Source: Escherichia coli (GTDB lineage: Bacteria; Pseudomonadota; Gammaproteobacteria; Enterobacterales; Enterobacteriaceae). From it: DNA of 64,000 bases. The stretch lies in assembly GCF_030384885.1 (NCBI RefSeq), contig NZ_CP128613.1; one strand, 5' to 3'. Positions 1 through 64,000 of this stretch are shown here, piece after piece. Below the pieces are notes generated by a model that searched no databases, was not told where the DNA came from, and saw only the letters and a program-made list of their open reading frames with translations. The stretch's first letter is position 1. The number at the start of each line of letters is the position of its first letter. A program made the translations under genes and the position numbers.

Positions 1-1082
1 TTAACCATAAATCGAAGCCCGGAGGCGTCCGGGTTAGCCAGTGTGGTCAGAATAATCCCTTTGACACCACCATCAGGATTGGCTTTCGCAAGAATATACA
101 TAGCGGCTAATCGCATTGGGAATACATCCTGTGATAATCCCCATTCTGCCAGTTTTAAAATATTGGCATCATGAATGGAGTCCAGCCCGTATAAAGCTGC
201 CCGGCGCTGTGAGGGAGTATATTCAGTCGAGGTGACAACATGACGCCAGAATTGCACAACATCCATGACGTCATTAAGCATGTTTTTAGCGCGTAGACGG
301 ATCAACATATTGTTATCCAGCAGTAATGCGCTGTACAACGCCGGAGGAATTTCTATAGCTCGGTCAGTAAGGCTAAACAACGTTGCTTGTCGAATACGCG
401 GCCAGCGGTCTTTTAACAGACGAGTTAATACCGCTTCGCTTAACGGTAATTGTTGACGCAGCCAGTGGGTGACCGCCAGCATTCGTAAACCTTCGTCGGG
501 CTGCTTGAGTATTAAAAGCAGCGAAGATTCATCATTAAAGTAGCCATATTCAATCAGCGTTTGTAATACTGCGCGGGAGAGTTTTTTATCAGGGCAAGTA
601 AGCCAACACGTTAATTGTGGACGGCTATTTTCTGTCAATAAAAATCTAAGTATCTCGTCTACAAATGCACGGTGATCGTAACGCTGGCATTGGAGAAGGT
701 TACGTATCAAGGGAAGATTAACGGCAAATGCCGCTGCATTCTTATCCTTCTTTAAATGACGTAACGCTATGGTTGCAGCAAGGCGAACCTCTTTTACCCA
801 GTCATTAGCTGCAAGTAATAATTCTTCTATAGCTGCAACATCCTCTTTTTGTCCCAGACATTGCACGGCCTTTTCTCGTATATATCCATTGTGGTGATGG
901 GTAAGCTGGCAAAGAACCAGAGTATCGTTGAGATCACAATCATGCGCTATATAATTGCCTGGATCGGCTATCATCGACTGGAGTTGTTGCTGGATAAGAA
1001 ATAATTCACAGTCAACAGAATTATTCATTTCGACGTTAAACAAAACCCTGCGTGTAAATAATGTACGCAATCCTTTGAGCAT
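1..1082 (-). CDS. Hypothetical HEAT/ARM-like repeat protein, N-terminal ~360 aa; gene runs off the left edge of the window
   Basis: Manual reverse-complement translation from ATG at 1082 (RBS-like AAGGA about 5 nt upstream) gives a stop-free frame to position 1, beginning MLKGLRTLFTRRVLFNVEMNNSVDCELF. Repeated helical motifs such as AAIEELLLAANDWVKEVRLAATIALRHL look HEAT-like. Absent from the ORF track, presumably because no stop lies in the window. Sequence appears more AT-rich than the neighbouring core genes. Confidence 0.5.
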   Translation of the reverse strand, partial: MLKGLRTLFTRRVLFNVEMNNSVDCELFLIQQQLQSMIADPGNYIAHDCDLNDTLVLCQLTHHHNGYIREKAVQCLGQKEDVAAIEELLLAANDWVKEVRLAATIALRHLKKDKNAAAFAVNLPLIRNLLQCQRYDHRAFVDEILRFLLTENSRPQLTCWLTCPDKKLSRAVLQTLIEYGYFNDESSLLLILKQPDEGLRMLAVTHWLRQQLPLSEAVLTRLLKDRWPRIRQATLFSLTDRAIEIPPALYSALLLDNNMLIRLRAKNMLNDVMDVVQFWRHVVTSTEYTPSQRRAALYGLDSIHDANILKLAEWGLSQDVFPMRLAAMYILAKANPDGGVKGIILTTLANPDASGLRFMV

Positions 1083-1204
1083 AATTTTCCTTATCAGTTA
1101 TGAGGAGAAAACTCATTTCATGATTAATAATTTCCTGAGGGATAGTAACTCTGTGATGAGAGAAAATAAAGCCGGACGCCAACAACCTACGCCCGGCATC
1201 GTAA

Positions 1205-1537
1205 TTACGTATTGTCTTTCACCGTCTGGCTTGTGCCATTGGCTTTAACGGAGGCAATTCCGGTTTCACGAGATTGCGCGGTGGCGTACATCTGGCTGGA
1301 GCCGATAATTTGATGATTGGCGGCTTTCAGATTGAAATAGAATTTGCCGTTGCTTGCTGTTTTTTTCTCATAGCGTTCTTCTTGTGGGCTGTTGCTACGC
1401 ACTGACGCGATGCCCTTTTCCGCAGAGGCTTTTGAGGTATACAGCTCGCTGGTGAGGATAGTCTCACCATTGCCCGCTTTTAGCACAAACCGGAATTGAT
1501 TATCACTGCTCCTACTGAGTTCAAACCAACCAGCCAT
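1205..1537 (-). CDS. yegP: YegP, DUF1508 family protein (110 aa)
   Basis: Track ORF 1205..1576(-) contains MAGWFELSRSSDNQFRFVLKAGNGETILTSELYTSKASAEKGIAS, matching K-12 YegP as recalled. Start set at the internal ATG at 1537 to give 110 aa. Lies downstream of baeR as in K-12. Confidence 0.85.
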   Translation of the reverse strand: MAGWFELSRSSDNQFRFVLKAGNGETILTSELYTSKASAEKGIASVRSNSPQEERYEKKTASNGKFYFNLKAANHQIIGSSQMYATAQSRETGIASVKANGTSQTVKDNT

Positions 1538-1716
1538 AATGACTCCTTGATTGAAATTGCGTATCGAAAACAGCATCTAAAAGGACTGTTTGCCGATTAA
1601 AGTATGAGCGATTTTCAGGTGCTTGCCAGGGCGGAGAGATAATGTCAGATAGCCGACAATGCGCGGGATAATGCTGCCGGATGTGGCGTGAATGCCTTCT
1701 CCGGCAGGTAAAAATG

Positions 1717-2439
1717 TTAAACGATGCGGCAGGCGTCGGCTTCCCAGCGATAACCGACACCGTAGACGGCGCGGATAAAAGACTGCTCTTCGTCCAGAGC
1801 TTCCAGCTTGCGACGCAGGTTTTTAATGTGGCTGTCGATGGTGCGGTCAGTTACTACGCGGTAGTCGTCATAAAGATGATTGAGCAATTGCTCGCGGGAG
1901 AACACTTTTCCTGGTTCATGAGAGAGTGTTTTCAGCAGACGAAATTCCGCAGGCGTCAGGTCAAGCATTTTACCGCGCCATGAAGCCTGAAAACGACCTT
2001 CGTCGATAATCAACGGGCTTTCAGCATCCTGTTGCTGCAACTCACGCTGCGGTTTGCAACGGCGCAAAATGGTTTTGACGCGTGCTACCACTTCCCGTGG
2101 GCTGTACGGCTTGCAGATATAATCATCTGCGCCAATCTCCAGCCCGAGCAGGCGGTCGATCTCTTCGATTTTTGCTGTCACCATCACGATCGGAATGTCA
2201 GAAAAACGACGAATCTCCCGACACAACGTCAGGCCATCGGTGCCGGGGAGCATCAGATCCAACAGGATCAGATCCGGTGGTGTCTGGCGCACATATGGCA
2301 GTACCTGATCGCCGTGGCTGATAAGCGTCGGCGCATAGCTCGCAGCACGCAGATAATCAATAAGCAACTGCCCCAGCTTCGGTTCATCTTCCACGATCAA
2401 AATACGTGGCGTGTTTTCGTCGATTGGTAACTCGGTCAT
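1717..2439 (-). CDS. baeR: Two-component response regulator BaeR (OmpR family)
   Basis: 240 aa ORF with receiver domain ([28 protein letters not shown]) and winged-helix C-terminus. 4-bp overlap with upstream baeS. Confidence 0.95.
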
Positions 2440-3839
2440 ACTTCTCTCTGTAAATCCCGTTCCAGCGGTAACTCTACTGTAATGCTTACCCCGCCAAAAG
2501 GCGAATGAGCGGCAACAATGCGACCATTATGTGCTTCAACAATGTTAAGACAAATCGCCAGCCCCAGGCCGGAACCGCCGCTGGCACGGTTGCGGGAACC
2601 TTCGGTGCGATAAAAACGCTCAAACAATTTTTGCAGTTGATCGTCACTAACGCCCGGTGCACTGTCGGCAAAGGTCAGGCGCACCGTTTTGTCATGTTGC
2701 TCGGCAGAGATATGCAGGCTGCCGCCGCTGTCGGTATAGCGCAGGCTGTTTTCCAGTAAGTTATTGAACAACTGCATTAAACGATCGCGATCGCCAAATA
2801 CGGTAATGCTGTCTGGCAGGGAAAATTTCAGTTTCAGCCCGCGGCTGGCGAAACGCTCACGAAATGCGCCACCCGCGACTTCCAGTAGCGGGATCAGATC
2901 CACCGACGATTTCTGGTAGGCGAGAGCGCCTTCATCAGACATCGACAATTGATGAAGATCATCCACCAGTTTGGTCAGTGTACCGACCTCTGCCTGTAAA
3001 GAAGCCACCGTCTCCGGCGTGAATTTACGCACGCCATCCTGAATAGCTTCCAGTTCGCCGCGCAGTACCGCTAAAGGCGTGCGCAGCTCGTGGGAGATAT
3101 CGGCCATAAAATCGCGGCGCATCTGTTGGTTTTTCTCCAGCGTGCTGGCGAGCTGGTTGAAGTCTTGCGCCAGTTTGCCCAATTCATCTTCACTGGTGGG
3201 CGTCACGCGAGTAGTGAAATCGCCCGCTGCCAGTTTGTGTGTACCGTCCACCAGTCGTTTGACCGGAGCCAGCAAACCGCGCGCCAGTGGGAATGTCGCC
3301 AGCGCCGCTAACAAGGTAGATAAAGCGACAATCAGCCAACTGGTTTGCCTCTGTTGTCTGTCAAAATTGATGTCGGTATTGCGGGTCAGTCGTTCAACAG
3401 GGGAGGCGATCACCGCACCCACTTCCGCCCCATTGACCATAATGGGCCGCCGTGTGCCGTCTGGTGGAATCGGTGCTCGCGGGCCAACCAGCACTTTGTT
3501 GTTTTGATCAACCACCCAGAATTGCGTGCGCCAACCGTGTGGCGGCATACCGGGGCCGGGCTTATCTTCGTTGTTATCATGCTCCAGCGAACGTAGGATC
3601 TGAAATACAAAGCGATCGTTATTACGCAGGAAGCGCCAGTTCCCGTGCTGGGCGTACTGCTCACCAAGCGCATCGCCGAGCATTTGCAGCCGTTGTTCAT
3701 TTCCATGCTTGATGTAATCGATAAAGCCGCGCTCAAAACTGATACGTACCGCCCAGTGCATCGTGATCAATAAGACAATGCAGGTGGCGAAAATCGCCAG
3801 AAACAGTTTGCCGGTAATACCGGGTCGCCAGAATTTCAT
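2436..3839 (-). CDS. baeS: Sensor histidine kinase BaeS
   Basis: 467 aa ORF; N-terminal TM segment, HAMP region, H-box [12 protein letters not shown], ATPase G-box GGSGLGLAI. Position matches the mdtABCD-baeSR operon. Confidence 0.95.
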
Positions 3840-5251
3840 TGCGCGCTCCTTTTTCGCCGCGAAATAGCGACATTTTGATGCGTATCGTTCGGCACTCTGG
3901 CAAAGATAAACGCCGGAAGGGCGATGATAAACGCCATGCTAAGCCAGGTGTACATAAAGACGGTTTGTGTGGTGCTGCTGTCTACACTGACATGCTGTGA
4001 ACCAAAAAGCCCCAGCAACAGCCCGGCGATGGTGACGCCGATACTCATCGATAATTGCATAATCATCGACAGCAGGCTGTTGCCGCTGCTCGCCAGATTG
4101 TCTGGTAGATCTTTCAGCGTCAGGGTGTTCATGGAGGAGAAACGTGTCGAGTTGACCATTCCTTGTAAAAACAGGACGAACGGCAAAACGTAGTACCAGC
4201 CCAGCAGCGCGGTAGTCATAAACAGCAGGGTGACCAGCGACAGGCCCAGCGTGGTCGCCACCAGTACCCGACGATAACCAAAGCGATTCACTACCTGCAC
4301 TACAACTCGCTTCATTCCCATGCTGCCGAGCACCATCGGGATCATCATCAATCCGGCATGAAACGGCGAGAAACCGAGGCCAATCTGTAAGAAAACCGGT
4401 GTCATAAAGGGCAACATGCCACTGCCGATACGTCCGGCAAAGCTCCCCGCCAGGCCCAGCGAAAAGGTACGAGTGCGGAACAGTTTCAGACTGAACAGGG
4501 CGCGGTTGTTATTTCTGGCGTGCAGCAGATAAAGCACCAGTGCCACCACGCCAATCGCTGCCAGTCCGGCAATCGCCAGCGGCGATAAACCTGTACCTTT
4601 ACTGCCATCCAGCGCCAGCGTTAATACCGCCATGCCGACTGCCAGCAATAAAAAACCGGAGAGATCGAAACGCCGCGTCTGCATGGTGTAGTTTGGCATT
4701 AACATCAGCGTGGCGATCGCACCGATAATCCCTACCGGAATGTTGATCAAAAAGATCCAGTGCCAGGACGCGTATTCCACCAGCAGGCCGCCGAGCGCCG
4801 GACCAAGCAGCGGACCGACTTGCCCGGGCAGCGTAACAAAGGTCATCGCCGCCATATATTGCTCGCGCGGTACAATTTTCATCACCGTCAACCTGCCAAC
4901 CGGCACCATCATCGCGCCGCCAACGCCCTGTAACGCGCGTGCCAGCAACAGTTCGTTTAGCGTGCCGGAAAGCGCGCAAAACAGTGAACCGAGAGTAAAC
5001 AGTACGATGGCGGTAAAGAAAATATTGCGCACGCCGACTTTGTCCGCCAGCCAGCCGCTGGCGGGCAGCATCACCGCCACGGTCAGTACATAAGAGACAA
5101 TGACCATGTGCATATGCAACGGACTTTCCCCAAGGCTTTGCGCCATTGAGGGAAGGGCGGTGTTTACGATGGTGGTGTCCAGCGACTGCATAAAGAAGCC
5201 GAAAGCCACAATCCACAATTGCCAGCGGGTGCTGTCGGGAAGATCTGTCAT
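3836..5251 (-). CDS. mdtD: MFS transporter MdtD
   Basis: 471 aa hydrophobic multi-TM ORF, N-terminus [34 protein letters not shown]; follows mdtC and precedes baeS. Confidence 0.93.
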
Positions 5252-8200
5252 TTACTCAGTTACCGTTTGTTTAGGTTTACGCGAAAAACGCAGCCGCAGA
5301 CGGTCAAAAAAGAGATACACCACCGGCGTGGTATACAGCGTCAGGAGCTGGCTCATTACCAGACCGCCGACAATGGTGATCCCCAGGGGTTGGCGCAGCT
5401 CCGAGCCGTCACCGCCCGACAATACCAGCGGCAGCGCACCAAACAGCGCCGCCAGGGTAGTCATCATAATCGGGCGAAAACGCAGCAGACAGGCCTGGAA
5501 AATAGCTTCCTGCGGCGTCAGGTTACCGTGCCGTTGGGCTTCGAGCGCAAAATCGACCATCATAATGGCGTTTTTCTTCACGATGCCGATTAATAGCATG
5601 ATCCCTATCAGGGCGATTAGGCTGAACGGGGCATTGAACAGCTCCAGCGCCAACAGCGCTCCAACGCCCGCCGAGGGCAGGGTGGAGAGAATCGTCAGTG
5701 GATGCACGTAACTCTCGTAAAGGATACCCAGCACGATATACACCGTGGCGATGGCTGCGATAATCAGGATCACCTGCGAGTTCATCGTCTCCTGGAATAC
5801 CTGCGCTGTTCCGGCAAAACTGCCGCGCACCGTCGAAGGCACACCTAGCTGGGTCATTGCGCGGTCAATCGCCGCACTGGCGTCCGAGAGCGATTTTCCG
5901 GTCGGCAAGTTGAACGAGATGGTCGAGGCCGCCGATAATCCCTGATGATTCACCGACAGCGGGGCATTCGCCGGTTGCCATTTAGCGAAATATGACAGAG
6001 GGATCGCTTTTCCTTCGTTATTAATGACAAACATTTTTTCCAGTGCACTGATGTCCTGGGTATAGCGCGGATCCACTTCCATCACCACTTTATACTGGTT
6101 CATGGGCTGGTAAATGGTCGAGATTTGCCGCTGACCGAAGGCGTTATTCAACAGGCTGTTGGCGGCCTGCACGTCGATTCCCAGCCGTGCCATGGTATCG
6201 CGGTCGTAAACCAGATTCATCTCCGCGCCGTTATCCTGCTGGTCGGAATTCACGTCCGCCAGTTCCGGCAATGTCGCCAGTTTTTTGCGGATTTTCGGCT
6301 CCCATTCGCGCAGCGCCGCCAGGTCGTCGGAGAGCAACGTATACTGGTAACTGGCGTTCGACTGACGTCCGCCAACGCGAATATCCTGTACCGCCATCAG
6401 GAACAGATTCGCCCCCGGTTCTTTCGCCAGCTTCACCCGCAGACGGTCGATAATTTGCTGCGCCGTTTCGCTGCGCTCGTCGCGCGGTTTGAGAGTGATA
6501 AACATCATCCCACTGTTCACCCGCGAGCCACCGGTAAAGCCGGTGACATTATCCACTGCCGGATCGTCACGGATAATTTTCATAAAATCCTGCAACTTAC
6601 CACGCATCGCCTGAAACGAAATACTCTGATCCGCCTGTATCCCGCCCATCAACACGCCGGTGTCCTGCTCCGGGAAGAAGGTTTTCGGGATCGAGATATA
6701 CAGCCAGATATTCAAAGCAATGGTGCCAAGCAGCACCACGCCCACCAGACGGGTATGATTAAGCACCCATTTCAGTGACTTGCCGTAGCTTTGTTGCAGG
6801 GCTACCAACATGCGACCAAAACCACGCAGACGCTTTTGCTCGCGCGGCTTGCTGGCTTTTAGCATCCAGCCGCACATCATCGGCGTTAACGTCAGGGAAA
6901 CCAGCAACGAAATACCAATGGCGACAGAAAGCGTCACGGCAAATTCGCGTAACAGTCGGCCCGGCAATCCGCCCATCAACAGCAGCGGCAGGAACACCGC
7001 CACCAGTGACAGACTCATCGACAGTACCGTAAAGCCGACTTCGCGAGTACCTTGCAGCGCGGCCTGTAGCGGTTTCATCCCCGCTTCCAGATGACGGGCA
7101 ATGTTTTCCAGCACTACGATGGCGTCATCCACCACGAAACCAGTAGCGATGGTGAGCGCCATTAACGAAAGATTATTGAGACTGAAACCGCACAGGTACA
7201 TCGCCGCAAACGTACCAATCAGCGAAACCGGCACCGCAACGGCGGGAATAATTGTGGCGCGACCCGAGCGCAGGAATAAAAAGACCACCAGAATCACCAG
7301 TGCCACCGAGATAATCAGCGTTTGCTCGACTTCTTCCAGCGAGGCGCAAATGGTGGGGGAGCGATCCTGGGCAATTTGCAGATCAATCGCCGCCGGAATG
7401 GTCTCCTGCAACTCCGGTAATTTTGCCCGGATGCTGTCAACCGTCTGGATAATATTGGCTTCCGGCAGCTTGCGGATCATCAGCAAAATAGCCGGTTTGG
7501 CGTTGGTCATCCCGGCGTTGCGCACATCCTGCACTGAGTCGGTCACCGTCGCTACATCGCCCAGACGAACCGCGCCGCCGTTGTTGTAATGAATAATCAG
7601 CGGCTGATATTCAGCGGCGGTTTTCAGTTCATCGTTAGTCTGGATCTGCCAGCGGTGAGTGCCATCTTCCAGCGCCCCCTGCGGTTTACGCACGTTGGCA
7701 TTGCTGATGGCAGTGCGTACGTCGTCCAGCGACACGCCCTGATTAAATAGCGCCTGCGGGTTCAGCCCAACGCGCACAGCGGGCAACGAGCTGCCGCCGA
7801 CATCGACATCACCGACACCGTCGATTTGCGAAATTGTCGGAGCCAGTTGCGTCGAGGCGAAATCGTACAGTTCACCCTGCGAATAAGTATCGGATGTCAG
7901 CGTCAGGATCATAATTGGCGCATCCGAAGGATTCGCTTTGCGATAGGTCGGACGGCTTGGCATTCCGCTGGGCAGCAAACTTTGCGCGGCGTTGATCGCC
8001 GCCTGCACATCGCGCGCCGCGCCGTTGATATCCCGGTCAAAATCAAACTGCAAAATAATACGCGTGCTGCCAAGCGAACTGCTGGAGGTCATTTCACTGA
8101 CCCCGGCGATGCGCCCAAGTGAGCGCTCCAGCGGCGTGGCGACGGAAGACGCCATTGTCTCCGGCGATGCACCGGGCAGCGAGGCGCTGACCATGATCAC

Positions 8201-8329
8201 CGGAAAATCGACCTGCGGCAGCGGGGCGACCGGCAGCATACGGAAGCCCAGTATGCCGCACAGGGTAATGGCAACCGACAGTAAAATCGTCGCCACCGGG
8301 CGGTAAATGAAGAGGGCAAAAAACTTCAC
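5252..8329 (-). CDS. mdtC: RND multidrug efflux pump subunit MdtC
   Basis: 1025 aa ORF, RND/AcrB-like, N-terminus [29 protein letters not shown]; length matches K-12 MdtC. Confidence 0.95.
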
Positions 8330-11300
8330 TTACGCCTCCTCTTCATGACGAGCAAAGCGGCTTTTGGTCCACAATGCCAGGCGGTCGAACAGCAAATAAA
8401 TCACCGGCGTGGTAAACAGCGTCAGCACCTGGCTGACTATCAGACCGCCGACCATGCCGATACCTAACGGACGACGCAGTTCCGCGCCGACCCCGGTACT
8501 TAACATCAGCGGCAACGCGCCAAGCAGAGCCGCCAGAGTGGTCATCAGGATCGGACGAAAACGCAACAGACAGGCCTGGTAAATTGCATCGCGCGGCGAC
8601 ATGCCTTGCTCGCGCTCGGCAGCCAGCGCGAAGTCGATCATCATGATGGCGTTTTTCTTCACAATACCGATCAGCAAAATAATGCCGATGATGGCGATCA
8701 CATCCAGCTCACTTCCGGCAATCATTAGCGCCAGCAGTGCGCCAACACCTGCCGTTGGCAACGTCGAGAGAATGGTGATCGGGTGGATAAAGCTCTCGTA
8801 CAGAATGCCGAGCACGATATACATCGCCACCACCGCTGCGACAATCAGCCAGACAGTGCTGCCCAATGCCGACTGGAAGGCGAGGGTGCTGCCCTGGAAT
8901 TGTGTGGTGATATCCACCGGCAGATTCAGCGTCTTTTCGGTGTCCATAATCGCCTGCACCGCATCACCGAGAGAATAGTTATCCGGCACGTTAAAGGAGA
9001 TGGTCGTTACCGGGAACTGATCCAGATGGTTGATGGAGAGCGGCGCAAAACGCTGCTCAATTTTGGCAATTGAGCTTAGCGGCACCACGCCACCGTCGCT
9101 GCTGGTCAGGCGGATAGTATCCAGCGCCGCGAGGCCTGGGGTATTTTCGGTATTGTGCTCCAGCACCACGCGATACTGGTTAGCCTGAGTATAAATGGTG
9201 GAAATCAGTCGCTGACCAAACGCGTTGTACAGGGCGTTATCGACGTCCGCCATGCTGATCCCCAGACGGCTGGCGCTGTCGCGATCAACGTTGACATACG
9301 CCACCAGCCCTTGGTCCTGCCAGTCGCTGGAGACATCAGAAAGCTGTGGCAGCTGCTGGAGTTTTTCCACGAGTTGCGGCACCCAGGTGCTGAGCGCATC
9401 CAGCGATGTGGCCTGCAAGGTAAACTGGTACTGGGTGCGGCTGACCTGAGTATCGATAGTCAGATCCTGCGTTGGTTGAAGGAAGAGATCGACACCCGGC
9501 ACTTTATCTACTGCCGTTTGCAAACGGGCGATGACTTTTTGCACCCGATCATCACGTTCATCCAACGGTTTGAGGTTGATCTGTAAACGCGCACTGTTCA
9601 GCGACGGGTTAGTACCATCAACGCCAACAAATGAGGTCAGGCTTTGCACCGCCGGGTCCTGCAAAATCACATCAGCGACCTGACGTTGCCGCTGGGCCAT
9701 ATTGGCAAAGGAGCTGGATTGCGGTGCCTGCAAGGTGCCCTGAATAATGCCGTTGTCCTGTACCGGGAAGAAACCTTTCGGAATGAACACCCATAAGAGA
9801 ACGCTAAGCAGCAGCGTGCTGAGCGCTACGCTTAAAGTCAGCCACGGATGATTCAGCACTTTCGCCAGTCCACGACCATAGGCGGCAATTATCCTGTCGA
9901 ACATTTTTTCCGAGGCCCGGGAGAAGCGGTTCTGTTTACGCAGCGACTCCTGGCTGAGCATCCGCGCGCACATCATCGGTGTCAGGGTCAGCGACACCAC
10001 GGCTGAGATCAAAATCGCTACCGCCAGGGTAATGGCAAATTCGCGGAACAGTCGCCCGACGATATCGCCCATAAACAGCAGCGGGATCAGCACTGCAATC
10101 AGAGAGAAAGTCAGTGAGATAATGGTAAAACCGATTTCACCTGCGCCCTTGAGCGCCGCTGCCAGTGGTTTTTCGCCTTTTTCGATATAGCGGGAAATGT
10201 TTTCGATCACCACGATGGCGTCGTCGACAACGAATCCGGTGGCGATGGTTAACGCCATCAGCGTCAGGTTATTGATCGAAAAATCGAGAAACACCATGAC
10301 CGCGAAGGTGCCGATTAACGACAGCGGCACGGCGACGCCAGGAATGATGGTCGCCGGAATATTGCGCAGAAACAGGTAGATAATCATGACTACCAGCGCG
10401 ATAGCCATCATCAGTTCAAACTGGGTATCGTCGACTGATGCGCGGATATTGGTAGTGCGATCGGAAAGTACCGTCACTTTTACCGATTTCGGCAGACTCT
10501 CGGTAAGCTGTGGCAGCATCTGCCGAATGCTGTCGGCGGTAGAGATAATGTTAGCACCGGGCTGGCGCTGAACATTCATCACAATGGCCTGTTCTTTGTT
10601 CGCCCATGCGCCAAGCCAATTGTTTTCTGCGCCTTGTTCAACGGTTGCGACATCACCAAGACGAATCGGCGCGCCGTTCTGGTAGGCGATAATCAACTGG
10701 CGATATTCATCCGCAGATTGCATCTGGTCGTTCGCGGAAAGCGTGACCGCGCGGGAAGGGCCGTCGAGGCTACCTTTAGCCGAGTTAACGTTAGCGCCGG
10801 TAATGGCGGTGCGCACGGTTTCGCTGGTCAGGCCGAGGGCGGCAATCGCCTGGGCGTTAAGTTTGACGCGAACAGCCGGACGCTGACCGCCGGAAAGCGT
10901 CACCAGCCCGACGCCGGAAATCTGCGAGATCTTCTGCGCGACGCGGGTTTCCACCATATCTTCCACTTGGGTCATCGGCATGGCGGTTGAGGTGACGGCA
11001 AGCGTCATGATTGGCGGATCTGCCGGGTTCACTTTGCTGTAAACCGGCGGGTTAGGCAGATCGCTCGGCAACAAGTTGGTCGCAGCGTTAATCGCGGCCT
11101 GCACTTCCTGCTCGGCGACATCCAGCGGTAATGTTAGCTGGAACTGCAAAGTGATAACTGACGCGCCGCCGGAACTTTGCGACGACATCTGTTTCAGGCC
11201 GGACATCTGCCCGAACTGGCGTTCGAGCGGTGCGGTAACGGCAGAGGTCATGACATCCGGGCTGGCACCTGGGTAGAGGGTGACCACCTGAATGGTTGGA

Positions 11301-11452
11301 TAGTCCACTTCCGGCAGCGCCGAAACGGGCAGGGCACGATAACCGATAATCCCGGCGAGTAAGATCGCCACCATCAGCAGCGTAGTGGCGACAGGACGCA
11401 TAATAAACAGGCGCGACGGGCCGCCTGTGCTGCTCGGGGGTAACACCTGCAT
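8330..11452 (-). CDS. mdtB: RND multidrug efflux pump subunit MdtB
   Basis: 1040 aa RND-family ORF; stop overlaps the mdtA start and it abuts mdtC, typical of coupled mdtABC. Confidence 0.95.
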
Positions 11453-12699
11453 CAGGAGCGTGCTCCTTTTTTCGCGTATTCGCGGCTGGTGGCTTTCTCT
11501 TCCGAAGTGGTGGCGCTTTGAGCTTCAACCACTTCCACTTTCGCCCCTTCGGTCAGACGATCAATGCCATCCGTCACTACGCGGTCGCCTGCAGAAATAC
11601 CTGCGCGGATCACCACTTTCTGACTGTCCTGAATGCCCGGCGTCACCAGATGTTTGCTGACCTTGTTTTCGCTATTCAGCACCCAGACAAAATGGCCTTC
11701 GTTGCCCATTTGCAGGGCGGCGGTGGGGATCACCACGGCGTTTTGTTCGGTGTCGACTAACATGCGCGCGTTAACAAACTGATTGGGAAACAGCGCATCA
11801 TCCTGATTATTAAAGCGTGCTTTCACTTTAATCGTACCGGTAGTGGCATCGATTTGGTTATCGAGACTTAACAGCGTGCCTTCACTTAATTTCTTCGAGT
11901 TGGTGCGATCCCAGGCTTCAACAACCAGCGGTTTTCCGGCTTTTTGCGCCTGTACTACGGTAGCGATATCGCTTTCCGGCAGGGTAAAGAGCAAATCGAT
12001 AGGATGCGTCTGGGTGATCACCACAATCCCGGTGGTATCACCACTGGAGATTTGGTTACCAACATCAACCTGCTTGAGACCAACGCGACCATCGACTGGT
12101 GCGGTGATGCGGCTCCAGTCGAGTTGCAGCTGTGCGCTGGCGACGCTCGCTTCATCAGCCTTAATGGTACCTTCGGTTTCACTGACCAGCGCCTGTTGGG
12201 CATCCAATTCCTGACGGGAGACGAGATTGGTTTTTGCCAGTTGCTGATAACGCGCTAAATCACGGCGGGCGTTGGCTAGTGTGGCTTTATCTTTTGCCAG
12301 TTGCCCCTGAGCTTGTGCTAATGCAACTTTGAACTGGCTGGGGTCAATTTCTGCCAGTAAATCGCCTGCTTTGACCTGCTGACCCTCCTGGAAATGTAAT
12401 GCCATCAGTTGACCATCTACGCGACTGCGCACCGTAACGGTGTTAGCAGCGGTAATCGTACCAAGCCCGGTGAGGTAACGCGGAACCGCCTGTTCCACGG
12501 CAGTTGCTGCCTGAACCGGGGCCAATGGGCCGGAACGCATACCACGGCGGCCACCGGCTGGCGACTGCTGTGCTTGCTTCGTCGCACCTGGCGCTGCGCT
12601 CTGGGATTCATTGCGGCCTTGCCAGAACCAGAAAGCGGCGATGGCGGCGATAACCACCACGATTACGATTACCCAACGGGATTTATAACTGCCTTTCAT
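11452..12699 (-). CDS. mdtA: Membrane fusion (periplasmic adaptor) protein MdtA
   Basis: Track ORF 11452..12846(-) is 464 aa; start trimmed to the internal ATG at 12699 ([16 protein letters not shown]) to give the 415 aa K-12 length. HlyD/AcrA-like coiled-coil and barrel region. Confidence 0.9.
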
Positions 12700-12752
12700 C
12701 GTTAAGAGTTTCTCTTCCTGAAACGTTTCGCGGAATGATACTAGTGTAGCCA

Positions 12753-12771
12753 GCCAATAAGGGAGAAAAAT
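12753..12771 (-). promoter_or_regulatory. Candidate BaeR box upstream of mdtA
   Basis: Minus-strand sequence TTTTTCTCCCTTATTGGC about 55-70 nt upstream of the mdtA start resembles the BaeR consensus TTTTTCTCCATDATTGGC as recalled. Confidence 0.45.
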
Positions 12772-12929
12772 GGAGGAATTATGAAACACTGTCGGGAATC
12801 GTCTGAATGACGGGCACTTTTGCGAGCACGCATCCAGTAATAACACAGGAAACTATTTTATCTACGCGTTAGCGATAGACTGCATTCAGGGCAAAAGGAG
12901 GTAGGCCGACGATTTCAGCGGGACGCTGA

Positions 12930-13080
12930 AACGGGAAAGCCCCTCCCGAGGAAGGGGCCTTAAATAAGGAAAGGGTCATGATGAAGATACTCATCATCGT
13001 GGTGCTCTTAGTCGTTAGCTACCCAGCTTACTAAGACTACCAGGGCGGGGAAAACCCCGCTCTACCCTCACTCCTGAAAA
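12930..13080 (-). ncRNA. sibB: Sib-family antisense sRNA (antitoxin) fully overlapping the ibs ORF
   Basis: In K-12 each ibs is covered by a ~140-nt antisense Sib RNA. On the minus strand the hairpin GCCCCTTCCTCGGGAGGGGC followed by TTTCCCGTTT sits just upstream of the ibs start, consistent with a Sib terminator. Ends are approximate. Confidence 0.5.
12978..13034 (+). CDS. ibsB: Ibs-family type I toxin, 18 aa hydrophobic peptide (MMKILIIVVLLVVSYPAY)
   Basis: ATG ATG AAG start with SD-like AAGGAAAGGG upstream; peptide matches the Ibs pattern MMK-hydrophobic run-S-F/Y-P-A-Y. Symbol assigned only by synteny (copy nearest mdtA) and is uncertain. Confidence 0.7.
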   Translation: MMKILIIVVLLVVSYPAY

Positions 13081-13257
13081 TATGCCTTCACGGTCAGAAT
13101 GTCAATCCGCAGGCTTTGCAGTCTGCGATCCTGCCAGCAAATATTCTTTGCGAGTCGTTACGCAATAATCACAGATGAAACTATTTTATCTACGCGTTAG
13201 CGATAGACTGCATTCAGGGCGAAAGGAGGTAAGCCGATGATTTCAGCGGGACGCTGA

Positions 13258-13408
13258 AACGGGAAAGCCCCTCCCGAGGAAGGGGCCTTAAATAAGGAAA
13301 GGGTCATGATGAAGTGGATCATCATCGTGGTGCTCTTAGTCATTAGCTTACCGGCTTACTAAGACTACCAGGGCGGGGGAAACCCCGCTCAACCCTCACT
13401 CCTGAAAG
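13258..13408 (-). ncRNA. Sib-family antisense sRNA, middle copy
   Basis: Same hairpin plus T-tract arrangement as copy 1 (hairpin at 13267..13286); approximate ends. Confidence 0.45.
13306..13362 (+). CDS. Ibs-family type I toxin, 18 aa (MMKWIIIVVLLVISLPAY), middle copy
   Basis: Same architecture as the first copy within the second repeat unit; the peptide differs at a few positions. Confidence 0.65.
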   Translation: MMKWIIIVVLLVISLPAY

Positions 13409-13585
13409 TATGCCTTCACAATCAGATTGTCAATCCGCAGGCTTTGTAGTCTGCGATCCTGCCAGCAAATATTCTTTGCGAGACGTTACGCAATAATCAC
13501 ATGTGAAACTATTTTATCTGCAAGTTAGCGATAGACTGCTTGCATGGCGAAAGGAGGTAGGCCGCCGATTTCAGCGGGACGCTGA

Positions 13586-13736
13586 AACGGGAAAGCCCCT
13601 TCCGAGGAAGGGGCCTTAAATAAGGAAAGGGTCATGATGAAGCTACTCATCATCGTGGTGCTCTTAGTTATTAGCTGGCCAGCTTACTAAGACTACCAGG
13701 GCGGGGGAAACCCCGCTCTACCCTCACTCCTGAAGT
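13586..13736 (-). ncRNA. sibA: Sib-family antisense sRNA, third copy
   Basis: Hairpin GCCCCTTCCGAGGAAGGGGC at 13595..13614 with T-rich tail on the minus strand; approximate ends. Confidence 0.45.
13634..13690 (+). CDS. ibsA: Ibs-family type I toxin, 18 aa (MMKLLIIVVLLVISWPAY)
   Basis: Third repeat unit, same architecture. Symbol by synteny only (copy nearest yegL), uncertain. Confidence 0.65.
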   Translation: MMKLLIIVVLLVISWPAY

Positions 13737-13907
13737 TATGTTACTCCACCCTTATTGTCAATCTGTAAGTCCACGTTCTTGCGGGGCGAATAGCAAAACC
13801 CTCTGCGCTTATGGGCCGAATTCTGAAAGTTGCTTTGCCTGCTCTTATTTCATTATTGCAGTCGGTATGATACCGGACCTCAATAATTCTCTAAGAAAGG
13901 ATTTCTT

Positions 13908-14567
13908 ATGAGCGAACAAATCACGTTTGCCACCAGCGATTTTGCCAGTAACCCGGAACCACGTTGCCCCTGCATTTTGCTGTTGGATGTTTCTGGTTCG
14001 ATGAGTGGTAGACCTATTAATGAACTTAACGCCGGATTGGTTACCTTTCGCGATGAGCTGCTTGCCGATTCGCTGGCCTTAAAAAGAGTGGAACTCGGTA
14101 TTGTGACGTTCGGCCCGGTGCATGTGGAACAACCATTTACCAGCGCCGCTAATTTTTTCCCGCCCATCCTGTTTGCCCAGGGAGATACACCAATGGGGGC
14201 CGCCATTACCAAAGCCCTGAATATGGTTGAGGAGCGCAAACGTGAGTATCGCGCCAATGGTATTTCCTATTATCGTCCGTGGATTTTCATGATCACTGAT
14301 GGTGCACCAACCGATGAGTGGCAGGCTGCTGCCAACAAGGTGTTTCAGGGGGAAGAAGATAAGAAGTTTGCCTTCTTTTCCATCGGTGTTCAGGGGGCGG
14401 ATATGAAGACGCTGGCCCAAATCAGCGTTCGTCAGCCTTTGCCTCTTCAAGGATTACAATTCCGCGAACTGTTTAGCTGGTTATCCAGTTCGCTGCGTTC
14501 GGTTTCCCGCTCCACGCCGGGAACGGAAGTTGTACTGGAAGCGCCAAAAGGCTGGACGTCAGTGTGA
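13908..14567 (+). CDS. yegL: YegL, von Willebrand factor A (vWA) domain protein, TerY-like
   Basis: 219 aa; MIDAS motif DVSGSMSG near the N-terminus and downstream TDG; 4-bp overlap with yegK. Confidence 0.9.
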
Positions 14568-15325
14568 GCTGGCGTCTGGTCTATGCATCAGCCGTTGGAA
14601 CGTCGCACATCAGCGCTGACTTGTCTTGCCAGGATGCCTGCCAGATGCAGGTTGCCTGGCTAGAAGACCAGCAGCCATTATTGTCGGTATTTGTCGCTGA
14701 TGGCGCAGGCAGCGTCTCGCAGGGAGGCGAAGGTGCGAAGCTTGCCGTCAATGAAGCGATGGCTTATATATCGCAAAAAGTGCAGGGTGGGGAATTGGAG
14801 CTTAATGATGTCCTCGCCACGGATATTGTACTGACTATTCGTCAGCGACTTTTTGCCGAGGCAGAGGCCAAAGAATTAGCGGTTCGCGATTTTGCCTGCA
14901 CATTTCTGGGACTGATTTCATCGCCTAACGGCACATTGATTATGCAGATTGGCGATGGTGGCGTGGTCGTAGATTTGGGGCACGGTTTGCAATTGCCGCT
15001 CACGCCGATGGTGGGTGAATATGCCAACATGACGCATTTCATTACCGATGAAGATGCCGTTTCCAGACTGGAAATTTTCACCAGCACTGAGCGTGCGCAT
15101 AGAGTTGCAGCATTTACGGATGGTATTCAGAGACTGGCGTTAAATATGCTGGATAATTCTCCGCATGTGCCTTTCTTTACCCCGTTTTTCAATGGACTGG
15201 CGTCAGCAACGCAGGAACAACTCGATTTATTACCTGAATTGTTAAAGCAGTTTTTGTCCAGCCCAGCGGTAAACGAGCGTACCGATGATGATAAAACGTT
15301 AGCACTGGCTATGTGGACAGAATAA
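14564..15325 (+). CDS. yegK: YegK (PphC), PP2C-like Ser/Thr protein phosphatase
   Basis: 253 aa; PP2C-type metal-binding motifs VADGAGS and FTDG; translationally coupled to yegL. Confidence 0.88.
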
Positions 15326-15389
15326 ACATCGCATGGCGGTTGAAGACAACGGTTCAACCGCCAGTTTAAGCAATCAATATAATGGCTGG

Positions 15390-15851
15390 CTAGCGAACTA
15401 ATTTTGCTCTTAGCTCGTCGGCTTCTTCTTTTGGATAGGTGACCAATAAAGGATCAATGGTATAACCACCGTAAATTTTATCCCCGCGCGTATACATCCA
15501 GTCTGAAATATCTTCTTTCTTGATTTTCCACTCCTGGCCATATTCTACGTTTGTAACAATACCAGGGTCATTGCTTATTATACCAATAAACATGCCGTTA
15601 GAATAAGTGACATCCGTGAGCCAGAAATGCTCGGTTTCTCCGCGATCGGTTATCGGGGCTTTGACTGCGAAAGTATCAGCATCTTTTTTATTCATAACTT
15701 CGATGAATTGATCGGTTTCTTTCCGCGCATGTTGAATGGCGTCAGACATCGCCTTTTTATCATAACCTCCTGTCACTAACGTATCCGAAATCTCACAATA
15801 GCTTGCGGTAGTAAAAAATAGCAGACACAACATAAGTAATATCTTTTTCAT
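15390..15851 (-). CDS. yegJ: YegJ, DUF2314 family protein with N-terminal signal peptide
   Basis: 153 aa; N-terminus MKKILLMLCLLFFTTASYC is signal-peptide-like; encoded on the opposite strand between yegK and yegI. Confidence 0.8.
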   Translation of the reverse strand: MKKILLMLCLLFFTTASYCEISDTLVTGGYDKKAMSDAIQHARKETDQFIEVMNKKDADTFAVKAPITDRGETEHFWLTDVTYSNGMFIGIISNDPGIVTNVEYGQEWKIKKEDISDWMYTRGDKIYGGYTIDPLLVTYPKEEADELRAKLVR

Positions 15852-16051
15852 TTTTTCTCCAGAATCCCTGTGTAGTAAAAGTTAGCAAAAAACCTGTGGA
15901 AGTGAATCATTATCAGGTTGGAATTGAATTGTATCCTGATGAAATTGCATTATCATTTTTATTCTTGAGTGGGACTCTTCCAATATAGAAATAATTATAA
16001 TGGGCAGTGTTATTATTCATTGAAATATAATATGACTGCCCTTGAAACATT

Positions 16052-17998
16052 ATGAAGACAAATATAAAAGTATTTACATCGACAGGTGAATTGACCACTC
16101 TCGGGCGTGAACTGGGCAAAGGCGGCGAAGGCGCGGTTTATGATATCGAGGAGTTTGTCGATAGCGTTGCCAAGATTTATCACACGCCGCCACCCGCCTT
16201 AAAACAGGACAAACTTGCCTTTATGGCTGCGACAGCTGACGCGCAGTTGCTGAATTATGTCGCCTGGCCGCAAGCAACGCTTCATAGTGGACGAGGTGGG
16301 AAGGTTATCGGTTTTATGATGCCAAAAGTTTCTGGTAAAGAACCGATTCATATGATCTATAGCCCGGCACATCGTCGCCAGAGTTACCCTCATTGTGCGT
16401 GGGATTTTCTCCTCTATGTTGCGCGCAATATTGCTTCATCTTTTGCTACGGTTCATGAGCACGGGCATGTCGTGGGTGACGTAAACCAGAACAGCTTTAT
16501 GGTAGGCCGTGACAGCAAAGTGGCGTTGATTGATAGCGACTCCTTTCAGATTAACGCCAATGGCACACTGCATTTATGCGAAGTCGGCGTGTCGCATTTT
16601 ACGCCGCCAGAGCTGCAAACCTTGTCGTCATTTGTTGGCTTTGAACGCACAGAAAATCACGATAATTTTGGCCTTGCGTTGCTGATATTTCACGTCTTGT
16701 TTGGTGGGCGGCATCCTTATTCTGGTGTGCCGCTTATCTCTGATGCGGGTAATGCGCTGGAGACGGATATTGCCCATTTTCGTTATGCCTACGCGTCAGA
16801 CAATCAGAGACGTGGCTTAAAACCGCCGCCACGATCGATTCCGCTATCGATGTTACCGGGTGATGTTGCAGCCATGTTTCAGCAGGCATTCACGGAAAGT
16901 GGCGTGGCAACCGGGCGTCCGACGGCAAAAGCGTGGGTTGCGGCACTTGATTTACTACGCCAACAATTAAAGAAATGTACCGTTTCAGCAATGCATGTTT
17001 ACCCTTGTCATTTAACCGACTGCCCGTGGTGTGCGCTGGATAATCAAGGCGTTATCTATTTTATTGATCTCGGCGAAGAGGTGATTACCACCGTCGGTGA
17101 TTTTGTGCTGGCGAAAGTCTGGGCGATGGTGATGGCGTCAGTAGCACCACCAGCATTACAGTTACCATTACCCGATCATTTCCAACCAGCTGGCAGGCCG
17201 CTTCCTTTAGGCCTGTTACGGCGTGAATACATTATTCTGATTGAGATCACACTGTCAGCGTTATCGCTGTTGCTTTGCGGTCTTCAGGCAGAACCGCGTT
17301 ATATTATTTTGGTGCCTGTGCTGGCGGCTATCTGGATTATTGGCAGTCTGACAAGCAAAGCTTACAAAGCAGAAGTCCAGCACCGTCGTGAGGTATTTAA
17401 TCGTGCGAAAATGGACTATGACCATTTAGTCAGCCAGATCCAACAGTTGGGCGGGTTGGAAGGTTTTATCGCCAAACGGACGATGCTTGAAAAAATGAAG
17501 GACGAAATTCTTGGGTTACCGGAAGAAGAAAAGCGCGATCTGGCAGCACTTCAGGACAACGCAAGGGAACGGCAGAAGCAGAAGTTTCTGGAGGGATTTT
17601 TTATTGATGCTGCCTCTATTCCCGGCGTTGGCCCTGCGCGTAAAGCGGCGTTACGGTCTTTTGGTATTGAAACAGCAGCAGATGTTACCCGTCGTGGTGT
17701 TAAGCAAGTGAAAGGGTTTGGTGATCATCTGACCCAGGCGGTTATCGACTGGAAAGCGAGTTGCGAACGCCGTTTTGTGTTCAGGCCGAATGAAGCGGTA
17801 ACGCCAGCAGACAGACAAGCGGTAATGGCGAAAATGACCGCCAAACGACATCGGCTGGAATCGGCACTGATTGTCGGCGCGACAGAGTTGCAGCGATTCC
17901 GCCTTCATGCTCCTGCACGGACCATGCCGTTGATGGAACCATTACGTCAGGCAGCGGAGAAACTGGCTCAGGCGCAGGCTGATTTAAGCCGCTGCTGA
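16052..17998 (+). CDS. yegI: YegI, eukaryotic-like Ser/Thr protein kinase with TM and coiled-coil C-terminal region
   Basis: 648 aa; Gly-rich loop LGKGGEGAVYDI, VAIK-like VAKIYH, catalytic-loop-like HGHVVGDVNQNSF, DFG-like IDSDSF; hydrophobic segments near residues 350-430. Confidence 0.9.
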   Translation: MKTNIKVFTSTGELTTLGRELGKGGEGAVYDIEEFVDSVAKIYHTPPPALKQDKLAFMAATADAQLLNYVAWPQATLHSGRGGKVIGFMMPKVSGKEPIHMIYSPAHRRQSYPHCAWDFLLYVARNIASSFATVHEHGHVVGDVNQNSFMVGRDSKVALIDSDSFQINANGTLHLCEVGVSHFTPPELQTLSSFVGFERTENHDNFGLALLIFHVLFGGRHPYSGVPLISDAGNALETDIAHFRYAYASDNQRRGLKPPPRSIPLSMLPGDVAAMFQQAFTESGVATGRPTAKAWVAALDLLRQQLKKCTVSAMHVYPCHLTDCPWCALDNQGVIYFIDLGEEVITTVGDFVLAKVWAMVMASVAPPALQLPLPDHFQPAGRPLPLGLLRREYIILIEITLSALSLLLCGLQAEPRYIILVPVLAAIWIIGSLTSKAYKAEVQHRREVFNRAKMDYDHLVSQIQQLGGLEGFIAKRTMLEKMKDEILGLPEEEKRDLAALQDNARERQKQKFLEGFFIDAASIPGVGPARKAALRSFGIETAADVTRRGVKQVKGFGDHLTQAVIDWKASCERRFVFRPNEAVTPADRQAVMAKMTAKRHRLESALIVGATELQRFRLHAPARTMPLMEPLRQAAEKLAQAQADLSRC

Positions 17999-18010
17999 GC
18001 CATTTTTCAA

Positions 18011-19363
18011 TTAACGAAACACCACTTCTGCCCAACGTGCCAGCCCGGCGGTGACGGAGCCAAAGTCATCGCCGCCTGCAATCGGAATGCCCGGCAACTG
18101 TTCTGCCAGCGCTTTTTTAATCAGCGGCGATCGGGCGCTACCACCAGTCAGATAGATGACATCCGGTTTTTCCTGGGCGTTATCCAGCGCCAGTTGCACC
18201 TGTTCCAGAATTCGCGCCAGCGGCTGACTGAGGGCGTTTTCCAGTCCTTGTTGGCTAATCAGTGTTGCCAGTTCATCGCTGATAAACGGCAGCGATGCAC
18301 GAGTTTCTGCTGCGCTGGAAAGGGCGATTTTGCTCTCTTCCGCGCTGCGTACCAGCCGATAACTTAAACGCTGACGCCAGACTTTCTGTAACAGGGCCAC
18401 TTTCTCCGGTTCGCGGGCGTCGCGTACCAGGTCGTTAAGCAGACGACCGTTAGCACTACTGTAGAAATCACTCTGCGCTGGTACATCGTTGATGGCAACC
18501 GCATTCCACCACGGCAGGATCGGCAGGGCGATGCCTTTTTCAGTTTCGCCACCCATGCCCAGTAATGGCATCAGATTTTTAAACGCCAGTGCGATATCCA
18601 GATCGTTACCGCCAATACGGCAACCACTGTGACCCAGCAGGCTGGCTTCACGATCGAGGCGCGAACGCCACTGTGGCCCCATTAGCAGTAAAGAACAGTC
18701 AGTCGTACCACCGCCGATATCCACCACCAGTACGCGTTTTTCTTCCTGCAAGGTGGCTTCGTAATCCAGCCCAGCCGCCACCGGCTCGTACTGGAATACC
18801 ACGTCCTTAAACCCGGCACGCTTCGCTGCGCGCTCCAGAATCCCTTGTGCCTGGGCGTTTGCCTCATCGCCGCCCAGCCCCTGGAAGTTGATCGGGCGAC
18901 CAATCACCGCCTGGGTAATCGCTTCTGGCAGCTGTGTCTGGGCCTGCTTGCGAATGTGCAACATCATTGCGCAGACCAGATCCTCAAACAGTGCTACCTG
19001 CTGCGGTTTTAAGCCGCTGGCACCGAGGAACGATTTTGGTGATTTCACAAACCACACTTCTTCTGGATCATCAATGTACTGTGCCAATGAGGAAAGACCG
19101 AACTGCACGCTTTTCGCCGTAACATCAATATCTTCTTCGCGGTTATAACGAATCGCCCGACGCAGCAGCGCCTGCGTTTCATCGTCGTCTGCCGGAACAT
19201 CATGATGGCGGTACAGCCATTCGCTTACGGCTTCACGCGTTGGCGCGCAAAGCATTGAAGGCAGCAGCGTGCTGTCGTTTTCCATTTTCAGTAATTGCGG
19301 TTTACCGTCACGCATGACCGCGACTGAACAGTTTGCTGTACCGTAATCAAAACCAATAAACAC
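18011..19363 (-). CDS. yegD: YegD, Hsp70/actin-like ATPase family protein
   Basis: Track ORF 18011..19426(-); start moved to GTG at 19363 (FIGFDYGTANCSVAV) for the 450 aa K-12 length. DIGGGTTD and GGSARSP motifs typical of the Hsp70/sugar-kinase fold. Confidence 0.85.
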   Translation of the reverse strand: MFIGFDYGTANCSVAVMRDGKPQLLKMENDSTLLPSMLCAPTREAVSEWLYRHHDVPADDDETQALLRRAIRYNREEDIDVTAKSVQFGLSSLAQYIDDPEEVWFVKSPKSFLGASGLKPQQVALFEDLVCAMMLHIRKQAQTQLPEAITQAVIGRPINFQGLGGDEANAQAQGILERAAKRAGFKDVVFQYEPVAAGLDYEATLQEEKRVLVVDIGGGTTDCSLLLMGPQWRSRLDREASLLGHSGCRIGGNDLDIALAFKNLMPLLGMGGETEKGIALPILPWWNAVAINDVPAQSDFYSSANGRLLNDLVRDAREPEKVALLQKVWRQRLSYRLVRSAEESKIALSSAAETRASLPFISDELATLISQQGLENALSQPLARILEQVQLALDNAQEKPDVIYLTGGSARSPLIKKALAEQLPGIPIAGGDDFGSVTAGLARWAEVVFR

Positions 19364-19429
19364 GAAATAATCCCCATGCCGGTGAAGAAGGGGCGTGACT
19401 TTAGCGAAATGTTGCCGTCGCGACAACCG

Positions 19430-19452
19430 GAATATGAAAGCAAAGCGCAGCG
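19430..19452 (+). promoter_or_regulatory. Candidate Ada box in the alkA promoter
   Basis: GAATATGAAAGCAAAGCGCAGCG lies about 45-65 nt upstream of the alkA start, resembling the methylated-Ada binding site AAAGCGCA as recalled. Confidence 0.45.
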
Positions 19453-19496
19453 TCTGAATAACGTTTATGCTGAAAGCGGATTAACAAGGAGATGCG

Positions 19497-20345
19497 ATGT
19501 ATACCCTGAACTGGCAGCCGCCATATGACTGGTCGTGGATGTTGGGATTTCTCGCCGCCCGTGCGGTGAGCGGTGTTGAAACGGTTGCGGACGATTATTA
19601 TGCCCGTAGTCTGGCGGTGGGTGAACATCGTGGCGTGGTGACTGCTATTCCGGATATAGCCAGCCATACTCTGCACATAAATTTAAGTGCAGGTTTAGAA
19701 CCTGTTGCCGCTGAGTGTCTGGCGAAAATGAGCCGCCTGTTTGATCTGCAATGTCACCCGCAGATTGTTAACGGTGCGTTGGGCAAGTTAGGCGCGGCGC
19801 GGCCCGGATTGCGTTTACCTGGTTGTGTTGATGCTTTTGAGCAGGGCGTGCGGGCGATTTTAGGCCAACTGGTGAGCGTGGCGATGGCAGCAAAATTGAC
19901 CGCCAGAGTGGCACTGCTTTATGGCGAACGGCTGGATGATTTTCCGGATTATGTCTGCTTCCCCACGCCTCAGCGGCTGGCTGCAGCCGACCCGCAGTCA
20001 TTAAAAGCGTTAGGTATGCCGTTGAAACGGGCAGAGGCACTGATTCATCTGGCAAATGCGGCGCTGGAGGGCACCTTACCAATGACAATACCGGGCGACG
20101 TAGAACAAGCGATGAAAACGCTGCAAACTTTTCCGGGTATCGGGCGCTGGACGGCGAATTATTTCGCCTTACGTGGTTGGCAGGCGAAAGATGTTTTCCT
20201 GCCGGATGATTATCTGATTAAACAGCGATTTCCGGGAATGACACCGGCACAAATCCGCCGTTATGCCGAACGCTGGAAGCCCTGGCGTTCTTATGCGCTG
20301 TTGCATATCTGGTATACGGAAGGCTGGCAACCAGACGAAGCATGA
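19497..20345 (+). CDS. alkA: 3-methyladenine DNA glycosylase II AlkA
   Basis: 282 aa; N-terminus MYTLNWQPPYDWSWMLGFLAARAVSGVE; HhH-GPD region with GIGRWTANYFALRG. Confidence 0.95.
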   Translation: MYTLNWQPPYDWSWMLGFLAARAVSGVETVADDYYARSLAVGEHRGVVTAIPDIASHTLHINLSAGLEPVAAECLAKMSRLFDLQCHPQIVNGALGKLGAARPGLRLPGCVDAFEQGVRAILGQLVSVAMAAKLTARVALLYGERLDDFPDYVCFPTPQRLAAADPQSLKALGMPLKRAEALIHLANAALEGTLPMTIPGDVEQAMKTLQTFPGIGRWTANYFALRGWQAKDVFLPDDYLIKQRFPGMTPAQIRRYAERWKPWRSYALLHIWYTEGWQPDEA

Positions 20346-20454
20346 CGTTGGTCGCCGGATGTGGTGCGAGCGCCTTATCCGGCCTGGGGAATGAGCGATT
20401 TGTAGGCATGATAAGACGCGTTAGCGTCGCATCAGGCAATGGGCAAACGCTCCC
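20346..20454. repeat. REP/BIME palindromic elements between alkA and dgcE
   Basis: GCCGGATGTGGTGCGAGCGCCTTATCCGGCC and GCATGATAAGACGCGTTAGCGTCGCATCAGGCA are classic REP sequences in a convergent intergenic gap. Confidence 0.8.
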
Positions 20455-23400
20455 TCAGTTAATCGCGAAATAACTGTTATTCACCAGCAAATCCAACGGT
20501 TGGGCATCGGCAATCACATCACCATAAATCAGATCAACGCCGATGCCAGAAAGCGTATCCATCACTAAGGGTAAAACAACTGGCCCGGCGATAGTCTTCA
20601 CCCCGAGTCGCTGAGCGTGCCCCTGAATAATCGTAATCAGCATCTCATCCATCAAATTACCCTGCACGCTGGCGCATAGCTCACCGTCAAGTAGCAGGTA
20701 ATCTGCCATATTCGCTTTCAGCGTGTTGAAAATTTGCAGATCGCGACCCACCTGGCTGAGCACTATCCGACATCCCGCCAGCCGCAGTTTTTGCACGCTT
20801 TCTGCGTGATCGAAAACCGCTTCTGCCGGAATAATCAGATGTAATAACCGTGGTGGTAGAGGGTTATTTTCCAGTTGCTCAAGCAGTTCATTCACCAGCG
20901 AGGCGCTACTCAAACCGGCAACAGAAAGGGGGAGGGCGATGCTTAAGCCTTTACTGGCAATCGCTTTTGCGGTCTGCTGGAAAAATTCATGGAGTACCCG
21001 GCGGTCAAGAGCATGGTTAAGCGCCGGATCACCGAAGCTACGACGAAATGTTTGTTCATCAACAATCTCGCCTTCGCAACCCCAGAGTTTTAGTGATATC
21101 AACCACAAATTACGCGCTTCCGGGATCCGTGGCGAAGCGACGCCGTGGGCGATCATCATCAACTGATTCTCTTTAATCATCCGCCACTGTTCATCAATCG
21201 ACATCGCCGCCCGTTCGATATGTGCGTCAGCTTGCTGCGGTTCGTAAACTGTCACCCGGCCGCGGCCACCATTTTTGGAGGCATAACAGGCGATGTCAGC
21301 CTGCGACATCACTTCAACCGCCTGATGATTGTTGTCATCAATCAAGGTAATCCCGGCACTGGCACCTACCCGATGTACACGTCCTTCCCATATAAAGTGA
21401 TAGTCATTCACGGCGCTGATAATGCGTGTAGCGATAAAACGCGCACTTTCGACATTACAATCTGGCAGCAGCAGACCAAATTCATCGCCACCGAGTCGCG
21501 CCAGCACGTCGCTGGAGCGCAGCATACTCAGCATCAATGACGCCAGTTCGCGCAACAAAGCGTCGCCAGCGGCGTGTCCGGCGCTGTCATTCACCGCTTT
21601 AAAGCGATCAAGATCGATAAACACCAGGGCATGTCGCTGATGTGTACTGTTTACCGTTTGCAGCAGGATGCGTAGTTGCTTCTCAAAACTGGCGCGATTG
21701 GCGAGATGCGTCAGTGCATCATGGGAGGCGCTGTAGCTCAGCTGCCGTAACATTTTGCGTGATTCGGTGACGTCCTGAATCACCAGAACCGAACCAATAT
21801 TGCTGCCATCCAGAGTACTTAGCGGTGTAATACTGTAATGCACGTCGTAGCTGCCGCCGCTCCGGCAGTGCAACACCACATCTTGTTCAATCGCAGAACG
21901 TGAGGTGTCGGCACTGTAAATGTTCTCCATTAATGGCCCGTTGTCGCCAAAAGTAATATGCAACACCGTCAGGAGCGGAACACCTAACGCTTCTTCCTGC
22001 GTCCAGCCGCTCATCTTCTCCGCCACCGGATTCATAAAGGTAATTTTCATTGCCATATCAATACAGACCACGGCTTCGCCGATGGAATCCAGCGTAATGT
22101 GCAGGCGCTCTTTTTCCTGAAACAATGCCTCGTTAAGCTGTTTCACTTCGGTCATATCCATATTAATGCCGAGCAGGCGTTCGACTTCGCCTTCTTTATT
22201 CAGTACCCGGTTGGCGAGGGCGCGGATATGGCGAATACCGTCTTTCACGGTAATGCGAAATTCCAGTTTAAAGGGCGAGCGTGATTGCAACGAATCGCGA
22301 ATCACTTTTTCGGCGTGTGCGCGATCTTCCGGCAATACACACTCGTACCACACCTGCCAGTTCGGTTTGATATGCGGAGGAATTTCATACAACTCAAACA
22401 TCCGCTTATCCCAACTAAAAATATTCGGCTTCAGCTCCCACTCCCAGATGCCAATCCCGCCAGCTTCGTTAGCCAGCGTGATGCGCTCCATCAGTTGCTG
22501 GTTCACCTGTTCGGTGCGTTTTAGCTCGTTAATGTCTTCAATCTGAGCGATAAAATAGAGCGGCGTACCATCGGTGTGGTGCACCAGTGAGACGGCAAGC
22601 AACGCCCAGACAACATCGCCATTGCGGTTGTAGTAGCGTTTTTCCATTGAATAGGTGTTTATTTCACCGCTGATCAGCTTTTCAACCTGTTGGAGATCTT
22701 TATTGAGATCCTCCGGCCAGGTCAGTTGCTGAAAGGTAAGTCCGCGCAGTTCTTCCTGACTGTAACCGAGAAACTGGCAGAGCGCTTTGTTGGATTGCAG
22801 CCATTGCCCCTCGGTGCCCACTAATGCCATGCCGATGGCGGAATATTCCATCGCGTTCCGAAAGCGGGTTTCGCTTTCGGAAATGTGTTTGCGTTCCGCA
22901 CGAAAGGCATACATCACCATCGTCATGATGTTGGCGGGCAGCAGGATCAGCAAAAACGGTAGCCACGGCATATGGCTCATCAGGTATGTACGCGGCGTAG
23001 CAAGCAGGGAGGGATCAGCGGCCATCATCAGTGACACCATCATCACCGTGGTAAGGAAGATCAAAAAGGCTTCCATTCGTGGCAGGCGCACGGCGCTCCA
23101 CATCAACAGCACAATAATGAAAGTAAAAGGCCACGGCAGATACAGCATCGAAAGCCAGCTTAACGTCAGTGTGATGGCTAACGTGAGCAGCGACTCAAAA
23201 AGCAACCTTGGGTTGCGATGGCGCAGCAGATAGTGTGGTTTAAATAACAATCCCAGCGGCACCAGTGCCAGGGCGCCGATGGATTCTGACAGTACCCATA
23301 TCAAAAATGCCCTGAGAGGATCGTCTCCGGGCGTCAGCAGGATAACCAGAACACCCCCTAACAGAGGTGGAACAATGGCGCTGCCGAGTGCCAGACGCAG

Positions 23401-23772
23401 CCAGTCAGCCAGATTTTGCAAGGGGTTATACCACGGCAGCAATTTACGCAGTAGCACTGCCCCGACCACGGCTTCAACAATATTGATGGTTGTCCAGGTC
23501 ATGTTCAGCGAGCTGGTGGAAAAAAGCAGGATGGATGCGGCGATATTTCCCAGCGAGCAGCTCAGCGCAATCCCCGGCCACATGCGCCCGGCATGGCGAT
23601 AAAACGCCACCATCATGATGGACGTCGGGAACCACAATGGGGCGAGTTGGGTGCCAAACTGCGAAAGCTCAAGCGAGAAAAGGGTAAAGATAAACGAGAC
23701 TAAACCTAAACTGACCAGGTGAAACAGCGGGTGGGGCAGGGCAATTAATACATGCTGTGATTGTTTGCTCAT
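20455..23772 (-). CDS. dgcE: Diguanylate cyclase DgcE (YegE), multidomain membrane sensor with GGDEF domain
   Basis: 1105 aa; hydrophobic N-terminal sensor domain, PAS-like regions, RLGGDEFGLL (GGDEF) and a C-terminal EAL-like region; length matches K-12 DgcE. Confidence 0.9.
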   Translation of the reverse strand: MSKQSQHVLIALPHPLFHLVSLGLVSFIFTLFSLELSQFGTQLAPLWFPTSIMMVAFYRHAGRMWPGIALSCSLGNIAASILLFSTSSLNMTWTTINIVEAVVGAVLLRKLLPWYNPLQNLADWLRLALGSAIVPPLLGGVLVILLTPGDDPLRAFLIWVLSESIGALALVPLGLLFKPHYLLRHRNPRLLFESLLTLAITLTLSWLSMLYLPWPFTFIIVLLMWSAVRLPRMEAFLIFLTTVMMVSLMMAADPSLLATPRTYLMSHMPWLPFLLILLPANIMTMVMYAFRAERKHISESETRFRNAMEYSAIGMALVGTEGQWLQSNKALCQFLGYSQEELRGLTFQQLTWPEDLNKDLQQVEKLISGEINTYSMEKRYYNRNGDVVWALLAVSLVHHTDGTPLYFIAQIEDINELKRTEQVNQQLMERITLANEAGGIGIWEWELKPNIFSWDKRMFELYEIPPHIKPNWQVWYECVLPEDRAHAEKVIRDSLQSRSPFKLEFRITVKDGIRHIRALANRVLNKEGEVERLLGINMDMTEVKQLNEALFQEKERLHITLDSIGEAVVCIDMAMKITFMNPVAEKMSGWTQEEALGVPLLTVLHITFGDNGPLMENIYSADTSRSAIEQDVVLHCRSGGSYDVHYSITPLSTLDGSNIGSVLVIQDVTESRKMLRQLSYSASHDALTHLANRASFEKQLRILLQTVNSTHQRHALVFIDLDRFKAVNDSAGHAAGDALLRELASLMLSMLRSSDVLARLGGDEFGLLLPDCNVESARFIATRIISAVNDYHFIWEGRVHRVGASAGITLIDDNNHQAVEVMSQADIACYASKNGGRGRVTVYEPQQADAHIERAAMSIDEQWRMIKENQLMMIAHGVASPRIPEARNLWLISLKLWGCEGEIVDEQTFRRSFGDPALNHALDRRVLHEFFQQTAKAIASKGLSIALPLSVAGLSSASLVNELLEQLENNPLPPRLLHLIIPAEAVFDHAESVQKLRLAGCRIVLSQVGRDLQIFNTLKANMADYLLLDGELCASVQGNLMDEMLITIIQGHAQRLGVKTIAGPVVLPLVMDTLSGIGVDLIYGDVIADAQPLDLLVNNSYFAIN

Positions 23773-24088
23773 TACCGCTTTATCCGCAAGACCAGGTCGC
23801 CAGTATTCGTTTCTGTGTTTATGCTAGTACAAAAGTTTTACATTTTATATGCGAATTGCTCATAAAGTGACGTAAAGGCGGATAATTTGCGCAACTGCGT
23901 ATAACATTTTTTACCTTACATAAAACTGAACAACGTAATTTGCCACCGGGAATTCTTCGTCAACAATTACTCTGAGCGCGCGGCAACGCTATTCGACTGG
24001 TATCAGGCGGATGAAATCCCTATAATTGCCGCGTTTGGCGCTTCGTCGCCCCCTTCCTAACATCCAGGTTAATCAGGTCGCTAAATAT

Positions 24089-24730
24089 ATGACTGATCAG
24101 TCTCATCAGTGCGTCATTATCGGTATCGCTGGCGCATCGGCTTCCGGCAAGAGTCTTATTGCCAGTACCCTTTATCGTGAATTACGTGAGCAAGTCGGTG
24201 ATGAACACATCGGCGTAATTCCCGAAGACTGCTATTACAAAGATCAAAGCCATCTGTCGATGGAAGAACGCGTTAAGACCAACTACGACCATCCCAGCGC
24301 GATGGATCACAGCCTGCTGCTTGAGCATTTACAAGCATTGAAACGCGGCTCGGCAATTGACCTGCCGGTTTACAGCTATGTTGAACATACGCGAATGAAA
24401 GAAACGGTGACGGTTGAGCCGAAGAAAGTCATCATTCTCGAAGGCATTTTGCTGCTGACGGATGCGCGTTTGCGTGACGAACTTAACTTCTCAATTTTCG
24501 TTGATACCCCGCTGGATATCTGCTTGATGCGCCGCATCAAGCGTGATGTTAACGAGCGTGGGCGTTCAATGGATTCAGTGATGGCGCAATATCAAAAAAC
24601 TGTGCGCCCGATGTTCCTGCAATTCATTGAGCCATCTAAACAATATGCGGACATTATCGTGCCGCGCGGCGGGAAAAACCGCATCGCCATCGATATATTG
24701 AAAGCGAAAATAAGTCAGTTCTTTGAATAA
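24089..24730 (+). CDS. udk: Uridine/cytidine kinase
   Basis: Track ORF 24026..24730; start set at [22 protein letters not shown] (P-loop) to give 213 aa. Confidence 0.93.
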
Positions 24731-24821
24731 GCTTGATAAATTGTGTACCGTTCAGTGATAACCTGGTATGCCCTTGACGTAATTGGCGTTAAGGGAGTGA
24801 TGCGCGAAAGGAGAAAATGCC

Positions 24822-25403
24822 ATGCGTCTGTGTGACCGAGATATTGAAGCCTGGCTTGATGAAGGCCGTTTGTCGATCAACCCACGTCCGCCAGTGGAGC
24901 GTATTAATGGCGCGACGGTGGATGTGCGCCTGGGCAATAAATTTCGTACCTTCCGTGGTCACACGGCAGCGTTTATCGATCTGAGCGGTCCCAAAGATGA
25001 AGTGAGCGCCGCGCTCGATCGAGTGATGAGCGATGAAATCGTGCTCGACGAGGGCGAGGCGTTTTATCTCCATCCGGGAGAGCTGGCGCTGGCGGTGACG
25101 CTGGAGTCGGTGACGCTGCCAGCCGATCTGGTGGGATGGCTGGACGGTCGTTCCTCACTGGCGCGTCTGGGGCTTATGGTGCACGTCACCGCGCACCGTA
25201 TCGATCCGGGCTGGTCTGGCTGCATTGTGCTGGAGTTCTACAACTCCGGTAAGCTGCCGCTGGCGCTGCGTCCGGGCATGTTAATTGGTGCGCTGAGCTT
25301 TGAGCCGCTTTCCGGCCCGGCGGCGCGACCTTACAACCGCCGTGAAGATGCGAAATATCGCAACCAGCAGGGCGCGGTAGCCAGCCGAATCGATAAAGAC
25401 TAA
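24822..25403 (+). CDS. dcd: dCTP deaminase
   Basis: 193 aa; N-terminus [23 protein letters not shown]; conserved udk-dcd adjacency. Confidence 0.95.
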
Positions 25404-25424
25404 TTCAGGCCCATTGAGGATACC

Positions 25425-27278
25425 ATGAGACGATTTCTGACGACGCTGATGATACTCCTGGTCGTGCTGGTGGCCGGGTTATCTGCGTTAGTGTTGCTGG
25501 TGAATCCGAATGATTTCCGCGACTATATGGTCAAGCAAGTTGCTGCACGTAGCGGTTATCAATTGCAGCTCGACGGGCCACTGCGTTGGCACGTCTGGCC
25601 GCAACTTAGTATCCTCTCCGGGCGAATGTCTCTCACTGCCCAGGGCGCGAGCCAGCCACTGGTTCGCGCAGACAACATGCGTCTGGACGTGGCGCTTTTA
25701 CCACTGCTGAGTCATCAACTGAGCGTTAAGCAGGTGATGCTAAAAGGGGCAGTGATCCAACTGACGCCGCAGACGGAAGCGGTACGCAGCGAAGATGCCC
25801 CGGTTGCACCGCGCGACAATACCTTGCCGGATCTGTCAGACGATCGCGGATGGTCGTTTGATATATCCAGTCTTAAGGTGGCGGACAGCGTGCTGGTGTT
25901 CCAGCATGAAGATGACGAGCAGGTGACAATCCGTAATATCCGCCTGCAAATGGAACAAGATCCCCAACATCGTGGTTCATTTGAGTTCTCCGGGCGGGTT
26001 AATCGCGATCAGCGCGATCTCACGATATCCCTTAACGGTACGGTAGATGCTTCTGATTATCCGCATGATTTAACGGCGGCTATTGAACAAATTAACTGGC
26101 AGTTGCAGGGTGCCGATTTACCAAAACAAGGTATTCAGGGGCAGGGGAGTTTCCAGGCCCAGTGGCAGGAGTCACATAAACGCCTTTCATTTAACCAAAT
26201 TAGTTTGACCGCCAATGACAGTACGCTGAGCGGGCAAGCACAGGTCACGCTGACAGAGAAACCGGAATGGCAGCTGAGACTGCAATTCCCGCAACTGAAT
26301 CTTGACAACCTCATCCCGCTTAAAGAAACAGCGAACGGTGAAAACGGTGCCGCGCAGCAGGGGCAGAGCCAATCAACATTGCCGCGCCCGGTCATTTCTT
26401 CGCGTATTGATGAACCCGCGTATCAGGGGCTGAAAGGCTTTGCGGCAGATATTTTGTTGCAGGCCAGTAACGTGCGCTGGCGCGGAATGAATTTTACAGA
26501 TGTTGCCACGCAAATGACCAACAAGTCGGGTTTGCTGGAAATTACTCAACTGCAGGGCAAGCTTAACGGTGGACAGGTTTCGCTGCCGGGCACGCTGGAC
26601 GCGACATCAATAAATCCGCGGATAATCTTCCAGCCACGGTTGGAAAACGTTGAGATTGGCACCATTCTGAAGGCGTTTAACTATCCGATTTCGTTGACCG
26701 GAAAGATGTCACTTGCGGGTGATTTCTCCGGTGCTGACATAGATGCCGACGCATTCCGCCACAACTGGCAAGGACAGGCGCATGTCGAAATGACGGACAC
26801 ACGTATGGAAGGGATGAACTTCCAGCAGATGATTCAGCAAGCGGTAGAGCGTAATGGTGGTGATGTGAAGGCCGCTGAAAACTTCGATAACGTGACGCGT
26901 CTTGACCGCTTTACCACCGATTTGACGTTGAAGGATGGCGTCGTGACGTTAAACGATATGCAAGGTCAATCGCCTGTGCTGGCGCTGACAGGGGAAGGCA
27001 TGTTGAATTTGGCAGATCAAACCTGCGACACCCAGTTTGATATTCGGGTCGTGGGTGGCTGGAACGGGGAAAGCAAACTGATTGATTTCCTCAAAGAAAC
27101 GCCAGTACCGCTGCGGGTTTATGGCAACTGGCAGCAACTTAATTACAGCCTGCAAGTGGACCAGCTGCTACGCAAACATCTCCAGGACGAAGCGAAACGT
27201 CGCCTGAATGACTGGGCAGAGCGGAATAAAGATTCCCGCAATGGCAAAGATGTGAAGAAGTTGCTGGAGAAGATGTAA
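25425..27278 (+). CDS. asmA: AsmA, outer-membrane assembly protein
   Basis: 617 aa; N-terminal signal-anchor MRRFLTTLMILLVVLVAGLSALVLLV; length and position as in K-12. Confidence 0.93.
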   Translation: MRRFLTTLMILLVVLVAGLSALVLLVNPNDFRDYMVKQVAARSGYQLQLDGPLRWHVWPQLSILSGRMSLTAQGASQPLVRADNMRLDVALLPLLSHQLSVKQVMLKGAVIQLTPQTEAVRSEDAPVAPRDNTLPDLSDDRGWSFDISSLKVADSVLVFQHEDDEQVTIRNIRLQMEQDPQHRGSFEFSGRVNRDQRDLTISLNGTVDASDYPHDLTAAIEQINWQLQGADLPKQGIQGQGSFQAQWQESHKRLSFNQISLTANDSTLSGQAQVTLTEKPEWQLRLQFPQLNLDNLIPLKETANGENGAAQQGQSQSTLPRPVISSRIDEPAYQGLKGFAADILLQASNVRWRGMNFTDVATQMTNKSGLLEITQLQGKLNGGQVSLPGTLDATSINPRIIFQPRLENVEIGTILKAFNYPISLTGKMSLAGDFSGADIDADAFRHNWQGQAHVEMTDTRMEGMNFQQMIQQAVERNGGDVKAAENFDNVTRLDRFTTDLTLKDGVVTLNDMQGQSPVLALTGEGMLNLADQTCDTQFDIRVVGGWNGESKLIDFLKETPVPLRVYGNWQQLNYSLQVDQLLRKHLQDEAKRRLNDWAERNKDSRNGKDVKKLLEKM

Positions 27279-27289
27279 GTCATCCAGAT

Positions 27290-27735
27290 GACATATGCTG
27301 TAGGCCTGATAAGACGCGTAAGCGTCGCATCAGGCAATCACGTAGATTACTTTCAGCAAATATGAATCATCTGTATAAGTAAGATACTTCAGCGAGGGTG
27401 TTGGTCCGGCTGTAAATCGCCGAATCGTTTCCTGTAGGCCGGGGCAGCCCACATGGATGTGGGCTGAGGGCGCGTTTTACAGGGATGTTACCTCGCGCCC
27501 GTACCCGATAGCCGAAAGGAATAAGATGAGGGGACCGCGCTAGCGGCGATTTACCGCCGGGAGCCCGGGTTGCCAGGGTGGTGGCGATTGAGCCACCCTG
27601 GCACGTTCACCGGCTTGAGCGTTCCAAAGTAGCGAGGAACATAAAGTGAACGGAACAGCCTCTAATGTCACATACTCTCCCGGTTGAATGAAACGCCTGA
27701 TGCGACGCTTACGCGTCTTATCAGGCCTACATGCC
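27290..27735. repeat. Inverted REP pair flanking a ~350-bp structured non-coding segment
   Basis: REP copy TGTAGGCCTGATAAGACGCGTAAGCGTCGCATCAGGCA near 27300..27337 and its inverted copy near 27690..27730; the interior carries long hairpins such as CCAGGGTGGTGGCGATTGAGCCACCCTGG. Confidence 0.7.
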
Positions 27736-27736
27736 A

Positions 27737-29320
27737 TCACACCTCGTACTCCATCTCGCCATCCTTACGCAGCGGAATAATCTGCACCTTCTGCACGCGA
27801 TGGCTTTCCACCTGCAACGTTTTAAGCAAATAATCCCCCACCTGAACTTCTTCGCCAGGTTTTGGAATACGCTGCAAATATTCCATCAACAGCCCGGCAA
27901 TGGTGTGATATTCACGTTTTTCATCCAGCGGCAGCGGCACATATTGCACCAGATCTTCCAGCGGCATATGACCATTCGCTGTCCATGAACCGTCGGCATT
28001 TTTCTGAATATCATGACGGGCATCGATCTCTTCCACTTCGTTTGGCAAGTTACCTGCAATGGTTTCAGTGACGTCACTTAATGTCACAATCCCTTCCACC
28101 GAGCCAAACTCATCCACCACAAAAGCAAAGTGTGTGCGGGCATTACGGAACTGCTCCAGGGCAGGTAACAACGGTAAAGTTTCCGGGAACACCAGCGGCT
28201 GGCGAATCAACACCCGCAGGTTGAGCGGTTCGCCGCGCAGTGACTGTTGTAACAGGTCGATAACGTGAACAACACCGAGCAAATCTTCTGCATCATCGCC
28301 GTCGGTAACGACCAGACGCGTGTGCTGATTTCGCTCCAGCAGCTGGCGGATCTCCTCTTCCGGCGCGTTGAGATCGATATGCTCAATATCGTGGCGCGAC
28401 GTCATAATGCTGCTGACAGTACGCTGGTTAAGATTAAGTACCCGCTCAATCATCCGCCGTTCCTGCGGATTAAAGATCTGCTGGTTACCATGATCCACCA
28501 GCATGGACGCGGTTTCGGCATCCAGTTCCGCATCTTCTTTTTGCCCGCTTAACAAGCGCATTACCGCTTCGGTAGTCCGCTGGCGCAGCGTCTGGTTAGC
28601 GGAAAGAAAACGTCGCCGGTTAAAGATAGCCAGTTGATTGAGCGCCTCGATCATCACCGAGAAACCAATGGCAGCGTACAGGTAGCCTTTCGGAATGACG
28701 AAGCCGAAACCTTCCGCCACCAGGCTAAAGCCAATCATCAACAGGAAGCTTAGGCAGAGAATAACGATGGTCGGGTGGCTATTAACGAACTGGGTTAACG
28801 GCTTGCTTGCCATCAGCATCAGGCTGATCGCGATAACCACGGCGGCCATCATGACCAGTAAATGGTCGACCATCCCGACGGCGGTAATCACCGAGTCAAG
28901 TGAGAAGATGGCGTCCAGCACCACAATTTGCGTCACCACGCCCCAGAACTTCGCACCTTTGCGTTGTGTGGGGTTATTGCTGTCTTTCCCCTCCAGCCGT
29001 TCGTTCAACTCCATCGTGGCTTTGAACAGCAGGAAGAAACCACCAAACAGCATGATTAAGTCGCGGGCACTAAAGGTAAACGAGCGGAAGCTGAACAGCG
29101 GTTGAGTCAGGGTGACCAGCCAGGAGATTGACGCCAGCAGTAACAGGCGCATTAACATCGCCAGCAGCAGCCCGGTAACCCGTGCGCGGTCGCGCTGCTT
29201 CGGCGGTAGTTTTTCGGCGAGGATGGCAATAAAGACCAGGTTATCAATGCCGAGGACCAGTTCGATCACAATCAGCGTGATTAACCCGGCCCAGATAGAC
29301 GGATCGGCAATCCATTCCAT
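27737..29320 (-). CDS. yegH: YegH, TerC/CBS/CorC-domain inner membrane protein
   Basis: Track ORF 27737..29386(-); start set at [18 protein letters not shown] for 527 aa. TerC-like TM region followed by CBS pair and CorC/TransAssoc C-terminal domain. Confidence 0.88.
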
Positions 29321-29761
29321 AGTAAGTACAAAACCTATTCGTTGTATGACAAATGTCACAATTCGATCATGGATAAATCGGGGCAAAAATGCAATGTTGC
29401 AGCACTATTTATCTCATATAATTTGAGGGTTATAACCTCACATTATCCCTGAATTAAAAGTGGCAATAATAAAACATTATTTAAGAAATATCGCATATGG
29501 AGACACTATATTAATTATTGTCAACCTAAAGAAAGTCCTAAAAAACATATTGATTGACACTTAATATAATTCTTAAAAATAGCCAATTGCCGAATTGTTA
29601 CCTTGCCTGCTATTCCGTTAGCTGTAACACTTCCTCCTGCATTATTGGAAGCCAATATTCAATTACCATAATGCCACCTTATATCTGGAAAATTAATTCA
29701 CGGAATAACGCTTTTTCATAATCGACTGCATGATGAAAGAGTTAGAAAATCTAAACTAAAT

Positions 29762-29800
29762 CAGTGTATTGGTAGCTAAAAAGCCAGGGGCGGTAGCGTG
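29762..29800 (+). promoter_or_regulatory. JUMPstart element with ops (RfaH-dependent antitermination) in the wza leader
   Basis: CAGTGTATTGGTAGCTAAAAAGCCAGGGGCGGTAGCGTG contains the ops core GGCGGTAGCGTG about 180 nt upstream of wza. Confidence 0.85.
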
Positions 29801-29978
29801 TCTGGATGCCTGAAAGACCAGTCTGAATTATTCTGTCAATAGCCTGCGGATGAAATCAATTTTTTTAGGACTGATGCCAGTTAAATTTTTGTTCAATTAA
29901 CTGCAAGGTAAATGTGCATGGCGACATTGCTATTAATAGTGCACAGGATAATTACTCTGCCAAAGTGATAAATAAACA

Positions 29979-31118
29979 ATGATGAAATCCAAAATGAAAT
30001 TGATGCCATTATTGGTGTCAGTAACCTTGATAAGCGGTTGCACAGTACTTCCGGGCAGCAATATGTCGACGATGGGTAAAGACGTCATCAAACAGCAGGA
30101 TGCTGATTTCGATCTCGACAAAATGGTGAATGTTTATCCGCTGACCCCGCGCCTGATTGATCAATTACGCCCACGCCCGAACGTCGCGCGCCCCAATATG
30201 ACGCTGGAAAGCGAGATTGCCAATTATCAATATCGTGTCGGGCCGGGCGACGTTCTTAATGTCACCGTCTGGGATCACCCGGAACTCACCACGCCAGCTG
30301 GTCAGTACCGCAGCTCCAGCGACACCGGCAACTGGGTACAGCCTGACGGCACCATGTTCTACCCGTATATCGGCAAGGTTCACGTAGTGGGGAAAACGCT
30401 CGCTGAAATCCGCAGTGATATTACCGGGCGCTTAGCGACGTACATCGCTGACCCGCAGGTGGACGTTAATATCGCCGCCTTCCGCTCGCAAAAAGCGTAT
30501 ATCTCAGGTCAGGTGAATAAATCCGGTCAACAGGCGATCACCAACGTACCATTGACCATTCTCGACGCCATTAACGCCGCAGGTGGCCTGACCGATACCG
30601 CTGACTGGCGCAACGTGGTGCTAACACACAATGGTCGTGAAGAACGCATTTCTTTGCAGGCGCTGATGCAAAACGGCGACCTCAATCAGAACCGACTGCT
30701 TTATCCTGGCGATATTCTCTACGTGCCGCGTAATGATGATCTGAAAGTATTTGTGATGGGTGAAGTGAAAAAACAGAGCACCCTGAAAATGGACTTTAGC
30801 GGTATGACCCTGACTGAAGCCCTGGGCAATGCTGAAGGCATCGACATGACCACCTCCAACGCCAGCGGCATCTTTGTCATTCGTCCGCTGAAAGGCGAGG
30901 GTGGGCGTAACGGCAAGATCGCCAATATCTACCAACTGGATATGTCCGATGCCACGTCGCTGGTGATGGCGACAGAATTCCGCCTGCAGCCTTATGACGT
31001 GGTGTATGTCACCACCGCCCCGGTTTCCCGCTGGAACCGTCTGATCAATCAGTTGCTGCCAACTATTAGCGGTGTCCGTTACATGACGGATACAGCCAGC
31101 GACATTCATAACTGGTAA
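29979..31118 (+). CDS. wza: Outer membrane polysaccharide export lipoprotein Wza
   Basis: 379 aa; lipoprotein signal [25 protein letters not shown]; first gene of the colanic acid cluster. Confidence 0.95.
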
Positions 31119-31123
31119 TCGTC

Positions 31124-31567
31124 ATGTTTAACAACATCTTAGTTGTCTGTGTCGGCAATATTTGCCGTTCCCCGACGGCGGAACGCTTACTGCAACGTTA
31201 TCACCCGGAGCTGAAAGTGGAGTCCGCTGGACTCGGCGCGCTGGTTGGTAAGGGCGCTGATCCTACCGCTATCAGCGTCGCCGCAGAACATCAACTGTCT
31301 CTGGAAGGTCACTGTGCCCGTCAAATCAGCCGCAGCCTGTGTCGCAACTACGACCTGATTTTGACCATGGAAAAGCGCCATATCGAACGCTTATGCGAGA
31401 TGGCACCTGAGATGCGCGGCAAAGTGATGCTGTTTGGTCACTGGGATAACGAATGTGAAATCCCCGATCCGTATCGCAAAAGCCGGGAAACGTTTGCAGC
31501 GGTGTACACATTACTTGAACGGTCTGCCCGCCAGTGGGCGCAGGCATTGAACGCAGAGCAGGTATAA
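31124..31567 (+). CDS. wzb: Low-molecular-weight protein-tyrosine phosphatase Wzb
   Basis: 147 aa; active-site P-loop CVGNICRSP. Confidence 0.95.
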   Translation: MFNNILVVCVGNICRSPTAERLLQRYHPELKVESAGLGALVGKGADPTAISVAAEHQLSLEGHCARQISRSLCRNYDLILTMEKRHIERLCEMAPEMRGKVMLFGHWDNECEIPDPYRKSRETFAAVYTLLERSARQWAQALNAEQV

Positions 31568-31569
31568 CA

Positions 31570-33732
31570 ATGACAGAAAAAGTAAAACAACATGCCGCTC
31601 CGGTAACGGGCAGTGATGAAATCGATATTGGTCGCCTGGTCGGCACCGTCATTGAAGCGCGCTGGTGGGTAATTGGCATCACCGCCGTATTCGCCCTCTG
31701 TGCCGTGATTTACACCTTCTTCGCTACGCCGATATACAGCGCCGACGCACTGGTACAAATTGAGCAAAGCAGCGGCAATTCGTTAGTGCAGGATATCGGC
31801 TCTGCGTTAGCCAACAAGCCGCCAGCATCGGACGCTGAGATCCAGTTGATTCGCTCGCGTCTGGTGCTCGGTAAAACGGTGGACGATCTTGACCTCGATA
31901 TTGCGGTGAGCAAAAACACGTTCCCGATTTTCGGTGCGGGCTGGGATCGCCTGATGGGACGTCAGAACGAGACAGTAAAAGTGACCACCTTTAACCGTCC
32001 AAAAGAGATGGTGGATCAGGTGTTTACGCTTAATGTGCTTGATGACAAAAACTACACCCTGAGCAGTGATGGCGGCTTTAGCGCCCGTGGGCAAGCGGGC
32101 CAGATGCTGAAAAAAGAAGGCGTCACGCTGATGGTTGAAGCCATTCACGCCAGCCCGGGCAGTGAGTTTACCGTCACTAAATACTCCACGCTGGGGATGA
32201 TCAATCAACTGCAAAACAGCCTGACGGTAACAGAGAATGGCAAAGACGCTGGCGTACTGAGCCTGACTTATACCGGTGAAGATCGCGAACAGATCCGCGA
32301 CATTCTTAACAGTATCGCCCGTAACTATCAGGAACAAAATATTGAGCGCAAATCGGCGGAAGCGTCGAAAAGCCTCGCCTTCCTCGCGCAACAGTTACCA
32401 GAAGTACGCAGCCGCCTTGATGTTGCTGAAAACAAACTGAATGCCTTCCGTCAGGATAAAGATTCTGTTGATCTGCCGCTGGAAGCGAAAGCGGTGCTCG
32501 ATTCGATGGTGAACATCGACGCGCAGTTGAACGAACTGACCTTTAAAGAGGCGGAAATCTCCAAGCTGTACACCAAAGTTCACCCGGCGTACCGCACGCT
32601 GCTGGAGAAACGTCAGGCGCTGGAAGAAGAGAAAGCCAAACTTAATGGTCGCGTAACGGCGATGCCGAAAACCCAGCAGGAAATTGTCCGTCTGACCCGC
32701 GATGTCGAGTCTGGTCAACAGGTCTATATGCAACTGCTGAATAAAGAGCAGGAGCTGAAAATCACCGAAGCCAGCACCGTCGGCGATGTGCGTATTGTTG
32801 ACTCGGCAATCACCCAGCCTGGCGTGCTGAAACCGAAGAAAGGGCTGATTATTCTCGGCGCAATCATCCTCGGCCTGATGCTTTCTATTGTGGGTGTGCT
32901 GCTGCGCTCGTTGTTCAATCGCGGCATTGAAAGCCCGCAGGTGCTGGAAGAACACGGCATCAGCGTCTATGCCAGCATCCCGCTGTCGGAATGGCAAAAA
33001 GCGCGCGATAGCGTCAAAACCATCAAAGGGGTTAAACGCTATAAACAGAGCCAGCTACTGGCGGTGGGGAATCCAACCGATCTGGCGATTGAAGCCATCC
33101 GTAGTCTGCGTACCAGTTTGCACTTCGCGATGATGCAGGCACAGAACAATGTGTTGATGATGACGGGGGTTAGCCCGTCAATCGGTAAAACCTTTGTCTG
33201 CGCCAACCTGGCGGCGGTCATTAGCCAGACCAATAAACGGGTGTTGTTGATCGACTGTGATATGCGCAAAGGCTACACCCACGAGCTGTTGGGCACCAAT
33301 AATGTCAATGGCCTGTCGGAAATTCTGATTGGTCAGGGCGACATTACTACCGCTGCTAAACCGACCTCTATTGCCAAATTTGACCTGATCCCGCGCGGTC
33401 AGGTACCGCCAAATCCTTCTGAACTGTTGATGAGCGAACGCTTTGCCGAACTGGTGAACTGGGCGAGTAAAAACTACGACCTGGTGTTGATTGATACGCC
33501 GCCGATTCTGGCAGTGACCGATGCGGCAATTGTTGGTCGTCATGTCGGAACCACATTAATGGTGGCGCGTTATGCGGTCAACACCTTGAAAGAAGTGGAA
33601 ACCAGTCTGAGCCGCTTTGAGCAAAACGGAATTCCGGTGAAAGGGGTGATTCTTAACTCCATCTTCCGCCGCGCCAGCGCGTATCAGGATTATGGCTATT
33701 ACGAATACGAATATAAGTCGGATGCGAAATAA
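31570..33732 (+). CDS. wzc: Tyrosine autokinase / polysaccharide co-polymerase Wzc
   Basis: Track ORF from 31534; start at MTEKVKQHAAP gives 720 aa. Walker A GVSPSIGKT and C-terminal Tyr-rich tail YGYYEYEYKSD. Confidence 0.95.
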   Translation: MTEKVKQHAAPVTGSDEIDIGRLVGTVIEARWWVIGITAVFALCAVIYTFFATPIYSADALVQIEQSSGNSLVQDIGSALANKPPASDAEIQLIRSRLVLGKTVDDLDLDIAVSKNTFPIFGAGWDRLMGRQNETVKVTTFNRPKEMVDQVFTLNVLDDKNYTLSSDGGFSARGQAGQMLKKEGVTLMVEAIHASPGSEFTVTKYSTLGMINQLQNSLTVTENGKDAGVLSLTYTGEDREQIRDILNSIARNYQEQNIERKSAEASKSLAFLAQQLPEVRSRLDVAENKLNAFRQDKDSVDLPLEAKAVLDSMVNIDAQLNELTFKEAEISKLYTKVHPAYRTLLEKRQALEEEKAKLNGRVTAMPKTQQEIVRLTRDVESGQQVYMQLLNKEQELKITEASTVGDVRIVDSAITQPGVLKPKKGLIILGAIILGLMLSIVGVLLRSLFNRGIESPQVLEEHGISVYASIPLSEWQKARDSVKTIKGVKRYKQSQLLAVGNPTDLAIEAIRSLRTSLHFAMMQAQNNVLMMTGVSPSIGKTFVCANLAAVISQTNKRVLLIDCDMRKGYTHELLGTNNVNGLSEILIGQGDITTAAKPTSIAKFDLIPRGQVPPNPSELLMSERFAELVNWASKNYDLVLIDTPPILAVTDAAIVGRHVGTTLMVARYAVNTLKEVETSLSRFEQNGIPVKGVILNSIFRRASAYQDYGYYEYEYKSDAK

Positions 33733-33739
33733 CGAGATC

Positions 33740-33810
33740 CGCTGTCGGATGCGATGCTGACGCATCTTATCCGACCTACGTTCACGCCGCATCCGGCAAC
33801 AGAACCTGTA
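33740..33810. repeat. REP-like palindromic element downstream of wzc
   Basis: CGGATGCGATGCTGACGCATCTTATCCGACCTACG plus GCCGCATCCGGCA; REP-like imperfect palindromes. Confidence 0.6.
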
Positions 33811-33860
33811 AACCAGCTTATAAACCGGCAGAACATCTCGATACTCCGGGAGAACAACCT

Positions 33861-34700
33861 ATGAAAGACAATCCGCTGATCTCAATCTATATGCCGACCT
33901 GGAACCGCCAACAACTGGCGATTCGGGCGATAAAATCGGTCCTGCGCCAGGACTACAGCAACTGGGAGATGATCATCGTGGATGATTGCTCCACCTCCTG
34001 GGAACAACTGCAACAGTACGTCACCGCCCTCAACGACTCGCGTATTACGTACATTCACAACGACATTAACAGCGGGGCGTGTGCGGTACGTAACCAGGCG
34101 ATTATGCTGGCACAAGGGGAATACATCACCGGGATCGATGACGATGATGAATGGACACCCAACCGCCTGAGCGTCTTCCTCGCCCATAAACAGCAACTGG
34201 TCACACATGCGTTCTTGTACGCCAACGACTACGTTTGCCAGGGGGAAGTCTATTCCCAACCGGCAAGCTTGCCGCTGTATCCCAAATCGCCGTATTCACG
34301 CCGCCTGTTCTACAAACGCAATATCATTGGTAATCAGGTATTTAGCTGGGCGTGGCGTTTCAAAGAGTGCTTGTTCGATACCGAACTGAAAGCGGCACAG
34401 GATTACGACATCTTCCTGCGAATGGTGGTGGAGTACGGCGAACCGTGGAAAGTGGAAGAGGCGACGCAGATCCTGCATATCAATCACGGCGAAATGCAGA
34501 TCACCTCGTCACCGAAAAAATTCTCCGGGTACTTCCACTTTTATCGTAAGCACAAAGACAAATTCGACCGCGCCAGCAAAAAATATCAGTTGTTTACCCT
34601 CTACCAGATCCGCAATAAACGCATGACATGGCGCACTTTGTTGACGTTGCTGTCGGTGCGTAACGGCAAACGTCTGGCTGATGGAATTCGGGGGCGCTAA
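33861..34700 (+). CDS. wcaA: Colanic acid biosynthesis glycosyltransferase WcaA (GT2)
   Basis: 279 aa; GT2 signature ISIYMPTWNR...IIVDDCS...DDDDEW. Confidence 0.92.
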   Translation: MKDNPLISIYMPTWNRQQLAIRAIKSVLRQDYSNWEMIIVDDCSTSWEQLQQYVTALNDSRITYIHNDINSGACAVRNQAIMLAQGEYITGIDDDDEWTPNRLSVFLAHKQQLVTHAFLYANDYVCQGEVYSQPASLPLYPKSPYSRRLFYKRNIIGNQVFSWAWRFKECLFDTELKAAQDYDIFLRMVVEYGEPWKVEEATQILHINHGEMQITSSPKKFSGYFHFYRKHKDKFDRASKKYQLFTLYQIRNKRMTWRTLLTLLSVRNGKRLADGIRGR

Positions 34701-34702
34701 AG

Positions 34703-35191
34703 ATGCTGGAAGATCTGCGCGCCAACAGCTGGAGTTTACGCCCGTGCTGCATGGTTCTTGCCTATCGCGTTGCTCATTTTTGTTCAGTGTGGCGCAAAAA
34801 AAACGTCCTCAACAATCTGTGGGCGGCCCCGCTGTTGGTGCTGTATCGCATTATCACCGAATGCTTTTTCGGTTATGAAATCCAGGCCGCCGCGACCATT
34901 GGCCGACGCTTTACTATCCATCACGGCTATGCCGTAGTGATCAATAAAAACGTGGTCGCGGGGGATGATTTCACCATTCGCCACGGCGTCACTATCGGCA
35001 ATCGTGGTGCCGATAACATGGCATGTCCACACATTGGCAACGGCGTCGAACTTGGTGCCAACGTCATTATCCTTGGCGATATCACGATTGGTAACAACGT
35101 CACCGTGGGGGCGGGCAGCGTGGTGCTCGACGCAATCCCGGACAACGCGCTGGTGGTGGGAGAAAAAGCGCGAGTGAAGGTAATTAAATGA
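34703..35191 (+). CDS. wcaB: Colanic acid acetyltransferase WcaB (hexapeptide-repeat family)
   Basis: 162 aa; left-handed beta-helix hexapeptide repeats (IGNGVELGANVIILGDITIGNNVTVGAGSVV). Confidence 0.92.
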   Translation: MLEDLRANSWSLRPCCMVLAYRVAHFCSVWRKKNVLNNLWAAPLLVLYRIITECFFGYEIQAAATIGRRFTIHHGYAVVINKNVVAGDDFTIRHGVTIGNRGADNMACPHIGNGVELGANVIILGDITIGNNVTVGAGSVVLDAIPDNALVVGEKARVKVIK

Positions 35192-36405
35192 ATATTCTGC
35201 AATTTAATGTGCGACTGGCGGAAGGCGGGGCGGCAGGTGTGGCGTTAGATCTCCACCAGCGCGCGCTGCAACAGGGGCTGGCGTCACATTTTGTCTACGG
35301 CTACGGCAAAGGCGGCAAAGAGAGCGTCAGCCATCAGAACTATCCGCAGGTCATCAAACATACGCCGCGGATGACCGCGATGGCGAACATTGCCCTGTTT
35401 CGTCTGTTTAATCGCGATCTGTTCGGCAATTTCAATGAGTTATATCGCACCATTACTCGCACACCGGGACCGGTAGTCCTGCATTTTCATGTGCTGCACA
35501 GCTACTGGTTGAATCTTAAGAGCGTGGTGCGCTTTTGCGAAAAGGTGAAAAACCACAAACCGGATATCACTTTGGTCTGGACGCTGCACGATCACTGGAG
35601 CGTTACCGGACGCTGCGCCTTTACCGACGGATGCGAAGGCTGGAAAACGGGCTGTCAAAAATGCCCGACCTTAAATAACTATCCGCCGGTGAAGATTGAT
35701 CGCGCGCATCAGCTGGTGGCGGGCAAACGGCAGTTATTTCGCGAGATGCTGGCGCTGGGCTGTCAGTTTATTTCCCCCAGCCAGCATGTAGCTGATGCTT
35801 TCAATAGCCTGTACGGTCCAGGGCGTTGTCGGATTATCAATAACGGTATTGATATGGCAACCGAAGCGATTCTGGCGGACCTGCCTCCGGTGCGTGAAAC
35901 CCAGGGCAAGCCGAAAATCGCGGTGGTGGCGCATGACCTGCGTTACGACGGCAAAACTAACCAGCAACTGGTGCGCGAGATGATGGAGCTGGGTGACAAA
36001 ATAGAACTGCATACCTTTGGTAAGTTCTCGCCGTTCACCGCTGGTAACGTGGTTAATCACGGCTTTGAAACTGACAAGCGCAAGTTGATGAGCGCGCTTA
36101 ATCAGATGGATGCGCTGGTGTTCAGTTCTCGCGTCGATAACTACCCGCTGATTTTGTGTGAGGCGTTATCAATTGGTGTGCCGGTGATTGCCACCCATAG
36201 CGATGCGGCGCGGGAAGTGCTGCAAAAATCCGGCGGTAAAACCGTCAGCGAAGAAGAGGTGCTGCAACTGGTGCAGTTAAGCAAACCGGAAATCGCGCAG
36301 GCGATATTTGGTACCACGCTGGCTGAGTTCAGCCAGCGCAGCCGCGCCGCCTACAGTGGACAACAGATGCTGGAGGAGTATGTCAACTTCTATCAGAATC
36401 TGTAG
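35188..36405 (+). CDS. wcaC: Colanic acid glycosyltransferase WcaC (GT1/GT4)
   Basis: 405 aa; position and length as in K-12; overlaps wcaB by 4 bp. Confidence 0.92.
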   Translation: MNILQFNVRLAEGGAAGVALDLHQRALQQGLASHFVYGYGKGGKESVSHQNYPQVIKHTPRMTAMANIALFRLFNRDLFGNFNELYRTITRTPGPVVLHFHVLHSYWLNLKSVVRFCEKVKNHKPDITLVWTLHDHWSVTGRCAFTDGCEGWKTGCQKCPTLNNYPPVKIDRAHQLVAGKRQLFREMLALGCQFISPSQHVADAFNSLYGPGRCRIINNGIDMATEAILADLPPVRETQGKPKIAVVAHDLRYDGKTNQQLVREMMELGDKIELHTFGKFSPFTAGNVVNHGFETDKRKLMSALNQMDALVFSSRVDNYPLILCEALSIGVPVIATHSDAAREVLQKSGGKTVSEEEVLQLVQLSKPEIAQAIFGTTLAEFSQRSRAAYSGQQMLEEYVNFYQNL

Positions 36406-37600
36406 CTACCTGCTGCTGCCGCTGATTTACCTGCTGGTTAACGTCAAAATCGCCCAGCTTGGCGAAAGTTTCCCCATCACCATCGTCACTTTTTTACCTG
36501 TCTTGTTACTGCTGTTTTTAGAGCGCATCAGCGTTAAAAAATTGATGATTGCCTTAGGGATTGGTGCGGGACTCACGGCGTTTAACTACTTGTTTGGTCA
36601 GTCGTTGGATGCCAGTAAATACGTCACTTCAACCATGCTGTTTGTCTATATTGTGATCATTATTGGCATGGTGTGGAGTATTCGCTTTAAAACGATTTCG
36701 CCACACAACCATCGCAAGATATTACGTTTCTTTTATCTGGTGGTGGGGCTGGTGGTGGCGCTGGCGGCGGTGGAGATGGCGCAAATTATCCTCACTGGCG
36801 GCAGCAGTATTATGGAGTCGATTTCGAAATATCTGATTTACAGCAACAGTTATGTGCTGAATTTCATTAAATTCGGCGGCAAGCGCACGACAGCACTTTA
36901 TTTCGAACCGGCATTTTTCGCTCTGGCATTAATCTCAATTTGGCTCAGCATTAAACAGTTTGGTATCAAAACGCCTAAAACCGATGCTATGATTCTCGCA
37001 GGGATAATATTATCCGGATCGTTTTCAGGGGTTATGACCTTTATCCTGTTTTATTTGTTGGAGTGGGCGTTTCAATATCTGAACAAAGAGGCGATTAAGA
37101 AAAAGTTACCGTTAGCATTGATTTCTCTGGCTGTATTCCTGGTTGGTGTGGTAATCGCGTTTCCTTATATTTCCACCCGCTTGGGCGATTTAGGTACGGA
37201 AGGATCGTCATCGTATTATCGCATTGTCGGTCCACTGGTGATGGTCGGTTATTCTTTGAGCCATATTGACGGTGTAGTCAGATTTGGCTCACTTTATGAA
37301 TATGTCGCATCATTCGGAATATTTAACGGTGCGGATGTCGGAAAAACCATAGACAATGGTTTGTATCTGCTGATTATTTATTTTTCCTGGTTCGCAGTGC
37401 TTTTATCACTGTGGTACATGGGGAAAGTGATAAAAATGATGATCAACGCTTTTGGTGATAATCGCAATTTTCGTGTGCAGCTCTATCTTTTTACTCCGGT
37501 GTCGCTGTTTTTTACCGGTTCGATATTTAGCCCGGAATATGCATTTTTAATCGTCTGTCCATTTATTTTGCGAAAAGCGTTAAATATACACCCTAAATAA
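36380..37600 (+). CDS. wcaD: Colanic acid polymerase WcaD (Wzy-like)
   Basis: Track ORF from 36308; start set at MSTSIRICSYLLLPLIYLLVNV (~406 aa), multi-TM. Exact start uncertain by a few codons. Confidence 0.85.
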   Translation: MSTSIRICSYLLLPLIYLLVNVKIAQLGESFPITIVTFLPVLLLLFLERISVKKLMIALGIGAGLTAFNYLFGQSLDASKYVTSTMLFVYIVIIIGMVWSIRFKTISPHNHRKILRFFYLVVGLVVALAAVEMAQIILTGGSSIMESISKYLIYSNSYVLNFIKFGGKRTTALYFEPAFFALALISIWLSIKQFGIKTPKTDAMILAGIILSGSFSGVMTFILFYLLEWAFQYLNKEAIKKKLPLALISLAVFLVGVVIAFPYISTRLGDLGTEGSSSYYRIVGPLVMVGYSLSHIDGVVRFGSLYEYVASFGIFNGADVGKTIDNGLYLLIIYFSWFAVLLSLWYMGKVIKMMINAFGDNRNFRVQLYLFTPVSLFFTGSIFSPEYAFLIVCPFILRKALNIHPK

Positions 37601-37602
37601 TT

Positions 37603-37715
<113 letters not shown>

Positions 37716-37726
37716 GAGGTAAGAAC

Positions 37727-38473
37727 ATGTTGCTTAGCATAATCACCGTTGCGTTTCGTAACCTCGAAGGGATAGTCAAAACACACGCCTCGCTGGCGCA
37801 TCTGGCGCAGGCTGACGATATCAGCTTCGAATGGATAGTTGTCGATGGCGGTTCCAATGACGGCACCCGTGAGTATCTGGAAAATCTCAATGGTATCTAT
37901 AACCTACGCTTTGTCAGTGAACCAGATAAGGGCATCTACGACGCCATGAACAAAGGCATTGCGATGGCACAAGGCAAGTTTGCGCTGTTTCTCAACTCGG
38001 GCGATATTTTTCATCAGGATGCCGCAAATTTTGTCCGTAAGTTAAAAATGCAAAAAGATAACGTGATGATCACCGGCGATGCGCTGCTGGATTTTGGCGA
38101 CGGGCATAAAATTAAACGTCGCGCTAAACCTGGCTGGTATATTTATCACAGCCTGCCCGCCAGCCATCAGGCGATATTTTTCCCGGTATCCGGCTTGAAA
38201 AAATGGCGTTATGATCTGGAATATAAAGTTTCTTCCGATTACGCGCTGGCGGCCAAAATGTATAAAGCAGGTTATGCATTTAAAAAACTCAATGGCCTGG
38301 TGTCTGAATTTTCTATGGGTGGGGTATCTACCACCAATAATATGGAATTGTGCGCGGACGCGAAAAAAGTCCAACGGCAAATATTACATGTGCCTGGCTT
38401 CTGGGCTGAATTATCCTGGCATTTACGCCAGCGCACGACGGGTAAGACTAAAGCCTTATATAACAAAGTCTGA
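37727..38473 (+). CDS. wcaE: Colanic acid glycosyltransferase WcaE (GT2)
   Basis: 248 aa; GT2 motif [10 protein letters not shown]. Confidence 0.92.
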
Positions 38474-38488
38474 ATATAAGGAATACCA

Positions 38489-39037
38489 ATGCAAGATTTA
38501 AGCGGTTTCTCGGTGCCGAAAGGGTTCCGGGGCGGCAACGCTATTAAAGTGCAATTGTGGTGGGCAGTACAGGCAACAATATTTGCCTGGTCGCCACAAG
38601 TATTGTATCGCTGGCGGGCATTTTTATTACGTTTATTCGGCGCAAAAATAGGAAAAAACGTAGTTATTCGTCCGTCAGTAAAAATTACCTATCCGTGGAA
38701 ATTAACCTTAGGTGATTACGCGTGGGTCGGCGATGAGGTCAATTTATATACCCTCGGTGAAATAACCATTGGCGCACATTCGGTGATATCGCAAAAAAGT
38801 TATTTATGCACCGGGAGCCACGACCATGCAAGTCGACATTTCACCATAAACGCCACGCCCATTGTGATTGGCGAGAAATGCTGGCTGGCAACCGATGTTT
38901 TTGTTGCTCCTGGCGTCACGATCGGCGACGGCACCGTCGTGGGTGCGCGAAGCAGTGTTTTTAAATCGCTTCCGGCAAATAGAGTTTGCCGGGGGAATCC
39001 CGCAGTGGTGATACGCGAACGCGTTGAAACTGAATAA
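38489..39037 (+). CDS. wcaF: Colanic acid acetyltransferase WcaF (hexapeptide-repeat family)
   Basis: 182 aa; hexapeptide-repeat region (GVTIGDGTVVGARSSV). Confidence 0.92.
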   Translation: MQDLSGFSVPKGFRGGNAIKVQLWWAVQATIFAWSPQVLYRWRAFLLRLFGAKIGKNVVIRPSVKITYPWKLTLGDYAWVGDEVNLYTLGEITIGAHSVISQKSYLCTGSHDHASRHFTINATPIVIGEKCWLATDVFVAPGVTIGDGTVVGARSSVFKSLPANRVCRGNPAVVIRERVETE

Positions 39038-39063
39038 ATTCAAAAAATACAGAGGAATAAGAC

Positions 39064-40185
39064 ATGTCAAAAGTCGCTCTCATCACCGGTGTAACCGGAC
39101 AAGACGGTTCTTACCTGGCAGAGTTTCTGCTGGAAAAAGGTTACGAGGTGCATGGTATTAAGCGTCGTGCATCGTCATTCAACACCGAGCGCGTGGATCA
39201 CATTTATCAGGATCCGCATACCTGTAACCCGAAATTCCATCTGCATTATGGCGACCTGAGTGATACCTCCAACCTGACGCGCATTTTGCGTGAAGTGCAG
39301 CCGGATGAAGTGTACAACCTGGGGGCAATGAGCCACGTTGCGGTTTCTTTTGAGTCACCGGAATATACCGCAGACGTTGATGCGATGGGCACACTGCGTC
39401 TGCTGGAGGCGATCCGCTTCCTTGGTCTGGAAAAGAAAACCCGTTTCTATCAGGCTTCCACTTCTGAACTGTACGGTCTGGTGCAGGAAATTCCGCAGAA
39501 AGAAACCACGCCGTTCTATCCGCGATCTCCATATGCGGTCGCCAAGCTGTATGCCTACTGGATCACCGTTAACTACCGCGAATCCTACGGCATGTACGCC
39601 TGTAACGGCATTCTCTTCAACCATGAATCCCCGCGCCGCGGCGAAACCTTCGTGACCCGCAAAATTACCCGCGCAATCGCCAACATCGCCCAGGGGCTGG
39701 AGTCGTGCCTGTACCTCGGCAATATGGACTCCCTGCGTGACTGGGGCCATGCCAAAGACTACGTAAAAATGCAGTGGATGATGCTGCAACAGGAACAGCC
39801 AGAAGATTTCGTTATTGCCACCGGCGTTCAGTACTCCGTGCGTCAGTTCGTGGAAATGGCGGCAGCACAGCTGGGCATCAAACTGCGCTTTGAAGGCACG
39901 GGCGTTGAAGAGAAGGGCATTGTGGTTTCCGTCACCGGGCATGACGCGCCGGGCGTTAAACCGGGCGATGTGATTATCGCCGTTGACCCGCGTTACTTCC
40001 GTCCTGCTGAAGTAGAAACGCTGCTCGGCGACCCGACCAAAGCGCACGAAAAACTGGGCTGGAAACCGGAAATCACCCTCAGAGAGATGGTATCTGAAAT
40101 GGTGGCTAATGACCTCGAAGCGGCGAAAAAACACTCTCTGCTGAAATCTCACGGCTACGACGTGGCGATCGCGCTGGAGTCATAA
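39064..40185 (+). CDS. gmd: GDP-mannose 4,6-dehydratase
   Basis: 373 aa; Rossmann GxxGxxG ([17 protein letters not shown]) and SDR YxxxK signature. Confidence 0.96.
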
Positions 40186-40187
40186 GC

Positions 40188-41153
40188 ATGAGTAAACAAC
40201 GTATTTTTATCGCTGGCCATCGCGGGATGGTCGGTTCTGCCATCAAGCGACAGCTCGAACAGCGCGGTGATGTGGAACTGGTATTACGCACCCGCGACGA
40301 ACTGAACCTGCTGGACAGCCGCGCGGTGCATGATTTCTTTGCCAGCGAGCGCATTGACCAGGTCTATCTGGCGGCGGCGAAAGTGGGCGGGATTGTCGCC
40401 AACAACACGTATCCGGCGGATTTCATCTACCAGAATATGATGATTGAGAGCAACATCATTCACGCTGCGCATCAGAACGACGTGAACAAACTGCTGTTTC
40501 TCGGATCGTCCTGCATCTACCCAAAACTGGCAAAACAGCCGATGGCAGAAGGCGAGCTGTTACAGGGCACGCTGGAGCCGACCAACGAGCCATACGCCAT
40601 TGCCAAAATCGCCGGGATCAAACTGTGCGAATCTTACAACCGCCAGTATGGACGCGATTACCGCTCTGTCATGCCGACCAACCTGTACGGGCCGCACGAC
40701 AACTTCCATCCAAGTAATTCGCATGTGATCCCCGCATTGCTGCGCCGCTTCCACGAGGCGACGGCACAGAATGCACCGGACGTGGTGGTGTGGGGCAGCG
40801 GTACGCCGATGCGCGAATTTCTGCACGTCGATGATATGGCGGCGGCAAGCATTCATGTCATGGAGCTGGCGCACGAAGTCTGGCTGGAAAACACCCAGCC
40901 GATGCTGTCGCACATTAACGTCGGCACGGGCGTTGACTGCACTATCCGCGAGCTGGCGCAAACCATCGCCAAAGTGGTGGGTTACAAAGGCCGGGTGGTT
41001 TTTGATGCCAGTAAACCGGATGGCACACCGCGCAAACTGCTGGATGTGACGCGCCTGCATCAGCTTGGCTGGTATCACGAAATCTCACTGGAAGCGGGGC
41101 TTGCCAGCACTTACCAGTGGTTCCTTGAGAATCAAGACCGCTTTCGGGGGTAA
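40188..41153 (+). CDS. fcl: GDP-L-fucose synthase (GDP-4-keto-6-deoxymannose epimerase/reductase)
   Basis: 321 aa; N-terminal NAD(P)-binding [14 protein letters not shown]; follows gmd. Confidence 0.95.
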
Positions 41154-41155
41154 TG

Positions 41156-41635
41156 ATGTTTTTACGTCAGGAAGACTTTGCCACGGTAGTGCGCTCCACA
41201 CCGCTTGTCTCTCTCGACTTTATTGTCGAGAACAGTCGCGGCGAGTTTCTGCTTGGCAAAAGAACCAACCGCCCGGCGCAGGGTTACTGGTTTGTGCCGG
41301 GAGGGCGCGTGCAGAAGGACGAAACGCTGGAAGCCGCATTTGAGCGGCTGACGATGGCGGAACTGGGGCTGCGTCTGCCGATAACAGCGGGTCAGTTTTA
41401 CGGTGTCTGGCAGCACTTTTATGACGATAACTTCTCCGGCTCGGATTTTACCACGCACTATGTGGTGCTCGGTTTTCGCATCAGAGTAGCGGAAGAAGAG
41501 CTGTTACTGCCGGATGAGCAACATGACGATTACCGCTGGCTGACGCCGGACGCGTTGCTCGCCAGTGACAATGTTCACGCTAACAGCCGCGCCTATTTTC
41601 TCGCTGAGAAGCGTGCCGGAGTACCCGGATTATGA
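41156..41635 (+). CDS. gmm: GDP-mannose mannosyl hydrolase (Nudix)
   Basis: 159 aa from the second Met ([12 protein letters not shown]); Nudix-family fold. Confidence 0.9.
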
Positions 41636-42855
41636 AAATACTGGTCTACGGCATTAACTACTCGCCGGAGTTAACCGGCATCGGCAAATACACCGGCGAG
41701 ATGGTGGAATGGCTGGCAGCACAAGGTCATGAGGTGCGGGTAATTACCGCACCGCCTTACTACCCGCAGTGGCAGGTGGGCGAGAAATATTCCGCCTGGC
41801 GGTACAAACGAGAAGAGGGGGCCGCTACGGTGTGGCGCTGCCCGCTGTATGTGCCAAAACAGCCGAGCACCCTGAAACGCCTGTTGCATCTCGGCAGTTT
41901 TGCCGTCAGCAGTTTTTTCCCGTTGATGGCGCAACGTCGCTGGAAGCCGGATCGCATTATCGGCGTAGTACCAACGCTGTTTTGCACGCCGGGAATGCGC
42001 CTGCTGGCGAAACTCTCTGGTGCGCGTACTGTGCTGCATATTCAGGATTACGAAGTGGATGCCATGCTGGGGCTGGGCCTTGCCGGAAAAGGTAAAGCCG
42101 GCAAAGTGGCACAGCTGGCGACAGCCTTCGAACGTAGCGGACTGCATAACGTCGATAACGTCTCCACGATTTCGCGTTCGATGATGAATAAAGCTGTCGA
42201 AAAAGGTGTGGCGGCGGAAAACGTCATCTTCTTCCCCAACTGGTCGGAAATTGCTCGTTTTCAGCATGTCGCAGACGCCGATGTTGCTGCCCTTCGTAAC
42301 CAACTTGGCCTGCCGGATAACAAAAAAATCATTCTTTACTCCGGCAATATTGGTGAAAAGCAGGGGCTGGAAAACGTTATTGAAGCTGCCGATCGCCTGC
42401 GCGATGAACCGCTGATTTTTGCCATTGTCGGGCAGGGCGGCGGCAAAGCGCGGCTGGAAAAAATGGCGCAGCAGCGCGGACTGCGCAATATGCAATTTTT
42501 CCCGCTGCAATCGTATGACGCTTTACCCGCACTGCTGAAGATGGGCGATTGCCATCTGGTGGTGCAAAAACGCGGTGCGGCAGATGCCGTATTGCCGTCG
42601 AAACTGACCAATATTCTGGCGGTAGGCGGTAACGCGGTGATTACCGCAGAAGCCCACACAGAACTGTGGCAGCTTTGCGAAACCTTTCCGGGCATTGCGG
42701 TTTGCGTAGAACCGGAATCGGTCGAGGCGCTGGTGGAGGGGATTCGTCAGGCGCTCCTGCTGCCCAAACACAACACGGTGGCACGTGAATATGCCGAACG
42801 CACGCTCGATAAAGAGAACGTGTTACGTCAATTTATACATGATATTCGGGGATAA
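41632..42855 (+). CDS. wcaI: Colanic acid glycosyltransferase WcaI (GT1)
   Basis: 407 aa; N-terminus [24 protein letters not shown]; GT1/GT4 family. Confidence 0.92.
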
Positions 42856-42857
42856 TT

Positions 42858-44294
42858 ATGTCGCAGTCGAAACTCTATCCAGTTGTGATGGCAGGTGGCT
42901 CCGGTAGCCGCTTATGGCCGCTTTCCCGCGTACTTTATCCCAAGCAGTTTTTATGCCTGAAAGGCGATCTTACCATGCTGCAAACCACCATCTGCCGCCT
43001 GAACGGCGTGGAGTGCGAAAGCCCGGTGGTGATTTGCAATGAGCAGCACCGCTTTATTGTCGCGGAACAGCTGCGTCAACTGAACAAACTCACCGAGAAC
43101 ATTATTCTCGAACCGGCAGGGCGTAACACTGCACCTGCCATTGCGTTGGCGGCGCTGGCGGCAGAACGTCATAGCCCGGACAGCGATCCGTTAATGTTGG
43201 TCCTGGCGGCAGATCATGTGATTGCCGACGAAGACGCGTTCCGCGCCGCCGTGCGTAATGCCATGCCGTATGCCGAAGCGGGCAAGCTGGTGACCTTCGG
43301 CATTGTGCCGGATCTACCTGAAACCGGATATGGCTATATTCGTCGCGGTGAAGTGTCGGCGGGTGAGCAGGATACGGTGGCCTTTGAAGTGGCGCAGTTT
43401 GTCGAAAAACCGAATCTGGAAACCGCTCAGGCCTATGTGGCAAGCGGCGAATATTACTGGAACAGCGGCATGTTCCTGTTCCGCGCCGGACGTTATCTCG
43501 AAGAACTGAAAAAATATCGCCCGGATATTCTCGACGCCTGCGAAAAAGCGATGAGCGCCGTCGATCCGGATCTCGATTTTATTCGCGTGGATGAAGAAGC
43601 GTTTCTCGCCTGCCCGGAAGAGTCGGTGGATTACGCGGTCATGGAACGTACGGCAGATGCCGTTGTGGTGCCGATGGATGCGGGCTGGAGCGATGTCGGT
43701 TCCTGGTCCTCTTTATGGGAGATCAGCGCCCACACCGCGGAAGGCAACGTTTGCCACGGCGATGTGATTAATCACAAAACCGAAAACAGCTACGTGTATG
43801 CCGAATCTGGCCTGGTCACCACCGTCGGGGTAAAAGATCTGGTAGTGGTGCAGACCAAAGACGCGGTGCTGATTGCCGACCGTAACGCGGTGCAGGATGT
43901 GAAAAAAGTGGTCGAGCAGATCAAAGCCGATGGTCGCCATGAGCATCGGGTGCATCGCGAAGTGTATCGCCCGTGGGGCAAATATGACTCTATCGACGCG
44001 GGCGACCGCTACCAGGTGAAACGCATCACCGTGAAACCGGGCGAGGGCTTGTCGGTACAGATGCACCATCACCGCGCGGAACATTGGGTAGTGGTCGCGG
44101 GAACGGCAAAAGTCACCATTGACGGTGATATCAAACTGCTTGGTGAAAACGAGTCCATTTATATTCCGCTGGGGGCAAAACACTGCCTGGAAAACCCCGG
44201 GAAAATTCCCCTCGATTTAATTGAAGTGCGCTCCGGCTCTTATCTCGAAGAGGATGATGTGGTGCGCTTCGCGGATCGCTACGGACGGGTGTAG
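42858..44294 (+). CDS. cpsB: Mannose-1-phosphate guanylyltransferase (colanic acid copy)
   Basis: 478 aa; N-terminal nucleotidyltransferase motif [16 protein letters not shown] and C-terminal cupin domain. Confidence 0.95.
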
Positions 44295-44395
44295 TAGTTG
44301 AATAATCAACCGGAATAAATCTCCGGTAAATAACGACAAAAACAAAATTGGCCGTTTCGGTCAGGGCCAATTATTGCCTGAAAAAGGGTAACGAT

Positions 44396-45766
44396 ATGAA
44401 AAAATTAACCTGCTTTAAAGCCTATGATATTCGCGGAAAATTAGGCGAAGAACTGAATGAAGATATCGCCTGGCGTATTGGGCGTGCTTATGGCGAATTT
44501 CTCAAACCGAAAACCATTGTGTTAGGCGGTGACGTCCGTCTCACCAGCGAAACCTTAAAACTGGCGCTGGCAAAAGGGTTACAGGATGCGGGCGTTGACG
44601 TGCTGGATATCGGCATGTCCGGCACCGAAGAGATCTATTTCGCCACGTTCCATCTCGGCGTGGATGGCGGCATCGAAGTTACCGCCAGCCATAATCCGAT
44701 GGATTACAACGGCATGAAACTGGTGCGCGAAGGGGCTCGCCCGATCAGCGGTGATACCGGACTGCGCGACGTCCAGCGTCTGGCAGAAGCCAACGATTTT
44801 CCTCCCGTCGATGAAACCAAACGCGGTCGCTATCAGCAAATCAACCTGCGCGACGCTTACGTTGATCATCTGTTCGGTTATATCAACGTCAAAAACCTTA
44901 CGCCGCTCAAGCTGGTGATCAACTCCGGGAACGGTGCGGCGGGTCCGGTGGTGGACGCCATCGAAGCCCGCTTTAAAGCCCTCGGCGCACCCGTGGAATT
45001 GATCAAAGTACACAACACGCCGGACGGCAATTTCCCCAACGGTATTCCTAATCCATTGCTGCCGGAATGCCGCGACGATACCCGCAATGCGGTCATTAAA
45101 CACGGCGCGGATATGGGTATTGCCTTTGATGGCGATTTTGACCGCTGTTTCCTGTTTGACGAAAAAGGACAGTTTATCGAGGGCTACTACATTGTCGGCC
45201 TGCTGGCAGAAGCGTTCCTCGAAAAAAATCCCGGCGCGAAGATCATCCACGATCCACGTCTTTCCTGGAACACCGTTGATGTAGTGACTGCCGCAGGCGG
45301 CACCCCGGTGATGTCAAAAACCGGACACGCCTTTATTAAAGAACGTATGCGCAAGGAAGACGCCATCTATGGTGGCGAAATGAGCGCCCACCATTACTTC
45401 CGTGATTTCGCTTACTGCGACAGCGGCATGATCCCGTGGCTGCTGGTCGCCGAACTGGTGTGCATGAAAGGGAAAACGCTGGGCGAACTGGTGCGCGACC
45501 GCATGGCGGCATTCCCGGCAAGCGGTGAGATCAACAGCAAACTGGCGCACCCCGGTGAGGCGATTAATCGCGTCGAACAGCATTTTAGCCGCGAGGCGCT
45601 GGCGGTGGATCGCACCGATGGTATCAGCATGACCTTTGCCGACTGGCGCTTTAACCTGCGCTCCTCCAACACCGAACCGGTGGTACGCCTGAATGTGGAA
45701 TCGCGCGGTGATGTGCCGCTGATGGAAGCGCGAACGCGAACTCTGCTGACGTTGCTGAACGAGTAA
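44396..45766 (+). CDS. cpsG: Phosphomannomutase (colanic acid copy)
   Basis: Start at [17 protein letters not shown] gives 456 aa; active-site TASHNP and metal-binding DGDFDR. Confidence 0.95.
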
Positions 45767-45820
45767 TGTCGGATCTTCCCTTACCCCATTGCGGGTAAGG
45801 GGCTAATAACAGGAACAACG

Positions 45821-47215
45821 ATGACAAATCTAAAAAAGCGCGAGCGAGCGAAAACCAATGCATCGTTAATCTCTATGGTGCAACGCTTTTCAGATATCAC
45901 CATCATGTTTGCCGGGCTATGGCTGGTTTGCGAAGTCAGCGGACTGTCATTCCTCTACATGCACCTGTTGGTGGCGCTGATTACGCTGGTGGTGTTCCAG
46001 ATGTTGGGCGGCATCACCGATTTTTATCGCTCATGGCGAGGTGTTCGGGCAACGACAGAATTTGCCCTGCTGCTGCAAAACTGGACCTTAAGCGTGATTT
46101 TTAGCGCCGGACTGGTGGCGTTCAACAATGATTTCGACACGCAACTGAAAATCTGGCTGGCGTGGTATGGGCTGACCAGCATCGGGTTGGTGGCGTGTCG
46201 TTCGTGTATTCGCATTGGTGCGGGCTGGTTGCGTAATCATGGCTATAACAAGCGTATGGTTGCCGTGGCGGGGGATTTAGCTGCCGGGCAAATGCTGATG
46301 GAGAGCTTCCGTAATCAGCCGTGGTTAGGGTTTGAAGTGGTGGGCGTTTACCACGACCCAAAACCGGGCGGCGTTTCTAACGACTGGGCGGGCAATCTGC
46401 AACAGCTGGTCGAGGATGCAAAAGCGGGCAAGATTCACAACGTCTATATCGCGATGCAAATGTGCGACGGCGCACGAGTGAAAAAACTGGTCCATCAACT
46501 GGCGGACACCACCTGTTCGGTGCTGCTGATCCCCGACGTCTTTACCTTCAACATTCTCCATTCACGCCTCGAAGAGATGAACGGCGTTCCGGTGGTGCCG
46601 CTGTACGACACGCCACTTTCCGGGGTTAACCGCCTGATAAAACGTGCGGAAGACATTGTGCTGGCAACGCTGATCTTGCTGCTGATCTCCCCGGTGCTGT
46701 GCTGTATTGCGCTGGCGGTGAAATTCAGTTCACCAGGGCCGGTTATTTTCCGCCAGACTCGCTACGGCATGGATGGCAAGCCGATCAAAGTGTGGAAGTT
46801 CCGTTCCATGAAAGTGATGGAGAACGACAAAGTAGTGACCCAGGCGACGCAGAACGATCCGCGCGTCACCAAAGTGGGGAACTTTCTGCGCCGCACCTCG
46901 CTGGATGAATTGCCGCAGTTTATCAATGTGCTGACCGGGGGGATGTCGATTGTGGGGCCACGTCCGCACGCGGTGGCGCATAACGAACAATATCGCCAGC
47001 TCATTGAAGGCTACATGCTGCGCCACAAAGTGAAACCGGGCATTACCGGTTGGGCGCAGATTAACGGCTGGCGCGGCGAAACCGACACGCTCGAGAAAAT
47101 GGAAAAACGCGTCGAGTTCGACCTTGAGTACATCCGCGAATGGAGCGTCTGGTTCGATATCAAAATCGTTTTCCTGACGGTATTCAAAGGCTTCGTTAAC
47201 AAAGCGGCATATTGA
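45821..47215 (+). CDS. wcaJ: Undecaprenyl-phosphate glucose-1-phosphate transferase WcaJ
   Basis: 464 aa; N-terminal TM segments and C-terminal sugar-transferase domain (PGPVIFRQTRYGMDGKPIKVWKFRSM). Confidence 0.95.
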   Translation: MTNLKKRERAKTNASLISMVQRFSDITIMFAGLWLVCEVSGLSFLYMHLLVALITLVVFQMLGGITDFYRSWRGVRATTEFALLLQNWTLSVIFSAGLVAFNNDFDTQLKIWLAWYGLTSIGLVACRSCIRIGAGWLRNHGYNKRMVAVAGDLAAGQMLMESFRNQPWLGFEVVGVYHDPKPGGVSNDWAGNLQQLVEDAKAGKIHNVYIAMQMCDGARVKKLVHQLADTTCSVLLIPDVFTFNILHSRLEEMNGVPVVPLYDTPLSGVNRLIKRAEDIVLATLILLLISPVLCCIALAVKFSSPGPVIFRQTRYGMDGKPIKVWKFRSMKVMENDKVVTQATQNDPRVTKVGNFLRRTSLDELPQFINVLTGGMSIVGPRPHAVAHNEQYRQLIEGYMLRHKVKPGITGWAQINGWRGETDTLEKMEKRVEFDLEYIREWSVWFDIKIVFLTVFKGFVNKAAY

Positions 47216-47216
47216 T

Positions 47217-48695
47217 ATGAGCTTACGTGAAAAAACCATCAGCGGCGCGAAGTGGTCGGCGATTGCCACAGTAATCATCATCGGCCTCGGGCTGGTGCAG
47301 ATGACCGTGCTGGCGCGGATTATCGACAACCACCAGTTCGGTTTGCTTACCGTTTCGCTGGTGATTATCGCGCTGGCAGATACGCTTTCTGACTTCGGTA
47401 TCGCTAACTCGATTATTCAGCGAAAAGAAATCAGCCATCTTGAACTCACCACGCTGTACTGGCTGAACGTCGGGCTGGGGCTTGTGGTGTGTGTGGCGGT
47501 GTTTTTGTTGAGTGATGCCATTGGCGACGTGCTGAATAACCCGGACCTGGCACCGTTGATTAAAACATTGTCGCTGGCGTTTGTGGTGATCCCCCACGGG
47601 CAACAGTTCCGCGCGTTGATGCAAAAGGAGCTGGAGTTCAACAAAATCGGCATGATCGAAACCAGCGCGGTGCTGGCGGGCTTTACTTTTACGGTGGTTA
47701 GCGCCCATTTCTGGCCGCTGGCGATGACCGCGATCCTCGGTTATCTGGTCAATAGTGCGGTGAGAACGCTGCTGTTTGGCTACTTTGGCCGCAAAATTTA
47801 TCGCCCCGGTCTACATTTCTCGCTGGCGTCGGTGGCACCGAACTTACGCTTTGGTGCCTGGCTGACGGCGGACAGCATCATCAACTATCTCAACTCCAAC
47901 CTTTCAACGCTGGTGCTGGCGCGTATTCTCGGTGCGGGCGTAGCAGGGGGGTACAACCTGGCGTACAACGTGGCCGTTGTGCCGCCGATGAAACTGAACC
48001 CGATCATCACCCGCGTGTTGTTTCCGGCGTTTGCCAAAATTCAGGACGACACCGAAAAGCTGCGCGTTAACTTCTACAAGCTGCTGTCGGTGGTGGGGAT
48101 TATCAATTTTCCGGCGCTGCTGGGGCTGATGGTGGTGTCGAATAACTTTGTACCGCTGGTCTTTGGTGAGAAGTGGAACAGCATTATTCCGGTGCTGCAA
48201 TTGCTGTGTGTGGTGGGTCTGCTGCGTTCGGTGGGTAACCCGATTGGTTCGCTGCTGATGGCGAAAGCGCGGGTGGATATCAGCTTTAAATTCAATGTAT
48301 TCAAAACCTTTCTGTTTATTCCGGCGATTGTTATTGGCGGGCAGATGGCGGGTGCAATCGGCGTCACGCTTGGTTTCCTGCTGGTGCAGATTATCAACAC
48401 CATTCTGAGTTATTTCGTGATGATTAAACCGGTGCTCGGTTCCAGTTATCGCCAGTACATCCTGAGTTTATGGCTGCCGTTTTATCTCTCGCTGCCGACG
48501 CTGGTGGTTAGTTATGCGCTGGGCATTGTGCTGAAAGGGCAACTGGTGCTGGGGATGCTGCTGGCGGTGCAAATTATCGCAGGCGTGCTGGCGTTTGTGG
48601 TGATGATCGTGTTGTCGCGCCATCCGCTGGTGGTGGAAGTGAAGCGTCAGTTTTGTCGCAGCGAAAAAATGAAAATGCTTTTACGGGCGGGGTGA
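47217..48695 (+). CDS. wzxC: Colanic acid repeat-unit flippase WzxC
   Basis: 492 aa multi-TM polysaccharide-transporter-family ORF immediately after wcaJ. Confidence 0.93.
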   Translation: MSLREKTISGAKWSAIATVIIIGLGLVQMTVLARIIDNHQFGLLTVSLVIIALADTLSDFGIANSIIQRKEISHLELTTLYWLNVGLGLVVCVAVFLLSDAIGDVLNNPDLAPLIKTLSLAFVVIPHGQQFRALMQKELEFNKIGMIETSAVLAGFTFTVVSAHFWPLAMTAILGYLVNSAVRTLLFGYFGRKIYRPGLHFSLASVAPNLRFGAWLTADSIINYLNSNLSTLVLARILGAGVAGGYNLAYNVAVVPPMKLNPIITRVLFPAFAKIQDDTEKLRVNFYKLLSVVGIINFPALLGLMVVSNNFVPLVFGEKWNSIIPVLQLLCVVGLLRSVGNPIGSLLMAKARVDISFKFNVFKTFLFIPAIVIGGQMAGAIGVTLGFLLVQIINTILSYFVMIKPVLGSSYRQYILSLWLPFYLSLPTLVVSYALGIVLKGQLVLGMLLAVQIIAGVLAFVVMIVLSRHPLVVEVKRQFCRSEKMKMLLRAG

Positions 48696-48767
48696 ATAGT
48701 TGTTTTCGGTTCCGGCAACGAACACAACAAACACAGCCTCACCTGGCATCAAATTTATGAGGAAAAA

Positions 48768-50048
48768 ATGAAATTACTGATTCTGGGCAACCACACTTGC
48801 GGCAATCGCGGCGACAGTGCCATCTTGCGCGGCTTACTTGATGCCATCAATATCCTCAATCCACACGCCGAAGTGGACGTAATGAGCCGCTATCCGGTCA
48901 GTTCTTCCTGGCTGCTCAACCGTCCGGTAATGGGCGATCCGCTGTTCCTGCAAATGAAACAACACAACAGCGCGGCGGGTGTTGTCGGGCGCGTAAAAAA
49001 AGTCCTCCGTCGCCGCTATCAACACCAGGTACTGCTCTCACGCGTTACCGATACTGGCAAGCTGCGTAATATCGCCATCGCCCAGGGATTCACCGACTTT
49101 GTGCGCCTGCTGTCAGGTTACGATGCCATTATCCAGGTCGGCGGTTCGTTTTTTGTTGATCTCTACGGCGTGCCGCAGTTTGAACACGCGCTTTGCACTT
49201 TCATGGCGAAAAAGCCGCTGTTTATGATTGGTCACAGCGTCGGCCCGTTCCAGGATGAGCAATTTAACCAACTGGCAAACTACGTATTCGGGCACTGCGA
49301 CGCGCTGATCCTGCGCGAATCGGTCAGCCTGGATCTAATGAAACGCAGCAATATCACTACCGCAAAAGTTGAACATGGCGTCGATACCGCGTGGCTGGTC
49401 GATCACCACACCGAAGACTTCACCGCCAGCTATGCTGTTCAACACTGGCTGGACGTAGCCGCACAGCAGAAAACGGTGGCCATTACCCTGCGCGAACTGG
49501 CACCGTTCGACAAACGTCTCGGCACCACTCAACAAGCGTATGAAAAAGCCTTTGCCGGGGTGGTCAATCGCATTCTCGATGAAGGGTATCAGGTGATTGC
49601 GCTCTCCACCTGTACGGGCATCGACAGCTATAACAAAGACGACCGCATGGTGGCGCTCAACCTGCGTCAGCACATCAGCGATCCTGCCCGTTATCACGTG
49701 GTGATGGATGAACTCAACGATCTGGAAATGGGCAAAATCCTCGGTACCTGTGAACTCACCGTCGGTACGCGCCTGCACTCTGCCATTATCTCGATGAATT
49801 TCTCCACTCCGGCAATTGCCATCAACTACGAACATAAATCCGCCGGGATTATGCAGCAGCTGGGGCTGCAAGAGATGGCGATTGATATTCGCCATTTACT
49901 GGACGGCAGCCTGCAAGCGATGGTTGCGGATACCTTAGGCCAGCTTCCGGAGCTGAATACACGACTTAACGAAGCCGTCAGTCGCGAGCGCCAGGCAGGA
50001 ATGCAGATGGTGCAATCTGTGCTTGAGCGCATCGGGGAGGCGAAATGA
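48768..50048 (+). CDS. wcaK: Colanic acid pyruvyl transferase WcaK
   Basis: 426 aa; length and position as in K-12. Confidence 0.9.
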   Translation: MKLLILGNHTCGNRGDSAILRGLLDAINILNPHAEVDVMSRYPVSSSWLLNRPVMGDPLFLQMKQHNSAAGVVGRVKKVLRRRYQHQVLLSRVTDTGKLRNIAIAQGFTDFVRLLSGYDAIIQVGGSFFVDLYGVPQFEHALCTFMAKKPLFMIGHSVGPFQDEQFNQLANYVFGHCDALILRESVSLDLMKRSNITTAKVEHGVDTAWLVDHHTEDFTASYAVQHWLDVAAQQKTVAITLRELAPFDKRLGTTQQAYEKAFAGVVNRILDEGYQVIALSTCTGIDSYNKDDRMVALNLRQHISDPARYHVVMDELNDLEMGKILGTCELTVGTRLHSAIISMNFSTPAIAINYEHKSAGIMQQLGLQEMAIDIRHLLDGSLQAMVADTLGQLPELNTRLNEAVSRERQAGMQMVQSVLERIGEAK

Positions 50049-51265
50049 AGGTCGGCTTCTTTTTACTGAAATTTCCGCTGTCGTCGGAAACCTTCGTTCT
50101 CAACCAAATCACTGCGTTTATTGATATGGGCTTTGAGGTGGAGATTGTCGCGCTGCAAAAAGGCGATACGCAAAACACCCACGCGGCATGGACGAAATAT
50201 ACCCTTGCCGCCAGAACTCGCTGGTTACAGGACGAACCACAAGGCAAAGTGGCGAAACTGCGCCACCGCGCCAGCCAGACCTTACGCGGCATTCATCGTA
50301 AAAATACCTGGCAGGCGCTCAACCTCAAACGCTATGGTGCTGAGTCGCGGAACCTGATTTTGTCTGCCATTTGCGGCCAGGTCGCAACACCGTTTCATGC
50401 TGATGTGTTTATCGCACATTTTGGCCCAGCGGGGGTAACCGCAGCAAAACTACGGGAACTGGGTGTCATTCGCGGCAAAATCGCCACTATCTTCCACGGT
50501 ATTGATATCTCCAGTCGGGAAGTGCTCAACCATTACACTCCCGAATATCAACAACTGTTTCGCCGTGGCGACCTGATGTTACCGATTAGCGATCTGTGGG
50601 CCGGAAGGCTGCAAAAAATGGGCTGCCCGAGGGAAAAAATTGCCGTATCGCGCATGGGTGTAGACATGACGCGCTTTAGCCCGCGTCCGGTGAAAGCGCC
50701 CGCAACACCGCTGGAAATCATTTCCGTCGCACGCTTAACCGAGAAAAAAGGCCTGCATGTGGCGATCGAAGCCTGCCGTCAGTTGAAAGAGCAGGGCGTG
50801 GCATTTCGCTATCGCATCCTCGGCATTGGCCCGTGGGAACGACGCCTGCGCACCCTCATCGAACAATATCAACTGGAAGATGTGGTAGAGATGCCGGGCT
50901 TTAAACCGAGCCACGAAGTGAAGGCGATGCTCGACGACGCGGATGTCTTTCTGTTGCCATCGGTAACGGGTGCTGACGGCGATATGGAAGGCATTCCGGT
51001 GGCGCTGATGGAAGCGATGGCGGTCGGCATTCCGGTGGTTTCTACTCTGCATAGCGGAATACCGGAACTGGTGGAGGCCGATAAATCCGGCTGGCTGGTG
51101 CCTGAGAACGATGCTCGCGCACTGGCGCAACGACTGGCGGCGTTTAGCCAACTGGACACCGACGAACTTACTACGGTTGTCAAACGTGCGCGCGAAAAAG
51201 TCGAACACGATTTTAACCAGCAGGTGATTAACCGAGAACTCGCCAGCTTGTTGCAGGCTTTATAG
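50045..51265 (+). CDS. wcaL: Colanic acid glycosyltransferase WcaL (GT1)
   Basis: 406 aa; GT1 family; 4-bp overlap with wcaK. Confidence 0.92.
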
Positions 51266-51275
51266 AGGAGAACGC

Positions 51276-52670
51276 ATGCCATTTAAAAAACTCTCCCGAC
51301 GCACCTTCCTGACGGCAAGCTCGGTGCTTGCCTTCCTCCATACCCCTTTCGCCCGTGCAATTCCCGCTCAACAAAGCGTTAACATTAACGACTACAATCC
51401 ACATGACTGGATCGCTTCATTTAAACAAGCCTTCAGCGAAGGGCAAACGGTCGTCGTGCCTGGCGGATTGGTTTGCGACAATATCAACACCGGCATCTTC
51501 ATCCCCCCTGGCAAAACGTTACACATCCTGGGAAGCCTGCGCGGCAACGGCAGAGGGCGATTTGTCTTACAGGACGGCAGCCAGGTGACAGGGGAGAAGG
51601 GCGGCAGTATGCATAACATCACCCTGGATGTGCGCGGCTCTGACTGCACCATTAAAGGGCTGGCCATGAGCGGCTTTGGCCCGGTAACGCAGATTTATAT
51701 TGGCGGCAAAAACAAACGCGTCATGCGCAACCTGACCATCGATAACCTCACCGTTAGCCATGCTAACTACGCTATCTTACGGCAGGGATTTCATAATCAG
51801 ATTATTGGTGCCAACATCACCAACTGTAAGTTCAGCGACTTACAGGGCGACGCTATTGAATGGAACGTGGCGATTAACGACAGTGATATTTTGATATCCG
51901 ACCATCTCATTGAGCGCATTAACTGTACCAACGGCAAAATCAACTGGGGCATCGGCATAGGCCTTGCGGGAAGTACCTACGATAATAATTATCCGGAAAA
52001 CCAGGCAGTGAAAAACTTTGTCGTTGCGAATATCACGGGATCAGATTGTCGGCAACTGATCCATGTTGAAAATGGTAAACATTTTGTTATTCGTAATATC
52101 AAAGCCCGCAATATCACGCCGGATTTCAGTAAGAAAGCAGGCATTGATAACGCGACAGTTGCTATTTACGGTTGTGACAATTTCGTGATTGATAATATTG
52201 AAATGATTAATAGCGCCGGGATGTTAATCGGTTATGGGGTAATTAAAGGCAAATATCTCTCGATACCGCAGAATTTCCGAGTGAATAATATTCAACTGGA
52301 TAATACCCACCTTGCTTACAAATTGCGCGGCATCCAAATCTCCGCCGGGAATGCCGTCTCCTTTGTGGCACTGACTAACATTGAGATGAAGCGTGCCTCG
52401 CTGGAGCTTCACAATAAACCGCAACACCTTTTTATGCGCAATATCAAGGTGATGCAGGAATCCTCTGTTGGACCTGCATTGAGCATGAACTTCGACATGC
52501 GCAAAGACGTTCGTGGCGTGTATATGGCGAAAAAAGAAACACTGCTGTCTCTTGCAAATGTTCATGCGGTGAATGAAAGAGGGCAAAGCTCCGTCGATAT
52601 CGACAGGATTAATCACCATATTGTTAATGTGGAAAAGATTAACTTTAGATTGCCGGAACGGAGGGAGTAG
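51276..52670 (+). CDS. wcaM: Colanic acid biosynthesis protein WcaM (predicted secreted, pectate-lyase-like fold)
   Basis: 464 aa; signal-peptide-like N-terminus [21 protein letters not shown] (Tat-like RRTFL); last gene of the wca operon. Confidence 0.9.
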
Positions 52671-52844
52671 ATTTGCGACCATTCCTGGAAAAATGGAGCC
52701 ATACTTAGGAACAATGCTACTGCAATCCACAACGAAGCGGCGTAACATCACAAGTAATTCAGTAATCAATTCAGGGTAATTGATGCTGGCGAAAAAAATC
52801 GAACAAGCTATAATTCAGCAACCATTTTACAGGTGGATGAAATA

Positions 52845-53738
52845 ATGACGAATTTAAAAGCAGTTATTCCTGTAGCGGGTCTTGGGATGCATATGTTGCC
52901 TGCCACTAAGGCGATTCCCAAAGAGATGCTACCGATCGTCGACAAGCCAATGATTCAGTACATTGTTGACGAGATTGTGGCTGCAGGGATCAAAGAAATC
53001 CTCCTGGTAACTCACGCGTCCAAGAACGCGGTCGAAAACCACTTCGACACCTCTTATGAATTAGAATCTCTCCTTGAACAGCGCGTGAAGCGTCAACTGC
53101 TGGCGGAAGTGCAGTCTATCTGTCCGCCGGGCGTGACCATTATGAACGTGCGTCAGGGCGAACCTTTAGGTTTAGGCCACTCCATTTTGTGTGCACGACC
53201 CGCCATTGGTGACAACCCATTTGTTGTGGTATTGCCGGACGTTGTGATCGACGACGCCAGTGCCGACCCGCTGCGCTACAACCTTGCTGCCATGATTGCG
53301 CGCTTCAACGAAACGGGCCGCAGCCAGGTGCTGGCAAAACGTATGCCGGGTGACCTCTCTGAATACTCCGTCATCCAGACCAAAGAGCCGCTGGACCGCG
53401 AAGGTAAAGTCAGCCGCATTGTTGAATTTATCGAAAAACCGGATCAGCCACAGACGCTGGACTCAGACATCATGGCCGTAGGTCGCTATGTGCTTTCTGC
53501 CGATATTTGGCCGGAACTTGAACGAACTCAACCTGGCGCATGGGGACGTATTCAACTGACTGATGCCATTGCTGAACTGGCGAAAAAACAGTCCGTTGAT
53601 GCCATGCTGATGACTGGTGACAGCTACGACTGCGGTAAAAAAATGGGTTATATGCAGGCATTTGTGAAGTATGGACTACGCAACCTGAAAGAAGGGCCAA
53701 AGTTCCGTAAGAGCATTGAGAAGTTGCTCGGGGAATAG
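52845..53738 (+). CDS. galF: UTP-glucose-1-phosphate uridylyltransferase-like regulatory subunit GalF
   Basis: Start at [39 protein letters not shown] gives 297 aa. Confidence 0.95.
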
Positions 53739-53992
53739 ATCCAAGCCAATGTAACAATAATTTAGATAAATAGCGGCAGCTAACATCCCGGCGTCTATGC
53801 TTTAAACAAAGGAATGTTACTGTCGTTTTTCTTTTTAAAACAAAGAATAACAACGAGTTAACCTACTAAGTTTAATCTATTTTTTGTTGGATTTATCCTT
53901 GTTTCTGACAGCATTTGGTAAGACAATTGGCGTTTGAATTTAAGATAGCTTTGCGATAGCTAGCGGGGCGGAGTACATCTTTGGCATTTTGC

Positions 53993-54031
53993 TAGTGCAC
54001 TGGTAGCTGTTAAGCCAGGGGCGGTAGCGTG
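53993..54031 (+). promoter_or_regulatory. JUMPstart element with ops preceding the O-antigen cluster
   Basis: CTAGTGCACTGGTAGCTGTTAAGCCAGGGGCGGTAGCGTG, ops core GGCGGTAGCGTG, about 100 nt upstream of the first O-antigen gene. Confidence 0.85.
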
Positions 54032-54130
54032 GTAAGATTGTGTTTATATGATGCGTTCTCAAAATAAGAAATAATAATCCTGACTATCTTTATACTATTG
54101 ATAATATCTGAAATAAACTTAAGAGCAAAC

Positions 54131-55135
54131 ATGAAAGTAATTGTAAATAATTTTTTTGATGGTATTTTGAAAAGAGGAATACCGATCTATACTTCTGAAC
54201 TTGTGCAAAAGTTAAGAGACAATAATGTTCAGGTTATTTATGTTGCATGTCCAAAAGCATTCCATAAGCTGCCTTCATGGTTTCTGAATGTTCTTTTTAT
54301 AATAGTAGAGCAGCTTTTAATACCAATTATGGGTATATTTTATAGAACTAAGTATAATATATATCCCTATAATAGTAGTTCCATCATTGACTTGTTATTA
54401 GGTAAGGCAATTGTTATAATTCATGACTTCATTAGTCTTAAGAAAAATAAACGAAACCTTGCTGCCATTTATGTGAAAGTCTGTATTTATTTTTCATCTT
54501 TTTTAGCAAAGAAAGTAATATTTATTTCTCAAAGCACTCAGCGAGTATCTAAGAGAATATCGCTATTTAAGCGTATAGAATCTATCCTGCTCCCAAATCC
54601 ATTTTTCTCATTTGAGAAAATTGCTAATGTTACCGAAATAAAAGATCTTGGATATTTACTTCTAGTTTCAGGTTTAGGGGATAATAAGGATCTAGGCACA
54701 GCTCTGGACTATTATTTTTCAATCCCAAGGGAAGAAAGAATACCATTAAAAATATTAGGTTGTGGGAATGGTATTAGCAAGGTTAACGACTTAATTGATG
54801 GGCGGGATACAGATAAAGAAATTGAAATTATTGGTTTTGTTTCTTTAGAGGAAGTCGTCAAACTATATTGTAATTCTAAAATTGTTTGGGCTCATTCGCT
54901 TGCCGAGGGGTATGGCAGGACTTTAGCTGAAGCAAAACTCACATGCAAAAATGTTATATGCACACGGATCTCTGCTTTCCGCGAACAAAAGGATTCGAAT
55001 ATTTTCTTTTATACTTACTATTCTGAGTATTATGAAGTCTATTCATACTTGGTAGATAATTCACCCAGTGTCGAAAGGAAAGCTCTGCATGAACATATTT
55101 TATTTGAAAATGAATTGAGAAAGATTTATGAGTAA
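54131..55135 (+). CDS. O-antigen glycosyltransferase (GT1/GT4-like, possible mannosyltransferase)
   Basis: Track ORF 54098..55135 starts on a non-ATG codon; ATG at 54131 (MKVIVNNFFDG) is the likely start. C-terminal EX7E-like motif HSLAEGYGRTLAEA. Very AT-rich. Confidence 0.75.
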   Translation: MKVIVNNFFDGILKRGIPIYTSELVQKLRDNNVQVIYVACPKAFHKLPSWFLNVLFIIVEQLLIPIMGIFYRTKYNIYPYNSSSIIDLLLGKAIVIIHDFISLKKNKRNLAAIYVKVCIYFSSFLAKKVIFISQSTQRVSKRISLFKRIESILLPNPFFSFEKIANVTEIKDLGYLLLVSGLGDNKDLGTALDYYFSIPREERIPLKILGCGNGISKVNDLIDGRDTDKEIEIIGFVSLEEVVKLYCNSKIVWAHSLAEGYGRTLAEAKLTCKNVICTRISAFREQKDSNIFFYTYYSEYYEVYSYLVDNSPSVERKALHEHILFENELRKIYE

Positions 55136-56330
55136 TATTGATATAAATAAGAAACAGATATTAGTTTTGACTCCACGGTTCCCATTTCCTGTCATTGGTG
55201 GGGATCGATTACGTATCTATAAGATCTGTAAAGAACTGTCTAAGCATTATGATCTTACGTTGCTGAGTCTGTGTGATAAACGCGAAGAGCTCAACTATGA
55301 ATATGATCGTGAAGTTTTTAGTAGTGTTCACAGAGTATATCTTTCAAAGAAAAAATCTGTTTTAAATGTCATATTCTCTTTGTTTTCAAATACACCCCTA
55401 CAGATTGGGTATTATAAATCTAAAGAATTTGAAGATAAACTTAAGCAGTTATTACCTGAACATTCTGCAACTCTTTCACATTTGATAAGGGTTGGTGATT
55501 ATGTGAAAGAGAATAAAGATATAAATTTTTTAGAGATGACCGATGCCATTTCACTTAATTATAAACGAGTAAAGGAAAAAGCATCTTTATTGAGTTTAAA
55601 AACATTTGTATATTCTTTTGAACAAAAAAGACTCGAACGATATGAGCGAACTATAAATAACAAGTTCAGCTTGACTACTTTGGTATCACAGGTTGACTCC
55701 GATTATTTATATCCAGAGCGTCCGAATAATGTATTAGTTTGTGGAAATGGTGTTGATGCCGTTAGCTTACCTTTTTCAGAACGAAAAATAGCTAAAGATA
55801 AAAAGATAACCCTTGTATTTATAGGTAATTTATATTCTTTGCAAAATATGGATGGTGTGAGATGGTTCACCAAGGAAGTTTTACCATTTCTGAACAAGCA
55901 TGGTAATTTTGAATTTAAGGTCATCGGACGTATTACAGATAAAGATAAGAGTTGGTTAGAAAGCCAGCCTGGCGTTGTTGTCACAGGTGAAGTTGATAGC
56001 ATAACTTATGCAGCAGCTGATGGGCATATTGGTGTGTGTCCTATTAGATTAGGGGCAGGTATCCAAAATAAGGTACTTGAATATATGGCGTTGGGATTAC
56101 CTTGTATATCTTCTACTGTAGGCTTTGAAGGCTTGGGAGCAGAGGAGGGTAAGGAGATTTATGTTGCCAATACAAAAGAAGAATATTTACGTGTATTAAA
56201 TTATTTTATAACAAATCTGGATAAATATACCGAAACAGCATTAGTTGCGAAAAAGTTTATCGATGAGAATTTTTCATGGGAAGCTAAATTGAGCCCATAT
56301 ATCCAGAAAATTAAGGAGTCTGTTAAATAA
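55128..56330 (+). CDS. O-antigen glycosyltransferase (GT1/GT4 family)
   Basis: 400 aa; N-terminus [21 protein letters not shown] and C-terminal GT1 domain; AT-rich; overlaps the preceding gene by 8 bp. Confidence 0.8.
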
Positions 56331-56331
56331 A

Positions 56332-57747
56332 ATGATTATCCCAATTATTATGGCCGGTGGTTCTGGGACTCGCTTATGGCCTCTTTCGCGTTCGTTATAC
56401 CCGAAACAATTTTTATCATTGACTAATGAAAATAGTTTGCTCCAGGAAACGTTGAAGCGACTTGATGGATTAAATTGTTTGCCTCCTGTCATTGTTAGCA
56501 ATAATGAGCATAGATTTATTGTTGCTGAACAATTGCGACAGTTCGGTGTGGATGACTTCCAGATTATTCTAGAACCTGTAGGTAGAAATACTGCGCCCGC
56601 CGTTGCGCTGGCTGCTCTAAAGGCTCTGGAACTCCATGGCGATCATCATATGCTGGTTCTTGCTGCTGACCATGCTATTCAGGATATTGAAGCCTTCCAT
56701 GCAGCTGTTTTAGCTGCAGAACAAGAGTCCGTTGACAATAAGTTAGTGACTTTTGGCATCGTCCCGACCAAACCTGAAACTGGGTATGGCTATATTAAAA
56801 AGGGCGAACAAGTTAAAAACTCCGTATTTAAAGTAAATTCTTTCGTCGAAAAACCTGATTTAGAAACGGCTAAAAATTATCTCGAACAAAAATGCTATTT
56901 GTGGAATAGTGGTATGTTCATGTTCAAGGCGAGCGTATATTTAGATGAATTGAAAAAATTTCGCCCTGATATTTTAGCAGCGTGTAAAGAGTCGCTTTCC
57001 AGTGCTAGTACTGATCTAGATTTTATCAGATTAAATTCTGATGTCTTTGCAGAATGTCCCGATGAGTCAATTGATTATGCGGTAATGGAAAAAACTCAGG
57101 ATTGTGTAGTTATTCCACTTGATGCTGACTGGAGTGACATCGGATCATGGACATCACTTTGGGAAATATCAGAGAAAGATGAACATGAAAACGTATCGCA
57201 TGGTGATGTAATTAACTATAACAGCAGGAACAACTACATTTACTCTGAAGGTTCACTGATCAGCACTGTTGGAGTTAATAACCTTATTATAGTTCAAACT
57301 AAAGATGCGCTCCTGGTAGCACAGCAAGACAACGTACAAGACATAAAGAAAATTGTCGAAATTCTTAAAAAACAAAAACGTAGCGAACATATATCCCATC
57401 GCGAAGTCTATCGTCCTTGGGGACGTTATGATTCTGTAGAACGTGGCGACCGTTATCAGGTAAAACGTATTACCGTTAAGCCTGGTGAATGTCTCTCAAC
57501 ACAAATGCATCATCATCGAGCTGAGCATTGGGTGGTTGTCGCTGGTACTGCAAAGGTGACTTGCGGCGAACGCACTTATTTCGTCACTGAAAATGAGTCA
57601 ACTTTCATACCAATTGGCACAGTTCATACCTTGGAAAATCCAGGAAAGATACCATTAGAAGTAATTGAGATTCAGTCGGGTGTATATCTAGGTGATGATG
57701 ATATTGTGCGCCTAAGTGATAAATATGGTCGTGTTGAGGATAAATAA
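56332..57747 (+). CDS. manC: Mannose-1-phosphate guanylyltransferase (O-antigen copy)
   Basis: 471 aa; [16 protein letters not shown] nucleotidyltransferase motif and cupin C-terminus; paralogous to cpsB but with divergent AT-rich DNA. Confidence 0.93.
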
Positions 57748-57751
57748 TTAT

Positions 57752-59173
57752 ATGAATATTACCAATGATGTAATTAAAAATAGCGGAATTGCATTTGGTA
57801 CAAGTGGTGCTCGTGGATTAGTGAAAGATTTTACACCCAACGTGTGTGCTGCATTCACTTATGCTTTTATCGATGTAATGATGAAGGATTTTTCTTTTAA
57901 AGAGGTTGCGCTCGCAATAGATAATCGCCCAAGCAGCTATGCTATGGCACAAGCTTGCGCAGCAGCATTGTTGGAATGTAGTATTAAACCTATTTACTAC
58001 GGTGTAATTCCAACTCCAGCTTTGGCAAATCAAGCGATTGCCGATGGGATTCCTGCAATAATGGTTACTGGAAGTCATATTCCATTTGATAGAAATGGTT
58101 TGAAATTCTATCGTCCAGACGGGGAAATTTCAAAAGAAAATGAGAACAGCATTATACATGCTGAAAAAGAATATCCTGATGTAACTGTATTGCCAGAATT
58201 ACAATGTTCAAAGCGTGCCGCTGATACTTATATCGAGAGAAACACTTCAATTTTTTCAAATATATTTAAAGGTAAACGTATCGGGATTTATGAACATTCA
58301 AGTGCGGGACGGGATCTTTATCCAGAAATATTCAGTAAGCTTGGTGCTGAAGTTGTAAGTATTGGTAGAAGTGATGAGTTTGTGCCTATTGATACTGAAG
58401 CAGTATCAAAAGAAGATGAAGAAAAAGCTTTACACTGGTCATCTGAGTATGACCTCGATATGATTTTTTCTACCGATGGTGATGGCGATCGTCCTTTGGT
58501 TGCTGACGAAAATGGCGTTTGGTTACGGGGTGATATATTAGGACTATTTTGCTCAAAGGCAATGAATATTGAAGCGGTAGCTGTACCTGTAAGTTGTAAT
58601 ACGGTTATTCAGACCTGCGGGTGGTTTAATCATGTAACGCTGACTAAAATTGGTTCACCATACGTCATTTCAGCGTTTGATTCTCTGAATAATAGTTTTG
58701 ATAGTGTTGCAGGGTTTGAGGCTAACGGTGGGTATCTTTTAGGTAGCGATGTAAATTATAACAGCGGTATGATTAAAGCGCTTCCAACAAGAGATGCTGT
58801 TTTGCCTGCTTTAATGGTACTGGCACTGGCTATAAAAAATAATGTGACTATTTCAAAACTTTTGGCGGAGTTGCCACCACGATTTACCTATTCAAATAGA
58901 GTTCAAAATTTTGCAACAAGCAAAAGCAAAAGCATTATCGCGTCAGCTCAAGAAAATCCTCAAGAATTTATCGAAAGAATAGGCTTTGTCGACCTTCATG
59001 TACAATCGGTGGATACAATTGACGGGTTAAGATTGACACTAAGTGATGGTTCAATAATCCATTTGCGACCGTCAGGCAACGCACCTGAATTGCGATGCTA
59101 TGCAGAAGCAGATAACATAATAAAAGCTGAGAAATTAGTGTTAGAAATTTTGCATAAAGTTACTCTTTTGTAA
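57752..59173 (+). CDS. manB: Phosphomannomutase (O-antigen copy, PMM/PGM family)
   Basis: Track ORF from 57716; ATG at 57752 ([22 protein letters not shown]) is the likely start. Motifs [11 protein letters not shown] and DGDGDR. Confidence 0.88.
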
Positions 59174-59356
59174 AAAAATATAAACTTTTTTCTACTCTTG
59201 AGCGGTTTGTCATTGAACCGCTCAGTAATAGATTATTTTTAACTTGTTTATATTTAGCATTGGTGTTTTTATTTGCGTTCATCCCGAATAAGAGATTGTA
59301 AAATTAACTGTTTCTTGTTTTTCAAATGAGTTACTTCACTAGCAAAGCTAATTACT

Positions 59357-60688
59357 ATGCATAAGCAATATTATTCATTATTGTGCAATAAAATACAGTT
59401 TAAACATCTGGCTATATATTTTTCTGTATTTCTTTCACTATCCTCATGTTTCTTGTGGGGAGGGGCGGATACATTTGTATCGCAAGTGTATATTGATATT
59501 TTAGCCACTATATCTACAGCTCTATTAGTTATTTTGATGTTCTATTATTATATTAATAGAGTTCGCTATTTATCACTAACCTTACTTTTTGCATTCGTTT
59601 TTTCTTTGATTATTGGTTTGCCATCGATTTATCTTTACTATTTTAAAAACGCAAATCATGGGTTTGAAATAATTTGTATCTGGGGGATGTTGATCAATTC
59701 CATCCTTTACTTGCAAACAACAGAGACTGTCATAAAAGAAGAAAAAAGATATTTAACTAGTTTATTTTATATTTTGTTTTCTATTGTTGCACTGTGTCAA
59801 TTATGCAAAATATTAATTTATCTTATGTTTATATTGAATTCAGGAGAAGGGCATTTAGCAATTTATACTGAAAGCGAAGAATTGCTATCCCAAGTTCCAT
59901 TTTTTATTCGTGCTATTAGTGGTTTTGCAGTTGTAATGTCATTGTCCACTTTTTATTTTAAAACACCGACCTACATTAAAGTTATTGCATTTATTTTACT
60001 TGCATCTGATTTAGCTATTGGAATACGTAATAAGTTTTTCTTTTCAGTGATTTGTATTTTTATACTATATATGTACTCTAATGAGTATAGAGTAAGGAAT
60101 TTATTTAAGCAGCTCTCAAAACCAATATTTCTCATCGCGGGTTTTTTATGCTTCTCGATGGTATCGTATTTCCGTGAAGGGTACCAAATCGATTTTATGA
60201 ATTATATTGGCATTGTTTTAGATTCGCTATCCTCTACTCTTGGGGGGATGCAGAATTTGTTTGATATGCAATCATCAGGATGGGATCAACTTCATCCCGC
60301 TGTGGTATTCACACAAGTATTACCGCTAAGCGGTCTTGGTTTTCTTGATGATCAACAAATCGCAAAAGATTTTTCAATAATTGTTTTAGGTGATGTATCC
60401 TCTGGTATTGCGTTGTCATCTTCAGGATTGTTAGAGTCATCGTTGCTGAGTCTAAATTTGGGAGTGATTATTTATTTACTGTATTTATCAGGGGTGATGC
60501 TATTTATTAAATGGGGACTAAATAATCAACGGATAATAATAAACTTTGTTGCCATCTCCATGATATCTGGATTTTTTTATGCTGTTCGTGGTGAACTGAT
60601 TTTGCCATTGGCTTTTCTTCTAAAATCATTGCCGATTGTTCTTATATCTCCATTACTTGTTAAAAATAAAATTTATCATGGTCAGTAA
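59357..60688 (+). CDS. wzy: O-antigen polymerase Wzy (putative)
   Basis: 443 aa, highly hydrophobic multi-TM protein, very AT-rich, no recognisable enzymatic motif; start codon uncertain. Confidence 0.7.
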   Translation: MHKQYYSLLCNKIQFKHLAIYFSVFLSLSSCFLWGGADTFVSQVYIDILATISTALLVILMFYYYINRVRYLSLTLLFAFVFSLIIGLPSIYLYYFKNANHGFEIICIWGMLINSILYLQTTETVIKEEKRYLTSLFYILFSIVALCQLCKILIYLMFILNSGEGHLAIYTESEELLSQVPFFIRAISGFAVVMSLSTFYFKTPTYIKVIAFILLASDLAIGIRNKFFFSVICIFILYMYSNEYRVRNLFKQLSKPIFLIAGFLCFSMVSYFREGYQIDFMNYIGIVLDSLSSTLGGMQNLFDMQSSGWDQLHPAVVFTQVLPLSGLGFLDDQQIAKDFSIIVLGDVSSGIALSSSGLLESSLLSLNLGVIIYLLYLSGVMLFIKWGLNNQRIIINFVAISMISGFFYAVRGELILPLAFLLKSLPIVLISPLLVKNKIYHGQ

Positions 60689-60729
60689 GTGGTTTATTTT
60701 TCGACCAGGATCTCACCAGTAGGCATGAC

Positions 60730-61965
60730 ATGATCAAAGAAATTTTCTCCGATGGCATTTTTTCGCTATTTAATAAAATATGTTACTTCGGTTTTAAAAC
60801 ACTTGCAATAATTCTGATTACTCGTTCCTTAGGAGAAGATGTAGGCGGAGAGTTCATTTTTTTAGTTGGTTTTCTCGAAGTCCTTCGGGTGGTTACTGAT
60901 TTTGGTGTGGATCTGTTTGTTATAAAAAAATATAATGATTCTACAGATAAAATAAAACTATTAAATGTAACGTTTGCACAAAAAATTCTTTCTGGAGTAA
61001 TTGTTTCACTACTGTTTTGTTTGTATTCTTTTGTTCATGGTTATCAATATAATGTCTATATTCCTATTGTGTTAGCCTTACCTGTTGCTTTATTTTTTAA
61101 TTTCTCAAATAGCTATTTTCAATCTCTCAATTCCAATAAATCCCTCACGTTTCCGATCGCAATTGCATCTATTGCAACGTGTACGATCTTCGCTATTCAG
61201 TATTTTTTAAACGTTAAATTTAACGCATGGGATTACCTGTGTGTTGAACTATTATTCGTATCGCTGGTTACACTAAAACTATTCGTTAGTGTCAAGTTTA
61301 GGTTTATTAGAACGTCAGCTTTTGATGTGCTAATGTCAATTCTTTCTTTATATAAATATACATTAAGTATAGGTCTTACAGCTGTTGTTGTAATTATTTA
61401 TAGCCGTGTAGATAATTTTTATCTCAAGACATTTGCCCCAGGGGATCTTGCAGCATATGGCCAGATATTTAGGATGGTTGATCCACTGGTTATGGTTTCT
61501 TCTGTATTTTCTACAGTTGCCTATGCAAGATTTTGCCGAATTAACTTACAAGAAAAAAATGCTTTTACTAAGGTGTTTCAGTTCCTGTTATGTATTGTGG
61601 CATATGGCGTGCTGAGTTCATTAGTTTATTTCTTTATAATAAAATACCTGGGTCATTTTGTGTTGATTTCTAATGTTAATAATGATTTCTTGATAATGAT
61701 GTTCTTGATTGTTGCATGTGTGAAATGTATCAATGGTGGTACAACTGCAATAATTCAGTCACAGGGGTTTTATAAAGTGGGTTTGTATGTTTCGTATGTT
61801 TGCATTTTGACATCGATACCAACTATGTATTTCTTAATAATGAAGTACGGTGTTAAAGGTGCTGCTATGACGATTCTGCTTGTAGAGTGTATTAGTTTCA
61901 TATTACTTCTCTGCAGCTTTTTTATGATAAAAAAGATGCGTCCTAAAAAAACATTCGAAATGTAA
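60730..61965 (+). CDS. wzx: O-antigen flippase Wzx (putative)
   Basis: 411 aa multi-TM protein; N-terminal region ILITRSLGEDVGGEFIFLVGFLEVLRVVTDFGVD resembles the PST-family flippase N-terminus. Confidence 0.7.
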   Translation: MIKEIFSDGIFSLFNKICYFGFKTLAIILITRSLGEDVGGEFIFLVGFLEVLRVVTDFGVDLFVIKKYNDSTDKIKLLNVTFAQKILSGVIVSLLFCLYSFVHGYQYNVYIPIVLALPVALFFNFSNSYFQSLNSNKSLTFPIAIASIATCTIFAIQYFLNVKFNAWDYLCVELLFVSLVTLKLFVSVKFRFIRTSAFDVLMSILSLYKYTLSIGLTAVVVIIYSRVDNFYLKTFAPGDLAAYGQIFRMVDPLVMVSSVFSTVAYARFCRINLQEKNAFTKVFQFLLCIVAYGVLSSLVYFFIIKYLGHFVLISNVNNDFLIMMFLIVACVKCINGGTTAIIQSQGFYKVGLYVSYVCILTSIPTMYFLIMKYGVKGAAMTILLVECISFILLLCSFFMIKKMRPKKTFEM

Positions 61966-62117
61966 TCAATGAGTCCTCTTTGAATAGAATTAGTTTGTTC
62001 TATTTATGAACACTTAGCTTGAGTAAGTTCTAACATAGATTACTAATTGTTTGATACTATCTGCTTTACAAGCATAACCGCGTATGTCGCGGTGACCACA
62101 CCTGACAGGAGTATGTA

Positions 62118-63524
62118 ATGTCCAAGCAACAGATCGGCGTCGTCGGTATGGCAGTGATGGGGCGCAACCTGGCGCTCAACATCGAAAGCCGTGGTTATAC
62201 CGTCTCCGTCTTCAACCGCTCCCGCGAAAAAACTGAAGAAGTTGTTGCCGAGAACCCGGGTAAGAAACTGGTTCCTTATTACACGGTGAAAGAGTTTGTC
62301 GAGTCTCTTGAAACCCCACGTCGCATCCTGTTAATGGTGAAAGCAGGTGCAGGCACGGATGCTGCTATTGATTCCCTCAAGCCATACCTCGATAAAGGTG
62401 ACATCATCATTGATGGTGGTAATACCTTCTTCCAGGACACCATTCGTCGTAACCGTGAGCTTTCTGCAGAAGGCTTTAACTTCATCGGTACCGGTGTTTC
62501 CGGCGGTGAAGAAGGTGCGCTGAAAGGACCTTCCATTATGCCTGGTGGGCAGAAAGAAGCCTATGAACTGGTTGCGCCGATCCTGACCAAAATCGCCGCC
62601 GTTGCTGAAGATGGCGAACCGTGCGTTACCTATATCGGTGCTGATGGCGCAGGCCATTATGTGAAGATGGTTCACAACGGTATTGAATACGGTGATATGC
62701 AACTGATTGCTGAAGCCTATTCTCTCCTGAAAGGCGGCCTGAATCTCTCTAACGAAGAACTGGCACAGACCTTTACCGAGTGGAATAACGGTGAACTAAG
62801 CAGCTACCTGATCGACATCACCAAAGACATCTTCACTAAAAAAGATGAAGACGGTAACTACCTGGTTGATGTGATCCTGGATGAAGCGGCTAACAAAGGT
62901 ACTGGTAAATGGACCAGCCAGAGCGCGCTGGATCTCGGCGAACCGCTGTCACTGATTACCGAGTCTGTGTTTGCCCGTTATATCTCTTCTCTGAAAGATC
63001 AGCGCGTTGCCGCGTCTAAAGTTCTCACTGGCCCGAAAGCGCAGCCAGCAGGCGATAAGGCTGAGTTTATCGAGAAAGTTCGTCGTGCGCTGTATCTGGG
63101 CAAAATCGTTTCTTACGCTCAGGGCTTCTCTCAGCTACGCGCCGCGTCTGAAGAGTACAACTGGGATCTGAACTACGGCGAAATCGCGAAGATTTTCCGT
63201 GCTGGCTGCATCATCCGTGCGCAGTTCCTGCAGAAAATCACCGATGCATACGCCGAAAATCCGCAGATCGCTAACCTGCTGCTGGCTCCGTACTTCAAGC
63301 AAATTGCCGATGACTACCAGCAGGCGCTGCGTGATGTCGTTGCTTATGCTATACAGAACGGTATCCCGGTTCCGACCTTCGCCGCTGCGGTTGCCTATTA
63401 TGACAGCTACCGTGCCGCTGTTCTGCCTGCAAACCTGATCCAGGCACAGCGTGACTATTTCGGTGCGCATACTTATAAGCGCATTGATAAAGAAGGTGTG
63501 TTCCATACTGAATGGCTGGATTAA
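62118..63524 (+). CDS. gnd: 6-phosphogluconate dehydrogenase, decarboxylating
   Basis: 468 aa; N-terminal NADP-binding [16 protein letters not shown]. Confidence 0.97.
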
Positions 63525-63550
63525 TCTGATTTAACCAACAATAAAATTGA

Positions 63551-63583
63551 GGCCCGGCGTATATTGCACCGGGCTTTTTTTTT
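63551..63583 (+). terminator. Rho-independent terminator downstream of gnd
   Basis: Stem GCCCGG...CCGGGC followed by a run of nine T. Confidence 0.8.
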
Positions 63584-63764
63584 GCCAAATATCTTATAGA
63601 CTAAATTTCACTGCTTAATATTAACTTAATAAATATCAGCTATTCTTATAAAGAAAATCTGAATTGTTTTTCGTTGCGTTGACCATCTGACAACGTAGCG
63701 TTAAAACTTTTAACTCTTATCAGGATGCTAAAAACATCATGATTCACAGTTAAGTTAATTCTGA

Positions 63765-64000
<236 letters not shown>

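Follow-up and report, generated by a model that had tools for sequence, protein, structure and literature searches.

The O-antigen gene cluster between galF and gnd in the analyzed stretch of Escherichia coli DNA (64 kb, referred to as the window) is almost certainly the cluster of the O77 group, i.e. of the serogroups O17, O44, O73, O77, and O106 (OgGp9 or "O77g"), carried in a cryptic clade I OG9:H45 background. The cluster as such was already known, and the analysis mainly corrects the size of its repeat unit and supplies the O-genotype. In the initial annotation, the serogroup had been regarded as unassignable from the sequence. This holds for the individual member, which is not encoded in the cluster, while the group is unambiguously given by the sequence.

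Gene content and location of the cluster

According to the list of open reading frames (ORFs) and the PGAP annotation, six intact ORFs on the same strand occupy positions 54131–61965, flanked by galF on one side and gnd on the other (Table 1). They encode two glycosyltransferases followed by ManC, ManB, Wzy, and Wzx, and contain no internal stops. Both flanking genes scored above the NCBIfam equivalog cut-offs, placing the cluster at the galF-gnd site. ORFs, PGAP, and family matches thereby confirmed the six genes and their positions as initially annotated. With a GC content of 34.7%, compared to 49.8% for the window, the cluster was also confirmed to be far more AT-rich than its surroundings: values in a GC scan ranged from 0.28 to 0.41 within the cluster and from 0.47 to 0.55 in the flanks, and by gene from 0.32 to 0.40 for the six cluster genes compared to 0.51 for both galF and gnd. 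In Pfam searches, none of the six proteins matched an ABC transporter, and Wzx and Wzy were present. The previous classification as a Wzx/Wzy-type cluster that differs from the K-12 rfb cluster is supported.

[quoted passage not shown]
Feature	Position	Strand	Evidence
galF, upstream boundary gene	52845–53738	+	TIGR01105, 685.7 bits; PGAP
Low-divergence block	53739–62300	.	0.3–0.9% from E. coli sensu stricto O77 group; clade I flanks ~4–8%
JUMPstart element, 5′ leader of O-antigen operon	53993–54031	+	Rfam RF01707, 59.2 bits (gathering score 35)
ops motif GGCGGTAG	54020–54027	+	Inside JUMPstart; exact match to GGCGGTAGCGTG; sequence read directly
Glycosyltransferase A, 334 aa, GT-B fold	54131–55135	+	Pfam Glycos_transf_1, 1.2e-10; PGAP start and name
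Glycosyltransferase B, 400 aa, CAZy GT4-type	55128–56330	+	Pfam Glyco_trans_1_4, 5.4e-19; TIGR03087-like, 2.4e-62; PGAP
manC, bifunctional mannose-1-phosphate guanylyltransferase/mannose-6-phosphate isomerase	56332–57747	+	TIGR01479, 756.6 bits (cut-off 373)
manB, phosphomannomutase	57752–59173	+	All four PGM_PMM domains; PGAP "phosphomannomutase"
wzy, O17/O44/O73/O77/O106-family O-antigen polymerase	59357–60688	+	PGAP name; exact sequence so named in NCBI
wzx, O17/O44/O73/O77/O106-family O-unit flippase	60730–61965	+	PGAP name; Polysacc_synt, 28.9 bits (cut-off 28.2)
gnd, downstream boundary gene	62118–63524	+	TIGR00873, 769.9 bits; PGAP

The cluster has its own manC-manB pair, as noted initially. 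It is the second such pair in the window, beside the colanic acid genes cpsB (42858–44294) and cpsG (44396–45766). ManC contains the Pfam domains NTP_transferase and MannoseP_isomer, predicting a function in GDP-mannose synthesis, and shares 62% identity with CpsB. For ManB, the identity to CpsG is only 25% and the NCBIfam CpsG model scored only 22 bits, so that ManB represents a lineage distinct from CpsG. An origin of manB by duplication of cpsG was ruled out by the 25% identity.

The JUMPstart/ops element previously reported ahead of the cluster was verified by the Rfam match and the exact ops motif; the Rfam match begins at the same position as the initially annotated cluster region. Scanning of positions 53600–62200 yielded 41 promoter-like sites compared to 36.1 ± 5.7 in shuffled sequences, and six terminator-like sites compared to 4.6, i.e. 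no excess of either. Therefore, no promoter or terminator is claimed.

Assignment to the O77 group

Between the stop codon of galF and the start codon of gnd (8379 bp), the sequence differs from that of strain 2013C-4282 by one SNP in a direct comparison (99.99%; 100.0% in the search). Over the 64 kb of the window, seven SNPs were found, including the one causing V213I in Wzy. In the PMC10100065 supplement, this strain appears under clade I with the genotype OG9 (O17/O44/O73/O77/O106):H45. It is an stx1a-positive cryptic clade I strain. Among 5426 complete genomes, this allele of the cluster was found in 2013C-4282 only, and the exact proteins are present on more than 500 draft contigs. The same stretch is about 99.3% identical in 91 further complete genomes, which include those of K12a (O17 type strain) and 042 (O44).

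Clusters within the O77 group are more than 99% identical to each other (PMC7685785), and wzx and wzy exceeded this value in comparison with serotyped strains. Relative to K12a, 10 of the 1332 nucleotides of wzy and five of the 1236 nucleotides of wzx differ, and wzy is 99.2% identical to wzy of strain 042. The window shares with K12a (O17) and 042 (O44:H18) the six genes, their order and lengths, the galF-gnd site, JUMPstart, and the PGAP names of wzx and wzy, with DNA identities of 99.1–99.7% per gene; gene order and protein lengths are equal in the window, 2013C-4282, and K12a. Relative to the common allele of E. coli sensu stricto, the cluster analyzed here shows about 0.7% divergence, with 17 amino acid exchanges in total compared to K12a.

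This divergence was determined by alignment with the O17 strain K12a (locus L003), counting differences by gene and by 250 bp. It is low over a block that includes the whole cluster, and rises sharply in the clade I flanks (Table 1). Judged from this pattern, the block is the laterally exchanged unit, with clear evidence of transfer of the entire cluster between clade I and E. coli sensu stricto.

For Wzy, the matches to O-ag_pol_Wzy and TIGR04370 were weak and both below the curated cut-offs. Therefore, its identification is based on near-identity to named references from serotyped strains. The protein differs at four residues from Wzy of K12a and at one residue (I213 instead of V213) from that of 2013C-4282. 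These exchanges could be taken as signs of a changed polymerase, and some type strains of E. coli are rough despite a complete cluster (PMC7685785). Nevertheless, a cluster that is present, but silent or altered in this strain, e.g. due to a rough phenotype or to I213 in Wzy, is very improbable, as all six ORFs and JUMPstart are intact, the substitutions are conservative (I/V), and the exact I213 variant of Wzy is found on 17 contigs in NCBI, while the count exceeds 500 for each of the remaining five proteins (e.g. 543 for glycosyltransferase A and 556 for Wzx).

Wzy peptide patterns did not reveal a relative in species-representative genomes. Relatives were recovered via the protein database and contig look-ups, and the members of the Wzy cluster are named Salmonella enterica.

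Repeat unit and proposed assembly

The backbone of the O77 group is the tetrasaccharide →6)-α-Man-(1→2)-α-Man-(1→2)-β-Man-(1→3)-α-GlcNAc-(1→, in which two mannoses are attached by a single transferase (PMC7685785). Its three mannoses support the initial prediction of a mannose-containing repeat. The estimate of about a trisaccharide, derived from two glycosyltransferases beyond WecA, was wrong since one transferase adds two mannoses. It is also very improbable that the cluster would be novel or unassignable with such a short mannose-containing repeat, one sugar being added per glycosyltransferase and one by WecA: just two glycosyltransferase genes are indeed found between galF and gnd, but the clusters of serotyped O17 and O44 strains are more than 99% identical, the determined O77-group backbone is made of four sugars, two of which are added by the same transferase (PMC7685785), and a syntenic Salmonella cluster likewise has only two transferases.

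For the strain studied here, both the Man3-GlcNAc structure and the dual-acting transferase are adopted from the literature and should be read as predictions. The two enzymes had been described as GT1-family glycosyltransferases, which is correct in Pfam naming (Glycos_transf_1), the CAZy equivalent being GT4; glycosyltransferase B carries the PGAP name "glycosyltransferase family 4 protein". Glycosyltransferase A, which differs by one amino acid from that of the O17 type strain K12a, is tentatively predicted to be the mannosyltransferase for the β-Man-(1→3)-GlcNAc step, and glycosyltransferase B is a predicted α-1,2-mannosyltransferase. As the enzyme acting twice, we infer B to be the likelier candidate compared to A. 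Enzymes of the GT-B family Glycos_transf_1 are mostly retaining, a β-mannosyl linkage requires inversion, and retaining and inverting chemistry cannot be distinguished by the fold alone. Because both transferases look Glycos_transf_1-like, the assignment of linkages to enzymes is uncertain. Neither glycosyltransferase had a sequence match in the Protein Data Bank at E ≤ 0.01, so that no structure-based linkage assignment could be transferred.

In the proposed assembly, a promoter upstream of JUMPstart/ops would drive a single operon, and RfaH acting at ops would suppress termination across the AT-rich genes. ManB and ManC would supply GDP-mannose, while WecA, encoded outside the window, would transfer GlcNAc-1-P onto undecaprenyl phosphate. 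The two GT-B transferases would then add three mannoses, first in β1→3 and then twice in α1→2 linkage, with one of the enzymes acting twice. This proposed sequence of mannose additions by two transferases resembles that of eukaryotic Alg1 followed by Alg11. Wzx would flip Man3-GlcNAc-PP-Und, and Wzy would polymerize the units through α-GlcNAc-(1→6)-Man, the linkage being taken from the published structure (PMC7685785). WzzB would set the chain length, and WaaL would ligate the chain to lipid A-core. Both are encoded beyond the limits of the window; in 2013C-4282, wzzB comes after ugd, where locus L001 ends. Finally, periplasmic glucosylation by GtrA, GtrB, and GtrC from prophages elsewhere would determine the serogroup.

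Side branches and serogroup within the group

The serogroups O17, O44, O73, O77, and O106 differ only in glucose branches introduced by prophage gtr genes (PMC7685785, PMC13188871, PMC10304059). Glycosyltransferases encoded outside the cluster, which according to the initial annotation would count against its reading if required, thus exist in the form of gtr enzymes, but their role is to modify the backbone, which is built without them. In the near-identical genome of 2013C-4282, one gtrA-gtrB-gtrC operon with a GtrC-like gtrC is located at the lambda att site, outside the window. It is the only gtrAB locus of this genome.

The gtrC type of the operon was found in 24 of the 5426 complete genomes, all 24 of which also have the O77-group wzy, and was not found in 042 (O44) or K12a (O17). 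GtrC homologues with 89% identity occur in the Salmonella serovars Carrau and Florida. The candidate GtrC, a protein of 488 aa (WP_000174193.1), gave no Pfam match, and tblastn detected no homologue in the phage collection. At the DNA level, the gene of 2013C-4282 shares 99.9% identity with gtrC of CNREC_004-43, the strain of the French 2025 HUS outbreak, which did not agglutinate with O17, O44, O73, O77, or O106 antisera. In CNREC_004-43 and ST3, gtrC is intact. The gene of 2013C-4282 has a frameshift at codon 7, where the poly-A tract is recorded as A7 instead of A8 (NZ_CP027579.1, about 1828299–1828305), so that this strain may alternatively be plain O77. A side-branch pattern outside the five recognized serogroups in the source lineage is conceivable, though rather unlikely. 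If so, the uncharacterized GT-C-like GtrC would define a sixth form of the O77 group, or it would be an O73 or O106 glucosyltransferase.

The O77 group includes ST69 extraintestinal pathogens and the stx2d-positive HUS outbreak strain from France in 2025 (PMC13188871, PMC13094856). The finding is of some practical relevance. Here, the O77-group cluster is present within a Shiga toxin-positive cryptic clade I lineage. Furthermore, the candidate gtrC with its perfect co-occurrence with the backbone could account for some of the serological differences that escape genotyping.

Comparison with known systems

The arrangement resembles the gtrABC-mediated conversion of Shigella flexneri, where a fixed galF-gnd backbone is combined with serotype determination by prophage gtrA-gtrB-gtrC near att (PMC7685785, PMC10304059). 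It differs in that the O77-group backbone is Man3-GlcNAc and in that the GtrC candidate has neither a Pfam match nor a homologue in the phage collection. The O backbone of S. flexneri is rhamnose-based.

With the polymannose antigens of E. coli O8/O9 (WbdA/B/C), the cluster shares the richness in mannose and the presence of manC and manB. Some mannosyltransferases add more than one residue (PMC7685785). In contrast to O8/O9, the cluster described here contains wzx and wzy and no ABC-transporter match. O8/O9 antigens are exported by the ABC-transporter pathway with wzm/wzt.

An arrangement with equal gene order is found in Salmonella enterica (locus L004), where the genes for two glycosyltransferases (334 and 400 aa) and ManC (471 aa) followed by manB, wzy, and wzx are located between galF and gnd with nearly equal lengths. 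Compared to the cluster in the window, this locus is only 70–84% identical at the amino acid and 70–76% at the DNA level, and it contains an additional ORF of 89 aa (HTH_29) ahead of gnd. We take it to be the O:6,14 (group H) cluster, and Salmonella O:6,14 reportedly shares the backbone of the O77 group.

Gene content and layout of the O-antigen cluster

According to the ORF listing, with start sites taken from the PGAP annotation of a near-identical genome, the interval between galF and gnd contains six ORFs on a single strand. They form an intact block led by a JUMPstart element, and their products are the enzymes of GDP-mannose synthesis, two transferases of the GT-B type, one polymerase, and one flippase. 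The start of this JUMPstart coincides exactly with the start of the reported feature, and the ops motif was located by motif search and direct reading. Along the window, GC content is about 0.5 on either side of the cluster and drops to 0.28–0.41 within it (0.347 for the cluster as a whole vs. 0.498 for the window). Thus, the six genes, the AT-richness, JUMPstart/ops, and the dedicated manC-manB pair described in the initial annotation were all confirmed using ORFs, Pfam/NCBIfam, Rfam, and GC content.

Features of the window; divergence was measured in an alignment with O17 type strain K12a
Feature	Position	Strand	Length	Remarks
Three tandem Sib antitoxin RNAs	12963–13761			between mdtA and yegL; 137–139 bits each
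Second JUMPstart	29762–29800			57.3 bits; GGCGGTAGCGTG at 29789; ~180 bp upstream of wza
Colanic acid cluster	29979–52670			wza to wcaM
cpsB and cpsG	42858–45766			colanic acid
algC RNA motif	44342–44391			Rfam, 73.9 bits (gathering score 33.8); cpsB-cpsG gap
wcaL/wcaM	50739–52844			5.6% divergence
galF				4.0% divergence
Cluster	~53739 to 62300			0.3–0.9% divergence
JUMPstart	53993–54031			Rfam, 59.2 bits (gathering score 35)
ops motif	54020–54027			within JUMPstart
Glycosyltransferase A	54131–55135	+	334 aa	Pfam Glycos_transf_1
Glycosyltransferase B	55128–56330	+	400 aa	Pfam Glyco_trans_1_4
manC	56332–57747	+	471 aa	above TIGR01479 equivalog cut-off
manB	57752–59173	+	473 aa	all four phosphohexomutase domains
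manB-wzy spacer	59174–59356		183 bp	6 differences from K12a (3.3%)
wzy	59357–60688	+	443 aa	Wzy-family matches sub-threshold only (Pfam, NCBIfam)
wzx	60730–61965	+	411 aa	Polysacc_synt cut-off narrowly passed
gnd				4.4% divergence overall, climbing from 62318
Single-base differences from 2013C-4282	6687, 14658, 19915, 23491, 29891, 52522, 59993

This manC-manB pair is the second of its kind in the window, the other being the colanic acid genes cpsB and cpsG. Identity between the two pairs is 62% for ManC and CpsB but only 25% for ManB and CpsG. Unlike cpsG, the O-antigen manB has no algC RNA leader. The colanic acid cluster is headed by a JUMPstart of its own. Elsewhere in the window, the Sib RNAs lie opposite three annotated Ibs toxin genes of 18 aa each.

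Assignment to the O77 group

By megablast of 53739–62117, a full-length match was found in 92 of 5426 complete E. coli genomes, including K12a and the O44:H18 strain 042. The near-identical reference genome 2013C-4282 was given as 100.0% identical, with one SNP in direct comparison, and the remaining 91 were ~99.3% identical. In the PGAP annotation, both wzy and wzx bear the label ‘O17/O44/O73/O77/O106 family’. In comparison to K12a, gene order and lengths are the same, with 17 substitutions across the six proteins and no internal stops. Furthermore, the exact protein sequences are already recorded under O77-group names on hundreds of contigs. Genome matches, PGAP names, identical layout, and exact protein records together identify the cluster, as judged by sequence, as the already known O77-group cluster (OgGp9, ‘O77g’). 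The initial annotation had regarded the serogroup as not assignable, which does not hold for the group and stands for the member within it, on which the window carries no information.

Over the 64 kb, seven SNPs separate the window from 2013C-4282. At 14658, the window has TGG and the reference TAG; pphC is intact in the former and a pseudogene with an internal stop in the latter. At 59993, I213 of Wzy is replaced by V213 in the reference. Strain 2013C-4282 is a stx1a-positive human stool isolate of Escherichia cryptic clade I with the genotype OG9 (O17/O44/O73/O77/O106):H45 (PMC10100065).

Lateral exchange of the cluster

Divergence from K12a changes in sharp steps at 53690–53740 and 62240–62320, with ~4–8% outside and <1% inside; as read from the alignment, these steps delimit a segment that was exchanged laterally. 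Evidently, the clade I lineage and E. coli sensu stricto have swapped the whole cluster, by sequence much later than their chromosomes diverged. Such exchange is normal for O-antigen loci. The GalF protein is identical in the window and K12a despite the 4% DNA difference, and the manB-wzy spacer is several-fold more divergent than the genes around it.

The gtr locus of 2013C-4282

Between ybhB and ybhC, 2013C-4282 carries a 12.4-kb degraded prophage remnant with a copy of the lambda att core at either end (positions 16652 and 29033 of the extracted stretch L007; NZ_CP027579.1 ~1826651–1839032), the location given in the literature for the O44 gtr genes (PMC10304059). It contains gtrA, gtrB, and a GtrC-like gene annotated as ‘hypothetical protein’, and is the only gtrAB locus of this genome at blastn sensitivity. 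In the GtrC-like protein, about seven to ten hydrophobic segments precede a C-terminal domain that is soluble; a Pfam search gave no match, and close homologues are labelled ‘RgtA/B/C/D-like glycosyltransferase domain’ in UniRef. The Salmonella serovars Carrau and Florida, both of which belong to O:6,14, carry homologues that are 89% identical.

This gene type is present in only 24 of the 5426 complete genomes and absent from 042 (O44) and K12a (O17). A concatenated wzy+gtrC query hit 93 genomes at 117 places, with both parts in all 24 gtrC genomes; in these genomes, the O77-group backbone thus accompanies the gene without exception, the weight of this association being inflated by the common descent of some of them. 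The gene has a poly-A tract of A8 and encodes 488 aa in CNREC_004-43 and ST3, while 2013C-4282 has A7, causing a frameshift at codon 7 and a PGAP product of 471 aa with a TTG start; this may be real or a homopolymer error of the assembly. CNREC_004-43, the 2025 French HUS outbreak strain, agglutinated with none of the five antisera O17, O44, O73, O77, and O106, although O73 was the type obtained for a related strain (PMC13094856). The link of gtrC to serogroup is a lead, not a result.

Related loci in other bacteria

A protein database search revealed Wzy homologues with 46–56% identity in Ewingella, Xenorhabdus, Enterobacter, Citrobacter, Salmonella Cerro, and Yersinia. A 70%-identical Wzy is encoded on Salmonella contig L004, whose galF and gnd are 97% and 98.9% identical to those of S. 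Cerro. Its cluster, presumably that of Salmonella O:6,14, which Wang et al. 2007 reportedly described, agrees with that of the window in all six genes and in their order (70–84% aa identity). It differs by an 89-aa HTH_29 ORF between wzx and gnd (L004 11625–11894), possibly an insertion-sequence remnant, in place of which the window has a 152-bp spacer. S. Cerro also shows the layout two transferases, manC, manB, wzy, wzx, with more distant proteins. In Citrobacter portucalensis, a 334-aa glycosyltransferase groups with glycosyltransferase A when proteins are clustered at 90% identity; therefore, part or all of the O77-group cluster may also circulate in Citrobacter.

Repeat unit and proposed assembly

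According to a 2020 review of E. coli O antigens, the five O77-group clusters are >99% identical to each other and share the backbone ->6)-a-D-Man-(1->2)-a-D-Man-(1->2)-b-D-Man-(1->3)-a-D-GlcNAc-(1-> (PMC7685785); later papers restate these structural and genetic points (PMC13188871, PMC10304059). The mannose expected in the initial annotation was thereby borne out, with three residues per unit. Its estimate of about a trisaccharide from two transferases was wrong: the backbone is a tetrasaccharide, and the O77 group is listed among those with one glycosyltransferase moving two mannoses (PMC7685785), so that counting one sugar per transferase fails here. Further glycosyltransferases, which set the serogroup, are encoded elsewhere. 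The polymer is linear in O77 and carries glucose side branches in the other four, ascribed to gtr genes outside the cluster (PMC7685785).

In the established Wzx/Wzy scheme, taken together with the cited structure, synthesis would start with the transfer of GlcNAc-P to undecaprenyl phosphate by WecA, and three mannoses would be joined in the cytoplasm. We infer that the 334-aa enzyme forms the b1,3 linkage and the GT4-type 400-aa enzyme both a1,2 linkages. The unit would then be flipped by Wzx, linked by Wzy via a-GlcNAc-(1->6)-Man, and the chain completed by WzzB and WaaL, with RfaH presumably acting at ops. Among solved structures, no homologue of either transferase was detectable by sequence. 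By analogy, the proposed order, A then B, would resemble the succession of Alg1 and Alg11 when eukaryotic N-glycans are assembled.

Follow-up and report, generated by a model that had tools for sequence, protein, structure and literature searches.

Hairpins placed between the genes of an operon are known from several well-described bacterial systems. In the haemolysin operon, an ops- and RfaH-dependent system, the stem-loop between hlyA and hlyB is a terminator that is read through with the help of RfaH, and it separates upstream genes that are highly needed from membrane-export genes that are needed at low dose (PMC9306574). Stem-loop attenuators have also been reported downstream of wzc in the group 1 capsule and colanic acid clusters of E. 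coli and in the cps clusters of Klebsiella (PMC2516531, PMC3438125). At the galE-galT junction, a hairpin without U-tract lengthens the pause that Rho-dependent termination requires if the following cistron is poorly initiated, and it also blocks exonucleases (PMC9239205). Finally, REP/BIME elements, for example at malE-malF, are stable intercistronic hairpins without U-tract that stabilize the upstream mRNA and occur in hundreds of copies per genome. Regarding the role of RfaH at such sites, RfaH-dependent read-through was reportedly found in K30 by Rahn and Whitfield in 2003.

The window analyzed here, i.e. the whole stretch of 64,000 nt of E. coli DNA, harbours a predicted RNA hairpin in the gap between manB and wzy of an O-antigen cluster, which shares some properties with each of these systems. 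As in the case of hlyA-hlyB, the stem-loop is located in an intergenic gap of a co-directional cluster with an upstream ops site; unlike that stem-loop, it has no adjacent U-tract and shows no sequence relationship to it, and its function is a proposed one. Like the wzc attenuator it separates two functional blocks in a polysaccharide operon of the JUMPstart/ops type, whereas the wzc/wbaP structure is a predicted Rho-independent attenuator at another junction than manB/wzy, has a different sequence, and differs from the present case in that here the stem rather than the U-tract is conserved. The likeness to the galE hairpin concerns the GC-rich stem without U-tract downstream of a stop codon and the following cistron, here wzy, lacking a Shine-Dalgarno (SD) sequence. 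However, the galE hairpin lies within the coding sequence that follows, some 130 nt past the stop codon, whereas the window hairpin is found in a non-coding gap only 24 nt past the stop; moreover, the gal operon is not controlled by RfaH, and the spacer in the window is only weakly C-rich. With REP/BIME elements it has in common the stable intercistronic hairpin without U-tract that might serve as an exonuclease barrier, but it is a single-copy structure. The gap sequence was detected in 93 of the 5,426 complete E. coli genomes, with one copy in each and always at the manB-wzy junction, and the window hairpin does not resemble the REP-like hairpins that occur elsewhere in the window. A repeated or mobile element (REP, MITE or IS remnant) was rejected by a sensitive blastn search (E <= 1), which returned one copy per genome and cluster-bearing genomes only. 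Likewise, a known RNA family is ruled out, because Rfam gave no match in the gap, neither at E <= 1 nor at the gathering score, and none in 10 related loci.

Over the stretches compared, the window is identical to E. coli 2013C-4282 (NZ_CP027579), and its right-hand part is an O-antigen cluster that belongs to the O17/O44/O73/O77/O106 type. The gene order is galF, JUMPstart RNA, two glycosyltransferases (GT), manC, manB, the gap, wzy, wzx and gnd; all genes between 54098 and 61965 are on the plus strand and form one co-directional cluster of approximately 8 kb. The JUMPstart RNA element (Rfam RF01707, 59.2 bits compared to a gathering score of 35) is located at 53993-54031 on the plus strand and includes an exact match to the ops site, GGCGGTAG, at 54020-54027 (plus strand), the RfaH loading site of the O-antigen operon, from which the hairpin is 5.2 kb downstream. 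According to the RefSeq annotation and the ORF table, the last gene 5' of the gap is manB (phosphomannomutase; 57752-59173, plus strand, stop codon TAA at 59171-59173), and the first gene 3' of it is wzy (O-antigen polymerase; 59357-60688, plus strand, ATG at 59357). In the RefSeq annotation of the identical genome 2013C-4282, the two flanking genes are named phosphomannomutase and O17/O44/O73/O77/O106-family wzy. The second gene past the hairpin is wzx, which is annotated in RefSeq as the O-antigen flippase (60730-61965, plus strand). No other gap within the operon is as long as the one between manB and wzy, which measures 183 bp (59174-59356). An initial annotation of the window had placed a hairpin inside the O-antigen operon, which is borne out by the co-directional cluster and the upstream JUMPstart/ops element, and the gap length, the gene names and the sequence that it gave are all correct.

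Folding of the gap predicts a stem-loop at 59198-59225 on the plus strand, with the loop UCAU at 59210-59213 and a stem of 12 bp, some of them G.U pairs, in which 59198-59209 is paired with 59214-59225. The initial annotation had noticed the inverted repeat GAGCGGTT-TGTCATTG-AACCGCTC, which is indeed present at 59200-59223; the perfect repeat is one pair longer, such that the core of the hairpin is a perfect 9-bp inverted repeat made of TGAGCGGTT (59199-59207) and AACCGCTCA (59216-59224). The folding energy amounts to -16 kcal/mol, or -17.7 kcal/mol when a weak outer helix is included. This optional outer helix of 4 A/U-rich base pairs (59191-59194 with 59229-59232, whole structure 59191-59232, plus strand) closes a 3x3 internal loop; it can be seen in the window and in E. 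coli 042, but is absent from the related loci L007 and L008 and hence probably lies outside the conserved element. Compared to dinucleotide shuffles, the 42-nt hairpin is unusually stable (z = -5.0, none of 200 shuffles equally stable), and the gap as a whole folds with z = -3.5. A perfect inverted repeat of 8 bp is nothing unusual as such, with about 20 places in the 64-kb window; the hairpin is the sole 32-nt segment reaching -16.1 kcal/mol or below on the plus strand of the low-GC cluster (53739-62117). The window hairpin is slightly more stable in the antisense than in the sense direction (-19.1 versus -17.7 kcal/mol), and therefore its assignment to one strand depends on the relatives. 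A further outer inverted repeat of 10 bp, AAATATAAAC/GTTTATATTT (59176-59185 and 59246-59255), was considered and dropped; it is not kept in L007 and L008 and probably arose by chance in AT-rich DNA.

The homologous sequence class of the hairpin comprises the window, E. coli 042, L007 and the Salmonella enterica locus L008, in total four distinct sequences only. The Wzy proteins of L007 and L008 share 88% and 70% identity with that of the window, and gnd of L008 is 86% identical to its E. coli counterpart. Within this four-sequence class, pairing is kept in 95.8% of the pair cells, including two double-sided changes, in which one pair turned from G-C to A-U and another from U-A to G-U, and five further one-sided compatible changes. 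The hairpin sequence itself is just 71% (L007) and 63% (L008) identical to that of the window. Random mutation at the observed density kept an energy of -13 kcal/mol or below in only 0.35% and 0.11% of the trials (p = 0.0035 and 0.0011, respectively), and a shuffle control for pairing conservation was marginal (29 of 500). For the upstream flank and the remainder of the gap, global alignments of E. coli with Salmonella give identities of 43-53%. Inside E. coli, the gap diverges by 3.3% as compared to about 0.9% in the flanking genes. Positions 59215, 59235, 59239, 59243, 59317 and 59343 distinguish the window allele from the one common in E. coli, with G59215 of the window being T in the other 92 E. 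coli genomes; none of these differences touches the 10 core pairs. Judging by this substitution pattern, the predicted stem is maintained by selection at the manB-wzy junction.

Further relatives were gathered by a search with Wzy and subsequent retrieval of the encoding contigs, which yielded 10 further lineages, represented by 11 further loci (L007-L019); among the sources are Salmonella enterica, Citrobacter, Enterobacter hormaechei, E. bugandensis, Ewingella and Xenorhabdus bovienii. All share the order GT-GT-manC-manB-gap-wzy-wzx, with the wzy homologue always directly after manB, a gap of 112-213 bp and Wzy identities from 88% down to 48%. A hairpin beginning 2-27 nt past the manB stop codon was found in 11 of 11 lineages. 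In 10 of these, at most two other sense-strand hairpins of the cluster are more stable than it, and its local empirical p is <= 0.035; the exception is the Xenorhabdus locus L013, where the hairpin is mediocre (rank 16, p = 0.19). Sequence comparison sorts the hairpins into about five mostly unrelated classes, between which no alignment is obtained. A pattern of stem preservation also appears in a pair of Citrobacter-type loci, in which two stem positions show double-sided changes and 4 of the 8 loop bases differ. In L007, L008, L009, L011 and L017 the sense hairpin is more stable than the antisense one by 3.6-11 kcal/mol via G.U pairs, and the antisense hairpin is never more stable than the sense one by more than 2.7 kcal/mol. 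This sense-strand bias of G.U pairs indicates an RNA-level role on the mRNA strand. A stem with an adjacent U-tract is found in five of the 11 lineages (L009, L011, L017, L018 and L019), and a bare hairpin without adjacent U-tract is seen in the class of the window and in that of Enterobacter. Because only these five lineages possess a terminator-like site, the shared and conserved element is the hairpin behind manB rather than the U-tract. A Wzy alignment and ManB, each used to scan species-representative genomes, gave no match, in a set with one genome per species in which the strain-dependent variation of O-antigen clusters has to be kept in mind. Collectively, the comparison of the gaps indicates that a hairpin at the manB-wzy junction is a conserved feature of the whole cluster family despite the turnover of its sequence.

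The possibility that any manB gene is followed by such a structure was evaluated in a control set, which was obtained by a pattern scan with a conserved C-terminal coding motif of the ManB subfamily and comprised 120 metagenomic loci, 115 of them usable; one of the 115 is an E. coli member of the manB-wzy family itself. A post-stop hairpin at a local p <= 0.05 was found at 12 of the 115 loci (10%), at 3 of the 40 loci with a co-directional gene 40-300 nt downstream and at 4 of the 27 loci (15%) in a GC-matched subset (<0.43), compared with 10 of 11 lineages of the manB-wzy family at the cut-off p <= 0.035. The difference is significant in Fisher tests against all control loci (p = 3e-8) and against the GC-matched subset (p = 2e-5). 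In further serogroups of E. coli, this manB lineage forms the last gene before gnd, and a strong hairpin follows it in one type (L021) and not in two others. Hence, a 3' hairpin after every manB is ruled out by the background among the 115 genes and by the manB-gnd serogroups.

Between the hairpin and wzy, an AU-rich untranslated spacer of 131 nt (59226-59356, plus strand) was identified, which contains no plus-strand ORF of at least 20 amino acids; the GC content of the entire 183-nt gap is 0.28. Within the spacer the C/G ratio amounts to 0.7-1.0, and around the start of wzy it is 1.2-1.5 (90th percentile of the cluster 1.23); the C content of the spacer region is about 12-17%, so that this region is U-rich rather than C-rich and only weakly rut-like. 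The lack of an obvious Shine-Dalgarno sequence in front of wzy, which had been noticed before, was confirmed; within the 25 nt 5' of the ATG, no anti-SD duplex is better than -0.1 kcal/mol, in comparison to -4.1 to -8.7 kcal/mol for manC, manB, wzx and gnd. The SD sequence of wzy is weak or absent across all related lineages, and with the SD as the only proxy wzy appears poorly initiated. A possible uORF of 12 codons (MSYFTSKANYYA*; 59326-59364, plus strand), the stop of which overlaps the wzy start codon, is doubtful and is not preceded by an SD sequence. L007 retains the uORF and the Salmonella locus L008 has no counterpart, and because of this absence it is not relied on as a functional element. 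An ORF of 40 amino acids on the minus strand (59160-59282) was likewise discarded, as E. coli 042 has a stop codon in it and neither L007 nor L008 has it intact.

Taken together, we propose that the element is a leaky, attenuator-like hairpin that forms and stabilizes 3' ends and thereby lowers wzy-wzx relative to manCB, with RfaH setting the read-through; we assign this reading a probability of about 40%. The hairpin would then probably limit the amount of message that reaches wzy and wzx. In this model, the ribosome would halt at the manB stop codon and RNA polymerase would enter the 183-nt untranslated gap, where transcription and translation might become uncoupled, given that the gap is untranslated and AU-rich and that a Shine-Dalgarno sequence is missing from wzy. 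The hairpin, forming 24 nt beyond the stop codon, would lengthen pausing, and a fraction of the complexes could be terminated, either by Rho in the untranslated spacer or weakly without any factor. Subsequently the hairpin would bar 3'->5' exonucleases, and owing to this block the GT-GT-manC-manB transcripts ending at the hairpin are proposed to be stable and to outnumber the full-length ones. The net outcome would be a high level of the manCB and transferase message and a low level of the wzy-wzx message, with the RfaH loaded at ops (54020-54027) determining how many polymerases read through. The Rho step is the weakly supported part of this scheme, because the C/G ratio of 0.7-1.5 makes the spacer a poor to moderate Rho loading site. 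RNA polymerase modified by RfaH is expected to resist Rho, and hence the terminated fraction could be negligible in the wild type. The scheme resembles the galE-galT junction hairpin, which has been described experimentally, and the stem-loops of other RfaH operons. The proposed low wzy message agrees with reports that Wzy is held at very low levels (PMC12004945). In a broader and more tentative form, the position-specific hairpin could be seen as conserved punctuation of the GT-GT-manC-manB / wzy-wzx clusters of Enterobacterales that sets a low dose of Wzy and Wzx compared to the sugar-synthesis genes, and it might act as a re-coupling pause for ribosome loading on the SD-less wzy behind the RfaH-bound polymerase; we regard this generalization as conceivable and still doubtful.

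Another explanation would be a weak intrinsic, i.e. Rho-independent, terminator or attenuator, in which the hairpin and a T-run release some polymerases and RfaH raises read-through. The required stem is present as a stable GC-containing 12-bp stem-loop, its position 24 nt past a stop codon is typical, and precedents exist in RfaH operons (PMC9306574; PMC3438125). The T-rich tail mentioned in the initial annotation also exists, as the run TTATTTTT at 59233-59240 on the plus strand, which would follow directly 3' of the structure if the outer helix were formed. However, this helix is not conserved, and the run begins 7 nt past the 12-bp stem after the non-U-rich bases TAATAGA, whereas a terminator should have a U-tract of about 7-9 nt beginning 0-2 nt past the stem, which is not found in the window. 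Intrinsic termination generally needs such a U-tract (PMC3993855). Nor is the run conserved. It reads TTGTTTAT, i.e. is interrupted, in 92 of the 93 E. coli genomes with the cluster; L007 has a T6 run at similar distance, but the Salmonella locus L008 shows no run at that position. The manB-wzy hairpin was not called by a consensus terminator scan and its re-implementation (a strict stem scan, which overlooked the gnd terminator with its bulged stem, is a rough guide). A score of the d'Aubenton-Carafa type, approximate and also a rough guide as it was computed with modern energy parameters, is negative throughout; the window scores -10, the common E. coli allele -21, and L007 and L008 lie at -37 to -46. 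The window hairpin is thus not a canonical intrinsic terminator, and despite the canonical-looking combination of stem and U-tract at the same junction in five related lineages, this explanation is unlikely. A mechanism based on pausing, Rho-dependent termination or RNA stability matches the anatomy more closely than plain intrinsic attenuation does. For the attenuator or pause site suggested in the initial annotation this means that the selected stem, the ops context, the SD-less wzy and the U-tract in five of 11 lineages speak for it, but that the U-tract is missing in the window and its E. coli and Salmonella homologues. A literature search combining Term-seq, RfaH and O-antigen gave no match. 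Next to the leaky hairpin, a pure mRNA-stability element without any effect on transcription deserves attention, in which the hairpin shields the GT-manCB message from 3'->5' exonucleases after RNase E cleavage in the spacer or during general 3' decay, as do REP and other intercistronic stem-loops. It is consistent with a stable GC-cored hairpin without U-tract that has 131 nt of unstructured, untranslated and AU-rich RNA behind it, with conservation falling on the stem and not on the tail, and with the documented blocking of exonucleases by such hairpins (PMC9239205). Its outcome overlaps with that of the preferred reading, from which it differs only in how the 3' end first arises; yet it leaves the full terminator-like sites in several relatives unexplained, and as the entire explanation we consider it improbable.

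It might also be asked whether the hairpin has any function, as it could be the relic of an old terminator of a manCB-terminal cluster that was left behind when wzy-wzx joined downstream. The occurrence of the same manB lineage in front of gnd in other E. coli serogroups, with the strong hairpin of L021, would suit this scenario, as would the faster evolution of the gap relative to the flanking genes in E. coli, and intergenic gaps in O-antigen clusters have been read as marks of recent assembly or recombination junctions (PMC5399914). Nevertheless, a relic is hard to reconcile with compensatory changes that preserve pairing amid flanking gap sequence of such low identity between E. coli and Salmonella, with the persistence of junction and hairpin over six genera down to 48% Wzy identity, and with a hairpin frequency far above the 10-15% after other manB genes, and it appears highly unlikely. 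Even less probable, to the point of being nearly negligible, is an element acting at the DNA level, be it an operator for a dimeric regulator or a terminator combined with an internal promoter that separates wzy-wzx. The palindrome is perfect over 9 bp and a sigma-70-like sequence, TTGTCA-16-TAGATT (59207-59234, 9 of 12 matches), overlaps the hairpin, but this site is missing in L007 and L008. A promoter scan over 12 related gaps gave 4 hits compared to 5.2 expected from shuffles, none of them conserved, which leaves an internal sigma-70 promoter unsupported. Moreover, the unrelated sequences of the hairpins between classes argue against a sequence-specific protein site, and the G.U pairs favour an RNA structure over a DNA palindrome.

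Hairpins within RfaH-controlled operons for polysaccharides and toxins are an already known theme, and no new principle is added here. The most useful new point is that the manB-wzy junction hairpin is conserved family-wide though its sequence has turned over. Rare codons and low GC content are known reasons for low Wzy levels, and weak ribosome-binding sites are also among them; the conserved hairpin upstream of wzy would add a layer of Wzy control at the transcript level. Stem-breaking and compensatory mutations might provide a handle on the balance between nucleotide-sugar synthesis and the dosage of polymerase and flippase, and the same handle could show what RfaH overcomes inside O-antigen operons. 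Furthermore, this cluster type is found in pathogens, among them enteroaggregative E. coli 042, an O44 strain, and an STEC lineage of the O77 group associated with cases of haemolytic uraemic syndrome in France in 2025, and hence the hairpin could affect O-antigen expression in clinically relevant strains.

The intergenic region between manB and wzy (59174-59356), in which the manB-wzy hairpin, an RNA stem-loop, occupies 59198-59225 on the plus strand, is represented in this strain by an unusual allele. It stands apart from the gap sequence of 92 other E. coli genomes by 6 differences over the 183 bp, whereas divergence in the flanking genes is about 0.9%. The T5 run and A59235 of this allele agree with the more distant lineage of L007, a related locus whose Wzy is 88% identical, and because of this sharing both features look ancestral. 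The T-run downstream of the hairpin (59233-59240) appears to have been lost in the common E. coli gap allele. At the other end of the gap, a 12-codon ORF (MSYFTSKANYYA*, 59326-59364) overlaps with its terminal TAA the ATG of wzy (ATGCATAA). It is retained in L007, while no counterpart of this ORF was found in the Salmonella enterica locus L008, and it could permit translational coupling into wzy, which lacks a Shine-Dalgarno sequence.

A stable hairpin was also found behind the colanic-acid homologue of manB. The gene cpsG ends at 45766, and the hairpin CCCTTACCCC-ATTGCG-GGGGTAAGGG (45777-45802; -17.1 kcal/mol, local p = 0.03) begins 11 nt past its stop codon; like the manB-wzy hairpin it is devoid of a U-tract. 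It is located inside the operon, upstream of an ORF of 464 aa (45821-47215), which is presumably wcaJ. As the second operon-internal hairpin 3' of a manB gene, it may have the same mode of action as the manB-wzy hairpin. The start of cpsG is marked by another RNA feature, an algC RNA motif (RF02929, 44342-44391, 73.9 bits) situated directly 5' of, or overlapping, the start of the gene. The O-antigen manB of the window gave no match to this motif, and in the related clusters with a cpsG-like ManB of 456 aa, where manC and manB are separated by gaps of 54-113 nt, no Rfam match was obtained at the gathering score.

In the relatives from Enterobacter and Citrobacter (L015 3887-4000, L016 3880-4000, and the gaps of L018 and L019), the stretch from the post-manB hairpin to wzy contains a second hairpin (GTTGGGAAG...TTCC), small and conserved, which in Enterobacter immediately precedes the ATG. 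The manB-wzy junction is not universal to this Wzy family, because a more distant homologue from Yersinia pseudotuberculosis (L020 2924-4000, 46% identical) sits in another gene context, in which a glycosyltransferase gene is followed by a non-coding gap of 1,077 bp and the Wzy homologue, with manC downstream.

Besides the O-antigen copy, a second JUMPstart was detected at 29762-29800 (57 bits) with its ops element at 29789; the GDP-mannose/colanic-acid genes, which start near 39 kb, lie approximately 9 kb downstream of this JUMPstart. In the whole window there are six copies of the octamer GGCGGTAG versus 1.5 expected, a number reached in 0 of 100 shuffles; four of the six lie at 10018 (minus strand), 10535, 29202 and 42618. 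Where the GC content of the window is higher, REP-like palindromes (GCCGGATG... / GCCTGATGCGACGC...; 1676, 20353, 27304, 27695 and 33744) make up several of the most stable hairpins; the manB-wzy hairpin is unrelated to them. Finally, three tandem copies of the SIB antitoxin RNA (137-139 bits each) are encoded on the minus strand at 12838-13761, with a period of 328 bp and 92% matches. The corresponding locus of E. coli K-12 has two copies (sibA and sibB); hence, the present strain may possess an additional Ibs/Sib toxin-antitoxin unit.
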